Positions 1-64,000 of a stretch of DNA of 64,000 nucleotides are shown here, piece after piece. The DNA comes from an uncultured Clostridium sp. (GTDB lineage: Bacteria > Bacillota > Clostridia > TANB77 > CAG-508). Location: contig CAMBEE010000002.1 in NCBI GenBank assembly GCA_945865665.1, positions 57,961-121,960 on the forward strand. Direction: 5' to 3'. Below the pieces are notes generated by a model. That model had not been told where the DNA came from. It did no database searches and worked only from the letters and a program-made list of their open reading frames with translations. The translations under genes were made by a program, and so were the position numbers. The number at the start of each line of letters is the position of its first letter. Position 1 is the stretch's first letter.

Positions 1-282
1 AATTATAAAGAGTTTTTAAATGTTTTTATAAAGAATGAAAGACTAAAAGAATTTGCAAATGCAGTTATAAACATTTTCATTTTAGTATCTTTTTATATAA
101 TGATAGCAGGATTTGGAGCATATTTAGAACAAGAAATAAATTTAAACAGCATACTAGGAAGTAGCATTTTAGCAATTTTATGCTTCATTTTATTCAAAAC
201 TAATATAAATGGAATTGTAAAAATAAATGAAATATTAATTCCAATATTAATAGTAGTGGTTTTAGGAATACGGGATAAGTAA
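1..282 (+). CDS. membrane protein fragment (open from window edge); probable 5' part of a frameshifted YkvI-like membrane-protein gene
   Basis: Frame 1 is open from base 1 to the TAA at 280-282. The translation is hydrophobic (…AGFGAYLEQEINLNSILGSSILAILCFILF…). Confidence 0.4.
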   Translation, partial: NYKEFLNVFIKNERLKEFANAVINIFILVSFYIMIAGFGAYLEQEINLNSILGSSILAILCFILFKTNINGIVKINEILIPILIVVVLGIRDK

Positions 283-307
283 CCTAAAAAATATTGATTT
301 TATAAAT

Positions 308-832
308 TTGAATAATTATTTGATAGTACAAAAAGGAGAAAAGATATTTGAAAATTGGTTTATAACAAGCATATTATATGCAAGCTATAATTGTGTATTA
401 CTTATACCAGTTTTAATATCAATAAAAGAACTTATAAAGAAGCCTAAAAACATAAAATATATTTCTATAATTGTAAGTGGTATAGTAATAATTTTGTTAA
501 TAACAGTATTTTTATTTTTAATAAATGTAGATATAGATATAAAACAACTGCAAATGCCTGCAGTATATGCAATAAGCCAAATTTGGCCGGGAATAAAGAA
601 AATATATGGTGGAATTATATTGATTTCAATTTTTACAACTGCAATTTCTCTAGGAATAGGATTTTTAAAAAATATTACTGATAATAAAAGAACTTTTAAT
701 GTTGTTTCTGGTCTGATGTGTATTACATCAGTCTTGTTTTCAGGAATAGGTTTTGCTAGCTTAGTAAATTTGATGTATCCAATTTTGGGAATTTTGGGGT
801 TAATTCAAATTATACAAATTTGTTTTAAGTAG
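308..832 (+). CDS. multi-pass membrane protein, probable 3' part of the same disrupted gene
   Basis: 174-aa ORF with several hydrophobic helices. Its frame is already open from 266 and overlaps the end of the upstream ORF. The start is TTG only, with no convincing RBS. Confidence 0.45.
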   Translation: MNNYLIVQKGEKIFENWFITSILYASYNCVLLIPVLISIKELIKKPKNIKYISIIVSGIVIILLITVFLFLINVDIDIKQLQMPAVYAISQIWPGIKKIYGGIILISIFTTAISLGIGFLKNITDNKRTFNVVSGLMCITSVLFSGIGFASLVNLMYPILGILGLIQIIQICFK

Positions 833-845
833 TTAAAAATATCAT

Positions 846-868
846 TCACAGGTATTTCTGTGATTTTT
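846..868 (+). terminator. rho-independent terminator
   Basis: Hairpin tcacag-N6-ctgtga followed by a T-run, directly after the membrane-protein ORF. Confidence 0.5.
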
Positions 869-1263
869 CCTACTGAACTGTAACGTAAATATTGAAATGT
901 CGAAATTTGACGAACGATTTTTCTTGATTTTTCAATAAAATTATGGTAACATATGACTATGCAATTTATTTGACAATTGCATAGTCAAAATTTTTAAAAA
1001 TAAAAATTAAATCTAGCAACTTTGGAAAGACAAAAACATTTTAATTAATTTAATCTAATTTATTATTTCTAAATTTTAAGATTAAAAAATTAAGTTCAAA
1101 ATTTAAATCGAAAATACCCAAAAGTATTGGAAAATAAGGCAAGAAAGGAGGTGCATTTTTTATAGTGCAAATTGTCAATAAAATTGTAAATACAATTAAT
1201 AAATATTTACTAAATAGTATTGCCAAAAACAAAAATATTTAGTATAATTAGAAAGGACAGTAT

Positions 1264-2055
1264 ATGGTAAAAGAAAAAACAAACAAAGTAGAAAGATTAC
1301 CAATTACAAATGATTATATATTTAAAAGAGTATTTGCATTTGAAGGAAATGAAAGTATATTAAAAGATTTTTTGGAAGCAATTTTAAAGAAGGACATTAA
1401 AGAAGTAGAAATAAAAAATCCAGAAATAATACCTTACGAAAAAGATGAAAAACGAGGACTATTAGATATAAAAGCTCAAATAGATGATGGAACAATTTTA
1501 GACATAGAGATGCAAATGGAAGATGAGAAAAATACAGAAGAAAGAGGAACGGAATATTTAGGCAAAATGATATCAGAACAGCTACAAGAAGGAGAAGAAT
1601 ATATAAAATTAAAAAAGAGTATAGTAATATTTATAACAAATTATAATTTCTTAAAAAGGAATAGTTACCATAGTGTGGGAAAAGTAAAATTTGATGAAAC
1701 ATTACCAGAAGAATATGTAAATATGGGATATAAAGAAGAAGACGAAATAGCATCAAAATACATAGAGTTTCATTATATAGAATTACCAAAATATAAGAAA
1801 AAAGAACCATCAAAATTTACAAAATTAGACCAATGGATGTGTATATTTACACAAAATGAGGAGGGGATTATTTTGGCAGAGAAAGAAAATAAAGAAATAA
1901 AAAAAGCAATAAGAGCTTTAGACTTTATAAGTGCAGACCCAAAGGAAAGAGAAAGGCACAATTCTATATTAATGGCAGAGATTAATAGGAGAACAAGTGA
2001 GCATAACTTTTTTGAAGCTGGGAAAGAAGAACGGAATTCAAAAGGGAAGATATGA
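1264..2055 (+). CDS. Rpn/YhgA-like PD-(D/E)XK recombination-promoting nuclease (putative transposase), C-terminus out of frame
   Basis: The N-terminus LPITNDYIFKRVF…LLDIKAQIDDGTILDIEMQ is typical of the Rpn/PD-(D/E)XK transposase family. The family's usual KKLLKMGM…IEEATGLTKEEIEKL tail is encoded in another frame at 2016-2171. Confidence 0.75.
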   Translation: MVKEKTNKVERLPITNDYIFKRVFAFEGNESILKDFLEAILKKDIKEVEIKNPEIIPYEKDEKRGLLDIKAQIDDGTILDIEMQMEDEKNTEERGTEYLGKMISEQLQEGEEYIKLKKSIVIFITNYNFLKRNSYHSVGKVKFDETLPEEYVNMGYKEEDEIASKYIEFHYIELPKYKKKEPSKFTKLDQWMCIFTQNEEGIILAEKENKEIKKAIRALDFISADPKERERHNSILMAEINRRTSEHNFFEAGKEERNSKGKI

Positions 2056-2334
2056 GCGGGAGAAAAGAAGGAAAAAAAGAAACAGCAAAAAAACTATTAA
2101 AAATGGGAATGAAAGTTGAACAAATTATAGAAGCAACAGGACTAACAAAAGAAGAAATAGAAAAATTATAAAAAAATCAAAAGTGAATTCAATATAGTAG
2201 AAATTAAAAAATATCTATTATATTGGATTCATTTTTTTAGCAACACAAAAATCAAAATAAATATTGCAAAAAAAACAAAAAACTGATATAACATATGTAA
2301 CAAAACAAAGGAAAATATAATGCCTTGAGAAAGG

Positions 2335-3525
2335 ATGCAAAATATGAAAGATTTTTGGAAAGAACCAGAAGAAAAAAAGATAAATAAAAAGAAAATAATA
2401 ATAGCAACAATAATAGCAATAATTATAACAATATTAGTAGCAATAATAGCAATATATGCTAATAACAAAAATGCGAGAAATTGGATAGATAAAAATATAT
2501 TACAAAAAGAAAAAACACAAAACAACTTGCCTAGTATAGAAATTGACGAAAGTAACAATGCAAGTATATATGCATTCAACAAGTATATAGGAATATTAAA
2601 CAAAAATAACTTTGAAATATATGACAACACAGGAAAAAAAGACAAAACATTAACTTTAGAAATTACAAAACCAATATATAATTCAAACAATAGATATCTG
2701 GCTGTAGCAGAAGAAAAAGGACAAAAGATATATTTAATAGAAGATAAAGAAATAAAATGGGAAACAGAAGTAGAAGGAAATATATCACAAATCACAGTAA
2801 ATAAAAACGGATATGTTGCTGTAACAATAGTAGATACAAGCTATAAAGCGGTAATACAGATGTATGACAGTCAAGGAAATGCACTATTTAAAACATTCCT
2901 ATCTTCAACAAGAGTAGCATCAACATCAATATCAGAAGATAATAAATATTTAGCAATTGCAGAAATAGATACATCTGGAACAATGATACAATCAAACATT
3001 AAGATATATTCAATTGATGATGCAAAAAACAATTCAGAAGAATCACTAAAAAAGACATACAATGGAGAAAATAATGATCTAATTACTGATATAAAATATC
3101 AAGAAAAAGACAAATTGCTATGTATGTACACAGACAAAATAAAGCTGATAAAAACAGATGAAACAACAGATACCATACAAGAATTTAATGATAAAAAAAT
3201 ATCATTTGCATCAATAGAATTAGCAAATTCAACAGTAACAGTAGAAGAAAAATCTTCAGGAATATTTACAGCAGATTCAGTATTAAATATAATAAACTCA
3301 GACAATAAAAGTACATCAATTTATACAACAGAAACTGTAACAAAAGAAATGTATACAAAAGGTGATTTAATTGCACTAAATTTGGGTTCAGAAGTTGAAT
3401 TTATAAATACAAACGGATGGCTAGTAAAAAAATATATTGCAGAACAAGAGATAACAAGTATTGTGCTATCAAACTCAATTGCAGGAATAATATATAGAGA
3501 TAAAATAGAAATTATAAATATGTAA
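2335..3525 (+). CDS. N-terminally membrane-anchored repeat protein (DUF5711-like, beta-propeller-like)
   Basis: 396-aa ORF with one TM helix (IIIATIIAIIITILVAIIAIY) followed by repetitive beta-rich segments. It sits next to cvpA, as in many Clostridia. The family assignment is from memory. Confidence 0.55.
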   Translation: MQNMKDFWKEPEEKKINKKKIIIATIIAIIITILVAIIAIYANNKNARNWIDKNILQKEKTQNNLPSIEIDESNNASIYAFNKYIGILNKNNFEIYDNTGKKDKTLTLEITKPIYNSNNRYLAVAEEKGQKIYLIEDKEIKWETEVEGNISQITVNKNGYVAVTIVDTSYKAVIQMYDSQGNALFKTFLSSTRVASTSISEDNKYLAIAEIDTSGTMIQSNIKIYSIDDAKNNSEESLKKTYNGENNDLITDIKYQEKDKLLCMYTDKIKLIKTDETTDTIQEFNDKKISFASIELANSTVTVEEKSSGIFTADSVLNIINSDNKSTSIYTTETVTKEMYTKGDLIALNLGSEVEFINTNGWLVKKYIAEQEITSIVLSNSIAGIIYRDKIEIINM

Positions 3526-3552
3526 TCAACATATATAAAAAATTTATAATCC

Positions 3553-4173
3553 ATGGAAAGGAAAATAAAAATGGGAATTTTGATAGATATAATTTTAATA
3601 GCGATTTTATTGATATCTGCATTTTCAGGATACAAAAGAGGGTTAGTAAAATTAGGAGCAAATCTATTTGCTGGAATAATTGCAATAGTGGTGACATTGA
3701 TTTTATTTAGACCAATAGCAGGTGCAATAATAAAGAACACAACATTAGATGAAAAAATTAAAAATATAATTATAGAAAATGCATCAAGTTTTGGAGCAAA
3801 TAGTAATGAAGATAATAACATAACCGAACAATTAACAAATGAAGTAAAAAATCAAATGATACCACAAGAAGCAGAGAAAATAGCAATAAGTGCTATATAT
3901 GCTATAACATCAGTAGTATTATTCGTAGTAGTAAAAATAATATTAAGTATAGTGATATCTTTAATTGATGGCGTAGCAAGATTACCAATACTAAAACAAT
4001 TTAATGAAATAGGTGGAATGGCATATGGAATTTTAAGGGGAATATTAATAGTATTTATTGTTATATTATTAATGGGAGTATACACAAAAATTAAGCCAGA
4101 AAGTACATTAAATTACAATATTCAGAAATCTTATATAACAAAAACAATAAATGAAAAAATTATCAAAATTTAA
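3553..4173 (+). CDS. cvpA: CvpA family membrane protein
   Basis: MGILIDIILIAILLISAFSGYKRGLVK… is the typical CvpA N-terminus, and there are 4 hydrophobic helices. The true start is probably the ATG at ~3571-3583. Confidence 0.8.
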   Translation: MERKIKMGILIDIILIAILLISAFSGYKRGLVKLGANLFAGIIAIVVTLILFRPIAGAIIKNTTLDEKIKNIIIENASSFGANSNEDNNITEQLTNEVKNQMIPQEAEKIAISAIYAITSVVLFVVVKIILSIVISLIDGVARLPILKQFNEIGGMAYGILRGILIVFIVILLMGVYTKIKPESTLNYNIQKSYITKTINEKIIKI

Positions 4174-4179
4174 ATAAAA

Positions 4180-4206
4180 AAGCGCAAATTTATTGCGTTT
4201 TTTTTT
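4180..4206 (+). terminator. rho-independent terminator after cvpA
   Basis: Stem aagcgcaa/ttgcgttt followed by a T-run of 9. Confidence 0.6.
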
Positions 4207-4258
4207 GATTTTTGTTATACTATTAACAAATTTGATACACAAATCAGGAGTGGTTATT

Positions 4259-5647
4259 TTGAAAAAGAAACAAATAGAAAAAGATAAAAATAGAGAAAAC
4301 AAAAGAAGAAAGAAAAAAACATGGAAAAAAGTACTATTAGTAATATTATTAATTTTAATAATAGCAATAGGATGGTTCACATATAGAACTTATAAAAATG
4401 GTGGGGGACTAAGCGGAATGCTTGCAACTGTAGTAGGACATGATGAAAATACAAAGAAAAATCTAAAGGAAATAAGGGTTTTGATTTTAGGAGTAAGCAC
4501 AGATTTGGATTCAGAATTAACAGATACAATAATGGTAGCATCATATAATCCAAATACACAAAAAGCAAATTTGCTTTCAATACCAAGAGATACATATACA
4601 GGAAAAAATAAAAGTAGAGCAACAGCATCACAAAAAATAAATTCACTTTATAATATAAATAAAAATCCAGAAAAAACACTTGAAGCAGTCAATGAATTAA
4701 CAGGTTTAGACATTCAATATTATGTAGTAGTAAAAACAGAAGCATTAATAGAAGTTGTAGATGCAATAGGTGGAGTAGAATTTGATGTTCCAATAGATAT
4801 GAAATATGACGACCCTACACAAGACTTACATATTGACTTAAAAGCCGGATTACAAAAGTTGGATGGAAATAAAGCTGAACAATTGCTAAGATGGAGACAC
4901 AGTAATACAAAAAATGGAGTAATGACAACATATCCATCAGAATACGGAAATGACGACTTCGGAAGGATGAGAACACAAAGAGACTTTATAGTTGCAACAA
5001 TGAAGCAAACTTTAAAACCAGGAAATATCTTTAAAATAGGACAATTATTAGAAATTGCAAATAAAAATGTAGAAACAAATATAGAACTTTCACTAGCAAA
5101 AGACTATGTGCCATATGCAGTAGAATTCAATACAGATGAAATAAAAACAGCAGTACTTCCAGGAACAACACCAGATGTAAAAGAAACAAACGGAGTAAGC
5201 ATATTTGTTGTTAATAAAACAGAAGCAAAAGAGTTAATAAACTCAATGTTTTACGAAGAAGAAAATAATGATTCAGAAAACAATACAACAAATAGTATAG
5301 AAGGTAACAGTACAAGCAATTCAAGTACAAATAGTACAACAAACAGCACATCTAATAAAACATCGACAAATACTAAAAGCTCACAAATAACAATAGAACT
5401 ATTAAATGGTAGTGGAGATAAAAATAAATTGTCAGAAGCAAAAAAACAACTAGAAGATGCTGGGTATAGAGTTAAGAAAACAGGAAGCACAACAGCAATA
5501 TCTAAAACAATAATAACAAACAAAAAAGGTATTTCAGATGATAATTTAAAACAAATAAAAGAAGCATTAGGAACTGGAAGTATTTCAACAAATAAATCTA
5601 GTACAAGTATTGTAGATGTTACAGTAGTAATAGGAAAAGATTTTTAA
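4259..5647 (+). CDS. LCP (LytR-CpsA-Psr) family cell-wall glycopolymer transferase with a C-terminal LytR_C-like domain
   Basis: TM anchor, then ILGVSTDL…DTIMVASYNPNTQKANLLSIPRDTY (LCP core). The C-terminus has an S/T/N-rich linker plus ITIELLNGSG…VVIGKDF. The start is set at TTG 4259 (RBS AGGAG at 4246-4250), because the ORF-track start at 4193 lies inside the cvpA terminator. Confidence 0.85.
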   Translation: MKKKQIEKDKNRENKRRKKKTWKKVLLVILLILIIAIGWFTYRTYKNGGGLSGMLATVVGHDENTKKNLKEIRVLILGVSTDLDSELTDTIMVASYNPNTQKANLLSIPRDTYTGKNKSRATASQKINSLYNINKNPEKTLEAVNELTGLDIQYYVVVKTEALIEVVDAIGGVEFDVPIDMKYDDPTQDLHIDLKAGLQKLDGNKAEQLLRWRHSNTKNGVMTTYPSEYGNDDFGRMRTQRDFIVATMKQTLKPGNIFKIGQLLEIANKNVETNIELSLAKDYVPYAVEFNTDEIKTAVLPGTTPDVKETNGVSIFVVNKTEAKELINSMFYEEENNDSENNTTNSIEGNSTSNSSTNSTTNSTSNKTSTNTKSSQITIELLNGSGDKNKLSEAKKQLEDAGYRVKKTGSTTAISKTIITNKKGISDDNLKQIKEALGTGSISTNKSSTSIVDVTVVIGKDF

Positions 5648-5656
5648 TCACCAAAT

Positions 5657-5694
5657 TATATATTAGGAAAGAAACACAACTTTCCTAATATATA
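5657..5694. terminator. hairpin between convergent genes
   Basis: ~14-bp stem tatatattaggaaa / tttcctaatatata with a 10-nt loop. Confidence 0.5.
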
Positions 5695-5731
5695 TAATTA
5701 AATTAAATGAAAATTTATTTCATGAAGTTAT

Positions 5732-5757
5732 AAAAAAAGACAGATTTTTATCTGTCC
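5732..5757 (-). terminator. rho-independent terminator of the carboxypeptidase gene
   Basis: On the minus strand, ggacaga-loop-tctgtc is followed by TTTTTTT. Confidence 0.6.
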
Positions 5758-5765
5758 TTAAATTA

Positions 5766-7043
5766 TTAAAATAATTTTTTTCGATGTGATTTTTTATTCG
5801 AATTAGAATCAAACAACAACTTATATAATAAGAAAAGTATTAAAATAACCAAAATGATTTGAACAACTATTGTTATAAAACCAGACTGTTCAACACTATG
5901 GGATGCAAGTAAATTAGAAGAGTATTGTATACCATCAATAGTATAAGTGATTTTTCCAACAACCTGACCTTGAGCGATAGGAGCAAATAAATTATCTTGC
6001 AATTCAATTTGAGGTTCAAATTCTGTATCAAATTCATCTTGAGTAACTAAAGCAGACAAATCGTCAGAAATTAATAAATCTAAATTTCTCGTTTCTTTAG
6101 TACCATTACCAATTTCTATTTGAGTTGCTATAGCATCTTTTTCTCTTAACTTTTTTATTGTGTAATTGTTGTATCCGTAATCAAAAATAGACTTTGTATC
6201 GACAAATTTTGCACTTACATTATTAGGATATATTCCTGCAGAAAGAACAACACATATAAGCTCTAAATTTTCTTTTTTAGCAACTGAAACCAAACAGTTT
6301 TTAGCTTGCGTTGTATATCCAGTTTTACCAGCAATCGCGTATTTATAGTAGTAATTGCTACTTACATCTCTGTTATCATAAATCAACAATTCATTAGTTG
6401 TATTAAATACTCTAACATCATATTTATTTGTTGCTGGTATAGTGCAGTATTTTAAAGAAGATAAACTTCTAAAAGTATCATTTTTCATACAATATTTCAT
6501 TATAATAGCTAAATCATGAGCTGTTGTATAATGATTTTCGTCATGCATGCCACTTGGATTAGTAAAATGAGTATTTGTCAAACCCAATTCAGATACTTTA
6601 TTATTCATTAACTCTGCAAAGTTTTCAATAGAACCAGACACATGAAAGGCTAATACATTTGCAGCATCATTTGCTGAATGAACCAACATTACCTGCAATA
6701 ATTGTTCTACCGTAAGTTGCTCTCCAGCTTGCAATGCTGCAACAGAGTAACCTGATGTAATAGAAGAAATAGCTTCATATGGTACTGTTACTACATCATT
6801 TAAGTTACAATTTTCTATTGTTAGAATTGCTGTAAGTATTTTTGTAGTACTTGCTGGATACATTTTTTGATTTTCATTTTTTGAATATAAAACTTTTTCA
6901 CTTGAACTATCTATTAATATTGCAGCATCTGTAGAAATTTCTGGTTGTTCTGTAAGTGCATAACACATTGATGTGTGCAATATAAAAATTAACATAAATA
7001 TTATTACTAAACTTTTTCTAAATTTCATTATATAACGCTCCAT
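5766..7043 (-). CDS. serine-type D-alanyl-D-alanine carboxypeptidase (PBP5/S11 family)
   Basis: Signal peptide; SxxK (ASTTK), SxN (SAND) and KTG (KTGYT) motifs in the canonical order; C-terminal membrane anchor. Confidence 0.9.
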   Translation of the reverse strand: MERYIMKFRKSLVIIFMLIFILHTSMCYALTEQPEISTDAAILIDSSSEKVLYSKNENQKMYPASTTKILTAILTIENCNLNDVVTVPYEAISSITSGYSVAALQAGEQLTVEQLLQVMLVHSANDAANVLAFHVSGSIENFAELMNNKVSELGLTNTHFTNPSGMHDENHYTTAHDLAIIMKYCMKNDTFRSLSSLKYCTIPATNKYDVRVFNTTNELLIYDNRDVSSNYYYKYAIAGKTGYTTQAKNCLVSVAKKENLELICVVLSAGIYPNNVSAKFVDTKSIFDYGYNNYTIKKLREKDAIATQIEIGNGTKETRNLDLLISDDLSALVTQDEFDTEFEPQIELQDNLFAPIAQGQVVGKITYTIDGIQYSSNLLASHSVEQSGFITIVVQIILVILILFLLYKLLFDSNSNKKSHRKKLF

Positions 7044-7169
7044 TAAAAAACATATAGAATAATATACAATATTTTGACAAAAAATTCAATTATTTATACA
7101 AAATTTTACAAAATATTATTACAAGATTTGGTTTTATAGTTGAAAATTTTATATTGATACTAAGTGGGC

Positions 7170-7522
7170 ATTAAGGATATATATTAAGGATTTTATATGT
7201 TTATTACGTTCAAAAAGAAAATCTAATATTAGAAATTGAGCCTCTTTCACTCAGGTATAAAATGTATATATGTATATGAGGTTAAATTTTTGAATTTGAT
7301 TGGAACAATATTAGAATTTCTTAAATAAATTAATGGAAAGAGTTCATATGGAAGGGTGCCATTAATTTATATAGAAATTCTTATATTGTGTATTGAAAAA
7401 TAAAAAATTTAACCTCATATACATATATACATTTTTCCGTGAACATCCCTCAATTTCTAATCTAAGATTATCTATTTTTCACTACACTCAAACATATAAA
7501 ATCCTTAATATATATCCTTAAT
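7170..7522. repeat. ~350-bp segmented imperfect palindrome (long hairpin / cruciform-capable element)
   Basis: Five perfectly complementary blocks: 7170-7202/7490-7522 (33 bp), 7229-7240/7449-7460 (12 bp), 7259-7291/7403-7435 (33 bp), 7313-7321/7373-7381 (9 bp), 7325-7336/7359-7370 (12 bp). They are separated by non-complementary bubbles. The apical loop is 7337-7358. Confidence 0.85.
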
Positions 7523-7586
7523 ACCCCACAATAATATCAGTATAAAATACAAAGCAATAAAAAAATAGAAAAACGAGGAGGAAAAC

Positions 7587-8261
7587 ATGAAAAAAATAAA
7601 CAAAAAAATAGTTGTCTACATAATTATAATAAGCGTGATAGCACTAATAATCCACGAAGTAGCAATAAAAAAGGAAAATTTTATAGAAAATATAACAGAC
7701 ATAAACACAATAGAAACATCAGAAGAAAATGAAACAAAAGAACAAAAAAAAGTAGACATAACGAATAAAATAATGGTTTATATAACAGGAGAAGTAAAAA
7801 ATCCAGGAATATATGAACTAGGAGAAAACTCAAGAATAAAAGATGTTATAGAAAAAGCAGGAGGACTAAAAGAAACAGCAGATATTACTGACATAAATTT
7901 AGCAACAATATTACAAGACGAAGACAAAATAACAATACCAACAAAAGATAAAACAATGGAAGAAAAACAAAACACGGAAAGAATACAAAGTAATAAGCAG
8001 AGCAAAACTACAGAAAAGTCACAAAATACAACTAGTATATCAACAAATACTACAGGAAAAAATCAAAATACAAAAGTTAATATAAATACAGCAACACAAA
8101 CTGAACTAGAAACATTACCAGGAATAGGTCCATCTACAGCAAGTAAGATAGTAAGTTATAGAAAAGAAAATGGAAAATTTAAAAGCATAGAAGAAATCAA
8201 AAAAGTAAATGGAATAGGAGAGAGTAAATACAAAAAAATAAAAGAATTAATAAAAGTATAA
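7587..8261 (+). CDS. comEA: ComEA family DNA-binding competence protein (TM anchor, SLBB-like domain, helix-hairpin-helix)
   Basis: The C-terminus VNINTATQTELETLPGIGPSTASKIVSYRKENGKFKSIEEIKKVNGIGESKYKKI is the tandem HhH of ComEA. RBS GAGGAGG lies upstream. Confidence 0.85.
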   Translation: MKKINKKIVVYIIIISVIALIIHEVAIKKENFIENITDINTIETSEENETKEQKKVDITNKIMVYITGEVKNPGIYELGENSRIKDVIEKAGGLKETADITDINLATILQDEDKITIPTKDKTMEEKQNTERIQSNKQSKTTEKSQNTTSISTNTTGKNQNTKVNINTATQTELETLPGIGPSTASKIVSYRKENGKFKSIEEIKKVNGIGESKYKKIKELIKV

Positions 8262-8475
8262 AAATGTTGAAATCCGTAGTATTTTGAAAAAATTTAACAC
8301 AAATGTTACAAAATCTTAATATAAATGTTTTATAAAATAAAAGAAACTCTCAAAATCAATATCCGTAGATATAGAAGTAATGCCGCTGACAAATGACTCC
8401 AAAAGTACTATTGAAAAGAAAAAAAGAATTTATTAAAATAAAATCAACTATAATTATGAAAAAGGAGAAACAATT

Positions 8476-11400
8476 ATGATTAGTAAAATCGTAAGAGGAA
8501 AAGACAAATTTATCGTAATTGCATTAATTATGACATCAATTATTGGTGCGTTAGTTGGAAAAATATATTCAACCAACAATAATCATTATGTAGTTGATGT
8601 TACAAATGCCGCTGGAGAAAGCAAAGACAATAATTTACAGGTTACAGAAAAAATTGTAAAAGGTGCAGGAGCACAATATTTTGATTCAAAAGAATTAAAT
8701 TATGAAGTTGAATTAAAAAATATTGGACAAGCTGAAAATGTTGAAACTCAAGTTGCAATAGTTACAGACTTTTCATATAGTATGGAAACAAATGATACTA
8801 ATAATGTAGTAAGAGGTAAAGCTATTGATTTAGCAAATGGAATAATAACAAACGTTAAGAATTCAAGAGTTTCTATATCTAATAATAATGCATTGAAACT
8901 ATCTATGACAACAAATACATCAGCAATAAGCAGCACAATAAATTCTTTAAACTATGGAGAAGGAAACGACAGTAATCAAGGATTAGACAATGCCAATAGT
9001 AGCTTTACAACGCCAGCAGTTGCCGGAAATACTATAAATAAATATATAGTAGTATTTACAGATGCTACAGATGATGTTTCAGAAAAAATGAAACAGTTAA
9101 CAACAGATGATCCGAATTTACATATAATTTCTATATTGGTAGATATGACTAGTACTTCTTATGTAGTAAATGATTTAGCTGTATGTGGAGAAGTATATTT
9201 ACTTTTAAGCGGAGTTTCTGCTGATGACGTAAATTCAAATATTGAAATGCTTGATTTACAAAAAATATATGATAACATGAACAAATCTACAAATAATATT
9301 GAAGTAACAAATGAATTCTCTGATGAAGTACAAAAATATTTTAGCATATCTGATTTAACAGTTGACAATGGAAATGTAACTCAAACTGCAAAAGGATATA
9401 TATGGAATATTGACAGAATTAGATATCAAGATACTGCAAAATTAAAATTCAAATTAACATTAAAAACAAATGTTGATATAGATGCAGGTATAATATTTAA
9501 AGATATCTTTACAAATAAAGAACAAAATATTTCATATACAGCAGAAGAAAACACATTAACATTAAATGGAACAGATGCAAGAGGGGGAACATCAGCAACT
9601 ACTCTTAAGATTTGCCAAGGCTATGATTTAAAAATAAAGGCAGTAAATGAATCTAATACAGATTTACCAGTAGACGGAATAGATGTTAAAGTAGTGGGTA
9701 TAAAAACTAATGATGATGGAAGTGAAGAAGAGGAAGTATGCAATATTACTAAAAAGACAGATAGCAATGGATATATAACAATCACACCAGATGATGCGAG
9801 AGCTTTAAGATTGGATGGAGAAATAACATTTACTGTTACACCAACCGTAGATAAAGTAGGATATTCATATACAAACCCTGTAACATTTACATATAATAAT
9901 AATGTTACAACGAAAAATATAGAATGGGTTGAAACAGGAAGTGGATTAAATCACGAAGAAAAAGAAACTGAAAGAGTTGCAGAAGTTGTTGTGCCAATTA
10001 ATAGTCAAAAATCTGATCTTGAGCTAAGAGTAGAAGAATTAAATAATAGTAATGCATTAGTTCCAGGATCAACATTTGAATTAATACAACCAAAATTAAA
10101 TAATAAATACGAAATGGATGTATTATCAGCTACAACAGATGACAAAGGCGCAATTCATTTTGCACCAACAGTTATGACAAAAGATGGAACATATAATTAC
10201 ATTCTAAGACAAGTGTCAGCACCAGATGGATATGAACTAACACCACTAACATTAATTACAATAGAATATAAAAATGGAAAAATAGTACGAAAACCAGCAA
10301 CACAATTTAACGAAAATATTGTAAGTACAGAATTATGTACAGATGTAGAAAATCATACATTAATAGTAGTTGGATTAAAGAACTTAAAACAAGATCCATT
10401 TGATTTAGAAATTAATTTATCAGATAGGGCAGATGGAACAAAGATAGATGGAGTTACATATTTAATAGAAACAATAGGAAGAGATGGAGTATCCAGTCCT
10501 GTATATGCTACAACAGATTCAAATGGACAAGTTAAGATAAAATGCTATGGTGATGGAGCATTGAAAATAAAAATAACAGAACAATCACCAAAAGTTGGAT
10601 ATGTTGCAGATACAAAAACAAAAGTATTAGACATTTCTAGAAATAATAAAAAAATTGAAGTTTGGGTAAATGAAGATAAATTAGATATAGATCAAGATGC
10701 AAACAAAGAAAACCTAATAATAAAGTTAAATAGCCAAAAGAAAGCAGAACGAAATGTAGTTAAAATTAATTTGGTAGATTCTAATGAAACTGATGTACCA
10801 GTTGGAGCTGGGGTTACATATGAATTAGTAAATACTGAAACAGGAGTAAGTTATGGTAAAGTTGTATCTAATAGGAACGGAGAATTATCATTTACAATTG
10901 ATAACAATACAATAGGGGACCATACTTATAAATTAGTTGTAGATAAAAATTCATTACCAGCCGAATATGAAAATGCAACAAATTCTCAAGATGTTGATTT
11001 TAATATACATTTTGACAAAGATGGATATATTGACGGTATAAACGCAACAAATGGAGATCAAATTACAATTGATGAACATTCATCATCAGTTAATAGTGAT
11101 GACAGTGTTGAATATACAGCATTTTTAAAATTAGCATATGAACTAAACATTGATAATACAGCAGATTTCAAAATTCAATTATTAGACCATGAAGATTTAA
11201 TGACACCAATCGATGGAGCATCATATAATGTTGATATTGAATGGACTGTAAACGGAATCACAAGAACAAAAACAATCAAAGGAAGAAAAACAAATGCATC
11301 AGGACAAATAACAACTAAAATAATAAAAGTAAATAGTGTAAAATTAACAGTTACACAAGTAGGTGCAAAAACTGGATATGGAATAGATAACACAACACAA

Positions 11401-14400
11401 GAAATAGAATTAACATATAATACTAGTGGAGCTTTAGTAGGAATTAGCCAATCACCATATGATAAAGGTGATACAAACACAGATGAACCAAATCAAGGAG
11501 CTTATAAAGATCCAGCTAATACAAACAATGTTATTTATCAACATTTAAATAGAAAGAGAACAACAGAAGACACATATTTAAACTTAACTATAACAAAACA
11601 AGACATGAATAATGCATATAAAGACGGAGTTATATTAAATATAAAATCAAGTTCATTATTAGACAAAGAAGGCAATGGATTAGATTTAATAGTAAGGACT
11701 GGGCAACAAGGTGATTCAGGGGTATACACATTTGATTATGGATCATATCTACAAAATAAAATAGATAATGATACAATTAGAGTACCTGGTATAGGAGAAG
11801 AAGGAAACGAAATAGTTTACGACTTAGAAATAACAGAAATGAATGTGGACAGCACTAGTGATACAGGATACTCACCTAAAAAAGGCACAACATTTAAAGC
11901 TAGACTAATATTTAAATATAGAGATGGAAGCGTAAAATTAACAAGTGTTGAACCATACTATGGTAATAGATTATTAGTACATGATCCAATATATTCAAGT
12001 TCTTCTGACACAGAACAAGGACAACAAGATGAAGATTCTATGGGAGTATATTTAGCAAACATAACACTTAATTTAAAAACAGATTATGATGATGTTGGTA
12101 ATTTATCATTAGACTTAAAAAAAGAAGATATAAATGAAGAACCACTTATTGGAGCAAAATATAATTTAAAAGTTACAAACCCTGATGGTACAGTTATTAG
12201 AAAAAATGATATTTTAGTAAAAAATGGAAGCTCAAACATCGAAATATCAGGATTAAATGTAAATGTAGGTAGTACAATTGAATTAAACGAAGTAGAAGCA
12301 CCAATAGGATATGGAATAAATAAAAACACAGAAGTACTAGAAGTAACAGCAATTGGTGATGATGGAGAAATAACATTAGAAAGAAAAGATGCAACAACAG
12401 ATAGATTAAAACTAGTTAAAATGGCAGCAACGACAACTACAGCCGGAACATTAAAAACAAATTATGAAATATCATTCGTAGATTATCAATTGGATACATT
12501 TGGATTTGGAATAAAAGCTATAGACTCAAATTCAAATAAAGGAGTTGATAGATATTCATTTAATGTTGACTCAAGTAAAGGAGCAACAGGAACATTGACA
12601 ACTGATTCAGACGGAAATGGAAGTACAAGAGTTGGAGGCAGTATTGAAAGCAACACTATTGAATATACAATTTCAACAAATCATGTTGCAGATTACTATA
12701 AACCATTAAATAGCAATATAAAAGTAAACGTTGTATTTAATGCGGCAGGAGCAATTGATATTGCAGCAACTCAAAATGCACAAACTGATCCAAACTATAA
12801 TACTTTATGGAAAATTAAAAATCTAGTTCAAAGCAATGATGAATTTAATTTTGGTAAAATTGATATTGAAATTTTAGTAGATCATCAGGAACCATTAAAT
12901 GTAAAAGTAGAAACTATTGACAAGATAACAAATACTAAAGTTTCAGATGTTCAATATAAAATAACACCATCAGAAGAATTACCAGCAACAGGTTCAGACT
13001 CAATAAATGTAGGATATGTATTAGAAAATGGAATGCTAACATATACGTTATCACAAACAAACATCAAAAATTCATATGCAAAATTAGAAGAAAAAGACTT
13101 TAAAGTAACATACAGTAATGAAAATATAATGAATGCTGAATTTACAAAAGATAATGTAAAAGATGATACAATAACTGTAACAGGAAACAAACAAGTAACA
13201 GTCAAAGTATATGTAGAGCCAAAAGTACCATTTGAAATAACAAATTTATATTATTTCAATAATAATACAAAATTACAAGGATCAAATTTTGAAGTTACAG
13301 AAGTAAAATCAGAAGATGTTGGAACAGGAACAACAGATGCAAATGGAATTTCTGGAATATACTCTGGAATATTAGGAGCAGATGAGGATGTAACATACAA
13401 AGTAAAACAAACATTAGGAGCATCAGGGTATGCAACAGTAGACGATTTCTACATTAAAGTACATTATAATGCAGATAGAGAAATAACATCAGCAAAATTA
13501 GTTGACAGTAATGGAGAAGATGTTTCAACAAATAAATTTGTAACAGTAGGATTTACAAAAACATCAACATTCTCAACATATAATTCTAATAATAAAGGAA
13601 TTGTAACAATACAAGTACTAAACTATCCTGAATTTAAAATAAATATTGACAATGTTGATAGAAGAGATGGAACAACAAAAATTGCAGGAACAGAATATAG
13701 CGTAACATCACAATATACAACAAGTGATAACAAACAAGTTGACTTTATGAGCACAAAAGGAGTTATAACAAACAGTAATGGATTAGGAGTTGCACACTTA
13801 GATAAAACAAAAGAAAACACAATTGTTACATATACAGTAAAAGAAGATATACCAGCAATTGGATATCAATCATTAGGTACAGAAATTAAAGTAAAAGTTA
13901 CATTTGATGGAGATGGGTATGTAAGCAATGTTGAAGTAGAAAATGATAGCAACTTAAATAAAATAGAGTCAGTAAGTAGAATACAACCAATTACAGACCC
14001 AGCTGATAACTTTGTTGTAAATTTACAACTTAAAAATAATCCTATATTAAAATTCAATTTAACAGCAGAAGACAGTGCAGACCATAGTGTGAAAATTAAA
14101 GACTTAGGATTTACGATTGTAAGTACATTTGAAGATACAGTATATTCAAACTCATCTGCGACAAATAAAGTAAATCAAACAGAAAATCCAGAAACATCAT
14201 ATACAGATATAAATGGATATACAGCATCATATTTAGATAGAACTTTAGACAATAAAGACATGTATTATACAATTAAAGAAGTACAAAAAGCACCAGGATA
14301 TGATTGGGCAGGTAAAGACATAATAATAAAAGTAACATATGATTCAGACGGAAAGATTGATTCAATAACACCAGTACAAGGTGGAGAATTAATAAATATT

Positions 14401-17400
14401 TCATCTTTTGATAAAGACAATTTCGAGATAAATATGGAAATATACAACGATGAAATAAAATCATTTGGAATCAATTTATCAGCAGTAGACACATATGATG
14501 CAAATAAGAAAATAAGCAACATGAAAGTAAATGCTTTCTTAACTGAAGAAGGAAACACAAATTATACTAAACCAGATGATGATTATAAATTGATGGATGA
14601 AAATTCACTATTAACAGGTGCCGACAGAAACAATGATGGAAAACCAGATATAGCACAAGGTGAAGACTATAAAACAATGGGACAATATAATAAAGGAGCT
14701 GGAACAAGAACATTAAGATTAGTTGTATTAAATGATACAAGTAAAGATAACGAAAAAGCAGCATATTATCTTGATAGTGCAGATGACACAAATTCTGGTA
14801 ATAATGTTGGATATTATAAAGGAGCAAAATATTACAAAGACGCTAAATATCAAAATGTAAGATATCAATACTTAATAAATGTAACATTTGATGATGAAGG
14901 AAAAATAACAGATGCAAAACTACAAACAGGATTAAATCCTTATGTAGGATGGCTAGTTGACAATAGATATATACAAACACAAGAAGATGGTGTAAGCTTA
15001 GATCATACAGACTACAGATTAAATATTACAATGAAGTTTTTCCCAATGTTAGACTTAAAATTAAATGCAATGGATAATTACACATATCAAAATGAAATTA
15101 GCAAAGATGGACAACCAATTGCTCTAGAAGGAAGTAAATATACAGTTACAACATTAAGACACAATGAATCCGCAAGAGAAGAAGATGAATTAGTAACAGC
15201 TGGATATATTGGATATGGTACATCATATGGATATTATGGAGCATTAGCACAAGCAGATTACTATGAAGCAACAGATGAATTATTTGTACCAATTGAAAAC
15301 AACCATACAAGATTGTTCTATGTATTTGAGGAGATGGAACCAACAAATTATCAAAAATATACAGATAGATATTTGACAATATATAGTCAAAAATTAGTTG
15401 CAATTATACAAGTAACATTTGATGAATATGGGGAAATCAATTATGACAAATCAATAGTAAGGAACGTTAATGATACAGAAATAAAACCATATGTTGCAGA
15501 AGATGGTAGCACATATCTATCAAGCAATAATATACAAGAATATAATTATTACTATGACAAAACAGAAGCAAATAGAAATATTAATTTCTATATAGGATAT
15601 GGATTAACGACAAAAATTAATGTAACAGCAGTAGATGATATATCAAGTTCACCAATATCAAATATAAGAATGACACCATTTATAAATGACACATATTGCA
15701 CAAACACATCATATGAATACAACACAAATGGTTATAGAGACACAAATAGTAGTGGACAATTCGATATTAAATATTGGGGAGCAGCAACACAAGATAACGT
15801 AAATAAATATATTATTGGTTCATCAAGATATGGAGACAACTATAACGGATATATGTTCCCATCAGATATGGCAAGTACAAGCCTAAATGGAAGTGGCAAT
15901 GAACAAGACTACTATGCTAATTTAGATATTTCTTATGATAGTAATGGTAAAATATCACAAGTAAAATCAGTCGGATCAGATTTATGGGGAGATGACAACG
16001 TTTCAAATATTACATGGGACAGTGAAACAGGCAATGTATATATTAACATGCTATATAGTAGAAAATTCCAAATGACATTAAATAAAACAGATTACTATGA
16101 CAGTACTATAAATAAATTAGTAGCCAAATTTGATGTAATATCAGATAAAGGACTAAAAACGAGTATAAATTCAAAACAAACAAGTGATGTTTCAAGAGAA
16201 TTAACACCAATTGGAAAAGTATATGCAAATAAAACAATAAAATATACATTATCTGAAACACAAGTACCTGAAGGATACTATCCATTACAAGACACAATAG
16301 ATTACTATGTAACATTTGATAAAAATGGAAATGTAGGAACAAATAGTGTCAAATCAACAAGCGATTATTTTGAAATTGTAAGTACAAGTGATAACACTGA
16401 AAAAGTAAATAAAACATCACCAGACTTAACAATAAATGTAAAGAATAAACCAGCATTTAATTTTGGTTTAAGGGTAATAGATCAATTCTATAAAAATGAT
16501 GGAATATCAGATGTTTATTTAAAAATAACAAATAGCAAAGGTGATGTAGCATTAGGAAATCCTCAAACAGATGCAAACGGATATGCAACTGTTGTAACAG
16601 GACCAGTATATCCAAAAGAAACTGTAAAATATTATATAAGTCAAACAAATACAGCAGATGGATATTATCAAAATTCAGCCACAATAGAATTAGAAGTTAA
16701 ATTTAATGATATTGGAAAAGTTGAAGCTTATAAGATATTAAACGGAAATGAAGTTATAAATAACTTTAATTCTACAGCGTATATGAACACAAGACAAATA
16801 AATATGCAAATAATGAATATGCCAAAAGACTTAAAGATTGGCTTATACAAATATGATAAAACAACAAATTCACCTATGGCAGGAGTAAAATTCACAATAA
16901 CAAAAGAAGATGTAAATTCCGGAGTAAAAACTTCAAAACAAATTACAACAGAAAATGATGGAAATGTAGTACAAGCAATAGATACTTTTGAAACATCAAT
17001 TTCTGGAAAAACTATAAAATATACAATACACGAAGATGAAACACCAGCATCATATAGAACAATGGAAGATATAGTATTTATAATTAGATATAATGCAGAT
17101 GGAAGTATTGCATCAGCTAACCAAGTACAAAATGACAACGGCGTACTATCAGAAATTAAACCAGAAATAGCAATTGGAACAATTAAAAAATTAGATGATA
17201 AAAGAGTACATTTTGCTATAAATGCTCCAAATGATAATGCATATGATTTAATAATTAAAAATGAGGATATAAATTATTCTGGATTTGGAATAAAAGATTC
17301 AGAATTTGATGTAAGCATTAATGGAACAAAATATATACCAGAATTAACAAATGAAGAAGGAGAAACAAGCTTAAAAGACTTAACACAATCTGGAGATATA

Positions 17401-20400
17401 ACAATAAAAATAGCTCAAAAAGAAGTTGGAGACGGTTATAAATCTGATATAGATAACAAAGTGGAAATCAATTTGGTAAAAGGTGTAGATGTATATAGTA
17501 TAGATCTAAAACCAACAACAAATGGTTATGTAGATGATAAAAATGCTACAACAACAAAAGCAGTTATCGTTGTTGATGAAACATATGGTACAATAACAGT
17601 AACATTTAAGAATGAAACTAAAACAGAAATAACGCTATTTAAACAAGATATAAATACAAATGCTGCATTAAAAAATGCTGAGTTTAAAGTAACAGCACAA
17701 CAAGTTGACGATAGCGGAAGTAATATAGGCAGTGGAATAACATTGACAACAAATGATAACAAAATAACAGACAGTAATGGACAAATACACTTTGATTTAG
17801 GTGTAGCGCCACAATCACAAATTTGGAAATACACATTTGAAGAAATTACACCACCAGAAGGCTATAATCCAATAGCTGATTTAGTAATGACAGTAAAATA
17901 TGACCAATATGGTAGAATTTCTGAACAAAAATCTAATAAAGAAAGTAGATTAAAACCTACAACAGAACATCCAGAAAATGAAAACTGTAGAAATATGTAT
18001 GCAATTATAAAAAATGGTGATGTATCACCAGCATATACAGTAAAAGTAGTTACAGAAGATGTTGACACAGGAAAGAGAATAAGTGGCTCAGAAATCCTCA
18101 TGAATATTACAAAAGAAGATGGAAGTTTAATAGAAGTTGAGCCAAAAACATCTGCTTCAGCTACAAATGGAAGTACATCTATAACTGGAAATTTAGGAAT
18201 AGATGGAACTATGTATACAGATGAAGAAGTTGAAAATCCAAAGGTAGACACACCATCAATTGTAGAAAAAGGTTTAACATATATAGACAATATTGATTAC
18301 GAAGGAACAATAAACATTGACATAAGTCAACAAAAAGCAGCAACTGGATATATATTTGGAAATCAAAAAACATCTACAGATGAAGGACAAGATATCAAAA
18401 TAAATACTAAATATGTCCCACACTTAGATGAAGACCCAACAGTAGAATTCACTATTATAGATAATGATGGATTTGAAGTAAGAACAGATGATGTAAATAG
18501 AATAATAACAATAGTTGTAAAAAATGAATCACAAGTTTCATTTGATATAGTAACTGAATTATTCCATTCAGACTTAGAAGAAGAAAAACATTATATTTCA
18601 GGGGTAAATTATAATATTACATCAGAAATTCTAACAGCAACAAACAGTATACCAACAGACTTAAATGCAACAACACCATTATCAGATGAAAAGGGTGAAA
18701 CAAAAGAAAATGTTGGAAAAGCTTATGCAGGAAAAACAGTATTGTACACATTACATCAAAATATACCATTAGGATATAGAACAATAGACGATATACAAAT
18801 AGAGGTACAATATGATTCTAGAGGATACATTAAATATTATGAAATGTTATCATCAGAAGATAATGCATATATAAATGAAGAAAACACAACAAAAAGAACT
18901 ATTGCATTAGTTGTTAGAAACAAGAAAGACATAGAAAATTACGTTATATATGTTGAAAAACACGCTAAAGACACAGATGAAGATGAAGACGCATATCAAA
19001 GAAAATTACCAAATGCAAAATATCAAATTACAGTAAATCAACAATATGGAGCACCAAAAACTGTAAGTTGGGTTGATGTTACAGACGAAAACGGAGAAAT
19101 AAGATCAGCACCATTTAATGGATATGGATATATATCAGCTCAAATAAAAGAATTAGAAGCTCCTGAAGGATATGAACTAGATGAAGGCGTAAAATATGTA
19201 AGTCTTTACAGAAATCAAGATACAGGAGAATTTAAAGAAGACGTTGCAAATGAAGCCTTTACAGGTGTAGACAACAACATAGAATACGATTCAGCAGGAA
19301 ACAGAATAATAAGAATTTTACCAAAGAACGAACAACAAAAAGATAAGTTTACAATGGTAATTAATAAAATATCAAAAGAAACAGGCAAATATATAACAGA
19401 CAACCAAGCAAACTTCAAAGTAGAATTAAAACAAACTAATGATGAAGGAGAAATCACTTATTATGACACATTAATAGAAAATGCATACACAGATAAGAAT
19501 GGTAAATTGGTAATGGATAATTTACAAATGCCAGGTGAAGCAGGAGAATATAAGTTAGTTATTACTGAACTTAATGCACCTGAAGGATATTTGAAATTAA
19601 GCGAACCAGTTGAAATTCCAGTAACATTTGGAACAGACTCAGCAGGAAATATTGTAATAATAAGTGCAAATACAATTGGAAATGGACTTGAAAATATTTC
19701 AGCATCAAAAGTTGACAAACAAATATTAGGTATAAATGTTGGAAATGAAGTAGACAATGGATTAAAAGATGATGAATATTCATTAGATATTACAAAAGTA
19801 GATGCCAAGACAGGTGAAGCAATTGAAAATATGGCAATATTCAAAGTTCAATTACCAGACGAAAATAATACGTCAGTATATACAGAAACAAAAGAAACAT
19901 TATTAGGACCTGGAAAATTAGACTACTGCTATATTGAACAAGACAAAGACTATACAGTAAGATTAACACATATGAAAAAACCAACAGAACCAGGAATATA
20001 TGTATACAAATTCAAAGAAATAGTTGCACCAGAAGGATATGCAAAGATTGATGATGAATTTGAATTAAGCATTGAGTTTGCAATAGATGAAGAAACAGGA
20101 AAAATGTATATAAAAGATGTTAATTCAAGTAATGAAGATTATTTAAGAATTAACACAGAAGCTCCATATGACATAGAAAAACCAATTAGTATAGATATAC
20201 TAAACAACGAAGACAAAGGAGAACAATATACAATTCACTATGATGCAAATGACAACGGCGAAGGAATAACTGCACCAGCAGATCAAATAAAAGACAAAGA
20301 CGTAGACTTACAATTAAGTGCAGAAGAACTAAGCAGAACAGGATATATATTTAAAGGATGGGCAACATTGCCAAATGCAACAACACCAGACTTTAAAGCG

Positions 20401-21000
20401 GGAGACACATATACTCTAAATCAAAGTATTACGTTATATGCAGTATGGGAAGAAAATCTATATTTGAAATCAACAGAATATGTAATTTCAGATGATACAA
20501 AATATGTAACAGATGCACAATTAAATGAAAACAAATATGAAAATGGAGATACATACATCTTGGGAATAAATCCAAAGTTAACAATAGAAGACGAAGCAAA
20601 CGCAAATGAATGGACAAAAGGAACAAAATTAGAAGACTTTATAAATAACATTCAAACAAATGCTGACAACGTAAAATTATATGATACAGAAAATAAAGAA
20701 ATTACAACAGAAGACAAGTATATAGGAACAGGAATGACAGTAGAATTTATAAAAGGAAATCAAACACCAATAAGACTTACAATTATAGCGAGAGGTGATC
20801 TAAATGGAGACGGTATATTGAACTTAAACGATATAACCAAAGCAAAAAGATATATTAAAAAAGACGAGACATCAATATTAGACACTGTAATTAAAAAACT
20901 AGCATTTGATACAAACTTAGATGGAAAACTAAATATGAGAGACTCTAATAATATGCAACGTGCACAAAGTAACGATGATATTAGAAAATTAGATAATTAG
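8476..21000 (+). CDS. giant (4174 aa) surface adhesin: signal/anchor, VWA domain, ~20 Cna-B/SpaA-like repeats, one InlB-B (Flg_new) repeat, conserved pre-dockerin module, type-I-like dockerin
   Basis: MIDAS-type DxSxS (DFSYSM, 8766-8783). About 20 recurring Y…(E/Q)xxAPxGY modules, e.g. VSAPDGYEL, LNAPEGYLKL, IVAPEGYAKI, ITPPEGYNPI. B-repeat YTIHYDAN…GYIFKGWAT…ITLYAVW. C-terminal duplicated Ca-binding loops GDLNGDGILNLND … DTNLDGKLNMRD. Strong RBS. Confidence 0.85.
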   Translation: MISKIVRGKDKFIVIALIMTSIIGALVGKIYSTNNNHYVVDVTNAAGESKDNNLQVTEKIVKGAGAQYFDSKELNYEVELKNIGQAENVETQVAIVTDFSYSMETNDTNNVVRGKAIDLANGIITNVKNSRVSISNNNALKLSMTTNTSAISSTINSLNYGEGNDSNQGLDNANSSFTTPAVAGNTINKYIVVFTDATDDVSEKMKQLTTDDPNLHIISILVDMTSTSYVVNDLAVCGEVYLLLSGVSADDVNSNIEMLDLQKIYDNMNKSTNNIEVTNEFSDEVQKYFSISDLTVDNGNVTQTAKGYIWNIDRIRYQDTAKLKFKLTLKTNVDIDAGIIFKDIFTNKEQNISYTAEENTLTLNGTDARGGTSATTLKICQGYDLKIKAVNESNTDLPVDGIDVKVVGIKTNDDGSEEEEVCNITKKTDSNGYITITPDDARALRLDGEITFTVTPTVDKVGYSYTNPVTFTYNNNVTTKNIEWVETGSGLNHEEKETERVAEVVVPINSQKSDLELRVEELNNSNALVPGSTFELIQPKLNNKYEMDVLSATTDDKGAIHFAPTVMTKDGTYNYILRQVSAPDGYELTPLTLITIEYKNGKIVRKPATQFNENIVSTELCTDVENHTLIVVGLKNLKQDPFDLEINLSDRADGTKIDGVTYLIETIGRDGVSSPVYATTDSNGQVKIKCYGDGALKIKITEQSPKVGYVADTKTKVLDISRNNKKIEVWVNEDKLDIDQDANKENLIIKLNSQKKAERNVVKINLVDSNETDVPVGAGVTYELVNTETGVSYGKVVSNRNGELSFTIDNNTIGDHTYKLVVDKNSLPAEYENATNSQDVDFNIHFDKDGYIDGINATNGDQITIDEHSSSVNSDDSVEYTAFLKLAYELNIDNTADFKIQLLDHEDLMTPIDGASYNVDIEWTVNGITRTKTIKGRKTNASGQITTKIIKVNSVKLTVTQVGAKTGYGIDNTTQEIELTYNTSGALVGISQSPYDKGDTNTDEPNQGAYKDPANTNNVIYQHLNRKRTTEDTYLNLTITKQDMNNAYKDGVILNIKSSSLLDKEGNGLDLIVRTGQQGDSGVYTFDYGSYLQNKIDNDTIRVPGIGEEGNEIVYDLEITEMNVDSTSDTGYSPKKGTTFKARLIFKYRDGSVKLTSVEPYYGNRLLVHDPIYSSSSDTEQGQQDEDSMGVYLANITLNLKTDYDDVGNLSLDLKKEDINEEPLIGAKYNLKVTNPDGTVIRKNDILVKNGSSNIEISGLNVNVGSTIELNEVEAPIGYGINKNTEVLEVTAIGDDGEITLERKDATTDRLKLVKMAATTTTAGTLKTNYEISFVDYQLDTFGFGIKAIDSNSNKGVDRYSFNVDSSKGATGTLTTDSDGNGSTRVGGSIESNTIEYTISTNHVADYYKPLNSNIKVNVVFNAAGAIDIAATQNAQTDPNYNTLWKIKNLVQSNDEFNFGKIDIEILVDHQEPLNVKVETIDKITNTKVSDVQYKITPSEELPATGSDSINVGYVLENGMLTYTLSQTNIKNSYAKLEEKDFKVTYSNENIMNAEFTKDNVKDDTITVTGNKQVTVKVYVEPKVPFEITNLYYFNNNTKLQGSNFEVTEVKSEDVGTGTTDANGISGIYSGILGADEDVTYKVKQTLGASGYATVDDFYIKVHYNADREITSAKLVDSNGEDVSTNKFVTVGFTKTSTFSTYNSNNKGIVTIQVLNYPEFKINIDNVDRRDGTTKIAGTEYSVTSQYTTSDNKQVDFMSTKGVITNSNGLGVAHLDKTKENTIVTYTVKEDIPAIGYQSLGTEIKVKVTFDGDGYVSNVEVENDSNLNKIESVSRIQPITDPADNFVVNLQLKNNPILKFNLTAEDSADHSVKIKDLGFTIVSTFEDTVYSNSSATNKVNQTENPETSYTDINGYTASYLDRTLDNKDMYYTIKEVQKAPGYDWAGKDIIIKVTYDSDGKIDSITPVQGGELINISSFDKDNFEINMEIYNDEIKSFGINLSAVDTYDANKKISNMKVNAFLTEEGNTNYTKPDDDYKLMDENSLLTGADRNNDGKPDIAQGEDYKTMGQYNKGAGTRTLRLVVLNDTSKDNEKAAYYLDSADDTNSGNNVGYYKGAKYYKDAKYQNVRYQYLINVTFDDEGKITDAKLQTGLNPYVGWLVDNRYIQTQEDGVSLDHTDYRLNITMKFFPMLDLKLNAMDNYTYQNEISKDGQPIALEGSKYTVTTLRHNESAREEDELVTAGYIGYGTSYGYYGALAQADYYEATDELFVPIENNHTRLFYVFEEMEPTNYQKYTDRYLTIYSQKLVAIIQVTFDEYGEINYDKSIVRNVNDTEIKPYVAEDGSTYLSSNNIQEYNYYYDKTEANRNINFYIGYGLTTKINVTAVDDISSSPISNIRMTPFINDTYCTNTSYEYNTNGYRDTNSSGQFDIKYWGAATQDNVNKYIIGSSRYGDNYNGYMFPSDMASTSLNGSGNEQDYYANLDISYDSNGKISQVKSVGSDLWGDDNVSNITWDSETGNVYINMLYSRKFQMTLNKTDYYDSTINKLVAKFDVISDKGLKTSINSKQTSDVSRELTPIGKVYANKTIKYTLSETQVPEGYYPLQDTIDYYVTFDKNGNVGTNSVKSTSDYFEIVSTSDNTEKVNKTSPDLTINVKNKPAFNFGLRVIDQFYKNDGISDVYLKITNSKGDVALGNPQTDANGYATVVTGPVYPKETVKYYISQTNTADGYYQNSATIELEVKFNDIGKVEAYKILNGNEVINNFNSTAYMNTRQINMQIMNMPKDLKIGLYKYDKTTNSPMAGVKFTITKEDVNSGVKTSKQITTENDGNVVQAIDTFETSISGKTIKYTIHEDETPASYRTMEDIVFIIRYNADGSIASANQVQNDNGVLSEIKPEIAIGTIKKLDDKRVHFAINAPNDNAYDLIIKNEDINYSGFGIKDSEFDVSINGTKYIPELTNEEGETSLKDLTQSGDITIKIAQKEVGDGYKSDIDNKVEINLVKGVDVYSIDLKPTTNGYVDDKNATTTKAVIVVDETYGTITVTFKNETKTEITLFKQDINTNAALKNAEFKVTAQQVDDSGSNIGSGITLTTNDNKITDSNGQIHFDLGVAPQSQIWKYTFEEITPPEGYNPIADLVMTVKYDQYGRISEQKSNKESRLKPTTEHPENENCRNMYAIIKNGDVSPAYTVKVVTEDVDTGKRISGSEILMNITKEDGSLIEVEPKTSASATNGSTSITGNLGIDGTMYTDEEVENPKVDTPSIVEKGLTYIDNIDYEGTINIDISQQKAATGYIFGNQKTSTDEGQDIKINTKYVPHLDEDPTVEFTIIDNDGFEVRTDDVNRIITIVVKNESQVSFDIVTELFHSDLEEEKHYISGVNYNITSEILTATNSIPTDLNATTPLSDEKGETKENVGKAYAGKTVLYTLHQNIPLGYRTIDDIQIEVQYDSRGYIKYYEMLSSEDNAYINEENTTKRTIALVVRNKKDIENYVIYVEKHAKDTDEDEDAYQRKLPNAKYQITVNQQYGAPKTVSWVDVTDENGEIRSAPFNGYGYISAQIKELEAPEGYELDEGVKYVSLYRNQDTGEFKEDVANEAFTGVDNNIEYDSAGNRIIRILPKNEQQKDKFTMVINKISKETGKYITDNQANFKVELKQTNDEGEITYYDTLIENAYTDKNGKLVMDNLQMPGEAGEYKLVITELNAPEGYLKLSEPVEIPVTFGTDSAGNIVIISANTIGNGLENISASKVDKQILGINVGNEVDNGLKDDEYSLDITKVDAKTGEAIENMAIFKVQLPDENNTSVYTETKETLLGPGKLDYCYIEQDKDYTVRLTHMKKPTEPGIYVYKFKEIVAPEGYAKIDDEFELSIEFAIDEETGKMYIKDVNSSNEDYLRINTEAPYDIEKPISIDILNNEDKGEQYTIHYDANDNGEGITAPADQIKDKDVDLQLSAEELSRTGYIFKGWATLPNATTPDFKAGDTYTLNQSITLYAVWEENLYLKSTEYVISDDTKYVTDAQLNENKYENGDTYILGINPKLTIEDEANANEWTKGTKLEDFINNIQTNADNVKLYDTENKEITTEDKYIGTGMTVEFIKGNQTPIRLTIIARGDLNGDGILNLNDITKAKRYIKKDETSILDTVIKKLAFDTNLDGKLNMRDSNNMQRAQSNDDIRKLDN

Positions 21001-21011
21001 GAGGAAAAAAG

Positions 21012-21968
21012 ATGAAAAAGGTTATAAAAAATATAATAATATTAATAACTATACTGCTTATAATATTGATTTTTATAATATCGAAGAATACAAGTGTACA
21101 AGCAGCAGATAATGGAACTATTAAATTAAATGTGAAAAATGAAAACTTTACACCAGGAGGAACTGTAGCAGTAGAAATACTGCTACAGGACCAAAAACAA
21201 GGAATTTCATCATTTACTGCATATTTCCATTATGATGAGAACATATTTGAAAAAATCAACAGTAGCAATATAGAAAGTGATGCATCAGAAGAAGAATTAG
21301 ACTCAATTGACTATGGTGATGAAACAGGAAAAATTTCTGTATATTATAATGATGATATATCTAATATAGGAAAAATATGTACTGTAAATTTGAAAATAAA
21401 AAGCGATATAGATATAAGTACTATAACATCATTTACAACATCAGTAGGTAAAGTTGAAGCATTCTCATATGAGCATGATAATTTAGCAGATTACGGAACA
21501 ATAACAGAAACTACAACTATTAAACAACAACCATCAGAAAAATTATATTTATCAAGTGAAACATACAAAATAGGGGATAATGACATTAAAAATTACGAAG
21601 ATGGAGATAAATATATTTCAAGAGTTGAACAAAAAACAATGTTAAAAGATTATATAAATAATTTGGAAACAAATGGAATAATAGTAGTAACTAAAGAAGA
21701 TGGAACTGTATTAACATCAGATGAGTATGTAGGAACAGGAATGACATTAACTGTAACAAAAGATGAAGAAAAAATAGAATTAAAGATAGCAGTAACAGGA
21801 GACTTAGATGGAAATGGAAAAATAACAGCAACAGATTTATCAACAATGAACCAAACAATTTTGAAATTGGTAACATTAGAAAATGAATACAAAATTGCTG
21901 CAGACCTAGACGAAAATGGAAAAGTAACAGCAACAGACTTCTCAGCACTAAATCAAATGTTATTGTAA
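21012..21968 (+). CDS. secreted cohesin-domain + dockerin-domain protein (318 aa)
   Basis: Signal peptide. Cohesin-like GTIKLNVKNENFTPGGTVAVEILLQDQKQGISSFTAYFHYDENIFEKI. The same pre-dockerin module (LYLSSETYKIGDNDIKNYEDGDKYI…VGTGMTL). Dockerin GDLDGNGKITATDLS…ADLDENGKVTATDFS. The RBS overlaps the stop of the giant gene. Confidence 0.8.
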   Translation: MKKVIKNIIILITILLIILIFIISKNTSVQAADNGTIKLNVKNENFTPGGTVAVEILLQDQKQGISSFTAYFHYDENIFEKINSSNIESDASEEELDSIDYGDETGKISVYYNDDISNIGKICTVNLKIKSDIDISTITSFTTSVGKVEAFSYEHDNLADYGTITETTTIKQQPSEKLYLSSETYKIGDNDIKNYEDGDKYISRVEQKTMLKDYINNLETNGIIVVTKEDGTVLTSDEYVGTGMTLTVTKDEEKIELKIAVTGDLDGNGKITATDLSTMNQTILKLVTLENEYKIAADLDENGKVTATDFSALNQMLL

Positions 21969-21980
21969 ATAAAAGTATAG

Positions 21981-22010
21981 CACTCGTAAACTCTTACGGG
22001 TGTTATATTT
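21981..22010 (+). terminator. rho-independent terminator
   Basis: Stem cactcgtaa-actc-ttacgggtg followed by a T-rich tract. Confidence 0.6.
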
Positions 22011-22323
22011 TGCCCATTTTTTTAATTTTAATGCTATATGCTTTTTCTGTGATTGTAATGTGGTCTTTTTAAAAATTATACCGTCTGATTGAAATGAAAA
22101 ATAGATAATCTTAAATAAAAAAACAATGTAACAAACTTGTAATATAAATATAATATTTAAGTAATAAAAAACGTATATTAAGCTTCCGCAAGAGGAAAAA
22201 AGACATAACAAGCAAAACAAAAAAACCACCACTTGAACAAATAAAATAAAAATGTTACAGTAAAACAAGGAAAAGAGAACAAAAAAATTATGTTGAAATA
22301 ACTATAATAAAAGGAGGATAAAA

Positions 22324-25300
22324 ATGAAAGAAAGGAATCAGTTAGCAACTAAAATATTATCAATGATATTAATAGTAGTATTTATTTTTCCAATAATAGT
22401 ACCACTAAAAAGTAATGCAACCGGACTAACAGTAACATTAGACACAAATGATACACAAATAAAAGCAGGACAAAAAATATGTGTAAATGTATACGTTACA
22501 GGAGATTCAATAGCAAGCTTTACATGTTATCCATCATTTGATAAAAATATATTTAATGATATAAGTTCTTCTAGTCTTGTAGTTCCAAGTGGATTAAAAG
22601 ACCAAGGAAATGGAAGTTGGAAAGCGTCATATTCTAGTTCAAACAACAAAATAACAGTAGAGGAAAATGACGGCAGTTATTTTACAATTCCAAATGGAGG
22701 ATTATTATTTTCAATTAATCTAGTAGCTAAAATTGATACATCTACAACAACAATAAAATTAAAAACAGTTGAATCAGATGGAGAAAACGATTATTACAGT
22801 ATTGCAGAAGTATCAGGGACAATACCAAAAGCTGCTCCAGCAACATATAGCATTACATATAATCAAAATACAGTAGATATAGTTAACAATATGCCATCAG
22901 CAGGACAAAAAACACATGGAACAAACTATACAATACCATCAACAGTGCCAACAAGAACAGGATACACATTTGCTGGATGGACTACAAATAGTAGTGGAAC
23001 AGGAACAAATTATTCAGCAGGAGGTTCATATACTACAGATGCAGATACAACATTTTATGCAAAATGGACAGCAAAACAAACAACGTTAACAGTAAATCCA
23101 AATGGAGGAACATGGGATGGTAGTTCATCTACACAAACATTTACACAAAATTATAATTCAACAAAAACAATAAATAATCCAACAAGAACACCAAATGGAC
23201 ATACAGTTAGATTCAATACTAATGGAGGAACAAGCACGGATTCATTACAACAAGTACAAACAACAGTATTTACTGGATGGAACAAAACTGGAGGAGGAAG
23301 CTTGAGTTCAACAACATATACATTTGGAGATAGCAATGGAACATTAACAGCACAATATGAAGGACAAGCAATAACATTACCAAATGCAACAAAAACAGGA
23401 GCGACATTAAAAGGATGGTTTACAGCTCAAACAGGAGGAACACCAGTTGGGGGAGCAGGAACAAGTTGGACACCTTCATCAGATACAACATTATTTGCAC
23501 AATGGAATGAAGTAGATTACACATTAACAGTAAATCCAAATGGAGGAACTTGGAAAGGTAGTACTGCAACACAAAATGTTACAGGAAATTATACTTCAAC
23601 AACCACAGTACCAAATCCAACAGCACCAAATGGGTATGAAGTAACTTTAAATAATGATGGAACAACATCAACGGTTACACAAACAAAAACATTTACAGCA
23701 TGGACATTATCTGGAAAAGGAAGAATAGATGGAACAACATATACATTTGGAGATGGTAATGGAACATTGACAGCACAATATACACCAAACAGTGTAACAT
23801 TATCAACACCAACAAAACCAGGATATACATTTGATGGATGGTATACAGCATCAACAGGTGGAAACAAAGTAACTTCACCATATACACCAACAAATAATGT
23901 AACATTATATGCAAGATGGACAGCTAATAAATACACAATAACATTTGATGGAAATGGTGTAGCAGTAACGCCATCAACAAAACAAGTTACATATGGACAA
24001 ACATATGGAACATTACCAGCACCAACAAAACCAGGTTATACATTTAATGGATGGTACAATGGTGGAAACAAAGTACAATCAACAGATACAGTAGACATTA
24101 CAGGAAATACAACATTAACAGCACAATGGATAGGAGCAGAATACACAGTTTACTTTAACCCAGACGGAGGAAATGTAAGCCCAACAAGTAAAAAAGTAAA
24201 CAATGAAGGACAATATGGAGCATTGCCAACACCAACAAAAACAGGATATACATTTGCAGGTTGGTATAAAGATGGAACAAAGATAGAAAGCACAACCAAA
24301 GTAGAAACAACAACAGATATTACATTAAAAGCAAAATGGACTGCTATAAAATCAACATTAACAGTAAATCCAAATGGAGGAATTTGGGATGGTAGTTCAT
24401 CTTCACAAACATTTACACAAGATTATAATACAACAAAAACAATAAATAATCCAAGTAAAAATGTAGATGGGTGTAGAGTGACATTTGATGGAAATGGAGG
24501 AACTGCACAAACAGTAGCTATAACGCAAACAACAACATTCACAGGATGGACACTATCTGGAAAAGGAAGTTTTGGAGGAACAACATATACATTTGGAGAT
24601 GGTAATGGAACATTGACAGCTAACTATTCAGGTGAAAATATAACATTACCAAACGCGACAAAAACAGGGGCAACATTAAAAGGTTGGTACACATCAACAA
24701 CAGGAGGAACACCAGTAGGTGGTGCTGGAGATATTTGGAAACCATCAACAGACATAACTTTATATGCACAATGGAATGAAACAAATTACACATTAACAGT
24801 AGATCCTAATGGAGGAACATGGAATGGAAGTTCTGCACAACAAACGGTAACAGGAACATACAATGAGCAAAAACAAATACCAAATCCAACAGCACCAAAT
24901 GGATATATAGTAACATTGAATAATGATGGAACAACAACACAGATTACACAAACAAAAACATTTACTGTATGGAAACAATCTGGAAAAGGAAGTATAAATG
25001 GAACAACATATACATTTGGAGATGGTAATGGAACAATAACAGCTCAATATACAGAAAATAATGTAACACTACCAACACCAGCAAAAACAGGATATACATT
25101 TGATGGATGGTATACAGCATCAACAGGGGGAAATAAAGTAACTTCACCATATACACCAACAAATGATATAACATTATATGCAAGATGGACAGCAAATCAA
25201 TACAGAATAACATTTGATGCAGATGGAGGAAATGTAACACCTTCAACAAAACAAGTAACATATGACCAAAAATATGGAGAATTACCAACACCAACAAAAA

Positions 25301-27177
25301 CAGGATATACATTTGAAGGGTGGTTTATGGATGATTCAACACAAATAACAAGTAATGACACAGTAAAAATAACAGAAGACAAAACATTAAAAGCACACTG
25401 GCAAGGAGCTACGTATACATTAACAGTAAATCCAAATGGTGGAACATGGAATGGAAGTTCTGCACAACAAACTGTTACAGGAACATACAATGCAACAAAA
25501 ACAATAGCAAATCCAACAGCACCAAGTGGATATACAGTAACCTTAAATAATGATGGAACAACAACACAGATTACACAAACAAAAACATTCACAGGTTGGA
25601 CATCATCTGGAAAAGGAAGCATAAGTGATACAACATATACATTTGGAGATGGTGATGGAACAATTACAGCACAATATAAAGACGATGATGTAACATTGCC
25701 AGAACCAACAAAAACAGGATATACATTTGATGGATGGTATACAGCAGCAACAGGAGGAGACAAAGTAAACACATCATATAAACCAACAAATAATATAACG
25801 TTATATGCAAGATGGACAGCTAATAAATATAAAGTAACATTTGATGGAAATGGAGCAACTGGAATACCTACATCAAAAGATGTAACATATGGAGAAAAAT
25901 ACGGAGAATTACCAACACCAACAAAAGATGGATATGAATTTGATGGATGGTATAAAGAAGACGGAACAAAAGTAACAGAAGATGACATAGTAGATATAAC
26001 AGAAGAAACAAAACTAACAGCAGGATGGCTAGGGGCAGAATATACAGTAAACTTTGATGCCGATGGCGGAAATACAAGTGTAACTAGCAAAAAAGTAAAA
26101 AATGGTGGAAAATATGGAGAGTTACCAACACCAACAAAAGAAGGATATACGTTTGTTGGATGGTATGATACAGAAAACAACAAAATAGAAAGTACAACAA
26201 CAGCAAATATCTCATCAGATGTGACATTAAAAGCAAAATACGAAAAAAATAAATATAACGTAACATTTAAAAATGATGATGGAAGTACATTATATACAAC
26301 AGTAGTACAATACGAAGATAAAGCAGAATTCTCTGGAAAAGAACCAACATCAACTAAAAATACACCAGGATATAAAGCTAAATTCAAAGGCTGGAGTAAT
26401 CAGCCAGCATTAGATAAAGTAACAGGAGATACAACAGTAACAGCAACTTATGAATTATCACCAATACAATACAAAATTTCATATAACAATACAAAAGATG
26501 GTGACAATTCACAAAACCCAACAAGTTACACTATCGAAGATAAAAACATAACCTTGAAAAATTTAGAAGACAAAGAAAATTCAAAATTCTTAGGATGGTA
26601 TGATAAAGCCGTTGGAGGAAATAAAATAACAAGTATAGATACATCAAAATTGGAAAATATAATATTATACGCACAATGGGAAAAAGATGAATTATATTTA
26701 AAATCAGAAAAATATAAAATTGGTGAAAATGATATTGACAACTATGAACAAGGTGATATATATTTAGATAAAATAGAACCAAATACAACACTAAAAGATT
26801 TTATTGCAAATTGTGACACAAACGGAGATATAACAGTAATTAATAGTGAAGGCAAAGAGTTATCAGATGACGACTTAGTTGGAACAGGTATGACAATGAA
26901 AGTCAAAAGATATGATGAAGAAATAACCCTAACATTGGTTGTAATGGGTGATTTAGACGGAGACGGAAAAGTAACAGCAGTAGACTTGTCAACATTAAAT
27001 CAAGTAATATTAAAAACAACAAAGTTAGAAAATGCTGAATTTAAAGCCGCTGACTTAGACGACAGTAAAAAAATAACAGCAACAGACTTATCAACAATAA
27101 ATGATACTATTTTAGGAAATATTACATTAACATATAATAAAAATCAGCAAAATAATACTGGTATTACTAGTTTATAA
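22324..27177 (+). CDS. secreted cohesin / ~18x InlB-B (Listeria-Bacteroides, Flg_new) repeat / dockerin protein (1617 aa)
   Basis: Signal peptide. Cohesin-like LTVTLDTNDTQIKAGQKICVNVYVTGDSIASFTCYPSFDKNIFNDI. Repeated …P(T/A)PTK(T/P)GYTF(D/A/N)GWY…(L/F)YA(R/K/Q)W units. C-terminal LYLKSEKYKIGENDIDNYEQGDIYL… module plus GDLDGDGKVTAVDLS…ADLDDSKKITATDLS. Confidence 0.85.
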   Translation: MKERNQLATKILSMILIVVFIFPIIVPLKSNATGLTVTLDTNDTQIKAGQKICVNVYVTGDSIASFTCYPSFDKNIFNDISSSSLVVPSGLKDQGNGSWKASYSSSNNKITVEENDGSYFTIPNGGLLFSINLVAKIDTSTTTIKLKTVESDGENDYYSIAEVSGTIPKAAPATYSITYNQNTVDIVNNMPSAGQKTHGTNYTIPSTVPTRTGYTFAGWTTNSSGTGTNYSAGGSYTTDADTTFYAKWTAKQTTLTVNPNGGTWDGSSSTQTFTQNYNSTKTINNPTRTPNGHTVRFNTNGGTSTDSLQQVQTTVFTGWNKTGGGSLSSTTYTFGDSNGTLTAQYEGQAITLPNATKTGATLKGWFTAQTGGTPVGGAGTSWTPSSDTTLFAQWNEVDYTLTVNPNGGTWKGSTATQNVTGNYTSTTTVPNPTAPNGYEVTLNNDGTTSTVTQTKTFTAWTLSGKGRIDGTTYTFGDGNGTLTAQYTPNSVTLSTPTKPGYTFDGWYTASTGGNKVTSPYTPTNNVTLYARWTANKYTITFDGNGVAVTPSTKQVTYGQTYGTLPAPTKPGYTFNGWYNGGNKVQSTDTVDITGNTTLTAQWIGAEYTVYFNPDGGNVSPTSKKVNNEGQYGALPTPTKTGYTFAGWYKDGTKIESTTKVETTTDITLKAKWTAIKSTLTVNPNGGIWDGSSSSQTFTQDYNTTKTINNPSKNVDGCRVTFDGNGGTAQTVAITQTTTFTGWTLSGKGSFGGTTYTFGDGNGTLTANYSGENITLPNATKTGATLKGWYTSTTGGTPVGGAGDIWKPSTDITLYAQWNETNYTLTVDPNGGTWNGSSAQQTVTGTYNEQKQIPNPTAPNGYIVTLNNDGTTTQITQTKTFTVWKQSGKGSINGTTYTFGDGNGTITAQYTENNVTLPTPAKTGYTFDGWYTASTGGNKVTSPYTPTNDITLYARWTANQYRITFDADGGNVTPSTKQVTYDQKYGELPTPTKTGYTFEGWFMDDSTQITSNDTVKITEDKTLKAHWQGATYTLTVNPNGGTWNGSSAQQTVTGTYNATKTIANPTAPSGYTVTLNNDGTTTQITQTKTFTGWTSSGKGSISDTTYTFGDGDGTITAQYKDDDVTLPEPTKTGYTFDGWYTAATGGDKVNTSYKPTNNITLYARWTANKYKVTFDGNGATGIPTSKDVTYGEKYGELPTPTKDGYEFDGWYKEDGTKVTEDDIVDITEETKLTAGWLGAEYTVNFDADGGNTSVTSKKVKNGGKYGELPTPTKEGYTFVGWYDTENNKIESTTTANISSDVTLKAKYEKNKYNVTFKNDDGSTLYTTVVQYEDKAEFSGKEPTSTKNTPGYKAKFKGWSNQPALDKVTGDTTVTATYELSPIQYKISYNNTKDGDNSQNPTSYTIEDKNITLKNLEDKENSKFLGWYDKAVGGNKITSIDTSKLENIILYAQWEKDELYLKSEKYKIGENDIDNYEQGDIYLDKIEPNTTLKDFIANCDTNGDITVINSEGKELSDDDLVGTGMTMKVKRYDEEITLTLVVMGDLDGDGKVTAVDLSTLNQVILKTTKLENAEFKAADLDDSKKITATDLSTINDTILGNITLTYNKNQQNNTGITSL

Positions 27178-27197
27178 TAAAAGAAAGGAGTTTTAAA

Positions 27198-27926
27198 ATG
27201 AAAAACAATACAAAATTAAAATCAATTATTGCAATTGCTTTAATTATGATGATAATAGCATTATGTACAGGAGTAAATGCAGCAACAGGGGAGGCATATT
27301 CAGTAGGAATGTCATTAACAAGTAATTCAAAACTAAATGCAGGAGACACAGTAACAGTTAGTGTTAACTTAACAAGTGTAAATGCAGGAAATGGTATTGA
27401 TACAATTACAGCAGAATTAGATTATGATACTAATGTATTTGAAGCAATATCATCATCAGATTTTACAGCAAGTAGCGGTTGGAAAGCACCATCATATGCA
27501 GCATCATCAAAAATGTTGACATTACAAAAAGATTCTAAAGTAAAAGCTGCAGAAACAGTTTTCACAATAAGCTTAAAAGTTAAGAATCCAGTTAATGTTG
27601 ATTCAACAAAAATAAGCTTAAAAGACATAACAGCATCAGGTGGTAGAGTATCAGATGGTGGAACAGGTGATATAACAGTAAATAATGCATCTGTAACAAT
27701 TAGCAAAACTAAAGATGCATCAAGCAACACAGAAACACCAACACCAACTCCAACACCATCAACAACTACAAACAATACTACTGTAAAAGATACAACAACT
27801 ACAAAAAAGACAACATTACCAAAAACAGGGTTAGGACAAGCTGGAGTTATAGCAATAGTAGTTGTAGCAATAATAGGAATATTTAGCTATGCTTTATATA
27901 AAAAAATTGCAAAAGATGTAAAATAA
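27198..27926 (+). CDS. LPXTG cell-wall-anchored cohesin-domain protein (candidate anchoring scaffoldin)
   Basis: Signal peptide (…CTGVNA/A). Cohesin-like YSVGMSLTSNSKLNAGDTVTVSVNLTSVNAGNGIDTITAELDYDTNVFEAI. TPTPTPTPSTTT linker. LPKTG (27816-27830) followed by a hydrophobic helix and a KKIAKDVK tail. Confidence 0.85.
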   Translation: MKNNTKLKSIIAIALIMMIIALCTGVNAATGEAYSVGMSLTSNSKLNAGDTVTVSVNLTSVNAGNGIDTITAELDYDTNVFEAISSSDFTASSGWKAPSYAASSKMLTLQKDSKVKAAETVFTISLKVKNPVNVDSTKISLKDITASGGRVSDGGTGDITVNNASVTISKTKDASSNTETPTPTPTPSTTTNNTTVKDTTTTKKTTLPKTGLGQAGVIAIVVVAIIGIFSYALYKKIAKDVK

Positions 27927-27938
27927 AACATATAGATA

Positions 27939-27966
27939 AAAACTGAGAGCAAAATCTCAGTTTTTT
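27939..27966 (+). terminator. rho-independent terminator
   Basis: aaaactgaga-gcaaaa-tctcagtttttt. Confidence 0.7.
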
Positions 27967-28113
27967 ATGTTAGAAATTCTTTTTAAACGCAATGAACAAA
28001 TATAATGTCAAATATATAGCCATTAAATGAGCACATTGCACATCAATTATTTTGCATAAACCATAAATTATAACATGAAAAATCGACCGAGGAGTTCAAA
28101 TAAAAATTAGGTA

Positions 28114-28142
28114 TTGAAAAAACAAAAAATTTCCTATATAAT
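28114..28142 (+). promoter_or_regulatory. sigma-A type promoter
   Basis: TTGAAA (28114-28119), 17-nt spacer, TATAAT (28137-28142), ~30 nt before the acyl-CoA ligase start. Confidence 0.5.
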
Positions 28143-28172
28143 ATAAAAGTAAAAAATTAAATAAAAGAGGTA

Positions 28173-30029
28173 ATGAAAATGGGATTACGAGACATAAAAG
28201 TTCCAAAGATGAAATTTAAAAAAATGAAAATGGACGTAATGGAAGAATTAGAAGAAATTGATTATGAAAAATTAGAAAAGAAGAATTTAAAGAAAAAAAG
28301 AGAAACACCATATGAAGATATGACACACTACAAAACAGTAAAAGAATTCTTTTTAAATTCAGCAGAAAAATATCCAGATGAAGACTGTATATTAGAAAAA
28401 CCAGATCACAAAACTCCATATAAAATAACAACATACAAAGAATTTAAAGAAGACGTATTTGGTTTAGGAACAGCATTAACAAATGTCTTAAACCTAAGAA
28501 ATAAAAGAGTAATCATAATTGGAGAAACACAATACGGATGGTATGTATCATATATGGCAATGCTATGTGGTGTAGGAATTGCAGTACCAACAGACAGAGA
28601 ATTACCATTAAATGAATTAGAAAATATAGTAAGAAGATCAAGAGCATCAGCAATAATATATTCACCTAGAAAAGCAGAAGACATCAAAAAAATAAAAGAA
28701 GACATTCCAGAAGTAGAATATTTTATTGAAATGAAATCAGAAAACAAACTAGAAGACAAACATGTTGGATTACAATATTTGATTGATTTAGGAAAATCAA
28801 TAATAAAATCAGGAGATAGTAGCTTTGAAAAAATAGAAATAGATCCAGAAGAATTCAAAATACTATTCTTCACATCAGGAACAACATCAAATGCAAAAGG
28901 AGTAATGCTAAACAACAGAAACCTAGCAGAAAACATCAATGCAGTAACAGCATATGTAAAACTATATCCAATAGACATGCTATTTTCAGTATTGCCATTA
29001 CATCACTGCTATGAATCAACAATAGGATTTTTACTACCAATGGCAACAGGAGCATCAGTAGCAGTATGTGAAGGTTTAAGATACATAGTACCAAACTTAC
29101 AAGAAGCACACCCAACAGCAATTTTAACAGTACCATTATTAGTAGAAAGTCTATACAAAAAAATAAATGAAAAAATAGTAAAAAGCAAAAAAGACAAAAT
29201 GGTAAACACAATGATATCAGTAACAAACGCACTAAAAGGAGCAGGAATAGACATCAAGAAAAAAGTATTCAAAGAAATATATGACAACTTAGGAGGAAGA
29301 CTAAGAATCATAGTATCTGCAGCAGCACCAATAGATAAAAAAGTTGGTAGCTGGCTTGAAGATATTGGAATCACATTCTTACAAGGATATGGACTAACAG
29401 AAACTGCACCAATAGCAGCATTAACACCAGAATATAAGCCATGTGTAGGTTCAGCTGGTAAAGCAATAGTTCAAGCGGATATTAAAATAAAAGACCCAAA
29501 CGAAAACGGAGAAGGAGAAATCTTGATAAAATCACCAACTTTAATGTTAGGATATTATGAAGATGAAGAAGAAACTAAAAAGGTAATAGACGAAGACGGA
29601 TACTTCAATGCTGGTGATATCGGATATATAGATGAAGATGGATACATTTTTATAACAGGAAGAAGCAAAAACGTTATAGTAACACAAAATGGAAAAAATA
29701 TATATCCAGAAGAAATCGAAATGCTATTAGACAAAGTAGATGAAATAAAAGAATCTATGGTTTATGGAAAAAAACCAGAAGCAAATAGCAGAAGAGAAGA
29801 AAAAGAATTGATTATTACTGCAAGGGTTATTCCAGATTATGACAAAATCAAAGAACTACATGGAGAACTTTCTGATAAAGAAATTTATGATGTGATTTGG
29901 AAAAATATTAAAGAAGTAAATAAAAAATTGACTTCGTACAAAGCAGTTAAGGCTCTTGAGATTAAAGAGGGCGAGTTTGAAAAAACTTCTACTATGAAAA
30001 TTAAGAGATATAAGGAATTGAATAAATAG
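28173..30029 (+). CDS. AMP-binding long-chain fatty-acid--CoA ligase family protein
   Basis: FFTSGTTSNAKGVML (AMP-binding motif I), GYGLTETAP, GDIGYIDEDGYIFITGRSKN, C-terminal …MKIKR. The start could be the ATG at 28179. Confidence 0.85.
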   Translation: MKMGLRDIKVPKMKFKKMKMDVMEELEEIDYEKLEKKNLKKKRETPYEDMTHYKTVKEFFLNSAEKYPDEDCILEKPDHKTPYKITTYKEFKEDVFGLGTALTNVLNLRNKRVIIIGETQYGWYVSYMAMLCGVGIAVPTDRELPLNELENIVRRSRASAIIYSPRKAEDIKKIKEDIPEVEYFIEMKSENKLEDKHVGLQYLIDLGKSIIKSGDSSFEKIEIDPEEFKILFFTSGTTSNAKGVMLNNRNLAENINAVTAYVKLYPIDMLFSVLPLHHCYESTIGFLLPMATGASVAVCEGLRYIVPNLQEAHPTAILTVPLLVESLYKKINEKIVKSKKDKMVNTMISVTNALKGAGIDIKKKVFKEIYDNLGGRLRIIVSAAAPIDKKVGSWLEDIGITFLQGYGLTETAPIAALTPEYKPCVGSAGKAIVQADIKIKDPNENGEGEILIKSPTLMLGYYEDEEETKKVIDEDGYFNAGDIGYIDEDGYIFITGRSKNVIVTQNGKNIYPEEIEMLLDKVDEIKESMVYGKKPEANSRREEKELIITARVIPDYDKIKELHGELSDKEIYDVIWKNIKEVNKKLTSYKAVKALEIKEGEFEKTSTMKIKRYKELNK

Positions 30030-30072
30030 TAATTTTAATTAAATTATAAAATAATATAAAGGGGAATGTATA

Positions 30073-30723
30073 ATGAAAAAGAAGATATTAATATCAATTA
30101 TAGTATTAGTATGTGTATGCATATTAGTAGGAATTACGTTTTTTGTATTTAGAAAAAAAGCAGAAAATAATTCTGCTCAAAATGCGACAAGTAATACAGT
30201 AAGCAAAAATGAAAGTAAATCAACAAATAATTCAGAAAAATCAAACAAAAATACAGGAGACGAAAAATATAAATTAAGATCATATACATCAAGTAAAACA
30301 TTTTATATAACAGGACCAGAAGGATATACATATAATGACAAAAGAACAGGCACAATGGATTCAAGAGCAGAATTTAGAAAAGATAATTCAAGTTTTGTAT
30401 ATAGCTTTGAAGAAGAAGAAATAAACGAATATGTAGAAACTAAGAAAAAATCAACATATGGAAGACGTGAAGGATCAAATTATTATAAAGATTTAACATG
30501 GCAAGATGCAAAAACAATAACTGTTAATAATAATGAAGTTACATATGTAAAAGTAACTTATAATGACGGTTCAAAATATCATAATGAAATTTATTCAATT
30601 TCAAAATCAAGTGGATGGTTAATTAGTTGTGAAATAACTCAATCATCTGATTCAGATAACTTTGAAGAAGATGGCCAAATCTTAAAAGAAGCATGGGAAA
30701 TTTCATTCACAACGGAAAAATAA
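30073..30723 (+). CDS. hypothetical membrane-anchored/secreted protein
   Basis: 216-aa ORF with RBS GGGG, an N-terminal hydrophobic helix and an S/N-rich linker. No recognisable motif. Confidence 0.6.
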   Translation: MKKKILISIIVLVCVCILVGITFFVFRKKAENNSAQNATSNTVSKNESKSTNNSEKSNKNTGDEKYKLRSYTSSKTFYITGPEGYTYNDKRTGTMDSRAEFRKDNSSFVYSFEEEEINEYVETKKKSTYGRREGSNYYKDLTWQDAKTITVNNNEVTYVKVTYNDGSKYHNEIYSISKSSGWLISCEITQSSDSDNFEEDGQILKEAWEISFTTEK

Positions 30724-30914
30724 TATAAAAAGTTATGAAAGTATATAAAAAACTTTTATAACTTTTTTATATTATAAGAAAGTTATCCGAACTTCTTATA
30801 ATATAAATACTTTGCACAGAAATTTGCATAAAGCAAATTTCGCGCGCGAACAAAGAAGCGGACTTAAAAAAATCTTAATAAGTGATAATGTTATTAATGT
30901 CCGCTTTTGTTCTA

Positions 30915-30942
30915 ATAAAAAAACATCTACAAAATGTAGATG
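30915..30942 (-). terminator. rho-independent terminator of the tRNA
   Basis: On the minus strand, catctac-loop-gtagatg is followed by TTTTTTT. Confidence 0.65.
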
Positions 30943-30952
30943 CTAAAATTTT

Positions 30953-31028
30953 TGGTTGCGGGGGATGGACTCGAACCACCGACCTCAGGGTTATGAGCCC
31001 TGCGAGCTGCCAACTGCTCCACCCCGCG
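30953..31028 (-). tRNA. tRNA-Met (CAU), initiator type, CCA encoded
   Basis: The reverse complement reads CGCGGGGTGGAGCAGTTGGCAGCTCGCAGGGCTCATAACCCTGAGGTCGGTGGTTCGAGTCCATCCCCCGCAACCA. It is 76 nt and shows the cloverleaf, the three G-C pairs closing the anticodon stem, and the CGCGGGG…CCCCGCA acceptor typical of tRNA-fMet. Confidence 0.9.
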
Positions 31029-31044
31029 ATGTGTTGACTAGTAT

Positions 31045-31074
31045 ATTATACATCCTAAAGAACGAATTTGTCAA
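31045..31074 (-). promoter_or_regulatory. sigma-A promoter of the tRNA
   Basis: Minus strand TTGACA (31069-31074), 18-nt spacer, TATAAT (31045-31050). An A/T-rich UP-like tract lies upstream. Confidence 0.6.
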
Positions 31075-31257
31075 TAGTTTTGAAAAAATTTCCAAAAATT
31101 TCCGTTAATAATTGTAAAACAATAATATATATGATAATATTTAACTATAAGAAATGGCTCATTTGGAAGTTATACATCAAACGAAGTAAGCCAAAGTCTA
31201 AGTTATCTGTAACTCATTTCCAAAAGAGCAGTAATAAAAGAGTGAAATGGAGAAAAA

Positions 31258-32163
31258 ATGAAATTTTTAGAAGAAAAATTAGAAAAACAATATGGAAAAA
31301 AAATCACAAAAGAAATAATAGAAGGATATCAAGAAAAAAGAAAAACAACACTAAGAATAAACACAATAAAAAGCAACATAGAAGAAATAAAAAATGAACT
31401 AGAAAAAGAAAAAATAGAATATGAAACAGTAAAATGGAGCAAAGAAGCACTAATAATAAAAAATGCAGACGAAAAAACAATACAAGAAATGGAAATATAC
31501 AAAAACGGAAAAATCTATTTGCAAAGTCTATCATCAATGTTACCACCAATAATACTAGAACCACAAGAAGGAACAGACATATTAGACATGGCGGCTGCAC
31601 CAGGAGGAAAAACAACACAAATAGCTGCAATTACAAATAACAAAGCACACATAACTGCATGTGAAAAAAACAAAATAAGAGCAGAAAGATTAAAATACAA
31701 TGTAGACAAACAAGGAGCAACATGTGTGTTCATAATGCCAAAAGACTCAAGATTTATAGACGACTTTTTCTCATTTGACCAAATTTTGTTAGATGCACCA
31801 TGTAGCGGAAGCGGAACATTAGACTACAATGATGCAAACATAGAAAAATATTTTACAGAACAGTTAATAGAAAGGTCATCAAAGACACAAAAAACATTAT
31901 TAAGCAAAGCAATAAAATTACTAAAACCAGGGCACGAAATGATATATTCAACATGCTCAATATTAGATTGCGAAAACGAAGATGTTGTGGCATCAGTTAT
32001 AAAAAACGGAAACATAGAAATTGTTCCTATAAACTTTGATGGAATGGAAAAATTACCAATACTTCCAACAAAAATTCTGGGAACTTTATGTGTGAAACCA
32101 ACGGATTTATATGAGGGATTCTTTGTTGCAAAAATAAGAAAAAAAGGTAAGAATTTTTTATAG
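31258..32163 (+). CDS. RsmB/NOP-family class I SAM-dependent RNA m5C methyltransferase
   Basis: DMAAAPGGKTTQIA (SAM motif I), LLDAPCSGSGT (motif IV, catalytic Cys), YSTCS (motif VI Cys). Confidence 0.85.
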   Translation: MKFLEEKLEKQYGKKITKEIIEGYQEKRKTTLRINTIKSNIEEIKNELEKEKIEYETVKWSKEALIIKNADEKTIQEMEIYKNGKIYLQSLSSMLPPIILEPQEGTDILDMAAAPGGKTTQIAAITNNKAHITACEKNKIRAERLKYNVDKQGATCVFIMPKDSRFIDDFFSFDQILLDAPCSGSGTLDYNDANIEKYFTEQLIERSSKTQKTLLSKAIKLLKPGHEMIYSTCSILDCENEDVVASVIKNGNIEIVPINFDGMEKLPILPTKILGTLCVKPTDLYEGFFVAKIRKKGKNFL

Positions 32164-32242
32164 ACAATACAATATATATTAAAAATTATTAAAATTATCC
32201 ACAAAAAGAGATATAATTGTGGAAAAGAAATGGGAGATTTTA

Positions 32243-32716
32243 ATGGATTTAACAATTGATGTAGAAAACTACAAATTAAATGTAAGAGCAGCAGGAATAA
32301 TAACTCATAATGGAAAAATGTTAGTACACAGAAATATAAACTCTGACCACTACGCTTTAATAGGAGGCAGAGTTGAGATAGGAGAAGACTCAGCCACAAC
32401 AGTAAAAAGAGAAATAAAAGAAGAACTAGGAAAAGAAATTGAAATAACAGGATATATTGCAACAATTGAAAACTTTTTCGAAATGAAAGAGTCAAAATAT
32501 CATGAAATAATGTTTATACATAAAGTAGAATTTACAGATGAGGATGACAAAAAAATAGAATGCACAATGAAAAATATTGAAGGAAAAGACTATTTACAAT
32601 ATGAATGGCTTGATTTGAAACAAATAGACGAGTACCCATTGCTACCAACAGCTGTAAAAGATATTTTGAAGGAAAATAAATTTCCAGTCCACAAAATAAA
32701 CAATGATTTAAAATAA
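32243..32716 (+). CDS. NUDIX hydrolase
   Basis: Nudix box GGRVEIGEDSATTVKREIKEELG. The start is moved to ATG 32243 (RBS GGGAG at 32232-32236). It is a paralogue of the first domain of 53957-54871. Confidence 0.85.
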   Translation: MDLTIDVENYKLNVRAAGIITHNGKMLVHRNINSDHYALIGGRVEIGEDSATTVKREIKEELGKEIEITGYIATIENFFEMKESKYHEIMFIHKVEFTDEDDKKIECTMKNIEGKDYLQYEWLDLKQIDEYPLLPTAVKDILKENKFPVHKINNDLK

Positions 32717-32736
32717 ATATAAAGAGAGTGTGAACA

Positions 32737-33120
32737 ATGAAAGTTTTAACGATAAAACAACCTTGGGCAACATTGATAATGCAAGGAGATAAAAGATTTG
32801 AATTTAGAAGTTGGCAAACAAAATATAGAGGAGAACTGCTAATTCATGCAGGAAAAGGAATAGACAAAGAAGCAATGAAAAGATTATCAAAATATATTCC
32901 AAAAAATTTACCTGCAGGAAAAATATTAGGAAAAGTAACATTAGTCGACTGTATAAAATGTGATGAGAACTTTAAAGAAAAGTGCTTAAAAGAAAATAAA
33001 GATGTTTATGCTAAAAGTACATTTGTTGAAAAATTTGCATGGCAGCTGGAGAATGTAGAAGTATTTGATGAACCAATTGATGCAAAAGGAAAATTGAGCT
33101 TGTGGGAGTATGAAATATGA
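32737..33120 (+). CDS. ASCH (PUA-like) domain protein
   Basis: MKVLTIKQPWATLIMQGDKRFEFRSWQTKYRGELLIHAGK is the characteristic ASCH N-terminal signature. Confidence 0.75.
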   Translation: MKVLTIKQPWATLIMQGDKRFEFRSWQTKYRGELLIHAGKGIDKEAMKRLSKYIPKNLPAGKILGKVTLVDCIKCDENFKEKCLKENKDVYAKSTFVEKFAWQLENVEVFDEPIDAKGKLSLWEYEI

Positions 33121-33129
33121 GGGTGAAAA

Positions 33130-34128
33130 ATGGAGGAATATAAAGGAAGAATAAATGTATCAAAAGATACAATGTTATTTGTAACTAATTATGTATTAGA
33201 AAATGAAATAAAAGAAAGTACAACAAAAGAGAATATATTAAAACTAATGCCAGAAATATATGAAAAAGCAGACTCAAAAGAAATAATAAAAATGCTACCA
33301 TACGAGACATATAAAGCATTAGAAGATTTAATAAAATATATAAAAACAAGTAATGATATAACAAAATTTTATTATAAAACAGAACATACAGATGTAAGAT
33401 ATTTAGAAAAAGCATTGATAATAGTCATGAGAGCAAAGAAAAATAAACATGAGTACCAACTAAATCCAGGGGTTATAGAGAAAATAGAAAAGATTTTCTC
33501 AAAGGAGAATAAAGAAATAGCAAAAAGATATGGAAAGATTGAAAAACTAACAAAAGGAATGCTTTATTCATATGGAGTAGTAGAATTTGAATTTTTTAGA
33601 AAACAAATTTGCAAATATATGAATGAAATTATTACAGAGGATGAACTATACGACTTATATTTTAAAAGACTTAATCTAAATCTTGATGTGAATTATTACA
33701 ATGTGAGATGGATGAATGATAATGAAAAACAGGATTTTATAACATATTTGGACAAGGAAGAAGATTCACAAGTGATAGGCTTTATTGCTAATCAACAAAA
33801 ATCCAGAAGGTTAAATTATAAAGTTTTTACAAAAGAAGAAATACTAAGTAGAGCTGAATACTTGTGGGATAAATCAACACAAGAATTATTTCAATATTTA
33901 AAATCACTAAATGAAGACATTTTGGAATATCCATTTCAAAGAATTATTAAAAGAAATGAATTTGGAGAAAAAATATTAAAGAAATTGCTGGATTATTGTA
34001 ATTTTAAAAATGAAAATGATGTTGCAGATTTTATGAAAATTTTCTTGACATGGTATAATAATAGCCCGCAGTATGTTTTAGGGGGATATTCTCCGGTTGA
34101 ATTTATGATTCAACAGAATGATATTTAG
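33130..34128 (+). CDS. hypothetical helical protein (332 aa)
   Basis: Starts 9 nt after the ASCH gene. No family recognised. The last ~25 aa (WYNNSPQYVLGGYSPVEFM) resemble the YN..RPH..LGY.(S/T)P.EF tail of DDE integrase-fold proteins, but the rest does not. Confidence 0.6.
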   Translation: MEEYKGRINVSKDTMLFVTNYVLENEIKESTTKENILKLMPEIYEKADSKEIIKMLPYETYKALEDLIKYIKTSNDITKFYYKTEHTDVRYLEKALIIVMRAKKNKHEYQLNPGVIEKIEKIFSKENKEIAKRYGKIEKLTKGMLYSYGVVEFEFFRKQICKYMNEIITEDELYDLYFKRLNLNLDVNYYNVRWMNDNEKQDFITYLDKEEDSQVIGFIANQQKSRRLNYKVFTKEEILSRAEYLWDKSTQELFQYLKSLNEDILEYPFQRIIKRNEFGEKILKKLLDYCNFKNENDVADFMKIFLTWYNNSPQYVLGGYSPVEFMIQQNDI

Positions 34129-34171
34129 AGATTAAAAGAATTAAGGACAGTGTGAGGAAGAGATAGATATT

Positions 34172-34218
34172 GGCTCATAACCCGAAGGTCGTAAGTTTGA
34201 GTCTTACCCCCGCAACCA
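34172..34218 (+). other. tRNA-Met 3' fragment (anticodon loop to CCA): attL of the integrative element
   Basis: GGCTCATAACCCGAAGGTCGTAAGTTTGAGTCTTACCCCCGCAACCA. It has no matching 5' half or D-arm upstream, and the T-loop reads TTTGAGT (the near-invariant C56 is replaced). Confidence 0.75.
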
Positions 34219-34312
34219 AAGAATTAATACTTACAGTTTCAACGACTGTGGGTATTTTTTTATGCCTTTAAAATGGTTGCAATAATGGTTAAAAATGATA
34301 ATATTATGTCGA

Positions 34313-34335
34313 ATTGGGTAAAAATTGGGTAAAAT
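34313..34335 (+). repeat. tandem 11-mer (ATTGGGTAAAA x2), candidate integrase arm-type site, left end
   Basis: The identical 23-mer recurs at 53638-53660. A single copy is at 50131-50142. AAATACC-N2-AAATACC follows at both ends. Confidence 0.6.
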
Positions 34336-34506
34336 AAATACCTCAAATACCCGAAATTCTAATAAAAATTCAATAAAAAATTTACTATAAATTTATTAAA
34401 ATCTTCAAGTAAAAAACTTTTGGGAAAGAGATATACAATCTCAAAGTTTTTTACTTTTTAATATCGTGAAAATTTGTAATTTGTGAAAATTAGAAAAAAG
34501 TACAAA

Positions 34507-35700
34507 TTAAGACCTTGTTGGTAATAATAAGTTTTCTAGTGCATAGCCAGCTTTTCTATTATGAGAAAGTAGTGGATGCACATAAAAGTCAAGTGTAGTA
34601 CTTATTTGTGCATGACCTAGTCTCGCAGAAATTACTGCTATATCAATGTTTTGTGCAACTAGTAAACTTGCATTTGTATGTCTTAATCCGTGAAAATTAA
34701 TTACAGGTAATCCTATTTGACCAACATATTTAACAAACCATTTGCTAATTGTAGAAGGATGCATTGGTTTGCCATCTGCTTGTACAAATAACCTATCAGA
34801 ATCCGTCCATAATTCGCCGTAAATCGATTTTTGTTCTTCATACCATAACTTATATTCCTCAAGTAAAGAAATGATAAATTCAGGTATTGCAATTTCTCTA
34901 ATGGAACTTTCTGTTTTTGGAACTTTTGTGAAAACTCCCATATCTGCTAGATACTGACTAGAGCGATTAATACTGATTATTCCATTTTTAAAATCAACAT
35001 CTGTCCATTCTAATCCCATTAATTCACCTAAACGAACACCAGTAAATACTGTAAGAATGATTGCAACTTTGTACTTAGTATCTTCATTAGGTAATAGTTC
35101 TAAATTTTCTAGTAATATTTTAGTTTGCTCATCATCATAAGATCTTCTTTTTGGTTTCCTAGCTTTAGGTGGTTGAACACGTTCAGCAGGATTTGCCACT
35201 ATTAATTGCCAATAAACAGCTTTATGAAGCATTGCTCTTAATAATCTGTGATGTTCTAAGATTGTTTTACCAGATAAGGGTTTTTTAGTTTTTGCACCAT
35301 TGTTGCCTTGTTTTCTAACTAATTGAGTATCTTTTTCAAGTAAGTCATAGAATTTCATAATGTCTGTTGGTTTAATTTTGTTGATATAGAAATGCCCAAA
35401 GTATGGTAAAAGTCTTGTTTCTAGCATTCTGCAATATCTTTTATATGTTGATGGAGCAAGTTCTTTTGAACCATAATCTCTTTTCCATATTTCGGTAAAT
35501 TCAGAGAATTTAAGAGATTTACCATCAATTACTAAACCATTCTGTACTTCAGTAACAAATTTTGCTAGTTCAACTTCTGCATCTTTTTTAGTTCCGTGTA
35601 CCGTTTTTCTGTGTATCATAGGTTTTCCGTTTAGGTCAAATCCTTCAGATACTGTTAGCCTGTAACTATTTTTTCCTCTTTTTTCTATACTCCCAGCCAT
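34507..35700 (-). CDS. int: tyrosine-type site-specific integrase
   Basis: N-terminal MAGSIEKRGKNSYRLTV (AP2/SAM-like arm-binding domain). Catalytic region …GVRLGEL…HGLRHTNASLL…LGHAQISTTLDFYVH (R…HxxR…H…Y). Confidence 0.9.
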   Translation of the reverse strand: MAGSIEKRGKNSYRLTVSEGFDLNGKPMIHRKTVHGTKKDAEVELAKFVTEVQNGLVIDGKSLKFSEFTEIWKRDYGSKELAPSTYKRYCRMLETRLLPYFGHFYINKIKPTDIMKFYDLLEKDTQLVRKQGNNGAKTKKPLSGKTILEHHRLLRAMLHKAVYWQLIVANPAERVQPPKARKPKRRSYDDEQTKILLENLELLPNEDTKYKVAIILTVFTGVRLGELMGLEWTDVDFKNGIISINRSSQYLADMGVFTKVPKTESSIREIAIPEFIISLLEEYKLWYEEQKSIYGELWTDSDRLFVQADGKPMHPSTISKWFVKYVGQIGLPVINFHGLRHTNASLLVAQNIDIAVISARLGHAQISTTLDFYVHPLLSHNRKAGYALENLLLPTRS

Positions 35701-36011
35701 TACTTATTTCACCTCCTTTCAAGTATGCCTATGGGTGGGAGGAGTATTTATATACTTGTTAACAAAAATATTATATAACAATAGTTAACAAATTGCAATA
35801 GATTTCAAAAATAAACTTAAAAAATTTATAAATGTAATAAAATGTAAAAAAATGTCGAAAATTTGAAGGCTAAAATCCTTTGAAAATACTGGATTATTTA
35901 CAGAAAATATGATATAATACGACAAAATTAGTAAAGTGAATAAAAAAATAGTATAATACTTGATTTATACGTATTAAAATGAGATTTTATGATGAATTGT
36001 AAAAAGTTAAG

Positions 36012-36749
36012 GTGATAATATTGGGAAAAAGAATTGATGTAAGTGTAATAGTTAAAAGGAAATTATCATGGATGAAAAGCGATGGAAATTGCTGTATGTG
36101 TAAGCAAAAAATAGGATATTATGAAGAAGAGGGATTTATTGGAGAATTTGCACATATTGAAGATCTCCAAAAAGCAACTAAAAGATATAATCCTAATAAA
36201 TCTATATATGAATTAAATGATGAATCTAATATTTTAATACTATGTCCAACTTGCCATACTAAAATAGATAAATATAGTGAAAAATACCCAACTGAAATGT
36301 TACAGGAAATAAAAAAAGAATATGAGAATAATATTAAAATTGCCAGAGAATATGCAAATCCAGATTTATATGACAAATTCTCAAAAATTTGTAAAGATTT
36401 AAGCGAAAAATGCAATCATACAAGCATAATAGAAAAATATTATAGTATAAAAGTGGAAGAAAAAATAAATAAGAATACTTTAATCGAAATAAAAGATCAA
36501 ATTGACATGTATATGAGATATATACCAATTTTTAAAGAATTTTTAGAAACATTGTCTCAAAGTGAAAGAACAGATTTAAGGCATAATATTATAAGTTTAT
36601 ATAGACTAGAGCAATGCAAAGATATCAGTAATGTACAAAAGTTTACCAATTTAATTAGAAGAGTTGTAGGAAATGATTTTTCTAATGTTTTCCCAGCAGG
36701 GATTATTATATGTAATTATTTTGAAGAATGTGATGTGTTTGAAGTATGA
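36012..36749 (+). CDS. HNH-nuclease-domain protein with helical C-terminal domain (candidate ABC-3C effector)
   Basis: CCMCKQKI…FAHIEDL…NILILCPTCHTKID (CxxC…H…N…CxxCH treble-clef HNH). The start is uncertain (GTG 36012 or ATG 36071). The stop overlaps the next start (ATGA). Confidence 0.7.
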   Translation: MIILGKRIDVSVIVKRKLSWMKSDGNCCMCKQKIGYYEEEGFIGEFAHIEDLQKATKRYNPNKSIYELNDESNILILCPTCHTKIDKYSEKYPTEMLQEIKKEYENNIKIAREYANPDLYDKFSKICKDLSEKCNHTSIIEKYYSIKVEEKINKNTLIEIKDQIDMYMRYIPIFKEFLETLSQSERTDLRHNIISLYRLEQCKDISNVQKFTNLIRRVVGNDFSNVFPAGIIICNYFEECDVFEV

Positions 36750-36955
36750 TATTACCAAATAAAGATGTTCCTTTTGAAAAATCATTATTGAAATATAGTA
36801 TTGATGTGCTAAATTCAATAAATGGAAAAATAAAAGTAGAAGATTTGTATAAAAATACTAATATAAAAACTAAAGATATTGATGCTATTTTAGCGTTCCT
36901 ATATGCAATAAATAAAGTTGAAATAAATGATGAGTGGGTGATAAGGATTGATTAA
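36746..36955 (+). CDS. small (69 aa) protein, candidate ABC-3C middle component
   Basis: Translationally coupled on both sides: a 4-nt overlap upstream and an 8-nt overlap downstream. Confidence 0.6.
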   Translation: MILPNKDVPFEKSLLKYSIDVLNSINGKIKVEDLYKNTNIKTKDIDAILAFLYAINKVEINDEWVIRID

Positions 36956-38651
36956 AAAGATATATAGTCGAACATTAAAAACGTTTAAAACAATTGAGTT
37001 TAGCGAAGGATTTAATTTTCTTGTATCAGAGTCGGTTAACGGAAAAAGCAATAATGGAACTGGTAAAACTAGTTTAATTCAAATAATAAATTTTTGTTTT
37101 GGATCAAGTACGGAAAAAATATCTACATACGAAGACTTAAATAAAGAAGAATTTAGTGTTGACTTAGTAATTGATAATAAGACTATTACTTTATCAAGGA
37201 CCCCTCAAAATGTTACTAAAATCAAAATTATAGATAAAGAAAATCTATTAGGTGATGGTGTCTTAGAAGATGAACCTAAAACCATTGATTGGGTAAAAAA
37301 TAAATTAAACAAATTAATCTTTGGAATTGAAAATGAAGAGGTATCATTTAGAAATTTAATTTCACCATTTATGAAGAGAGGGGCGTTTGCATTTAATAAT
37401 ATATATAAAACACATGCTATGGAAACTAATATAGTAACCCAATTAAAAAACTCTTTTCTTATGAATATACCAATAGAACCTATCATAGAATTAAAAGCTC
37501 TAGTTGAAGAAAGAGAGTCATTCTTAAAGTTAAAAGAAATAAAAGAGACTGATATTATATGGAAAAAAGAAAAACAAAATACATTAAAAAGTAAAATTAG
37601 AAACTTAGATAAAGAGATAAAAGAAAATGAAGAAAAGCTTAAAAAATTTGAACTGACATTAAACGAAAAAGAGAATATAAATGATATTCATAAAATAAAT
37701 GCAGAATTATCAAATCTAATTAAAGAAAAATATATTTATCAAAACTACATAGAGTCTAATAAAAAGATTATAAACAATGATAGTCTTTTAGGTATTGAAC
37801 AAATAAGAGAGATTTTGGAAGAATCTAAATTTTTTGTTACAAATGGTGAAATGAAAACATTAGAAGAAATTCAGAAATATCATATTAAATTAAACAAAGA
37901 TAGAAATGAAAGAGTAAAAAGTTTAATAGAAAGTGATCAAAATAAAGTAAAAGAAATAGAATCAAAAATTGATGATATAAATTTAAAGAAAATAAATATT
38001 TTAAAAGAATTTGATAAAAAAGGATATTTAGATGACTATTATAGTACAAATGAGATCATAACTAATTTAAAAATTGAGAAAAGTGATTTAGAAAAACAAT
38101 TAGATGTATACATAGCATTAAATCAAATAGACACTAGTTGTAAAGAGAAAGTAAAATCAATAATAAAAAAGTTAGAAAAAAATGATAATTGCAATAATTT
38201 TAAGATTATAAATAATAAGTTTAAAGAATATATAAGAAAAATCTTTGATGAAGATGCTAAACTTATTATGGAATGTAAAAATACAGGAAATTATGCTACA
38301 AGAGGATATAATTATGATTGGGAAATACCTAGAAAATTAAGCAGTGGATATTTAAAAGGTTGTATTGCAGTATATGACTTAGTATTAGCAGACTCTAATA
38401 GTGATAGATTTCCAATATTTTTAATACATGATAGTGTAGTATTTGAATCTACAGATAAACAATATGTAGCGAAATTTCTAAATTTAACAAATGAAATCAT
38501 AGGAAATAATAGATTTCAATATATATGCTGTGTTAATGATGATCAAATAGTTAAAAATGAATTAAATAAAGCTGTATTAAAAAAATATGAAGAAGCACAA
38601 AGAATTTCACAAGAAGACACTTTATTTGGAATTAATTTTGGTAATAGATAA
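36948..38651 (+). CDS. SMC/Rad50-like ABC ATPase with coiled-coil insert (DUF2326-like; candidate ABC-3C ATPase)
   Basis: Walker A SNNGTGKTS at the N-terminus. ~250 aa of K/E-rich coiled coil. LSSGYLKG (signature-like) and FPIFLIHDS (Walker B) near the C-terminus. Confidence 0.75.
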   Translation: MIKKIYSRTLKTFKTIEFSEGFNFLVSESVNGKSNNGTGKTSLIQIINFCFGSSTEKISTYEDLNKEEFSVDLVIDNKTITLSRTPQNVTKIKIIDKENLLGDGVLEDEPKTIDWVKNKLNKLIFGIENEEVSFRNLISPFMKRGAFAFNNIYKTHAMETNIVTQLKNSFLMNIPIEPIIELKALVEERESFLKLKEIKETDIIWKKEKQNTLKSKIRNLDKEIKENEEKLKKFELTLNEKENINDIHKINAELSNLIKEKYIYQNYIESNKKIINNDSLLGIEQIREILEESKFFVTNGEMKTLEEIQKYHIKLNKDRNERVKSLIESDQNKVKEIESKIDDINLKKINILKEFDKKGYLDDYYSTNEIITNLKIEKSDLEKQLDVYIALNQIDTSCKEKVKSIIKKLEKNDNCNNFKIINNKFKEYIRKIFDEDAKLIMECKNTGNYATRGYNYDWEIPRKLSSGYLKGCIAVYDLVLADSNSDRFPIFLIHDSVVFESTDKQYVAKFLNLTNEIIGNNRFQYICCVNDDQIVKNELNKAVLKKYEEAQRISQEDTLFGINFGNR

Positions 38652-38674
38652 ATAGTAATGATTCAACATCATTA

Positions 38675-39718
38675 CTATTTATCTAACCACTTATCAAATT
38701 CTTTATAAGTTTTCTCATTAGATCTAATGGCATCCATAAATTCTTTAGCTTCTTTTTTCCAATTTTCATAATCAATCTTATAAACTTCTATATCAGGATT
38801 ACGCTTTACTAGCATTGCTTTTTTTGCATAAATCTTACGATATTTACCATAAACAATTTCATTTTCTTGCTTAATTCTTTGAGCAATTTGGTTTCCGATA
38901 TCTCTACAAGTTTGTTTTCCTTTGAATAAATTATTACAGTAATTAATGCGTGGATTATCTGTTATAAAGTATTTACCACAATTTTTACATTTCTTAATAA
39001 GATATTTATTATTAAGTACGAATTGAAACAATGTAACATATAAAATTCCATAAATGTTTTCGTTATTAGTGCTATAATTTGGTTCAATTTCATAACAGAA
39101 TTTAGACTTAAAGAATTTTATTAAATCTTTTTCTGTATTTCCTTTAATATCAGAAATAGTTCTAAAAGAAAAGCCTTGTGGCATAGAAAAATGATTATTT
39201 ATAAATCTATCAAGTTCCTTAAAATGAGAATTATAATAAATATAAAATCTTATTTTTGTACTAAAATCATTTATTTCTTTAATGTTATTAAGGTTAAAAA
39301 TATAATCAACAAATTTTGATAATATTTCTTGACCATGTTTTGAGTCTTTTTTTATTTCTTCATAATATTTTTTAAATAAATTTTTTACTTTACTAAAAGA
39401 ATAAAATTTATTAATTTCAAATTTATTTATATCTTCTTCTCCAATATATATTATGTACGAAGTGAGAAACTTAGTAAACCACATAAAACATTCATTAAAA
39501 TTATCAAAATCACAATTTAAGAAAGAGATGAGTTCACTACAAAGTGGTTGTATGTTAGTTATAGTATCAATAGTAAAATAGCCAGTATCTCCATCTTTTA
39601 AATCATAATATCCTGGTTTTGATGATTTTGTTTTTCCATATAAAAATGCCTTATGGGTGAATTCTTCATTTGTTGAAACAAAGATATTTATAGGTTCATC
39701 ATATTCTAATTTATTCAT
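38675..39718 (-). CDS. hypothetical protein with C-terminal zinc-ribbon (CKNCGKYF…NYCNN…CRD)
   Basis: 347-aa ORF with RBS GGAGG, transcribed divergently from the xis-rep operon. Candidate element regulator, from position only. Confidence 0.6.
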   Translation of the reverse strand: MNKLEYDEPINIFVSTNEEFTHKAFLYGKTKSSKPGYYDLKDGDTGYFTIDTITNIQPLCSELISFLNCDFDNFNECFMWFTKFLTSYIIYIGEEDINKFEINKFYSFSKVKNLFKKYYEEIKKDSKHGQEILSKFVDYIFNLNNIKEINDFSTKIRFYIYYNSHFKELDRFINNHFSMPQGFSFRTISDIKGNTEKDLIKFFKSKFCYEIEPNYSTNNENIYGILYVTLFQFVLNNKYLIKKCKNCGKYFITDNPRINYCNNLFKGKQTCRDIGNQIAQRIKQENEIVYGKYRKIYAKKAMLVKRNPDIEVYKIDYENWKKEAKEFMDAIRSNEKTYKEFDKWLDK

Positions 39719-39785
39719 AATTCCTCCGTTAACAGTTTATAAATTTATTTAAAGTTAACCTGCTATCAAAATAAACCAAAAAGTA

Positions 39786-39814
39786 TTTACAAAGTTAACT
39801 ATTGACAATATAAT
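39786..39814 (+). promoter_or_regulatory. consensus sigma-A promoter of the xis-replication operon, with GTTAAC palindromes
   Basis: TTTACA (39786-39791), 17-nt spacer, TATAAT (39809-39814). GTTAAC occurs at 39728, 39754, 39794 (inside the spacer) and 39821. Confidence 0.65.
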
Positions 39815-39867
39815 ACAAATGTTAACAAAAGTCAATACTAATTTTCAAAAAGACAGGAGGTGATATT

Positions 39868-40065
39868 ATGGAATTACCAAAGATTCAAAGGACAACACTA
39901 ACAATGAAAGAAGCAGCAGAGTATTTAGGTGTATCTTATTGGTTAATAAATCAATTAGTAAGAAGAAAGCAAATACCATGCTCTAAAGTTGGTGGAAAGT
40001 ATTTATTTAGAGTACAAGCGCTAGATGAATATTTAAAAAATATGGAACAAAAATCTATAAGTTAG
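39868..40065 (+). CDS. xis: excisionase-family (MerR-like HTH) DNA-binding protein
   Basis: LTMKEAAEYLGVSYWLINQLVRRKQIPCSKVGGKYLFRVQALDEYL is the classic excisionase/DNA_binding_excisionase pattern. Confidence 0.85.
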   Translation: MELPKIQRTTLTMKEAAEYLGVSYWLINQLVRRKQIPCSKVGGKYLFRVQALDEYLKNMEQKSIS

Positions 40066-40111
40066 ATTACAAAGAAAGCGAGGAAAGGAGGATATTTATA
40101 GTTTACAATGG

Positions 40112-40603
40112 TTGAAAATAGAATTAAAAATATTTTCAAATAGGAAAATTCAAATACTGTTAAGAGAGCCAGATGGAGATACATATTTTAGAGTATGGAT
40201 TCAATTATTAATTATTGCTGTAGAATGCAATAGAAATGGAAAATTAGTAATAGGCAATAATAAACAAATGACAATAGAAAATTTTTCAAAGATTATGGGA
40301 AAATCTAAGAAAAAAATTGAAAAAATTATTCAAAAATTTCTAGAATTAAATATGCTAATTGTCGAAGATGGAGCATATAAAATTAAAAATTGGGACAAGT
40401 ATCAAAGCATTGAACCGTATGAAAAATATAAAGAACAAAATAGAATTAGACAACAAAAATATCGTGAAAAGTTGAAAAGTGAAAAAGAAGAAAGTAACGT
40501 TACAATAACGTTGGATAACACACAAGAAGAAAATAAGATTAAAAATATATTAGATAAAGAAGGAGATGAGAATAGAAGTGGATTTAGAAAATGTGAATTT
40601 TAA
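40112..40603 (+). CDS. phage replisome organizer N-terminal-domain protein
   Basis: LKIELKIFSNRKIQILLREPDGDTYFRVWIQLLIIA matches the WIKL..DFF.d.Ki family signature. The start codon is unclear (TTG 40112; the frame is open from 40061). Confidence 0.65.
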   Translation: MKIELKIFSNRKIQILLREPDGDTYFRVWIQLLIIAVECNRNGKLVIGNNKQMTIENFSKIMGKSKKKIEKIIQKFLELNMLIVEDGAYKIKNWDKYQSIEPYEKYKEQNRIRQQKYREKLKSEKEESNVTITLDNTQEENKIKNILDKEGDENRSGFRKCEF

Positions 40604-41420
40604 AGTTATCACCAATGAAGGTGCAAAATGTGGATTTTGCAATAAAAAATTAAAGCCAGTAGGATTAAGTTATCTTTATGCAAATGTTAATCACGATATG
40701 GTAGAATATGAAAGGTGTGATTGTAGTGAAGCAATTGCATTTTGGAGACAATATGATTCAAAGCAAAATGAAAAAGAAAAACAAAGAAAGTATAGAGAAA
40801 TTATAAATAAAATATATAAGGATGGCAGTATAAAAAAGAAATTAAAATATTGTAATTTTTTAAATTTTGATAGATTTAAAGATAACCAAGAAGTATTAAC
40901 AACATTAATAAAATATACACATTTATGCATAGAAAACAAAGTTAAAGACGGAATTATTATACATGGAAGTATAGGATATGAAAACACTCATTTAGCAGCA
41001 AGTATCGCTAATGAGATTATTAGAAATAAAAAAATTGCATTATTGGAAAGGACTAGTTCTATAATAGATAGAATAAAAGAATCTTTTAATAAAACTGTTA
41101 CGACAGAGTCAGAAATTATGGAACTTTATTCTAATGTTGATATGTTAATTATCGATGATTTTGGGAGTGAAACAATAAGTAAATGGGCTTTAGAAAAGTT
41201 GTATAGAATTATTAATAATAGATATGAAAACGAGTTACCAATAGTAATTACAACTAGATATACAAGAGAAGAATTGATGGAGAAAATTGCTATTGAAAAT
41301 AGGAAATTAGCAGAAGAATTTATACAAATTTTATACAAAATGTGTTATGGAATTTCACTCATAAAAAATGATAGAAATGCAAAAGAAAAAGCTAGCAAAA
41401 GCGACCAAACTAAATGCTAA
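40566..41420 (+). CDS. DnaC/IstB-like AAA+ helicase-loader homologue with degenerate Walker A
   Basis: N-terminal Cys cluster (CGFC…CDC). HGSIGYENTHLAASIANE occupies the place of GxxGxGKTHLAxAIANE (40965-40988). Walker B MLIIDDFGSE is intact, as is sensor IVITTRY. Confidence 0.75.
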   Translation: MRIEVDLENVNFKVITNEGAKCGFCNKKLKPVGLSYLYANVNHDMVEYERCDCSEAIAFWRQYDSKQNEKEKQRKYREIINKIYKDGSIKKKLKYCNFLNFDRFKDNQEVLTTLIKYTHLCIENKVKDGIIIHGSIGYENTHLAASIANEIIRNKKIALLERTSSIIDRIKESFNKTVTTESEIMELYSNVDMLIIDDFGSETISKWALEKLYRIINNRYENELPIVITTRYTREELMEKIAIENRKLAEEFIQILYKMCYGISLIKNDRNAKEKASKSDQTKC

Positions 41421-41474
41421 CTTAATCCAAAATCTAAAAATATTATAATATGTTTTTAAACAAAAGTAAAGCAA

Positions 41475-41513
41475 AAAAGTTCAAGTTTTTATTTTAGAAA
41501 TTTGAACTTTTTT
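41475..41513 (+). terminator. hairpin terminator after the replication genes
   Basis: aaaaagttcaa-N17-ttgaacttttttt. Confidence 0.5.
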
Positions 41514-41734
41514 GAAAATATTTTGAAAAAATTTATATCAAAAATATCCCTCGGAGAGCCAAAAAGGGTATTAGGGCATTTTGCCCTAAACAGCCAAAAG
41601 GGTGTCAAAACACCACGCTGGCGAATATTAGGTACTAAAAAATACTACCTATATTCAAGCAAAATAAATTTTGCTAACTATCAATGCTATGTAGACTAGC
41701 ATTAATAAAATTAAAAAAGTAGGAGTGATGAAAA

Positions 41735-42358
41735 ATGAAAATGGATTCAGAGCAAGTTTTAGATAGTATTTTCTTATCATATAATAAAATCTTAAAGAGA
41801 TTTCAATTACTAGGTGTTACTACTAAATATGGAAAAGAAATAACACATAAAGATTTAAGAAAAGCTATAGAAGTTATGCTAAAAAAACATCCAACTTGCA
41901 GATGGAGGAGTGAGAAAGTAAAAAGTAGGAAATATTTTATTTTAGCAGAAGGATATGCATGGTTAAATCAAGTATATTTTCAAAAGGAAAAATCACTAAC
42001 AGATGCTGATGTGGATTTTTTTGAAGATAGAATTGGACAGTATGAAGAATTGTTAAAAGTAGAACATCATGAAAATTGGTGGAATGAAGACATGGATATA
42101 AAACAGTTATGCAATTACTTCAATAGGAAAGAAAATACTGTTAGAAAAGCAATTAAGAAAATGTGTGATAATGGATTTGAGCAATATAAATTTTTAGTTG
42201 ATGGAAAAGTTGTTATTTCCAGTAAAGGTGTTGAGTGGATTTGCAAAAATGTTTTTAAACAAAAATATTTGGAATTCTTAGAAAAGTATAAGATGGAGTT
42301 AACTGAAAAATATATTAAAGCTGGTTATCCTTATGATATTTTCTTTGGAAGAAATTAA
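41735..42358 (+). CDS. hypothetical protein (207 aa)
   Basis: Good RBS (AGGAG). No motif recognised. Confidence 0.6.
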   Translation: MKMDSEQVLDSIFLSYNKILKRFQLLGVTTKYGKEITHKDLRKAIEVMLKKHPTCRWRSEKVKSRKYFILAEGYAWLNQVYFQKEKSLTDADVDFFEDRIGQYEELLKVEHHENWWNEDMDIKQLCNYFNRKENTVRKAIKKMCDNGFEQYKFLVDGKVVISSKGVEWICKNVFKQKYLEFLEKYKMELTEKYIKAGYPYDIFFGRN

Positions 42359-42451
42359 AAATAATATAAATATAGGAAAATTTGTTGTGAAAAAAGTCGT
42401 TTTGTGATATAAAATATACTAGAGAAATTGTAAATCAAAGGAAATGATAAT

Positions 42452-42769
42452 ATGGAAGAATTAATGAGAGAAATTAAACAATTTAATGCAGAAAGAGATT
42501 GGGATAAATTCCACTCGCCAGAAAATTTAGCTAAATCAATAGCAATTGAGTCTGGAGAATTATTAGAATGTTTTCAATGGGATAGTGAAAATTATGATAA
42601 AGAAGAGGTTTGCGAAGAATTGGCGGATGTTTTTAATTATTGCATTCAAATGGCTATGAAATTAAATGTGAATCCAGAAGAAATTATATTAAAAAAATTA
42701 GAAAAGACAAAGAAAAAATATCCGGTTGAAAAAGTTAAAGGAGTAAGTACAAAATATAGTAAATTATAA
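42452..42769 (+). CDS. MazG-like nucleotide pyrophosphohydrolase (small all-alpha NTP-PPase)
   Basis: FNAERDWDKFHSPENLAKSIAIESGELLECFQW…EELADVFNYCIQMA is the typical MazG/dCTPase-like EExxE/D pattern. Confidence 0.8.
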   Translation: MEELMREIKQFNAERDWDKFHSPENLAKSIAIESGELLECFQWDSENYDKEEVCEELADVFNYCIQMAMKLNVNPEEIILKKLEKTKKKYPVEKVKGVSTKYSKL

Positions 42770-42796
42770 AAGTAATAATTAGTGGGGGCAATTATT

Positions 42797-44743
42797 ATGA
42801 TAGTATATGAAGCAACAAAACAATCTTTTTTGGAAGATGTTTATAATGATCAAGTAGCAAAAAAAATTAAAGAAAAAATAGGATTTAATGTTGGAAGTAG
42901 TGAAAATGAATCTTGGATAGATACAGCAAATCATATGGAAAAAATATTAAGAGATAATAGATTTCCAAATGATATTTCTGTAGCAATGGAATTTAAATTA
43001 TACAATTCAAAGCTAAGAGTGGATTTTATAATATGTGGATTAAATGAAGAAATGAAACACACAATTATAGTAATAGAATTTAAAAGATGGAATAGTGTCA
43101 AAGTAGTTACAGACAGAGATGATATGGTAGAAGTAAAAGCTTATGGGATAGTACAGCATCCATCATATCAAGCACTTTCATATGCAAAAGTCATAAAGAA
43201 CTTTTATGCAGCTGCAGAAGAGGACAAAATGACTATATATCCATGTTCGTGTTTACATAGATATGAAAAAAAAGAAAACGATGCTATAACGGATAATCAA
43301 TATAAAGAACTTTTAGAGGAATCACCAATTTTTTTAAATGGGGAAAATGATAAATTAAAAGAGTTTATTAGTAAACATATAAAATACGGAGACAATAAGG
43401 AAACCTTATATATATTAGAAGAAGGTGGTATTAAGCCTTCAAAACAGTTACAAGATAATATACTAAATATGTTGAATGGAAAAGAAGAATTTTCTATGGT
43501 AGATTTACAAAAAGACGTATTTGAAGAAGCAAAAAGATTAGCAAAATTATCAAAAAAAGATGGTAAGAAAAGAGTCTATATAGTAGAAGGTGGACCTGGT
43601 ACAGGTAAGTCTGTAATTGCAATAAATTTACTAGGACAACTTTTAGGAAAGTATGGAATGAACTGTCAGTATATAACAAAAAATCAAACACCAAGAGATG
43701 TATATTCTGTTCAATTAAAAGGAACTTATAAAAAGACTGAAATTGATAATTTGTTTTGTGGGTCAGGATCATATATAAAAGAGAAAAGTAATGACTTTGA
43801 TGTATTAATTGTTGATGAGGCACATAGACTCACCGAAAAGACAGGATTTTTAAAAAGGGGAGAAAATCAAATAAAAGAGATTATCAATGCTACTAGATTT
43901 GCAATATTTTTTATTGATTCAAAACAACGTATACATATAGATGATTATGGAACAAAAGAAAGGATAGAGTTTTTTGCTAAAGAATTAAATGCTGAAATAT
44001 CATATGGAAAATTAAATGCACAATTTAGATGTGGAGGAGCTGAAAAATTTATAGATTGGGTAGAAAGTTCTCTACAGTATAATGACGTGAGTGATGAAGA
44101 AATAGATATGACATTTCTTAAAGATTATAAAGTTAAAATTTTTGATAATCCAAATGAGCTAAAAGAACAAATTATTAGATGTAACAATATTAAGAATAAA
44201 TCAAGAATATTGGCAGGATACTGTTGGGATTGGATTTCAAAAGAAAATCCTAAAGGCAATAAATATGATATAGAGATACCAGAATATGATTTTAAAATGA
44301 AATGGAATTTTAATAAAACAATTTGGGCAATAGATAAAGATTCTGTTGAACAAGCTGGTTGCATACATACATCACAAGGACTAGAGTTTGATTATGTTGG
44401 AGTAATAATAGGAAAAGATTTACGTTACGAAAATGGAAAAGTTATAACAGATTTTAAAGAAAGAGCATCAACAGATAAGTCATTATCTGGAATTAAGAAG
44501 ATGTATAAAGAAAACCCAGAAGGAGCTTTAAAATTAGCAGATGAAATTATAAAAAATACATATAGAACATTATTAACAAGAGGACAAAATGGATGTTATA
44601 TATACTGTGAGGACAAAGCTTTAGCAGAATACCTAAAAAGAAGTTTAGAACAAGTTAGTAAAATTATTTATAAAATTGATGAAGATGATGAATTTGGAAA
44701 ACTGATGGTAGCTGAAGAAGGAGAAGAATATAAATATAAATAA
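42797..44743 (+). CDS. DUF2075-type (Schlafen-helicase-like) ATPase with N-terminal PD-(D/E)xK-like nuclease region
   Basis: N-terminal …RVDFIICG…IIVIEFKRW (restriction-endonuclease-like D…E.K). Walker A GGPGTGKS (43589-43612). Walker B DVLIVDEAHRL. C-terminal TSQGLEFDYVGVIIG (SF1 motif VI-like). The start is moved to ATG 42797. Confidence 0.75.
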   Translation: MIVYEATKQSFLEDVYNDQVAKKIKEKIGFNVGSSENESWIDTANHMEKILRDNRFPNDISVAMEFKLYNSKLRVDFIICGLNEEMKHTIIVIEFKRWNSVKVVTDRDDMVEVKAYGIVQHPSYQALSYAKVIKNFYAAAEEDKMTIYPCSCLHRYEKKENDAITDNQYKELLEESPIFLNGENDKLKEFISKHIKYGDNKETLYILEEGGIKPSKQLQDNILNMLNGKEEFSMVDLQKDVFEEAKRLAKLSKKDGKKRVYIVEGGPGTGKSVIAINLLGQLLGKYGMNCQYITKNQTPRDVYSVQLKGTYKKTEIDNLFCGSGSYIKEKSNDFDVLIVDEAHRLTEKTGFLKRGENQIKEIINATRFAIFFIDSKQRIHIDDYGTKERIEFFAKELNAEISYGKLNAQFRCGGAEKFIDWVESSLQYNDVSDEEIDMTFLKDYKVKIFDNPNELKEQIIRCNNIKNKSRILAGYCWDWISKENPKGNKYDIEIPEYDFKMKWNFNKTIWAIDKDSVEQAGCIHTSQGLEFDYVGVIIGKDLRYENGKVITDFKERASTDKSLSGIKKMYKENPEGALKLADEIIKNTYRTLLTRGQNGCYIYCEDKALAEYLKRSLEQVSKIIYKIDEDDEFGKLMVAEEGEEYKYK

Positions 44744-44865
44744 GAATTAATAATTATTGAAAAAAAGGTAATAATATAATATACTTATAATGATGATAAA
44801 CATATTTTATAAAATTTAATATAATTAATAATAGAAGATTTTAAGAATTATGGGGAGATATTATT

Positions 44866-45297
44866 ATGAAAGTGATAGAGGTTGCTGAATTTTTTTTGAC
44901 AAAGCAAAGCATGACAAATAAAAAAATACAGAAACTATGTTATTATGCACAAGCATGGTTTTATGCTTTATATAATAGAAAATTATTTGATGAAAAAATT
45001 GAAGCATGGGTGCATGGACCAGTTTGCCCTATATTATATAGAGAATATGCTGAGTTTGGATACAAAGAGGTACCTAAAATAAATAAAGAAATAAAGATGC
45101 AGGAAACGGAAAAAGATATTTTAAATCAAGTGTGGGAAATATATGGAAAACTGGATGGAGATGAATTAGAAGTTTTGACACACAGAGAACAGCCATGGAT
45201 AGAAGCTAGAAATGGAATTGATTATAGAAAACCATCTAATAATGAAATATTGCCACAAAATATGGGAAAATATTATAAAGAAAAATATGGTGTATAA
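44866..45297 (+). CDS. Panacea-domain (DUF4065, SocA/GepA-like) antitoxin
   Basis: KKIQKLCYYAQAWFYALYNRKLFDEKIEAWVHGPVCPILY is the hallmark Panacea motif. RBS GGGGAG. Confidence 0.8.
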   Translation: MKVIEVAEFFLTKQSMTNKKIQKLCYYAQAWFYALYNRKLFDEKIEAWVHGPVCPILYREYAEFGYKEVPKINKEIKMQETEKDILNQVWEIYGKLDGDELEVLTHREQPWIEARNGIDYRKPSNNEILPQNMGKYYKEKYGV

Positions 45298-45881
45298 TGC
45301 CTAAGAAGAATAGAAAAAAGAATATTCCTGCAGATGTAATTTCAAAAGAATTAGAAAAAATTAATTCGAAAGATAATGAAAAAGTAATATTTAGTTTTGA
45401 TTTTTTGGATAGATATCATGAATTATTTAATATGGGAGATAATAAAGATAATCCATTAAGTACAGAAGTAGGTTGGTTTTTGGATCTTTTAGATTGCTTA
45501 AATAATGTATCTAAGATGACAAGAGTCGAATTTAAATCTAATACAACATATGACCTTCATCCTGTGAACTGGGCAGGGGCAAATATTAATTGCCCTGCAG
45601 ATATGGAACAATATGAGTGGTGGCAGTTTAGAATAAGTAAAAGTAAAGGAAGAATTGTTGGAATTTTTATAGAAAATTGTTTTCATATTGTTTGGTTAGA
45701 TAGATATCATAACTTGACCAACAGTGAAGGATATGGAAAAGAGAATCGTTATAAAGTACCATTAAGTTTGTATGAAATGAAAGAGATAGAATTAAGTAAA
45801 GCATATGATAGAATAAAAGAATTGGAAGAAGAAAATTCTATATATGAAGACTTATTTGGTTATAAGGAGGGATTAACATGA
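45297..45881 (+). CDS. candidate toxin (194 aa); the C-terminal half resembles RelE/YoeB-fold toxins
   Basis: The start overlaps the PanA stop by 1 nt (TAATG). WWQFRISKSKGRIVGIFIENCFHIVWLDRYHNL parallels the YoeB/RelE pattern W.RRI…HRLVY…I…RYHY. Inference only. Confidence 0.5.
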   Translation: MPKKNRKKNIPADVISKELEKINSKDNEKVIFSFDFLDRYHELFNMGDNKDNPLSTEVGWFLDLLDCLNNVSKMTRVEFKSNTTYDLHPVNWAGANINCPADMEQYEWWQFRISKSKGRIVGIFIENCFHIVWLDRYHNLTNSEGYGKENRYKVPLSLYEMKEIELSKAYDRIKELEEENSIYEDLFGYKEGLT

Positions 45882-46699
45882 TATTACAATTTGAAGAAAA
45901 AAAGATTGAAGTGAAAGAAGAGTACGTAAAAACTGTGACTTCTAAATCTACAGGAAATGAATTAAATACATATAGATTTAAAATCAGAGTGGCTGGAAAA
46001 GAAAAATTTGAAGATTTTAAGAATAAAATGAATATGTATAAAGAAAAATTTATTTCTCAAATTGATGATAACGGAAATATATTGGCTAAATATAATGTAG
46101 GAACATGGAGTTATAGATACTATAATGAATTTGATTCAGAAGATACGAATTATTTGTGTGATGTAGAAATTATACAAGGTGAAGAATTAAAAACTGATAT
46201 TATAATTATTGAAGGAATAGAAAATGAAGTACTGAAATACAAAGAAGAATTTGACAATTATAATAAAGCTATTGTTATTAGAGCTATAATAAAAAATACA
46301 GAAGAACAAAGAGAAAAAATAAATAATGCTATTGGAGATAATAAATATTTTAAAGTAAAAAGACCAGGAATAAATAACGAAATATTAGAAATGCGATTTG
46401 GAAAAACAATATGGTCTAAACATGAAGGCTATATAAAAAGAAGTATTGTTCTAGTCGAAAAAAAATATGATGAAAATGACAAATTAAAAAAACCGTTTTT
46501 TTGGCCAGAATTAACCAATATGATGGATATTATGGCTAAAAATACTGTTTATATAGAAAAGTTAGAGGAAACATTGAAAAAAAATAATATGATAACTGAT
46601 GAAAATATAAAAGAAATAAAGATACAAGTGGAAAAAGAATATAAGAATGTATATAGACAATACTATCTAGTAGAAGATGTAGAAGAAGACTTTGAATAA
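45878..46699 (+). CDS. hypothetical protein (273 aa), third gene of the PanA operon
   Basis: 4-nt ATGA overlap with the upstream gene. Strong RBS AAGGAGGG 7 nt upstream. No recognisable motif. Confidence 0.65.
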   Translation: MILQFEEKKIEVKEEYVKTVTSKSTGNELNTYRFKIRVAGKEKFEDFKNKMNMYKEKFISQIDDNGNILAKYNVGTWSYRYYNEFDSEDTNYLCDVEIIQGEELKTDIIIIEGIENEVLKYKEEFDNYNKAIVIRAIIKNTEEQREKINNAIGDNKYFKVKRPGINNEILEMRFGKTIWSKHEGYIKRSIVLVEKKYDENDKLKKPFFWPELTNMMDIMAKNTVYIEKLEETLKKNNMITDENIKEIKIQVEKEYKNVYRQYYLVEDVEEDFE

Positions 46700-46834
46700 T
46701 ATTACAGTTAGATAGAAACAATTATACAACTTGTTTCTAATATGGAACAACAATAAATATTATAAATAAAAACTTTCTTTTTTTGGAAATAACATGATAT
46801 AATATTATTAGATTAAAAAAGGAGAGTTTTTATT

Positions 46835-47770
46835 ATGTTAGGAGAGAAAATAAAATTATGTAGAGAAAGTAAAAATATGACTCAGGTTGAAATTGCAGAA
46901 ATATTGGGGGTAAAAGCAGCCACTGTTTCTAAATATGAGTCTGGAACTTTAGAACCTAATATTGAATCATTGAAAAAGTTAGCTGAATTATTTGATATTT
47001 CAATTGATGAGTTATTAAAAGAAGATGATTTTGATATATCTAAAATAAATATTTTAGAAGTATTAAGAGAGCAAAAAAATATGAAATTAAAAGGAAATTT
47101 GTATCACAATACTCAAATTACATTTGCATATAATACAAATCATATTGAAGGAAGTAAGCTCACAGAAGATCAGACTAGATATATTTATGAAACTAACACC
47201 TTATTGGCAGAAAAAGATTCTATTACAGATTTAGATGATGTATTAGAAACGGCTAATCATTTTAAATTAGTTGATTATATGTTAGATATAGCAGGTAAAA
47301 AGTTAGCTGAAAAGATGATAAAAGAGTTTCACAAAATATTAAAAGAAGGAACATCAGACAGTAGAAAAGATTGGTTTGCTGTTGGAGATTATAAGAAATT
47401 ATCAAATGAAGTAGGGGGACTAAAAACTACAGATCCTAAAAATGTTGAGCGAGATATGAAAAAATTATTAGAATGGTATGAGTCTTTGAAACAAGTTACA
47501 ATAAATGAAATAATAGAATTTCATGCTAAATTTGAAAAGATACATCCGTTTCAAGATGGAAATGGGAGAATCGGTAGATTAATTGCATTTAAAGAATGCT
47601 TAAAGAATAATATAGTACCGTTTATTATTCTAGACAAAGATAAATTGTTTTATTATAGAGGGTTAAACCAATATCAAACTAATAAAGAAAAAGGATATTT
47701 AATAGATACTTGTTTAAATGCACAGGATCAATATACAGAAATGATTAAATATTATGTTGGAAATAAATAA
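46835..47770 (+). CDS. XRE-family HTH + Fic (AMPylase/Fido) domain protein
   Basis: N-terminal LGEKIKLCRESKNMTQVEIAEILGVKAATVSKYESG (HTH_XRE). Fic motif HPFQDGNGRIGR at 47543-47578. Confidence 0.9.
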   Translation: MLGEKIKLCRESKNMTQVEIAEILGVKAATVSKYESGTLEPNIESLKKLAELFDISIDELLKEDDFDISKINILEVLREQKNMKLKGNLYHNTQITFAYNTNHIEGSKLTEDQTRYIYETNTLLAEKDSITDLDDVLETANHFKLVDYMLDIAGKKLAEKMIKEFHKILKEGTSDSRKDWFAVGDYKKLSNEVGGLKTTDPKNVERDMKKLLEWYESLKQVTINEIIEFHAKFEKIHPFQDGNGRIGRLIAFKECLKNNIVPFIILDKDKLFYYRGLNQYQTNKEKGYLIDTCLNAQDQYTEMIKYYVGNK

Positions 47771-47777
47771 ACTAAAG

Positions 47778-47826
47778 AAAAGCAAAATAATAGTAATTAG
47801 ATATTACAGAATTATTTTGCTTTTTT
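47778..47826 (+). terminator. rho-independent terminator after fic
   Basis: 10-bp stem gcaaaataat/attattttgc with a structured loop, followed by TTTTTT. It is duplicated at ~50333-50382. Confidence 0.65.
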
Positions 47827-47921
47827 GATAATAAGAGACAAGTTACGACAAAATTTTCAAATAGTAAGTGCTATATTAGATGTTAAATTATCGATAAAGA
47901 TATGTAATAGGAAGGAAGTAT

Positions 47922-48713
47922 ATGTTTACAAATAGGGAATTAGCTATAATGATATGGGTCAATGTGTTTATATTGTATTGTTTATTAAAGCCAGATGTAA
48001 GGCAATCGTTTAAGAATGTAATAAAAGCAACATTTAACAAAAAATTAGTAATGTTATATATTATTATATATACATATATGGCATTTTGTATATATATTCT
48101 TTATAAGGTAAGATTTTGGAATATAAATTTATTGAAGGATACTCTTATATGGCTTATAACTATACCTATATTCTCGATAATAAAAGCAGAAGAAGATAGT
48201 AAAAAATACTTTAGAGAGACATTAAAGAGTTGTTTTGAAGTTTATATCTTAATAGAATTTATAGGAGTTAATTATCCTTTTAGCTTATGGATCGAATTAA
48301 TTATCATTCCAATTGTATTATTATTTTCATTAGTAGGAGAATTTGGAGAAAGATTCGGAGGAACGAAGGAAGTTTCTACTTTTGCATATTCTATAGTTAT
48401 AATAATATCTTTTGCTGCATTTGTACATTCAATAAGGCTAATGATTAATGATATACAAAATATTTTTACTGAAGACACTCTAAAAAGTATAATTTACATA
48501 CCAATATTGACTATAATATATATGCCAATGACATATTTAATATTAGTTTTTATGAAATATGAAACATTTTGGGTTAGAGTAAAGTGTAAAAACTATTTAT
48601 CAAAAAAAGATAAAAGAATGGTAATGTGTAAAGCAATAAAAAATTGCAAACTAAATCTTAATAAGATAAAAAATATAAAGTTAGAAGAATATATAAATAT
48701 TATGGAGAGATAG
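47922..48713 (+). CDS. hypothetical multi-pass membrane protein (263 aa, ~6 TM)
   Basis: RBS AGGAAGGA. Strongly hydrophobic segments throughout. No family recognised. Confidence 0.7.
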   Translation: MFTNRELAIMIWVNVFILYCLLKPDVRQSFKNVIKATFNKKLVMLYIIIYTYMAFCIYILYKVRFWNINLLKDTLIWLITIPIFSIIKAEEDSKKYFRETLKSCFEVYILIEFIGVNYPFSLWIELIIIPIVLLFSLVGEFGERFGGTKEVSTFAYSIVIIISFAAFVHSIRLMINDIQNIFTEDTLKSIIYIPILTIIYMPMTYLILVFMKYETFWVRVKCKNYLSKKDKRMVMCKAIKNCKLNLNKIKNIKLEEYINIMER

Positions 48714-48715
48714 AT

Positions 48716-49651
48716 ATGAAAAATTATGGAAAATGTCATATATGTGGAAAAAACACACAATTAACATTCGAGCATATTCCACCTGAAAAAGCAAACAATT
48801 CTGACGATGCACATGCAATATTAGGTGATACATTGATGAATCATATAGGAAGTACAAGGCAACCATGGGATTTAACGGGATTAAGATATAAAAATTTGCA
48901 ACGAGGAATGGGAGGATATACATTATGCGAAGCTTGCAACAATAATACTGGAGCATGGTATGCAGATGATTATATTAATTTCGTTAATACTATAGGATAT
49001 GTACTAACAAATAAAGTAGATTTAGAAAAAGTTAAAGCAGTAAAAATTGAATTAAAAGAGATGCATCCTTTAAGAATTTTTAAGCAGATAATTTGTATGT
49101 TTGCGTCTACAATGCATGCAGAATTTTTTGATGCACATCCAGCACTAAGAGATTTTATTCTCAATAGAGAATCTACGAATTTTGATCCAAAAAAATATAG
49201 AATTAGCATGTATATCTTAAAAGAACCCCGTTGTGGTTGGTCTGGGTTAAATGTTATGATGTATGGTAATGGAAAGATTAAAACAGTAGCATATATGGAT
49301 TTATATCCAGTAGGATTTATATTAGAAATAGATCCAACAGAAGATACATTTGAATATGTATCTGATATTACAAATATGGGTACTGATTTTACATATAATG
49401 ATAAAGGAATATTAGGAGTTACATTAAACATCCTAGAAAGAAATACTTTGTGGGTAGGAGATTTTAGAAGTAAAGAGGATATTTTAAAGCAAAGTAAAAA
49501 AAGTAGAATTGATACAATAGAAATAATTAAAGATGAAATGAATAGATTAAATATAAAAGAAGAAAAATACAAAAGTGTTATTGATGAATATATCAATAAT
49601 CAAATAAGTTCAAGTGAATTTTTAAATAGGATTGAACAGATAAAAGGCTAG
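48716..49651 (+). CDS. hypothetical protein with N-terminal HNH-like treble-clef motif (311 aa)
   Basis: CHICGKNTQLTFEHIPPEKANN…YTLCEACNNNTG (CxxC…EH…N…CxxCN). It starts 3 nt after the membrane-protein stop, with RBS GGAGAG. Confidence 0.65.
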   Translation: MKNYGKCHICGKNTQLTFEHIPPEKANNSDDAHAILGDTLMNHIGSTRQPWDLTGLRYKNLQRGMGGYTLCEACNNNTGAWYADDYINFVNTIGYVLTNKVDLEKVKAVKIELKEMHPLRIFKQIICMFASTMHAEFFDAHPALRDFILNRESTNFDPKKYRISMYILKEPRCGWSGLNVMMYGNGKIKTVAYMDLYPVGFILEIDPTEDTFEYVSDITNMGTDFTYNDKGILGVTLNILERNTLWVGDFRSKEDILKQSKKSRIDTIEIIKDEMNRLNIKEEKYKSVIDEYINNQISSSEFLNRIEQIKG

Positions 49652-49723
49652 AATTGACTCGTCTTTTATTGTATTTATTGTTTTAAGATATTTTTTCACA
49701 AATTTGAAAAAATGCATAAAAAT

Positions 49724-49757
49724 CCAAAGTTTTTTCAAAATTTTGAAAAAACTTTGG
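49724..49757. repeat. perfect 34-bp palindrome (17+17), probable bidirectional terminator
   Basis: ccaaagttttttcaaaa|ttttgaaaaaactttgg, located between convergent coding regions. Confidence 0.6.
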
Positions 49758-49770
49758 AAAAGATATTTAA

Positions 49771-50064
49771 TTAATTATCAAAACTACCACCAATTAGCAG
49801 CAGCCCATCGAAAAAAACATTCCTATAATATTTCTCATTCCAATAATCAAGATATTTCATAAAATCATCATACAATTTATCAAGTTGAGACTGAACAAAC
49901 TGCTTATTATCCTTAGAAACATTACGAAAAATTTTCTCGCAAAACTTATCAAAATTCAAACTATCTTTATAATCCTTATCAGAAAGTTGACAAAGTAAAG
50001 ACTCCTATCTAAACATTAACCAATCTTCCAAAATATCATCATTAACTTCTCTTAAATTATTAAT
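49771..50064 (-). pseudogene. decayed copy of the small gene at 53256-53549
   Basis: The DNA aligns with 53256-53549. The start codon is changed (CAT->AAT at 50062) and there is an in-frame stop (…EDWLMFR* versus …KDWLEFREET). Only the C-terminal 62 codons remain open. Confidence 0.75.
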
Positions 50065-50233
50065 AATCTAAAATTTCCTAAAAATATCTCTTATAAGAGC
50101 TAATTTTGTAAGAACAAACGTATCATACCCATTGGGTAAAATCTTCTCCAAAAATACCTAAAAAGATACAAATGTTCTACAAATCAAAAATCTTGTAAAT
50201 ACCTAAATACCAACAAAAACACGTCAAACCTTG

Positions 50234-50437
50234 CTAATAAAGAAAAAGGTTATTTAATTGATACTTGTCTAAATGCTCAAGATCAATATATATAAATTAT
50301 TAAATACTATATAGGTAATAAATAAACAAAAGAAAAGCAAAATAATATTAATTATATATTACAAAATTATTTTGCTTTTTTGATAGAAAATGACAAGATT
50401 CGACAAAAAAATACTAGTAAAAGTTGTAGAATAAAAA
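50234..50437 (+). repeat. duplicated fic 3' end + terminator + downstream leader (copy of 47679-47880)
   Basis: ctaataaagaaaaagg(t/a)tatttaat(t/a)gatacttgt… through the gcaaaataat…attattttgctttttt terminator and …gacaag(a)ttcgacaaaa aligns with the end of the intact fic gene. Confidence 0.8.
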
Positions 50438-50449
50438 AGGGGAATAAAA

Positions 50450-52570
50450 ATGAAAATTGATTTGCATTGTCACACAAAAAGAACGAAGATAGGGGATCCT
50501 GAAACTAGAAATGTTACTTTAGAATTATTTAAAGAAAAGATTATTAATAGTAATGTTAGAATTGTAGGAATAACAAACCATAATCTATTTGATGTGCATC
50601 AATATAATGAATTAAAGGAAAGTGTTACTGGATTTGCACAAGTCTGGCCAGGAATTGAACTAGATGTAAAATACAAAGGTAATATAGGACATTTAATTGT
50701 TATATATAATCCAGAAAAAATAAGTGAATTTGAAATTCTGCTGAACAAATTAATAAATGAGCAAACTCCTGATGAAGTAGAAATAGATTTAAATGAATTT
50801 GTAAAGGATTTCTCAACTAAAGATGCTATATTTATTGCACATGACTACAGAAAAGCACAAAGTTTTAGCAGAGAAATGATTGAGATATTAAAGAGCGGAA
50901 TTACCGAAAAATATAGAATATTTTCAGAACCTAGTAGTTTTAAGAGTTTGAGTATTATGTTAGATAATGGAATACAAGCAATCTTGGGAAGCGATATTAA
51001 AGATTGGACCAATTATCCAAATTGTGAATTGCCTGAATTAAAGTTAGATGTAGATAGTTTTGAAAAATTAATTTTATTAGCCAAAAAGGATAGAGCTACC
51101 ATAAACACATTATTAAATAAAAAAGAACAAAAAATAAAAGAAATTCAAATAAAGATTAATGATTCTAAAAAAGAAAAAACAAAGATACCAATATATAATG
51201 ATATAAATGTGATTTTTGGAACAAAGGGAACAGGTAAAACAGCGGTTTTAGAAGGATTAAAGAACAAATACTTACAAGATGGAAACAGATATTCTTTCTA
51301 TAGAGCTTCAGATGTAGATGAGGTAATGGACCAAAAATTAAAATTTAGCGATACAGAAAGAACCAATACCAATTTAGATATCAGTTTTGTCAAAGAAATG
51401 ATAGAATTTATAAAAAATTGGGAAGAAATTTTACCAACATCCTTAAATGACTATATTGAATATTCAAAGACAAAAAAGAACAACAAAAATAAAGGAAGAT
51501 TAAAGATTACAGCCTTAAAGACAACTTTTAAAAATAATAGTAAGTTAAATAAACTAAAAAATGAATATCAAATAGTAAAAGATATTATTAGTCAAATAGA
51601 AGAATATAATTTAGAAAAATATTTAATACCAGAAGATGCAAAAGTATATAAAGAAATTAATAATAAAATAAAAGAAAATTGTTTTTCTTTATTAAAATTA
51701 GAACATATTGATTATTATTCAAATAAATTAAGTAATGCTAGTATAAAAATAATTAAACAAAAAGCTGATTTATGTACAACGTCAAAGTCTTTACCGGATA
51801 GTACAGGTTTTTTGGAATTTTCACAGAATTATTTAAATTTGAAAAATCATATTCAAAACTTTAAAAAGTGTATGGATGGTAAAACGGAAAAAAGCAGAGA
51901 AAAAATAGGAAATCTTGATGAAGGTAAAGAGGTATATTTATCTGTTGAACATAGGATATTCAAAAGTAAAGTTAAAGAATTTAAATATGGGCAAAATATC
52001 AGTGATTTAAATAAAATATGTAATTTAATTTTGGGATTAGATAAAAATTTTAAGGTAGAACTCAGTGAGAAAATAGATAATATAAGGGAAGAATTTGAAA
52101 AAGTTAATTTAAAAGCAAAAGATTTCATTGGAATAAAAAAACAGTATGAAAATAAACTAGGTGAATACTACAAGCCTTCAGATGGAGAAAAAATAATGTT
52201 AATATTGCATAAAAAAATATTCGAAGATGCAGATGTATATTTATTAGATGAGCCAGAAAGAAGCTTAGGAAATACTTTTATAAATTCTGTAATTGTACCT
52301 AGGATTGTAGAATTAGGAAAAATGGGAAAAACAGTGATTGTGGCAACACATAATGCTAATATAGCAGTTAGAACATTACCTTTTACCTCAATATTGAAAT
52401 CTTATGAGAATGGAAAATATAAAACATATATTGGTAATCCTTTTACAAATGAGCTGATAAATATAGAAGATAGTAATGATACTAAGAATTGGAAGGATGA
52501 AAGTATTAAGGTATTAGAAGGTGGAAAAGAAGCTTTTGATGATAGGAGAATAGTGTATGAATCAAGATAG
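50450..52570 (+). CDS. PHP-phosphoesterase domain fused to an ABC/OLD-like ATPase (706 aa)
   Basis: N-terminal IDLHCHTKRT…GITNHN (PHP metal-binding His motif, 50459-50476). Walker A GTKGTGKT. C-terminal PSDGEK (signature-like), VYLLDEPERSLG (Walker B/D-loop), VATHNANI (H-loop). Confidence 0.8.
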   Translation: MKIDLHCHTKRTKIGDPETRNVTLELFKEKIINSNVRIVGITNHNLFDVHQYNELKESVTGFAQVWPGIELDVKYKGNIGHLIVIYNPEKISEFEILLNKLINEQTPDEVEIDLNEFVKDFSTKDAIFIAHDYRKAQSFSREMIEILKSGITEKYRIFSEPSSFKSLSIMLDNGIQAILGSDIKDWTNYPNCELPELKLDVDSFEKLILLAKKDRATINTLLNKKEQKIKEIQIKINDSKKEKTKIPIYNDINVIFGTKGTGKTAVLEGLKNKYLQDGNRYSFYRASDVDEVMDQKLKFSDTERTNTNLDISFVKEMIEFIKNWEEILPTSLNDYIEYSKTKKNNKNKGRLKITALKTTFKNNSKLNKLKNEYQIVKDIISQIEEYNLEKYLIPEDAKVYKEINNKIKENCFSLLKLEHIDYYSNKLSNASIKIIKQKADLCTTSKSLPDSTGFLEFSQNYLNLKNHIQNFKKCMDGKTEKSREKIGNLDEGKEVYLSVEHRIFKSKVKEFKYGQNISDLNKICNLILGLDKNFKVELSEKIDNIREEFEKVNLKAKDFIGIKKQYENKLGEYYKPSDGEKIMLILHKKIFEDADVYLLDEPERSLGNTFINSVIVPRIVELGKMGKTVIVATHNANIAVRTLPFTSILKSYENGKYKTYIGNPFTNELINIEDSNDTKNWKDESIKVLEGGKEAFDDRRIVYESR

Positions 52571-52862
52571 TAATAAAATAATAGTGGAATTAAAAAAAGA
52601 AAATAATGATGATGTTTTGGAATTTCAATTCAAAAATAAAATACTAATTAATTTTAATAAATCAGATAATAACGACATAAAAGAAGTTTTTAAAATTGTT
52701 TTAGAAGAATTAACAAAATCTATTTTTAATTTTGAATTAAAAATTGCTGATGGATATGATGTGGACTTATATAAGGAAGTGGTAACTACATATATTGAAG
52801 AATTAAATGAAGAGATAGAGCAACTCGTAAATTCTGAAGAATGGAAAGAAATATATGATTAA
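52557..52862 (+). CDS. small acidic protein (101 aa) coupled to the PHP-ATPase
   Basis: RBS AGGAGA 7 nt upstream. 14-nt overlap with the end of the ATPase gene. E/D-rich, with no recognised motif. Confidence 0.6.
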   Translation: MNQDSNKIIVELKKENNDDVLEFQFKNKILINFNKSDNNDIKEVFKIVLEELTKSIFNFELKIADGYDVDLYKEVVTTYIEELNEEIEQLVNSEEWKEIYD

Positions 52863-52923
52863 AAGAATATATTAACTATAAAAGGACAAAATGATTATTT
52901 TGTCCTTTTATAAGTTATATTAA

Positions 52924-53229
52924 TTATTGACGTATTCCACTTCCACCAAGACTCATGATAACTAAATTCAAACAATCTGCAAATCCTGCTTGATAATATT
53001 TTTCATTATAAAAAGATGAAAATTCCAAAATCTGTTTATAAAACTTTTTAAATTCATTAGAAACATACTTATAGTCTTGTCCAGAAATATAACTTAAAAT
53101 CTGATTCTCAAATGAATCAAAGTCTAATTTCTGATTGCTTTTCATATTTTTAAATCTATCAAATTCATTATCTCTAAAATTAATCCATTGTTTTATTAAA
53201 TTTTCAACAAATTCTTTATTTATTTTCAT
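52924..53229 (-). CDS. small helical protein, paralogue of 53256-53549
   Basis: The start is set at MKINKEF (RBS GGAGG). It shares …NEKYYxxGFxD(C/G)xxL(V/I)… with its neighbour. Confidence 0.6.
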   Translation of the reverse strand: MKINKEFVENLIKQWINFRDNEFDRFKNMKSNQKLDFDSFENQILSYISGQDYKYVSNEFKKFYKQILEFSSFYNEKYYQAGFADCLNLVIMSLGGSGIRQ

Positions 53230-53255
53230 ATCTAAAACCTCCAATACTAATACAA

Positions 53256-53549
53256 TTATTCTCCAAAGCATCCTCCAATCAATTCAACCCCATCGCAGAA
53301 ACCATTCCTATAATATTTCTCATTCCAATAATCAAGATACATCATAAAATCATCATACAATTTATCAAGTTGAGACTGAACAAACTGCTTATTATCCTTA
53401 GAAACATTACGCAAAATCTTCTCGCAAAACTTATCAAAATTCAAACTATACTTATAATCCCTATCAGAAAGTTGACAAAGTAAAGTCTCCTCTCTAAATT
53501 CTAACCAATCTTTCAAAATATCATCATTAACTTCTCTTAAATTATTCAT
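53256..53549 (-). CDS. small helical protein (element right-end module)
   Basis: The start is set at MNNLREV (RBS AGGAGG). The ORF-track N-terminal extension has no RBS and runs into the att region. Confidence 0.6.
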   Translation of the reverse strand: MNNLREVNDDILKDWLEFREETLLCQLSDRDYKYSLNFDKFCEKILRNVSKDNKQFVQSQLDKLYDDFMMYLDYWNEKYYRNGFCDGVELIGGCFGE

Positions 53550-53637
53550 AATATAAATCCTCCTAAAAATTAAAATTTTTCTTAATAAAAATATCTCTAA
53601 CAAGAGCCAATTTTGTAAGAACAAACGTACCATACTC

Positions 53638-53660
53638 ATTGGGTAAAAATTGGGTAAAAT
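53638..53660 (+). repeat. tandem 11-mer (ATTGGGTAAAA x2), candidate integrase arm-type site, right end
   Basis: Identical to 34313-34335. Confidence 0.6.
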
Positions 53661-53777
53661 CATCTCCAAAAATGCCCTAAAAATGCACGAATGTTCTATA
53701 AACCAAAACTCTTGTAAATACCGAAATACCAACAAAAATTCTAATTTTCACAAAACTACAAAAACCGGTCAAACCTC

Positions 53778-53792
53778 GCTCATAACCCGAAG
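53778..53792 (+). repeat. attR core (GCTCATAACCCGAAG)
   Basis: Exact 15-bp repeat of 34173-34187. The flanking sequence is not tRNA-like. Confidence 0.7.
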
Positions 53793-53956
53793 CCCACCCA
53801 TAAAAAATATAATATAGATATACAAGAAAAAAAGCACGCATCAATACTAACTCATATAAAAAAATAGTGAAAAAAGTAAATACTTTTTTCATTCTACACT
53901 ATAAAATTCCCTATAATTATGATATAATTCCCATAAAAATAAAAAGGAGGAAAACC

Positions 53957-54871
53957 ATGGATTTAACAATAGAAGTAGAAAACTACAAACTAAACATAAG
54001 AGCAGCAGGGATAATAGAACACAACGGAAAAATATTAGTACACAAAGAAATAAGCAAAGACCACTATGCACTAATAGGAGGAAGAGTAAAAATAGGAGAA
54101 AATTCAGAAACAACAATCAAAAGAGAAATTAAAGAAGAACTTGGAAAAGAAATAAAAACAACAGGATATATAGCAACAATAGAAAATTTCTTTGAAGAAA
54201 AAGGACAAAAATATCACGAAATACTATTTGTACACAAAGCAGAATTCATAAACGAAGAAGACAAAAAAATAGAACATACACTAAAGAATGTAGAGGGCAA
54301 AGAAAACTTACACTATGAATGGATAGAAATAAGCAAAATAGATGAATATAAAATCCTACCAGAAGCAATAAAAGAAATACTAAAAGAAAATAAAATACCA
54401 GTACATAAAATAAACAATGATTTGAAAAATGAATTTGAATCAAATGAAGTAAACAATATATTAAGCAAAAACACCAACAACAAAAGAGAAAAATGCTGTG
54501 GATGTATTTTAATAAATGATAATAAAGTATTACTAATCAAACAAACGCAAGGACATTGGGGATTTCCAAAAGGGCATGTAGAAAAGAATGAAACAGAACT
54601 TGAAACTGCAACAAGAGAGGTGAAAGAAGAAACCAATTTAGAAGTAGAAATTGATGCTAATAAAAGATATACAATGGAATATGAAACAGATAAAGGAACA
54701 TTAAAACAAGTGGTTCTATTTGTTGCAAAATGCACAGGTGGAGAGATTAAAGCACAGGAATGTGAAGTTAAAGAGATAAAATGGTTAGATTTCGATGAAG
54801 CAGTTAAAACAATTACATATGAAAATACTAGAGAATTATTTAAGAAAATACTTAAAGATATAAAAGAGTAA
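53957..54871 (+). CDS. tandem double-NUDIX hydrolase
   Basis: Two Nudix boxes: GGRVKIGENSETTIKREIKEELG and GHVEKNETELETATREVKEETN. The start is moved to ATG 53957 (RBS AAGGAGG at 53944-53950). Confidence 0.85.
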   Translation: MDLTIEVENYKLNIRAAGIIEHNGKILVHKEISKDHYALIGGRVKIGENSETTIKREIKEELGKEIKTTGYIATIENFFEEKGQKYHEILFVHKAEFINEEDKKIEHTLKNVEGKENLHYEWIEISKIDEYKILPEAIKEILKENKIPVHKINNDLKNEFESNEVNNILSKNTNNKREKCCGCILINDNKVLLIKQTQGHWGFPKGHVEKNETELETATREVKEETNLEVEIDANKRYTMEYETDKGTLKQVVLFVAKCTGGEIKAQECEVKEIKWLDFDEAVKTITYENTRELFKKILKDIKE

Positions 54872-54962
54872 AAAATAATTATACTACTAGAGAATTTTAA
54901 AATTTAATATTGATCCACAAAAAGTGATATAATTGTGGAAAATAATAACAAGGAAACAAAAA

Positions 54963-55538
54963 ATGAAAGAAAACAAAACACTATACAAAATAGCAAAAGC
55001 AATATACAGCAAATTGCTAAAAATAATATATAGACCAACAGTAAAAGGAACAGAAAACATACCAGAAAAAGGAGCAATTATCTTTGTCGGAAACCACAAG
55101 CACGCATTTGACCCAATAATGGTAATGTCAAACACAAACAGAATAGTACATTATATGGCAAAAGAAAGTCTGTTCAAGGGAATCCACGGAAAAATTTTTG
55201 AAAGCATTGGAACTATAAAAGTGCACAGAAACAAAAGCAACCCTGTAGCCATATTAAAAGCAGAAAGAGTGCTTAAACAAGGTGGCGCAGTTGGAATATT
55301 TCCAGAAGGAACAAGAAATAGGACAAACCAAGAACTTTTGAAATTCAGATACGGAGCAGTTAAAATAGCTCAAAAAACAAACACACCAATTATTTCATTT
55401 GCAATAAAAGGTGACTATAAACCATTTAGAAAAGGCTTATCAATTGAATTTGGAAAACCAATAGATGTTAGTAAAATGGAAATAGAAGAAGCAAATAATT
55501 ATATTAAGAATGAAGTATTAAACATACTTAGAAAGTAG
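54963..55538 (+). CDS. plsC: 1-acyl-sn-glycerol-3-phosphate acyltransferase
   Basis: HxxxxD block (GNHKHAFDP) and FPEGTRN block. Confidence 0.85.
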   Translation: MKENKTLYKIAKAIYSKLLKIIYRPTVKGTENIPEKGAIIFVGNHKHAFDPIMVMSNTNRIVHYMAKESLFKGIHGKIFESIGTIKVHRNKSNPVAILKAERVLKQGGAVGIFPEGTRNRTNQELLKFRYGAVKIAQKTNTPIISFAIKGDYKPFRKGLSIEFGKPIDVSKMEIEEANNYIKNEVLNILRK

Positions 55539-55592
55539 GAAAGGTTGGAAAATTGAAAATTTTTCCAACAGGGTTTCTACCTTGAGGAAGGA

Positions 55593-56471
55593 TTGAAATT
55601 AAATATGAAATGGATTTTTATAGTAAACGAAAGTGCTGGAAGGGGAAAAAGTAAAAAAATAATACCGAATATAGAAAACGAATGTAAAAATCAAAATATT
55701 GAATTTGAAATTAGATATATAACAAAAGAAAAAAGTGGATATGACATTGCTTTAGAATACAGAGATAAAGAATATGTAATATATGTTGTAGGAGGAGATG
55801 GAACTCTAACACTTGTGTTGCCTGCGTTAGTTGGCACTAAAAATAAACTGGGTATTATTCCGTCAGGCTCAGGAAATGATACATATAGAACAATAAAAAA
55901 TCTGCCTAATAAAGAGACATTGATAGATATAGGAAAAATTAATGACAAATATTTTATAAATGTAGCATGTACAGGAATCGATGCTGAAGTAGCAAACAAT
56001 ATTGATAAATTAAGGAACACAATAATACCAACAAGTCAACTATACAATGCAAGTATTGTATATACTTTTATAAAATTTAAACATAAAAAAATGAAATTGA
56101 AAACTAGTGTAAAAAACATTGAAACCAAATATACAATTTTAAGCATTTGCAACGGAGCATATTATGGCGGTGGCTTTAATATTGCACCAAAATCAACATT
56201 AACGGATGGTCTTTTAGATGTTTATTATGCAGAAGAAATGCCAAAAATAAAAATGATTCCATTAATTTTAAGACTGAAAAAAGGAAAACATGAAGGAAAA
56301 AGGAGAATTCATAAATTTAGAACAAATCATGTAGAATTACAGATTGATGAAGAAATTACTTTTAATGTTGATGGGGAAAAACTAACAGGAAATAAATTTA
56401 TTATTGATGTTTTACCAAAATCAATTACATTATTTAATGATAATGACTTTGTAGAAAAAATTTTGAAATAA
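55593..56471 (+). CDS. YegS/BmrU-type diacylglycerol/lipid kinase
   Basis: VVGGDGTL and IIPSGSGNDT motifs. The start may be ATG 55605. Confidence 0.8.
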   Translation: MKLNMKWIFIVNESAGRGKSKKIIPNIENECKNQNIEFEIRYITKEKSGYDIALEYRDKEYVIYVVGGDGTLTLVLPALVGTKNKLGIIPSGSGNDTYRTIKNLPNKETLIDIGKINDKYFINVACTGIDAEVANNIDKLRNTIIPTSQLYNASIVYTFIKFKHKKMKLKTSVKNIETKYTILSICNGAYYGGGFNIAPKSTLTDGLLDVYYAEEMPKIKMIPLILRLKKGKHEGKRRIHKFRTNHVELQIDEEITFNVDGEKLTGNKFIIDVLPKSITLFNDNDFVEKILK

Positions 56472-56489
56472 AAGATGGGAGATAAAATT

Positions 56490-57041
56490 ATGAGTGAAAA
56501 TTTAAAGAAACCAATAGTAACAATAGAAATGGAAGATGGGGGAATAATAAAACTAGAACTATATCCAAGCAAAGCACCAGAAACAGTAAACAACTTTGTA
56601 AATTTGGTACAAAAAGGATTTTATGATGGACTAATATTCCACAGAACAATTCCAGGATTCATGGCACAAGGAGGAGACCCAGAAGGAACAGGAATGGGAG
56701 GCCCAGGATACGGAATAAAAGGAGAATTCAAAGAAAATGGAGTAGAAAACAACATATCACATGTAAGAGGGATCGTATCAATGGCAAGAAGCATGATGCC
56801 TAATAGTGCAGGTTCTCAATTCTTTATAGTAACAGATGACTCAGAATTTTTAGATGGAAAATATGCTGCATTTGGAAGTGTTATTGAAGGGATGGATGTA
56901 GTAGATAAAATTGTAAAATCAAGAGTAATTACCAGAAGTCCATTTGGTGGTGGGAAAGATAGACCAGTAGAACCACCTGTTATGAAAAAAGTAACAGTAG
57001 AGACATTTGGAGTAGAATATCCAGAACCACAAAAAATGTAA
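56490..57041 (+). CDS. ppiB: cyclophilin-type peptidyl-prolyl cis-trans isomerase
   Basis: FHRTIPGFMAQGGDP…SMARS…NSAGSQFFIV. Confidence 0.9.
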   Translation: MSENLKKPIVTIEMEDGGIIKLELYPSKAPETVNNFVNLVQKGFYDGLIFHRTIPGFMAQGGDPEGTGMGGPGYGIKGEFKENGVENNISHVRGIVSMARSMMPNSAGSQFFIVTDDSEFLDGKYAAFGSVIEGMDVVDKIVKSRVITRSPFGGGKDRPVEPPVMKKVTVETFGVEYPEPQKM

Positions 57042-57366
57042 AAAATTAATAAAATGACAAATTTCGACACAAAAATAGAAAAATAAATAGTATAATTTCA
57101 ATATACCAAAATATTCATATAAATTAATTAGAATTCAAGAATTTTTTATGGGGTAGAACACTAAAAAACATTCTACCCCAGTATTTTATATCATTAAAAT
57201 TTTAATTTTTAAAATTAGCCGAATAATCAAATTTTAAACTTATTTTCAAAATAAAAATCCAAAATAAAATCAAAAAATCACACAACAATCCACATATTGT
57301 GATATAATAGTGGAAAAATAACAGAAAAGTTCAAATGACAATGAAAAAATAAGGAGGAGAAAAATT

Positions 57367-58341
57367 ATGTGTACAGCAGCAACATATAAAACAAAAGACT
57401 TCTATTTTGGGAGGACACTAGACTATGAATTCTCATATGGAGATGAAATAACAATAACACCAAGAAATTACGAATTCAAATTCAAAGAAACAGAACAAAT
57501 AAAAAATCACTATGCAATAATAGGAATGGCATATGTAGCAGAAAACTACCCACTATACTATGACGCAATAAACGAAAAAGGATTAGGAATAGCAGGACTG
57601 AACTTTGTAGGAAACACGCACTACAACTCAAAAGAAGAAGAAAAAGATAATATAACACAATACGAATTTATACCATGGATTTTAAGTCAATGCACAACCG
57701 TAAAAGAAGCACGACAACTAATAGAAAAAATGAACTTTTTAAATGAACCATTTAATGAACAATTACCACTAGCACAATTACATTGGATTATAGCAGACAA
57801 AGAAGAAGCCATAACAGTTGAAGCAATGAAAGATGGAATAAAAATATATGAAAACCCTGTAGGAATTTTAACTAATAACCCGCCATTTGATAAGCAAATG
57901 TTTGCATTAAATAACTATATGAACTTATCACCTAAATCTCCTGAGAATAAATTTGCAAAAAATATAAATTTAGATAGATACAGCAGAGGAATGGGAGCAA
58001 TAGGACTTCCTGGTGATTTATCTTCACAATCTAGGTTTATAAGAGCAAGTTTTGTAAAAATGAACTCAGTTTCAAAAGATACAGAAAATGAAAGTGTTAG
58101 CCAATTCTTCCATATTCTTAATTCAGTAGATCAACAAAGGGGATGTTGTGAGGTAGATGACGGAAAGTATGAGATAACAATTTATACATCTTGCTGTAAT
58201 GCAAGTAAAGGAATTTATTATTACACAACATATGATAACCATCAAATTACAGCAGTTGATATGCATAAGGAAAATCTAGATAGTAAAGAACTTATAAGAT
58301 ATCAATTAATAAAAGAAGAACAAATCAAAATTCAAAATTAA
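57367..58341 (+). CDS. choloylglycine (bile-salt) hydrolase family Ntn-hydrolase
   Basis: MCTAATYKTKDFYFGRTLD has the nucleophile Cys2. The length is ~324 aa and the N-terminal block is typical of BSH/PVA. Confidence 0.85.
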   Translation: MCTAATYKTKDFYFGRTLDYEFSYGDEITITPRNYEFKFKETEQIKNHYAIIGMAYVAENYPLYYDAINEKGLGIAGLNFVGNTHYNSKEEEKDNITQYEFIPWILSQCTTVKEARQLIEKMNFLNEPFNEQLPLAQLHWIIADKEEAITVEAMKDGIKIYENPVGILTNNPPFDKQMFALNNYMNLSPKSPENKFAKNINLDRYSRGMGAIGLPGDLSSQSRFIRASFVKMNSVSKDTENESVSQFFHILNSVDQQRGCCEVDDGKYEITIYTSCCNASKGIYYYTTYDNHQITAVDMHKENLDSKELIRYQLIKEEQIKIQN

Positions 58342-58350
58342 TAAAAGACA

Positions 58351-58517
58351 CAAGATTTGGCAGACAAAATTTTGAAAAAAATTTTGGATGACGATGAGCG
58401 AAACGCCCAAGATTTGGCAGACAAAATTTTGAAAAAATTTTGGATGACGATGAGCGAAACGCCCAAGATTTGGCAGACAAAATTTTGAAAAAATTTTGGA
58501 TGACGATGAGCGAAACG
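58351..58517 (+). repeat. tandem direct repeat, 3 units of 57/56/~54 bp
   Basis: caagatttggcagacaaaattttgaaaaaa(a)ttttggatgacgatgagcgaaacgcc at 58351-58407, 58408-58463 and 58464-~58517. Confidence 0.9.
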
Positions 58518-58542
58518 AAGTGAAGCGAAAGGAAAAACAAAA

Positions 58543-59349
58543 GTGAAAAAGAGTACACGAGCAAAGAAAACAAAAAACAAACAAACAGAAAAAATAATAT
58601 CAACATTAATAATATTAATATTAATAATAGCAAGTTGGGTAATAAACAAACAAGAAAACAACAACACAGAAAATCAGATAAATGAAACAAATATAACCAG
58701 AGAACAAGCACAAGCAGCGGAAAATACGGTATCAAACACCACATACAATTTAAGTAACATACCTGAATACACAGACAAAATATACATCGAAATAAATAAT
58801 AACATACCATATTTTGAAGAAAAAGAGCACACAACAAAAGCATTTGAAAACTACAGTCAATTAGATAATTTGAAAAGATGCGGAGTAGCATATGCAAACA
58901 TATGCAAAGAAATAATGCCAACAGAAAAAAGAGGAGACATCAGTAATGTAAAGCCAACTGGTTGGAAACAAGCAAAATACGATGGAAAATTTTTATACAA
59001 CAGATGCCATTTAATCGGATATCAATTAGCAGGAGAGAATGCAAACGAGTTAAATTTAATAACCGGCACAAATTATTTCAATGTTGAAGGAATGTTACCA
59101 TTTGAAAACAAAGTAGCAGAATATATAGATAAAAACAATAATAATCACGTGCTTTATAGAGTAACACCAGACTTTAAAGGAGACAATAAAGTTGCAAGTG
59201 GAGTAGAAATGGAAGCATATTCAGTAGAAGATAATGGACGAGGAATTAGCTTTAATGTATATGTGTATAATGTCCAACCCGGAATAACAATTAATTATCA
59301 AACAGGTGAAAGCTCTCAAAATAGCAAATATCTATTAAATGCTGTATAA
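58543..59349 (+). CDS. membrane-anchored/secreted DNA/RNA non-specific endonuclease (Endonuclease_NS_2-type)
   Basis: TM helix, then …YNRCHLIGYQLAGENANELNLITGTNYFN…MLPFEN. GTG start. Confidence 0.8.
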   Translation: MKKSTRAKKTKNKQTEKIISTLIILILIIASWVINKQENNNTENQINETNITREQAQAAENTVSNTTYNLSNIPEYTDKIYIEINNNIPYFEEKEHTTKAFENYSQLDNLKRCGVAYANICKEIMPTEKRGDISNVKPTGWKQAKYDGKFLYNRCHLIGYQLAGENANELNLITGTNYFNVEGMLPFENKVAEYIDKNNNNHVLYRVTPDFKGDNKVASGVEMEAYSVEDNGRGISFNVYVYNVQPGITINYQTGESSQNSKYLLNAV

Positions 59350-59413
59350 AAAATTCAACACAATTATAAAACATAATTAAAAAAATTTAATCAAAAAAAG
59401 GAGAGATGATTTA

Positions 59414-59839
59414 TTGAAATTAGATATTTTTAACAAACTAGCAAATGATATAAAAGAAAATAATTTAGTAGAAAATTTTATACAAGAATTATCAAAATAC
59501 ATTGAAAATTCAAAGGAAAAAGAACAGATGAATACAATAAACAACGACGAAAACAACAATAATAATGAGGTTGAAAAAGAAAGTTCACTAGAACAACAAG
59601 AAAATTTAGAACAAAATAGAGAAGAAAACTGCCTATATCAGGTAGTAGACTTCAGTGCAAAAGGTGTTTTTTTACTAAACAAAAACAGCAATAAAATATT
59701 TGAAGAAACAGAAATATCAGAAGAACTAAAAAATCAAATACAAAATGATAGTATATTGAGATATAAAAATGGTGAATATGTATATGAAGAAGAATTAACA
59801 GAAGAATTCTTCAATAATTTAGAAGATATAGACCAATAA
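59414..59839 (+). CDS. hypothetical acidic protein (141 aa)
   Basis: TTG start 9 nt after AGGAGA. N/E-rich. No motif recognised. Confidence 0.5.
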   Translation: MKLDIFNKLANDIKENNLVENFIQELSKYIENSKEKEQMNTINNDENNNNNEVEKESSLEQQENLEQNREENCLYQVVDFSAKGVFLLNKNSNKIFEETEISEELKNQIQNDSILRYKNGEYVYEEELTEEFFNNLEDIDQ

Positions 59840-59925
59840 AAAATAAAATTATGGCTAAAAACAGCAAAGAATCAAATGAAATTTTAAACAAAATTGTATT
59901 ACAATAAAAAAGAAAGGTGATAAAA

Positions 59926-60462
59926 ATGAAAGCATTAGTAATATCAGACATCCATGGTTCAGCATACTATGGAGAAAAAATAAAAGAAATAAATGAAAAA
60001 GAAAAACCAGACAAAATAATATTATTAGGAGATTTATATTACCATGGACCAAGAAATAATTTAAGTCAAGAATACAACCCAATGAAAGTAGCACAAACAC
60101 TTAATTCATTAAAAGACAAGCTTTTAGTAGTAAGAGGAAACTGTGACGCAGAAGTAGACGAAACAATATCAGAATTTGAATTTCACGATCACATTTTAAT
60201 GGAAATTAACGGCAAGAAATTTTATTTTACACATGGACACAAATACAATATAGAAAAAATACCATATGACGACTTTGATATAATGATATATGGTCACATC
60301 CACCAAGGATTTATTCAAGAAAAAGAAGGGTTTATCTTTGCAAACCCAGGATCTATCTCACTTCCAAAGTGCAATACAGAGCATAGCTATATTGTAATTG
60401 AAGACAACAAAATAATATTAAAAAATGTTGATGGAAAAGTTATACAAGAATACGAATTTTAA
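59926..60462 (+). CDS. yfcE: YfcE/MJ0936-family metallophosphoesterase
   Basis: ISDIHGS…GDLYYHGPRN…RGNCD…THGH…GHIH motif series. Confidence 0.85.
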   Translation: MKALVISDIHGSAYYGEKIKEINEKEKPDKIILLGDLYYHGPRNNLSQEYNPMKVAQTLNSLKDKLLVVRGNCDAEVDETISEFEFHDHILMEINGKKFYFTHGHKYNIEKIPYDDFDIMIYGHIHQGFIQEKEGFIFANPGSISLPKCNTEHSYIVIEDNKIILKNVDGKVIQEYEF

Positions 60463-60517
60463 TTGACAACAAACCCTAAAAGTGATTTAATAAGCACAAG
60501 AAAGGGGGATATAGAAT

Positions 60518-61132
60518 ATGAAAAAAATACTAAAAATTGCATTAATAGTAATATTAATAATTGTACTAGTAGTTGGAGGGTACTTTATAGCCCTAAACAT
60601 GACAAAAAAACAAGCATTAGAAACAGTTGATAAAATGTTCACAGCATTGAAAACAGGAGACGAAGAGCAAATAAAACAATACATCAATATAGAAGATGTA
60701 ATTGAAGAAAATACAACATCAGAAGATAACATAGCAGATAATCAAGATATGGAAAAAGCAATGTTAAAAAATCTAAACTATGAGGTAGTATCAACAGACA
60801 TAAAAATAAATGAATGCACAATGAAATTAAATATAAGTAACAAAAATTTAAAAACAGTATTTGGAAATTATATATCAAAAGCCTTTTCTGTAGCCTTTTC
60901 TCAAGCGTTTGGTGCAATGACAGAAGAAGAGATGGATGAACAATTAAAACAATATTTTATAGAACAATATAATTCTGAAGACATTGAAACTGTAACAACA
61001 GAAGTTACTATTAATATGAAAAAAGAAGATGGGAAATGGAATATAGATTGCGACGAAGATGCTTTTGTCGATGCAGTATTACCAGGATATAGAGAAGTTG
61101 AAGAATCTTTAAATAATATGAATCAAGAATAA
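60518..61132 (+). CDS. hypothetical membrane-anchored protein (204 aa)
   Basis: RBS GGGGG. N-terminal TM helix. No motif recognised. Confidence 0.6.
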   Translation: MKKILKIALIVILIIVLVVGGYFIALNMTKKQALETVDKMFTALKTGDEEQIKQYINIEDVIEENTTSEDNIADNQDMEKAMLKNLNYEVVSTDIKINECTMKLNISNKNLKTVFGNYISKAFSVAFSQAFGAMTEEEMDEQLKQYFIEQYNSEDIETVTTEVTINMKKEDGKWNIDCDEDAFVDAVLPGYREVEESLNNMNQE

Positions 61133-61254
61133 TATAAAAAGGACATAAATTTAAATAAAAAATTATGTCCTTCATTTTATACATAAATAGGCTTTCTAAA
61201 ATTCCTATAATATAAATAATTTCAACCAATAATACAAATAATTTTAACAAAATA

Positions 61255-62193
61255 TTAAATTGAAGTCTTGTAATATTTTCCTTGCCATAAATCTTGTTCT
61301 TTCAAAATTTTATCAAACCCATTCAAAACCCACTTCTTATGCAAATTCCACTCAGGAGCAACCAACAAATCCTTAGGAGCGTCACCAGAAATTCTATGAA
61401 TAACAACATCTGGTGAAATATGAGTTACAACATAAGCAAGAGCATCCAAATAATACTCTAAAGTAATAGGCTCATATTGACCTGCAAAAAACATATCAGC
61501 AAGAACAGTATTTTTAACAACATAAGTAGAATGAATTTTCAAACCTTGAATATTATGCTTGTTAATAAAATCAACAGTATTTTTCAAATCATCAAAATTT
61601 TCACCTGGTAAACCAATCATAATGTGAGCTACAACATCAATACCAGCATTATTCAATAACTTAACAGCAGTTGTAAATTGAAGGCTAGAATAACCACGGT
61701 TAATTAAATTGCCAGTCTCATCATTAGAAGTTTGCAAACCAAGTTCAACACAAACATAATAGTTATCTTTGTAAGATTTCAACAAATTTACAATGTCTTC
61801 ATTTATACAATCAGGTCTTGTAGCAACTTCTAAACTAACAATTCTATCATCAATTAAAGCAGCATCATATTTGGCTTTTAGCATATCCAAAGTATCATAT
61901 GTGTTTGTAAAATTTTGAAAATAAGCAATAAACTTATTAGCACGTTCACTTCGATAACTATCAAAATAATTTTTTACTTGATTACTAATTTTTTCAGTTA
62001 TAGTGTCACCAAAGCCACAACGTATTAATTCACCAGAACCTTTTTCACTACAAAAAATACATCCCTTTGTAGATATAGTTCCATCTCTATTTGGACAGGT
62101 AAAGCCACCATCAATACATATTTTTAATGTTCTTTCTCCGAACTTTTCTTTTAAATATTTGTTTAAGTGTTTATATCTTTCTTTCTCTTCCAT
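61255..62193 (-). CDS. TIGR01212-family radical SAM protein
   Basis: MEEKERYKHLNKYLKEKFGERTLKICIDGGFTCPNRDGTISTKGCIFCSEKGSG. The ORF-track extension to 62745 is a hydrophobic read-through of the mgtA region on the opposite strand. Confidence 0.85.
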   Translation of the reverse strand: MEEKERYKHLNKYLKEKFGERTLKICIDGGFTCPNRDGTISTKGCIFCSEKGSGELIRCGFGDTITEKISNQVKNYFDSYRSERANKFIAYFQNFTNTYDTLDMLKAKYDAALIDDRIVSLEVATRPDCINEDIVNLLKSYKDNYYVCVELGLQTSNDETGNLINRGYSSLQFTTAVKLLNNAGIDVVAHIMIGLPGENFDDLKNTVDFINKHNIQGLKIHSTYVVKNTVLADMFFAGQYEPITLEYYLDALAYVVTHISPDVVIHRISGDAPKDLLVAPEWNLHKKWVLNGFDKILKEQDLWQGKYYKTSI

Positions 62194-62395
62194 AATGGTT
62201 ACAGTATAGCAGAAAAAGGCAAATGAGACAAGTGGGACAGACAAAATTTGTCTCATATATTTGTCAAATCTTGTCGATGTGATAAAAAAATAATAGAAAA
62301 ACTTTAAAAATTTCAAAAAAGTGATATAATACAACCGTAAAACAAAACTTACAAAAAATAATAAAAAACACAACCAAAAAAGGAAAGTGATACAA

Positions 62396-64000
62396 ATGAT
62401 ACAATTATTTGAAATCAAGAAAAAAGTAAAACAAATGAAAAACACAGACAAAGAGTTGCTAGAAAAATACACAGAAACATCAAAGAAAAACAAAGAAGAA
62501 ATTTTAAAACAATACAACACAAAAGAAGAAGGACTAACGCAAAAAGAATACGAAAAAAGATATGAACAAAACGGTCCCAACATAGTAGTAAAAAACGAAA
62601 AAAAGAGTTGGATAGAATTCTTCATAAAATCATTTAATGATAAATTCATATACATATTACTGTTATTAGCAATAATAGACTTTGCACTATCAGACAAATT
62701 AGGAGCAGGAATAATAGTAGGAATAGCAGTGGTAAGCGCATTCATAAAATTCTGTCAAAACTACTCGACATACAAATTCAATCAAAAACTAAAAGCACAA
62801 ATATATTCAAGCACAAATGTAGTAAGAAACGGAAAAGAAAAAGAAGTAAGAGTAGAAAATGTAGCAATAGGAGACATCATAAAACTAAATGCAGGTTCAA
62901 TAATACCAGCAGATGTAATACTAATAGAAAGCAAAGACTTATTCTTGAACCAATCAGTATTCACAGGAGAAAGTGTATTAGTTGAAAAAACAACAAGACC
63001 AAATGAACCAAAAGGAATATTTGATATAAACAACATATGTTTAATGGGCTCAAGTGTAGTCAGTGGAAGCGGAACAGCAGTTGTAATACAAACAGGTTTT
63101 GACACATATTTAGGAAGAATGAGTAAAGAAATAGACAACAAAAAAGAGATAACAAACTTTGAAAAAGGAATGAATAACATCACAAAATTACTAATAAAAT
63201 ATATGGTAGTAGTATCAATAGCAGTATTTGTAATATATGCATTCATAAGACACGACCTAATGGAAGCATTGCTATTTGCACTATCAGTAGCAGTTGGAAT
63301 AACGCCAAGTATGTTACCAATGATAGTAAATGTGAACCTAACAAAAGGAAGCAAAACACTAGCAAAGAAGAAGACGTTAGTAAAAAATATACAGTCAATT
63401 CAAAACTTAGGAGCAATTGACATCTTATGTACAGACAAAACAGGAACATTAACACAAGATAAAATAACATTGCAAAAATACATAAATGTAATGGGAGAAG
63501 AAGACTTAGACATATTAAAATATGCATATCTAAACAGTTACTATGGAACAGGAATAAAAAATTTAGTTGACAAAGCAGTAATAGCATATGGAAATCAACA
63601 CAAAATCAAGCAAGTTCTAAAAGAATACGAAAAAGTAGACGAAATACCATTTGACTATACAAGAAAAAGAATGAGTGTTGTTGTAAAAAGTGAAGACGGC
63701 TACAGAATGCTTACAAATGGCGCAATAGAAGAAATTTTAAAATGTTGCAAACAAGTAAAGTATAAAGACGAGATAATTCCAATAACAGATGATTTAATAA
63801 AGCAAATAGAAGTAAATGCAAACAATTTATCAAATCTAGGAATGCAAGTAATAGCATTAGCAACGAAAAAAGAATATCCAGGTGTAAATGTATTTAACAG
63901 TAGTGATGAAAGTGAAATGACATTTGTAGGATATGTTGCATTTTTGGATCCACCAAAAAAAGATGTAAAAAAGACAATAAATGATTTAAGAAAAATTCGC
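62396..64000 (+). CDS. mgtA: P-type ATPase, MgtA-like magnesium transporter (partial; continues beyond the window)
   Basis: Own translation: MIQLFEIKKK…EEGLTQKEYEKRYEQNGPN…PADVILIESKDLFLNQSVFTGES…ILCTDKTGTLTQDKI (DKTGT at ~63431). The frame stays open to the window end, which is why the gene is absent from the ORF track. Confidence 0.8.
   Translation, partial: MIQLFEIKKKVKQMKNTDKELLEKYTETSKKNKEEILKQYNTKEEGLTQKEYEKRYEQNGPNIVVKNEKKSWIEFFIKSFNDKFIYILLLLAIIDFALSDKLGAGIIVGIAVVSAFIKFCQNYSTYKFNQKLKAQIYSSTNVVRNGKEKEVRVENVAIGDIIKLNAGSIIPADVILIESKDLFLNQSVFTGESVLVEKTTRPNEPKGIFDINNICLMGSSVVSGSGTAVVIQTGFDTYLGRMSKEIDNKKEITNFEKGMNNITKLLIKYMVVVSIAVFVIYAFIRHDLMEALLFALSVAVGITPSMLPMIVNVNLTKGSKTLAKKKTLVKNIQSIQNLGAIDILCTDKTGTLTQDKITLQKYINVMGEEDLDILKYAYLNSYYGTGIKNLVDKAVIAYGNQHKIKQVLKEYEKVDEIPFDYTRKRMSVVVKSEDGYRMLTNGAIEEILKCCKQVKYKDEIIPITDDLIKQIEVNANNLSNLGMQVIALATKKEYPGVNVFNSSDESEMTFVGYVAFLDPPKKDVKKTINDLRKIR

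Follow-up and report, generated by a model that had tools for sequence, protein, structure and literature searches.

Which kind of system is formed by a PHP-type phosphoesterase that is fused to an ABC-type ATPase and encoded together with a small, very acidic protein? Such a gene pair is found on a genomic island in the 64,000-nucleotide stretch of DNA analyzed here (the window), which comes from a low-GC, Clostridia-like gut bacterium. Ppl, a single-gene anti-phage system that combines PHP and ATPase, was reportedly described in the large screen of Gao et al. in 2020, and the original prediction took the pair for a two-component variant of it. As far as sequence comparison can tell, the pair belongs instead to a separate, widespread and obligately two-gene family, which best matches the already-catalogued candidate PDC-M49.

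The positions of all features are collected in Table 1. Both reading frames, their overlap of 14 nt (52557-52570), the AGGAGA ribosome-binding site and the acidity of the small product (pI 4.32, with 25 Asp and Glu against 12 Lys and Arg residues) were found as originally predicted when checked on the ORF list and the sequence.

Table 1. The gene pair, its predicted domains and the flanking island features (positions in the window)
Feature	Position	Strand	Basis and remarks
att core, left copy (15-nt direct repeat GCTCATAACCCGAAG)	34173-34187		Exact match; adjoins integrase
Integrase	34507-35700	-	Pfam matches
Repeat module R1 (island right-arm copy 1)	49769-50219		Repeat families, junction alignment; ends in att-like sequence fused to Fic remnant
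Degenerate Fic-gene 3' end and terminator	50234-50408	+	87% identical to 47679-47853; just upstream of operon
Large gene (706 aa)	50450-52570	+	ATG start; ORF list
Predicted PHP domain (aa 1-200)	50450-51049	+	Conserved residues, Foldseek, hhalign
Predicted ABC ATPase N-terminal lobe (aa 241-300)	51170-51349	+	Walker A, AriA profile match
Predicted basic K/E-rich helical (coiled-coil-like) insertion (aa 301-475)	51350-51874	+	Model, fold matches
Predicted ABC ATPase C-terminal lobe (aa 476-645)	51875-52384	+	Invariant columns, Pfam, PDB profiles
Conserved beta-rich C-terminal domain (aa 646-706)	52385-52567	+	Invariant residues, model
AGGAGA ribosome-binding site of small gene, inside large gene	52543-52548	+	Read from sequence
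Small partner gene (101 aa, pI 4.3)	52557-52862	+	ATG start; ORF list
Stem-loop (16 bp)	52877-52912		Terminator scan; between small gene and convergent 115-aa minus-strand ORF
Repeat module R2 (island right-arm copy 2)	53254-53738		Repeat and junction alignment; leads to att core
att core, right copy (15-nt direct repeat GCTCATAACCCGAAG)	53778-53792	+	Exact match

The ribosome-binding site of the small gene lies within the last codons of the large gene, 8 nt ahead of the small-gene ATG, and a motif of the form GA(A/G)AG(A/G)GG recurs at the equivalent distance in most related loci; at some of them the automatically picked ATG lies further upstream and has no motif of this type before it. The stem-loop behind the small gene is probably a bidirectional terminator that closes the operon, and no third gene follows the pair, the terminator and the convergent ORF coming next. 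A scan for consensus promoters upstream of position 50450 found no site, a result that is uninformative because promoter-like sites are just as numerous as in shuffled sequence. The metatranscriptome signal consists of a few contigs from one metatranscriptome, which cover the large gene only, and is therefore too faint to demonstrate that the small ORF is expressed.

The small ORF is nevertheless a genuine gene under purifying selection. The coupled acidic partner proposed in the original prediction recurs at every one of the 82 related loci, from many phyla, whose large gene is intact: in each of them a homologous acidic ORF of 79-130 aa (mostly 94-120 aa) overlaps the 3' end of the large gene, mostly by 14 nt. 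A jackhmmer search started from the window protein recovers all 83 sequences (82 loci plus the window). The small family comprises 1031 clusters in a 90%-identity collection and 424 in a 50%-identity representative library. Its members almost always stand alone at about 95-115 aa, and an exhaustive profile search found no fusion of large and small proteins, nearly all of the 424 clusters being standalone and the few longer matches being chimeras or miscalls. The same gene pair is annotated by PGAP on Staphylococcus and Photobacterium plasmids. The pair is real, far beyond chance, because the large protein has 1321 homologous clusters (at 90% identity), relatives occur in at least 553 reference genomes, and dN/dS is low for both genes (large gene, 0.10; small gene, 0.20). 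We assign the identity and architecture of the pair with high confidence from these comparisons.

The large protein consists of an N-terminal PHP phosphoesterase, an ABC ATPase of SMC/RecN/AriA-like type that contains a helical insertion, and a conserved C-terminal domain, as predicted by profile matches and by an AlphaFold model (pLDDT 86). The motifs quoted in the original prediction (IDLHCHT, NHN, GTKGTGKT, SDGEK, VYLLDEPE and ATHN) are all present together with the K/E-rich insertion, and they are conserved in an alignment of 17 homologs that reaches down to 39% identity. In the PHP domain, the candidate metal ligands D4, H6, H8, H44, E70, H81, H131 and D182 are invariant in two family alignments, the first three lying in IDLHCHT and H44 in TNHN (N43-H44-N45). 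Foldseek matches this domain to the PHP domain of RNase AM (7ug9, probability 1.00, TMt 0.62) and to the PHP phosphoesterase BAD_1165, and it aligns motif by motif with the PHP phosphoesterase 9etk_A. The domain is a divergent one (there is no Pfam PHP match at E<=0.01, motif II reads N-H-N rather than D-H-D, and no His follows D182), and therefore catalysis is not guaranteed.

The ATPase part carries a Walker A motif GTKGTGKT at about residues 256-263 (G257 and K259-K263 invariant), a signature-like PSDGEK (S577, G579 and E580 conserved), a Walker B motif VYLLDEPE (D600-E603 conserved, D600-E601 invariant) and an H-loop ATHNAN (T633-H634-N635 conserved), all read from the same 17-homolog alignment. 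Its N-terminal lobe matches residues 15-75 of AriA in a profile search of PDB sequences (E 4e-8), the PARIS protein AriA being the closest solved sequence relative of this lobe; the C-terminal lobe gives weak Pfam matches to ABC_tran and AAA_21 and profile matches to PDB ABC ATPases. Between the lobes, at residues ~300-475, the model predicts an insertion with long helices at 364-385, 394-442 and 454-475 and a pI of 9.1. The best fold matches of the large protein are the ATPase heads of SMC, RecN, JetC and retron-IA with their coiled-coil stubs (Foldseek). The fusion of PHP and ABC-type ATPase that had been proposed is thus borne out by the RNase AM PHP and SMC/RecN head folds and by the conserved catalytic motifs, and the large protein probably acts as a single-chain ATP-controlled nuclease.

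The label 'OLD-like' attached earlier to the ATPase did not hold. Pfam, PADLOC and NCBIfam gave no match to a Toprim domain in the large protein; the last 60 residues make up a small domain rich in beta structure, with strands predicted at 646-680 and with P644, S647, G655, Y657, G662-F665, W681, E684, L689-G692, R699 and Y703 invariant. We therefore rejected an OLD-like or Gabija-type ABC-Toprim reading; the nearest relative of the ATPase by sequence is AriA, and by fold the SMC, RecN and JetC heads. Weak PADLOC matches of the large family include AriA, PtuA and HEC-02A. Like the window protein, AriA, Septu PtuA, HEC-01/02 and Gabija/OLD couple an ABC ATPase with a nuclease, but their nuclease is a Toprim, HNH or NERD domain, separate or fused, whereas that of the window protein is a PHP domain fused in cis. 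The partner of about 100 aa has no recognized family or fold, and therefore it is probably not an effector.

We compared the pair with catalogued defense systems. PDC-M49 is a phage-defense candidate of PADLOC, a cassette of FAM_00021 followed by FAM_01695 or FAM_02682 (Payne et al. 2024, bioRxiv 10.1101/2024.01.29.577857), whose original definition drew on cassettes located within BREX, DISARM or type I R-M loci (bioRxiv 10.1101/2024.01.29.577857). In a literature search, the name was absent from the main text of every paper and occurred solely in the supplement of Payne et al. The large protein matches the PDC-M49A model PDLC04680 over nearly its whole length (E 3.3e-30, 103 bits, residues 2-704 against 3-670 of 674) and also PDLC04678 (E 4.5e-19). 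Since 103 bits is modest for 700 residues, it appears to represent a divergent PDC-M49A subfamily. PDC-M49 likewise has a gene A with a second gene directly downstream on the same strand, and many homologs of the family have R-M or other defense genes as neighbors. In contrast, the small window protein matches no PADLOC model, PDC-M49B included, at E<=10, and therefore PADLOC would not call a complete system here. The PDC-M49B models were also matched by none of 25 and none of 41 small-family members at E<=0.01.

The kinship with Ppl that had been suggested is real at the level of the family, which appears to be distantly related to both Ppl and TrlF. Ppl also joins an N-terminal PHP domain and a C-terminal P-loop/ABC-type NTPase in one polypeptide. 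According to the summary in PMC12904381, Ppl of E. coli is an NTP-inhibited 3'-5' single-stranded DNA exonuclease that is triggered by, and senses, 3'-OH ends. The Ppl model PDLC02208 is matched by six of 17 family members (best E 7e-12), although always more weakly than PDC-M49A, which is matched by all 17 and better in every case. The window protein itself does not match the Ppl model even at E<=10. Ppl is a single gene, whereas the family has its small partner at each of the 82 loci. Because of these three observations, the pair is not a variant of Ppl, and this part of the original prediction was not borne out.

TrlF (NCBIfam NF045780), common on enterobacterial plasmids, is named after the Photorhabdus temperature-restricted locus trlF-trlR-trlG (bioRxiv 10.1101/2020.06.02.129163). 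The window protein scores 107.1 bits against the cutoff of 350 bits for this family, and therefore it is not a TrlF member. The likeness extends over collinear PHP and Walker A regions (hhalign 97.2%, E 3.6e-11, residues 1-270, with a TrlF family of 873 aa) and over the last third of the protein, its C-terminal domain included (27-28% identity at residues 513-705, tblastn). TrlF proteins are, however, longer (873-944 residues) owing to a longer middle region. In Photorhabdus, trlF is also followed by a small gene (79 aa), whereas TrlF of the E. coli plasmids pSYM5/6 has no downstream partner; behind Serratia TrlF lies an ORF that shows no relationship to the small family (hhalign probability 1.2%). 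No equivalent of trlG lies beside the window pair.

The family is patchily distributed across phyla, with relatives in at least 553 of 185,579 species reference genomes. Its hosts include Bacillota, Actinomycetota, Saccharibacteria, Bacteroidota, Pseudomonadota, Planctomycetota and one archaeon (a Nitrososphaeraceae MAG), and plasmid-borne copies occur in Staphylococcus aureus, Clostridium and Photobacterium. The neighbors of the homologs are R-M systems, Hachiman, AAA_21/RloB, TIR, GmrSD, integrases and Mob genes; in a tally uncorrected for background, many homologs adjoin type I or II R-M genes. The neighbors of the window pair are other candidate defense or toxin-antitoxin genes, not R-M. 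Judged by this context and by its relatives, a defense role of the pair, directed against phages, is rather probable.

The model of the small protein, built from an alignment of database proteins (pLDDT 86), predicts a beta3-alpha-beta-alpha-alpha fold ending in an acidic helix. Searches of Pfam, NCBIfam and PADLOC gave nothing meaningful, a sequence-profile search of the PDB gave chance-level matches only, and a Foldseek search of the PDB and the viral BFVD gave nothing below E 0.09. The C-terminal helix has a net charge of -9, and the ATPase with its insertion has a pI of about 9. The small protein is most likely an obligatory partner subunit of the large one, given that it is encoded with it at all of the loci compared; the roles put forward in the original prediction (inhibitor, antitoxin or DNA mimic) are candidate functions.

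By analogy with the distant relative Ppl and with SMC-like defense ATPases, we propose the following mechanism. The large protein would combine three parts: a PHP domain of RNase AM/TrpH type whose metal site is intact, an ABC ATPase similar to SMC, Rad50 and AriA that contains the basic helical insertion, and the C-terminal domain. Its ATPase heads, dimerized by ATP, would engage foreign DNA ends or structures, and nucleic acid degradation by the PHP domain would be licensed by this engagement. Translational coupling would keep the small acidic subunit in fixed proportion to the large one; this subunit would bind the basic surface of the ATPase and insertion, and would serve either as a safety catch (an autoinhibitor, possibly mimicking DNA) or as a sensor or adaptor that sets activation. 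The whole reading, a translationally coupled operon of two genes that is carried as island cargo and works by this mechanism, has in our estimate a probability of roughly 0.55; any specific regulatory mechanism of the small protein is offered tentatively.

The pair could also be a toxin-antitoxin-like module, in which the PHP-ATPase would act as a toxin that arrests growth and would have its dedicated antitoxin in the small acidic protein, perhaps a DNA mimic blocking the DNA-binding surface. The main task of such a module would be to stabilize the mobile element, or to bring about abortive infection upon loss of the labile antitoxin. The tight linkage of a small, very acidic protein to a nuclease-like enzyme would be expected of it, the family often resides on plasmids and islands, and real toxin-antitoxin-like modules (SocA/Panacea and Fic) are among the window neighbors. 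The related Photorhabdus TRL operon, with trlF, gives conditional growth arrest, although its temperature-restriction mutations mapped to trlG and not to trlF (bioRxiv 10.1101/2020.06.02.129163). However, the small gene is located downstream and coupled, and an excess over the large protein would therefore be hard to reach, unlike for typical type II antitoxins, whose genes usually lie upstream; the same arrangement is more in line with a stoichiometric subunit than with a classic antitoxin. The searches detected in the small protein no domain (HTH, RHH or AbrB-type) for DNA binding or autoregulation. In addition, an IS truncates the partner gene in Alicyclobacillus sacchari, where the large gene is intact. 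By itself, the large protein is therefore not obviously lethal, and this also weakens the 'safety catch' version of our own reading. On these grounds we consider the toxin-antitoxin-like explanation unlikely.

Somewhat less likely still is a compact Lamassu/SMC-type complex, in which the small protein would be a head-binding adaptor similar to LmuC or a kleisin, that is, a positive structural subunit needed for the active ATPase dimer, and the PHP domain would take the role of the LmuA effector in cis. Lamassu (LmuA-LmuC-LmuB) also encodes a small subunit with an SMC-like ATPase, and the fold matches of the large protein noted above, as well as the strict one-to-one co-inheritance and the coupling, suit a structural subunit. 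The LmuC model PDLC03874 is matched weakly, below significance (best E 7e-5), by six of 25 and by 21 of 41 members of the small family; the window protein does not match it. The matching sequences are not independent because they are related to each other, and the same proteins weakly match REase_II and DndH, which suggests a common helical motif rather than homology. Furthermore, PDB searches by sequence and by fold returned no LmuC/DdmB chain, and no LmuB model is among the 25 PADLOC families listed for the large family.

A non-defense module for DNA-end processing or repair, like SbcCD or Mre11-Rad50 with a fused nuclease and serving replication, recombination or maintenance of the mobile element, is the least probable alternative: the fold matches do show the SbcCD-like logic of a nuclease with a Rad50/SMC-like ATPase, the island encodes a replisome organizer and a DnaC-like loader, and some homologs sit among housekeeping genes with no defense genes near, but the spread of the family is patchy, R-M and defense neighbors are frequent, no linkage to replication genes was seen at the other homologous loci examined, no homolog was found in phage genomes, and the relatives Ppl and PDC-M49 came from defense screens or from embedding in defense loci.

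With the coupled defense operon as the preferred reading, its setting can be described more closely. The pair is cargo of an integrase-bearing genomic island of ~19.6 kb, bounded by two exact matches of GCTCATAACCCGAAG against 0 expected by chance. The island also carries SLFN-helicase/NERD, SocA (SocA/Panacea) and Fic-HTH (PDC-S04) genes. The modules R1 and R2 are direct repeats, about 89% identical, and together with a second repeat pair (47679-47853 and 50234-50408) they bracket two different cargo segments, in agreement with the earlier suggestion that the pair occupies the second copy of a variable slot. The doubled slot is accounted for by a tandem stack of two related integrase islands, joined at a secondary att-like site that lies within a Fic gene; through this stacking, the locus illustrates how defense cargo is built up. 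In gut metagenome runs, R2 is covered about 2-40 times as deeply as the cassette, with the ratio varying by run.

In genome annotation, the B gene of this subfamily would escape the PADLOC models as they stand, and the family alignments can close this gap. Ppl-type PHP-ATPase nucleases are only now being understood, and the family described here, a large sister family, is invariably accompanied by a small protein of orphan fold. If the pair functions in defense, a comparison with the single-gene Ppl and TrlF may reveal how an accessory subunit alters the control of an ATP-gated nuclease, and the Staphylococcus aureus plasmid copy offers a tractable model. It is possible, if on balance doubtful, that the acidic protein of about 100 aa belongs to a novel class of obligatory regulatory subunits, orphan in fold, which serve immune proteins made of a PHP nuclease and an SMC-like ATPase. 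It might act as a DNA-mimicking safety catch or as a trigger sensor and so set the two-gene family apart in mechanism from the single-gene Ppl and TrlF. Were this so, the family would constitute a widespread defense system, with more than 1000 clusters in many phyla and one archaeon among its hosts, whose activation mechanism has not yet been described.

The feature is real. The two ORFs of the cassette meet at the junction GATAGGAGAATAGTGTATGAATCAAGATAG, where the ATG of the small ORF lies 14 nt upstream of the TAG of the large ORF and is preceded, at 8 nt, by AGGAGA. The G+C content is low (23-35% across the window in 1-kb windows, ~23-26% around the cassette), so an ORF of 706 codons is not expected by chance. 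Metatranscriptome contigs from one dataset cover only positions 50967-51316 and 52037-52464, which is weak evidence of expression.

The small ORF is a real gene, co-inherited with the large one. Three large-protein homologues, sharing 84%, 51%, and 40% identity, each have a 3' end overlapped by a called gene (99, 105, or 79 aa), whose product is similar in sequence to the small protein of the window. Relatives are encoded in at least 553 genomes. The 80 loci retrieved from reference genomes come from Bacillota, Actinomycetota (Eggerthellaceae, Collinsella), Saccharibacteria, Bacteroidota, several proteobacterial classes, Planctomycetota, Verrucomicrobiota, Omnitrophota, and one Nitrososphaeraceae archaeon. 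A small ORF overlaps the 3' end in 82/82 loci with an intact large gene, most commonly by 14 nt, and encodes 79-130 aa (mostly 94-120 aa) with a pI of 4.2-5.7. In most of these loci GA(A/G)AG(A/G)GG, which also provides the codons for the conserved C-terminal 'E/D-R' of the large gene, occurs at the same distance upstream of the small-gene ATG; for some Bacillota loci our script chose an ATG further upstream that is not preceded by this motif. All 83 small sequences were recovered by jackhmmer seeded with the small protein of the window. The family forms 1031 clusters in a collection of 5.8 billion proteins; none of them has a name or contains a Pfam domain. The dN/dS ratios against close relatives are 0.10 for the large gene and 0.20 for the small gene, and PGAP independently annotates the overlapping pair on plasmids of S. 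aureus and Photobacterium damselae. These pairs are WP_000861768.1 with WP_000393989.1 on S. aureus pCOL52-A5 and WP_341496145.1 with WP_341496144.1 in P. damselae. The original prediction would have been refuted by a lack of conservation of the small ORF, but the ORF is clearly conserved.

The large protein combines a PHP domain carrying a conserved metal site with a complete set of ABC motifs and an SMC-like insertion. All motifs originally quoted were found and are conserved across 17 homologues down to 39% identity. The conserved residues of the PHP region (first 200 aa) are D4/H6/H8 (IDLHCHT), N43-H44-N45, E70, H81, H131, and D182, and those of the ATPase are Walker A (G257-x-K-G-T-G-K263), the signature-like motif S577-x-G579-E580, Walker B (D600-E601-P-E603), and T633-H634-N635; the final ~60 residues are also strongly conserved. 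Pfam gave only sub-threshold matches to ABC_tran and AAA_21, and the NCBIfam model TrlF_fam_ATP reached 107 bits, short of its threshold of 350. Among the PADLOC models, PDC-M49A matched over the full length (E 3.3e-30), and AriA, HEC-02A, and PtuA matched weakly. The family alignment yielded a confident AlphaFold2 model (mean pLDDT 86), for which a Foldseek comparison with the PDB returned the ATPase heads of SMC2, cohesin, RecN, JetC, and retron-IA (E ~2e-5 to 1e-3) and, for the N-terminal domain, the PHP phosphoesterases RNase AM 7ug9 (prob 1.00, TMt 0.62) and BAD_1165. In a PDB sequence profile search, PARIS AriA is the solved protein most closely related to the ATPase N-lobe (E 4e-8), and a profile restricted to the PHP domain aligned weakly, yet motif by motif, with the PHP phosphoesterase 9etk_A. 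The conserved motifs and fold matches bear out the assignment of a PHP domain and an ABC-type ATPase. The description of the latter as 'OLD-like' is unsupported, because no Toprim domain was found in the large protein.

The closest catalogued entity is PDC-M49, one of 145 untested 'phage defence candidates' of Payne et al. (bioRxiv 10.1101/2024.01.29.577857), which go back to genes lying within BREX, DISARM, and type I R-M loci. The supplement of that paper defines PDC-M49 by two cassettes of two genes each, FAM_00021>>FAM_01695 and FAM_00021>>FAM_02682. Its B-gene models do not cover the subfamily of the window pair. PDC-M49A was matched by 17/17 large homologues (best E 3e-41) and the Ppl model by 6/17 (best E 7e-12). 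Ppl has been described as a single-gene PHP and ATPase system and, in a 2026 review (PMC12904381), as an NTP-inhibited 3'-5' ssDNA exonuclease needing 3'-OH ends. The suggested kinship with Ppl holds as a distant link through these six homologues, but the large protein of the window itself did not match the PADLOC Ppl model even at E<=10. Nor is the pair a 'two-component variant' of Ppl, since two genes are the rule of the family.

TrlF is named from the temperature-restricted locus trlF-trlR-trlG of Photorhabdus (bioRxiv 10.1101/2020.06.02.129163). Genes for 873-aa members of its family are widespread on conjugative enterobacterial plasmids: of the 260 plasmid records with a match at E<=1e-3, most are of this kind, among them 104 from Escherichia and 43 from Klebsiella. 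The copy on pSYM5/6 of E. coli aligns collinearly with the window family (hhalign 97%, E 3.6e-11 over PHP and Walker A; tblastn match over residues 513-705 of the large protein). Unlike the window pair, it is a lone gene without a partner (locus L104). The Serratia marcescens copy (locus L103) is followed by two ~175-aa ORFs of no assigned family, the first of them unrelated to the small family. The window pair thus belongs to a shorter, obligately two-gene sister family of TrlF and Ppl and is a new, divergent member of the already catalogued candidate class PDC-M49.

The pair resides on mobile elements and in defence islands. One homologue locus is adjoined by DpnII/Mrr/methylase genes and Hachiman, another by AAA_21/RloB, NUDIX, and Cas6 genes, and a further one by recombinases and Tn7-like genes; other homologues lie beside Eco47II R-M with Vsr, Mob and TnpV, TIR/SEFIR, Eco57I/BsuBI R-M, or IS257 and Fst toxins. 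A scan of 109 immediate neighbours at 65 non-redundant loci gave ResIII (7) as the most frequent family, ahead of phage integrase (6), DEAD (5), SNF2 (4), and HsdR (3), as raw counts to be read qualitatively, with DNA methylases, RloB, GmrSD, TIR, and recombinases less common and a few housekeeping genes also present. The phage genome search found no phage genome encoding the large protein. The closest relatives, among the matches listed, are Clostridia MAGs. The sequence is present in gut metagenomes of bovine, pig, and mouse origin, and an identical pair on another metagenome contig has the same upstream island and different downstream cargo.

In the window, two exact copies of the 15-nt direct repeat GCTCATAACCCGAAG (0 expected by chance) bound a ~19.6-kb integrase island (34.2-53.8 kb) in which the pair is the last cargo. 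The original placement of the pair in the second copy of a variable slot is confirmed: the right arm of the island is present twice, as the ~89% identical repeat modules R1 and R2. R2 is followed by GGTCAAACCTCGCTCATAACCCGAAG, the att core, and R1 by GTCAAACCTTGCTAATAAAGAAAAAGG... and then by a degenerate Fic copy (the last ~25 codons and terminator), with the switch point at a CTAATAA (Fic) versus CTCATAA (att core) microhomology. As the simplest reading, this arrangement suggests a tandem integration of two related islands whose cargo differed in the stretch from Fic to the right arm, followed by loss of the int-to-Fic portion of the second island when the hybrid att recombined with a pseudo-core inside Fic. 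The outcome would be two stacked cargo segments, cassette A and the PHP-ATPase pair. The cassette A proteins had no Pfam match above threshold and no PADLOC model match. In gut metagenome runs, read depth over the right-arm module exceeds that over the adjoining cassette ~2-40x, with the largest excess in X1 and X4; many elements or genomes of those communities therefore share the module. The paralogous ORFs at the right end share a ...NEKYY..GF.D... motif and had no family match, DndF being matched only at chance level.

Features of the window and domains of the large protein
Feature	Position	Strand	Description
Giant ORFs	8476-21000; 22324-27177		4174 aa and 1617 aa; upstream of island
tRNA-Met	30953-31028	opposite	intact gene
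~50-nt element, three copies	32178-32229; 54894-54945; 57269-57320		ATCCACA...GATATAAT.GTGGAAAA; upstream of genes; putatively promoter/operator-like
NUDIX genes	32219-32716; 53867-54871		flank island; common 300-nt stretch, 80% identical
tRNA-Met 3'-half fragment	34172-34225		no 5' half; contains left att core
att core	34173-34187; 53778-53792		15-nt direct repeat
Integrase	34507-35700	-	island
HNH_2 endonuclease, then 567-aa AAA_23/DUF2326 protein	36012-38651		SMC-like ABC ATPase (second gene); near integrase end; may be a further defence pair
Replisome organiser and DnaC-like loader			island
MazG-like gene			island
Candidate defence/TA gene run	42782-47770		island
SLFN-type helicase			NERD-like N-terminus (PDC-S41/Nhi-like); in candidate run
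SocA/Panacea antitoxin-like gene, then two ORFs without assignment	45297-46699		in candidate run
HTH-Fic protein			PDC-S04, E 2.6e-107; in candidate run
Cargo cassette A	47922-49651		263-aa multi-pass membrane protein; 311-aa protein with N-terminal Cys-rich/HNH_5-like motif
R1	49769-50219		right-arm repeat module
Degenerate Fic 3' end	50234-50408		corresponds to 47679-47853
Large ORF	50450-52570	+	706 aa
Small ORF	52557-52862	+	101 aa; pI 4.32
Paralogous ~100-aa ORFs	52924-53271; 53256-53735	-	island right end; degenerate copy 49771-49959 (-)
Right-arm module	53175-53762		metagenome depth
R2	53254-53738		right-arm repeat module
56-nt unit, three tandem copies	58367-58534		95% and 70% identical to first; between gene 57367-58341 (choloylglycine-hydrolase-like, by sequence only) and next ORF
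PHP domain	residues 1-200		large protein
Linker	between PHP domain and ABC N-lobe		large protein
ABC N-lobe with Walker A	after linker		large protein
Basic helical insertion	residues ~300-475		large protein
ABC C-lobe	after insertion		large protein
Beta-rich C-terminal domain	after ABC C-lobe		large protein

The small protein is confidently modelled (pLDDT 86) as three beta-strands followed by a helix, a fourth strand, and two more helices, the first long and the second short, with K42, F45, Y79, L83, N84, and E86 invariant in its family. Neither Pfam nor a PDB sequence profile search gave any relative, and Foldseek found none either (best E 0.29 in the PDB and 0.096 in a viral library). The only lead on its kinship, a weak one, comes from the PADLOC LmuC model PDLC03874, matched weakly by 6/25 and 21/41 members of the small family (best E 7e-5) and not by the small protein of the window itself; the matching proteins are interrelated and also weakly match REase_II and DndH models. 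An exhaustive profile search of the small family (424 clusters at 50% identity, nearly all standalone proteins of 90-115 aa) found no fusion of the large and small proteins.

By analogy with Ppl, the large protein would act as an ATP-gated nuclease on foreign nucleic-acid ends, and more broadly it may resemble a single-chain SbcCD/Mre11-Rad50. The acidity of the small protein sits in its C-terminal helices (net -9) and the ATPase with its insertion is basic (pI ~9); the small subunit may bind this basic surface as a regulator or sensor. An antitoxin role, as originally suggested among others, is possible, but it fits less well because the small gene lies downstream of the large gene and is coupled to it, and because Alicyclobacillus sacchari (GCA_030161715.1) provides a natural 'partner-less' state: there the partner, cut short by an IS, is only 79 aa long (L009 locus, 7108-7347), a Transposase_mut gene begins 80 nt downstream, and the 707-aa large gene is intact.
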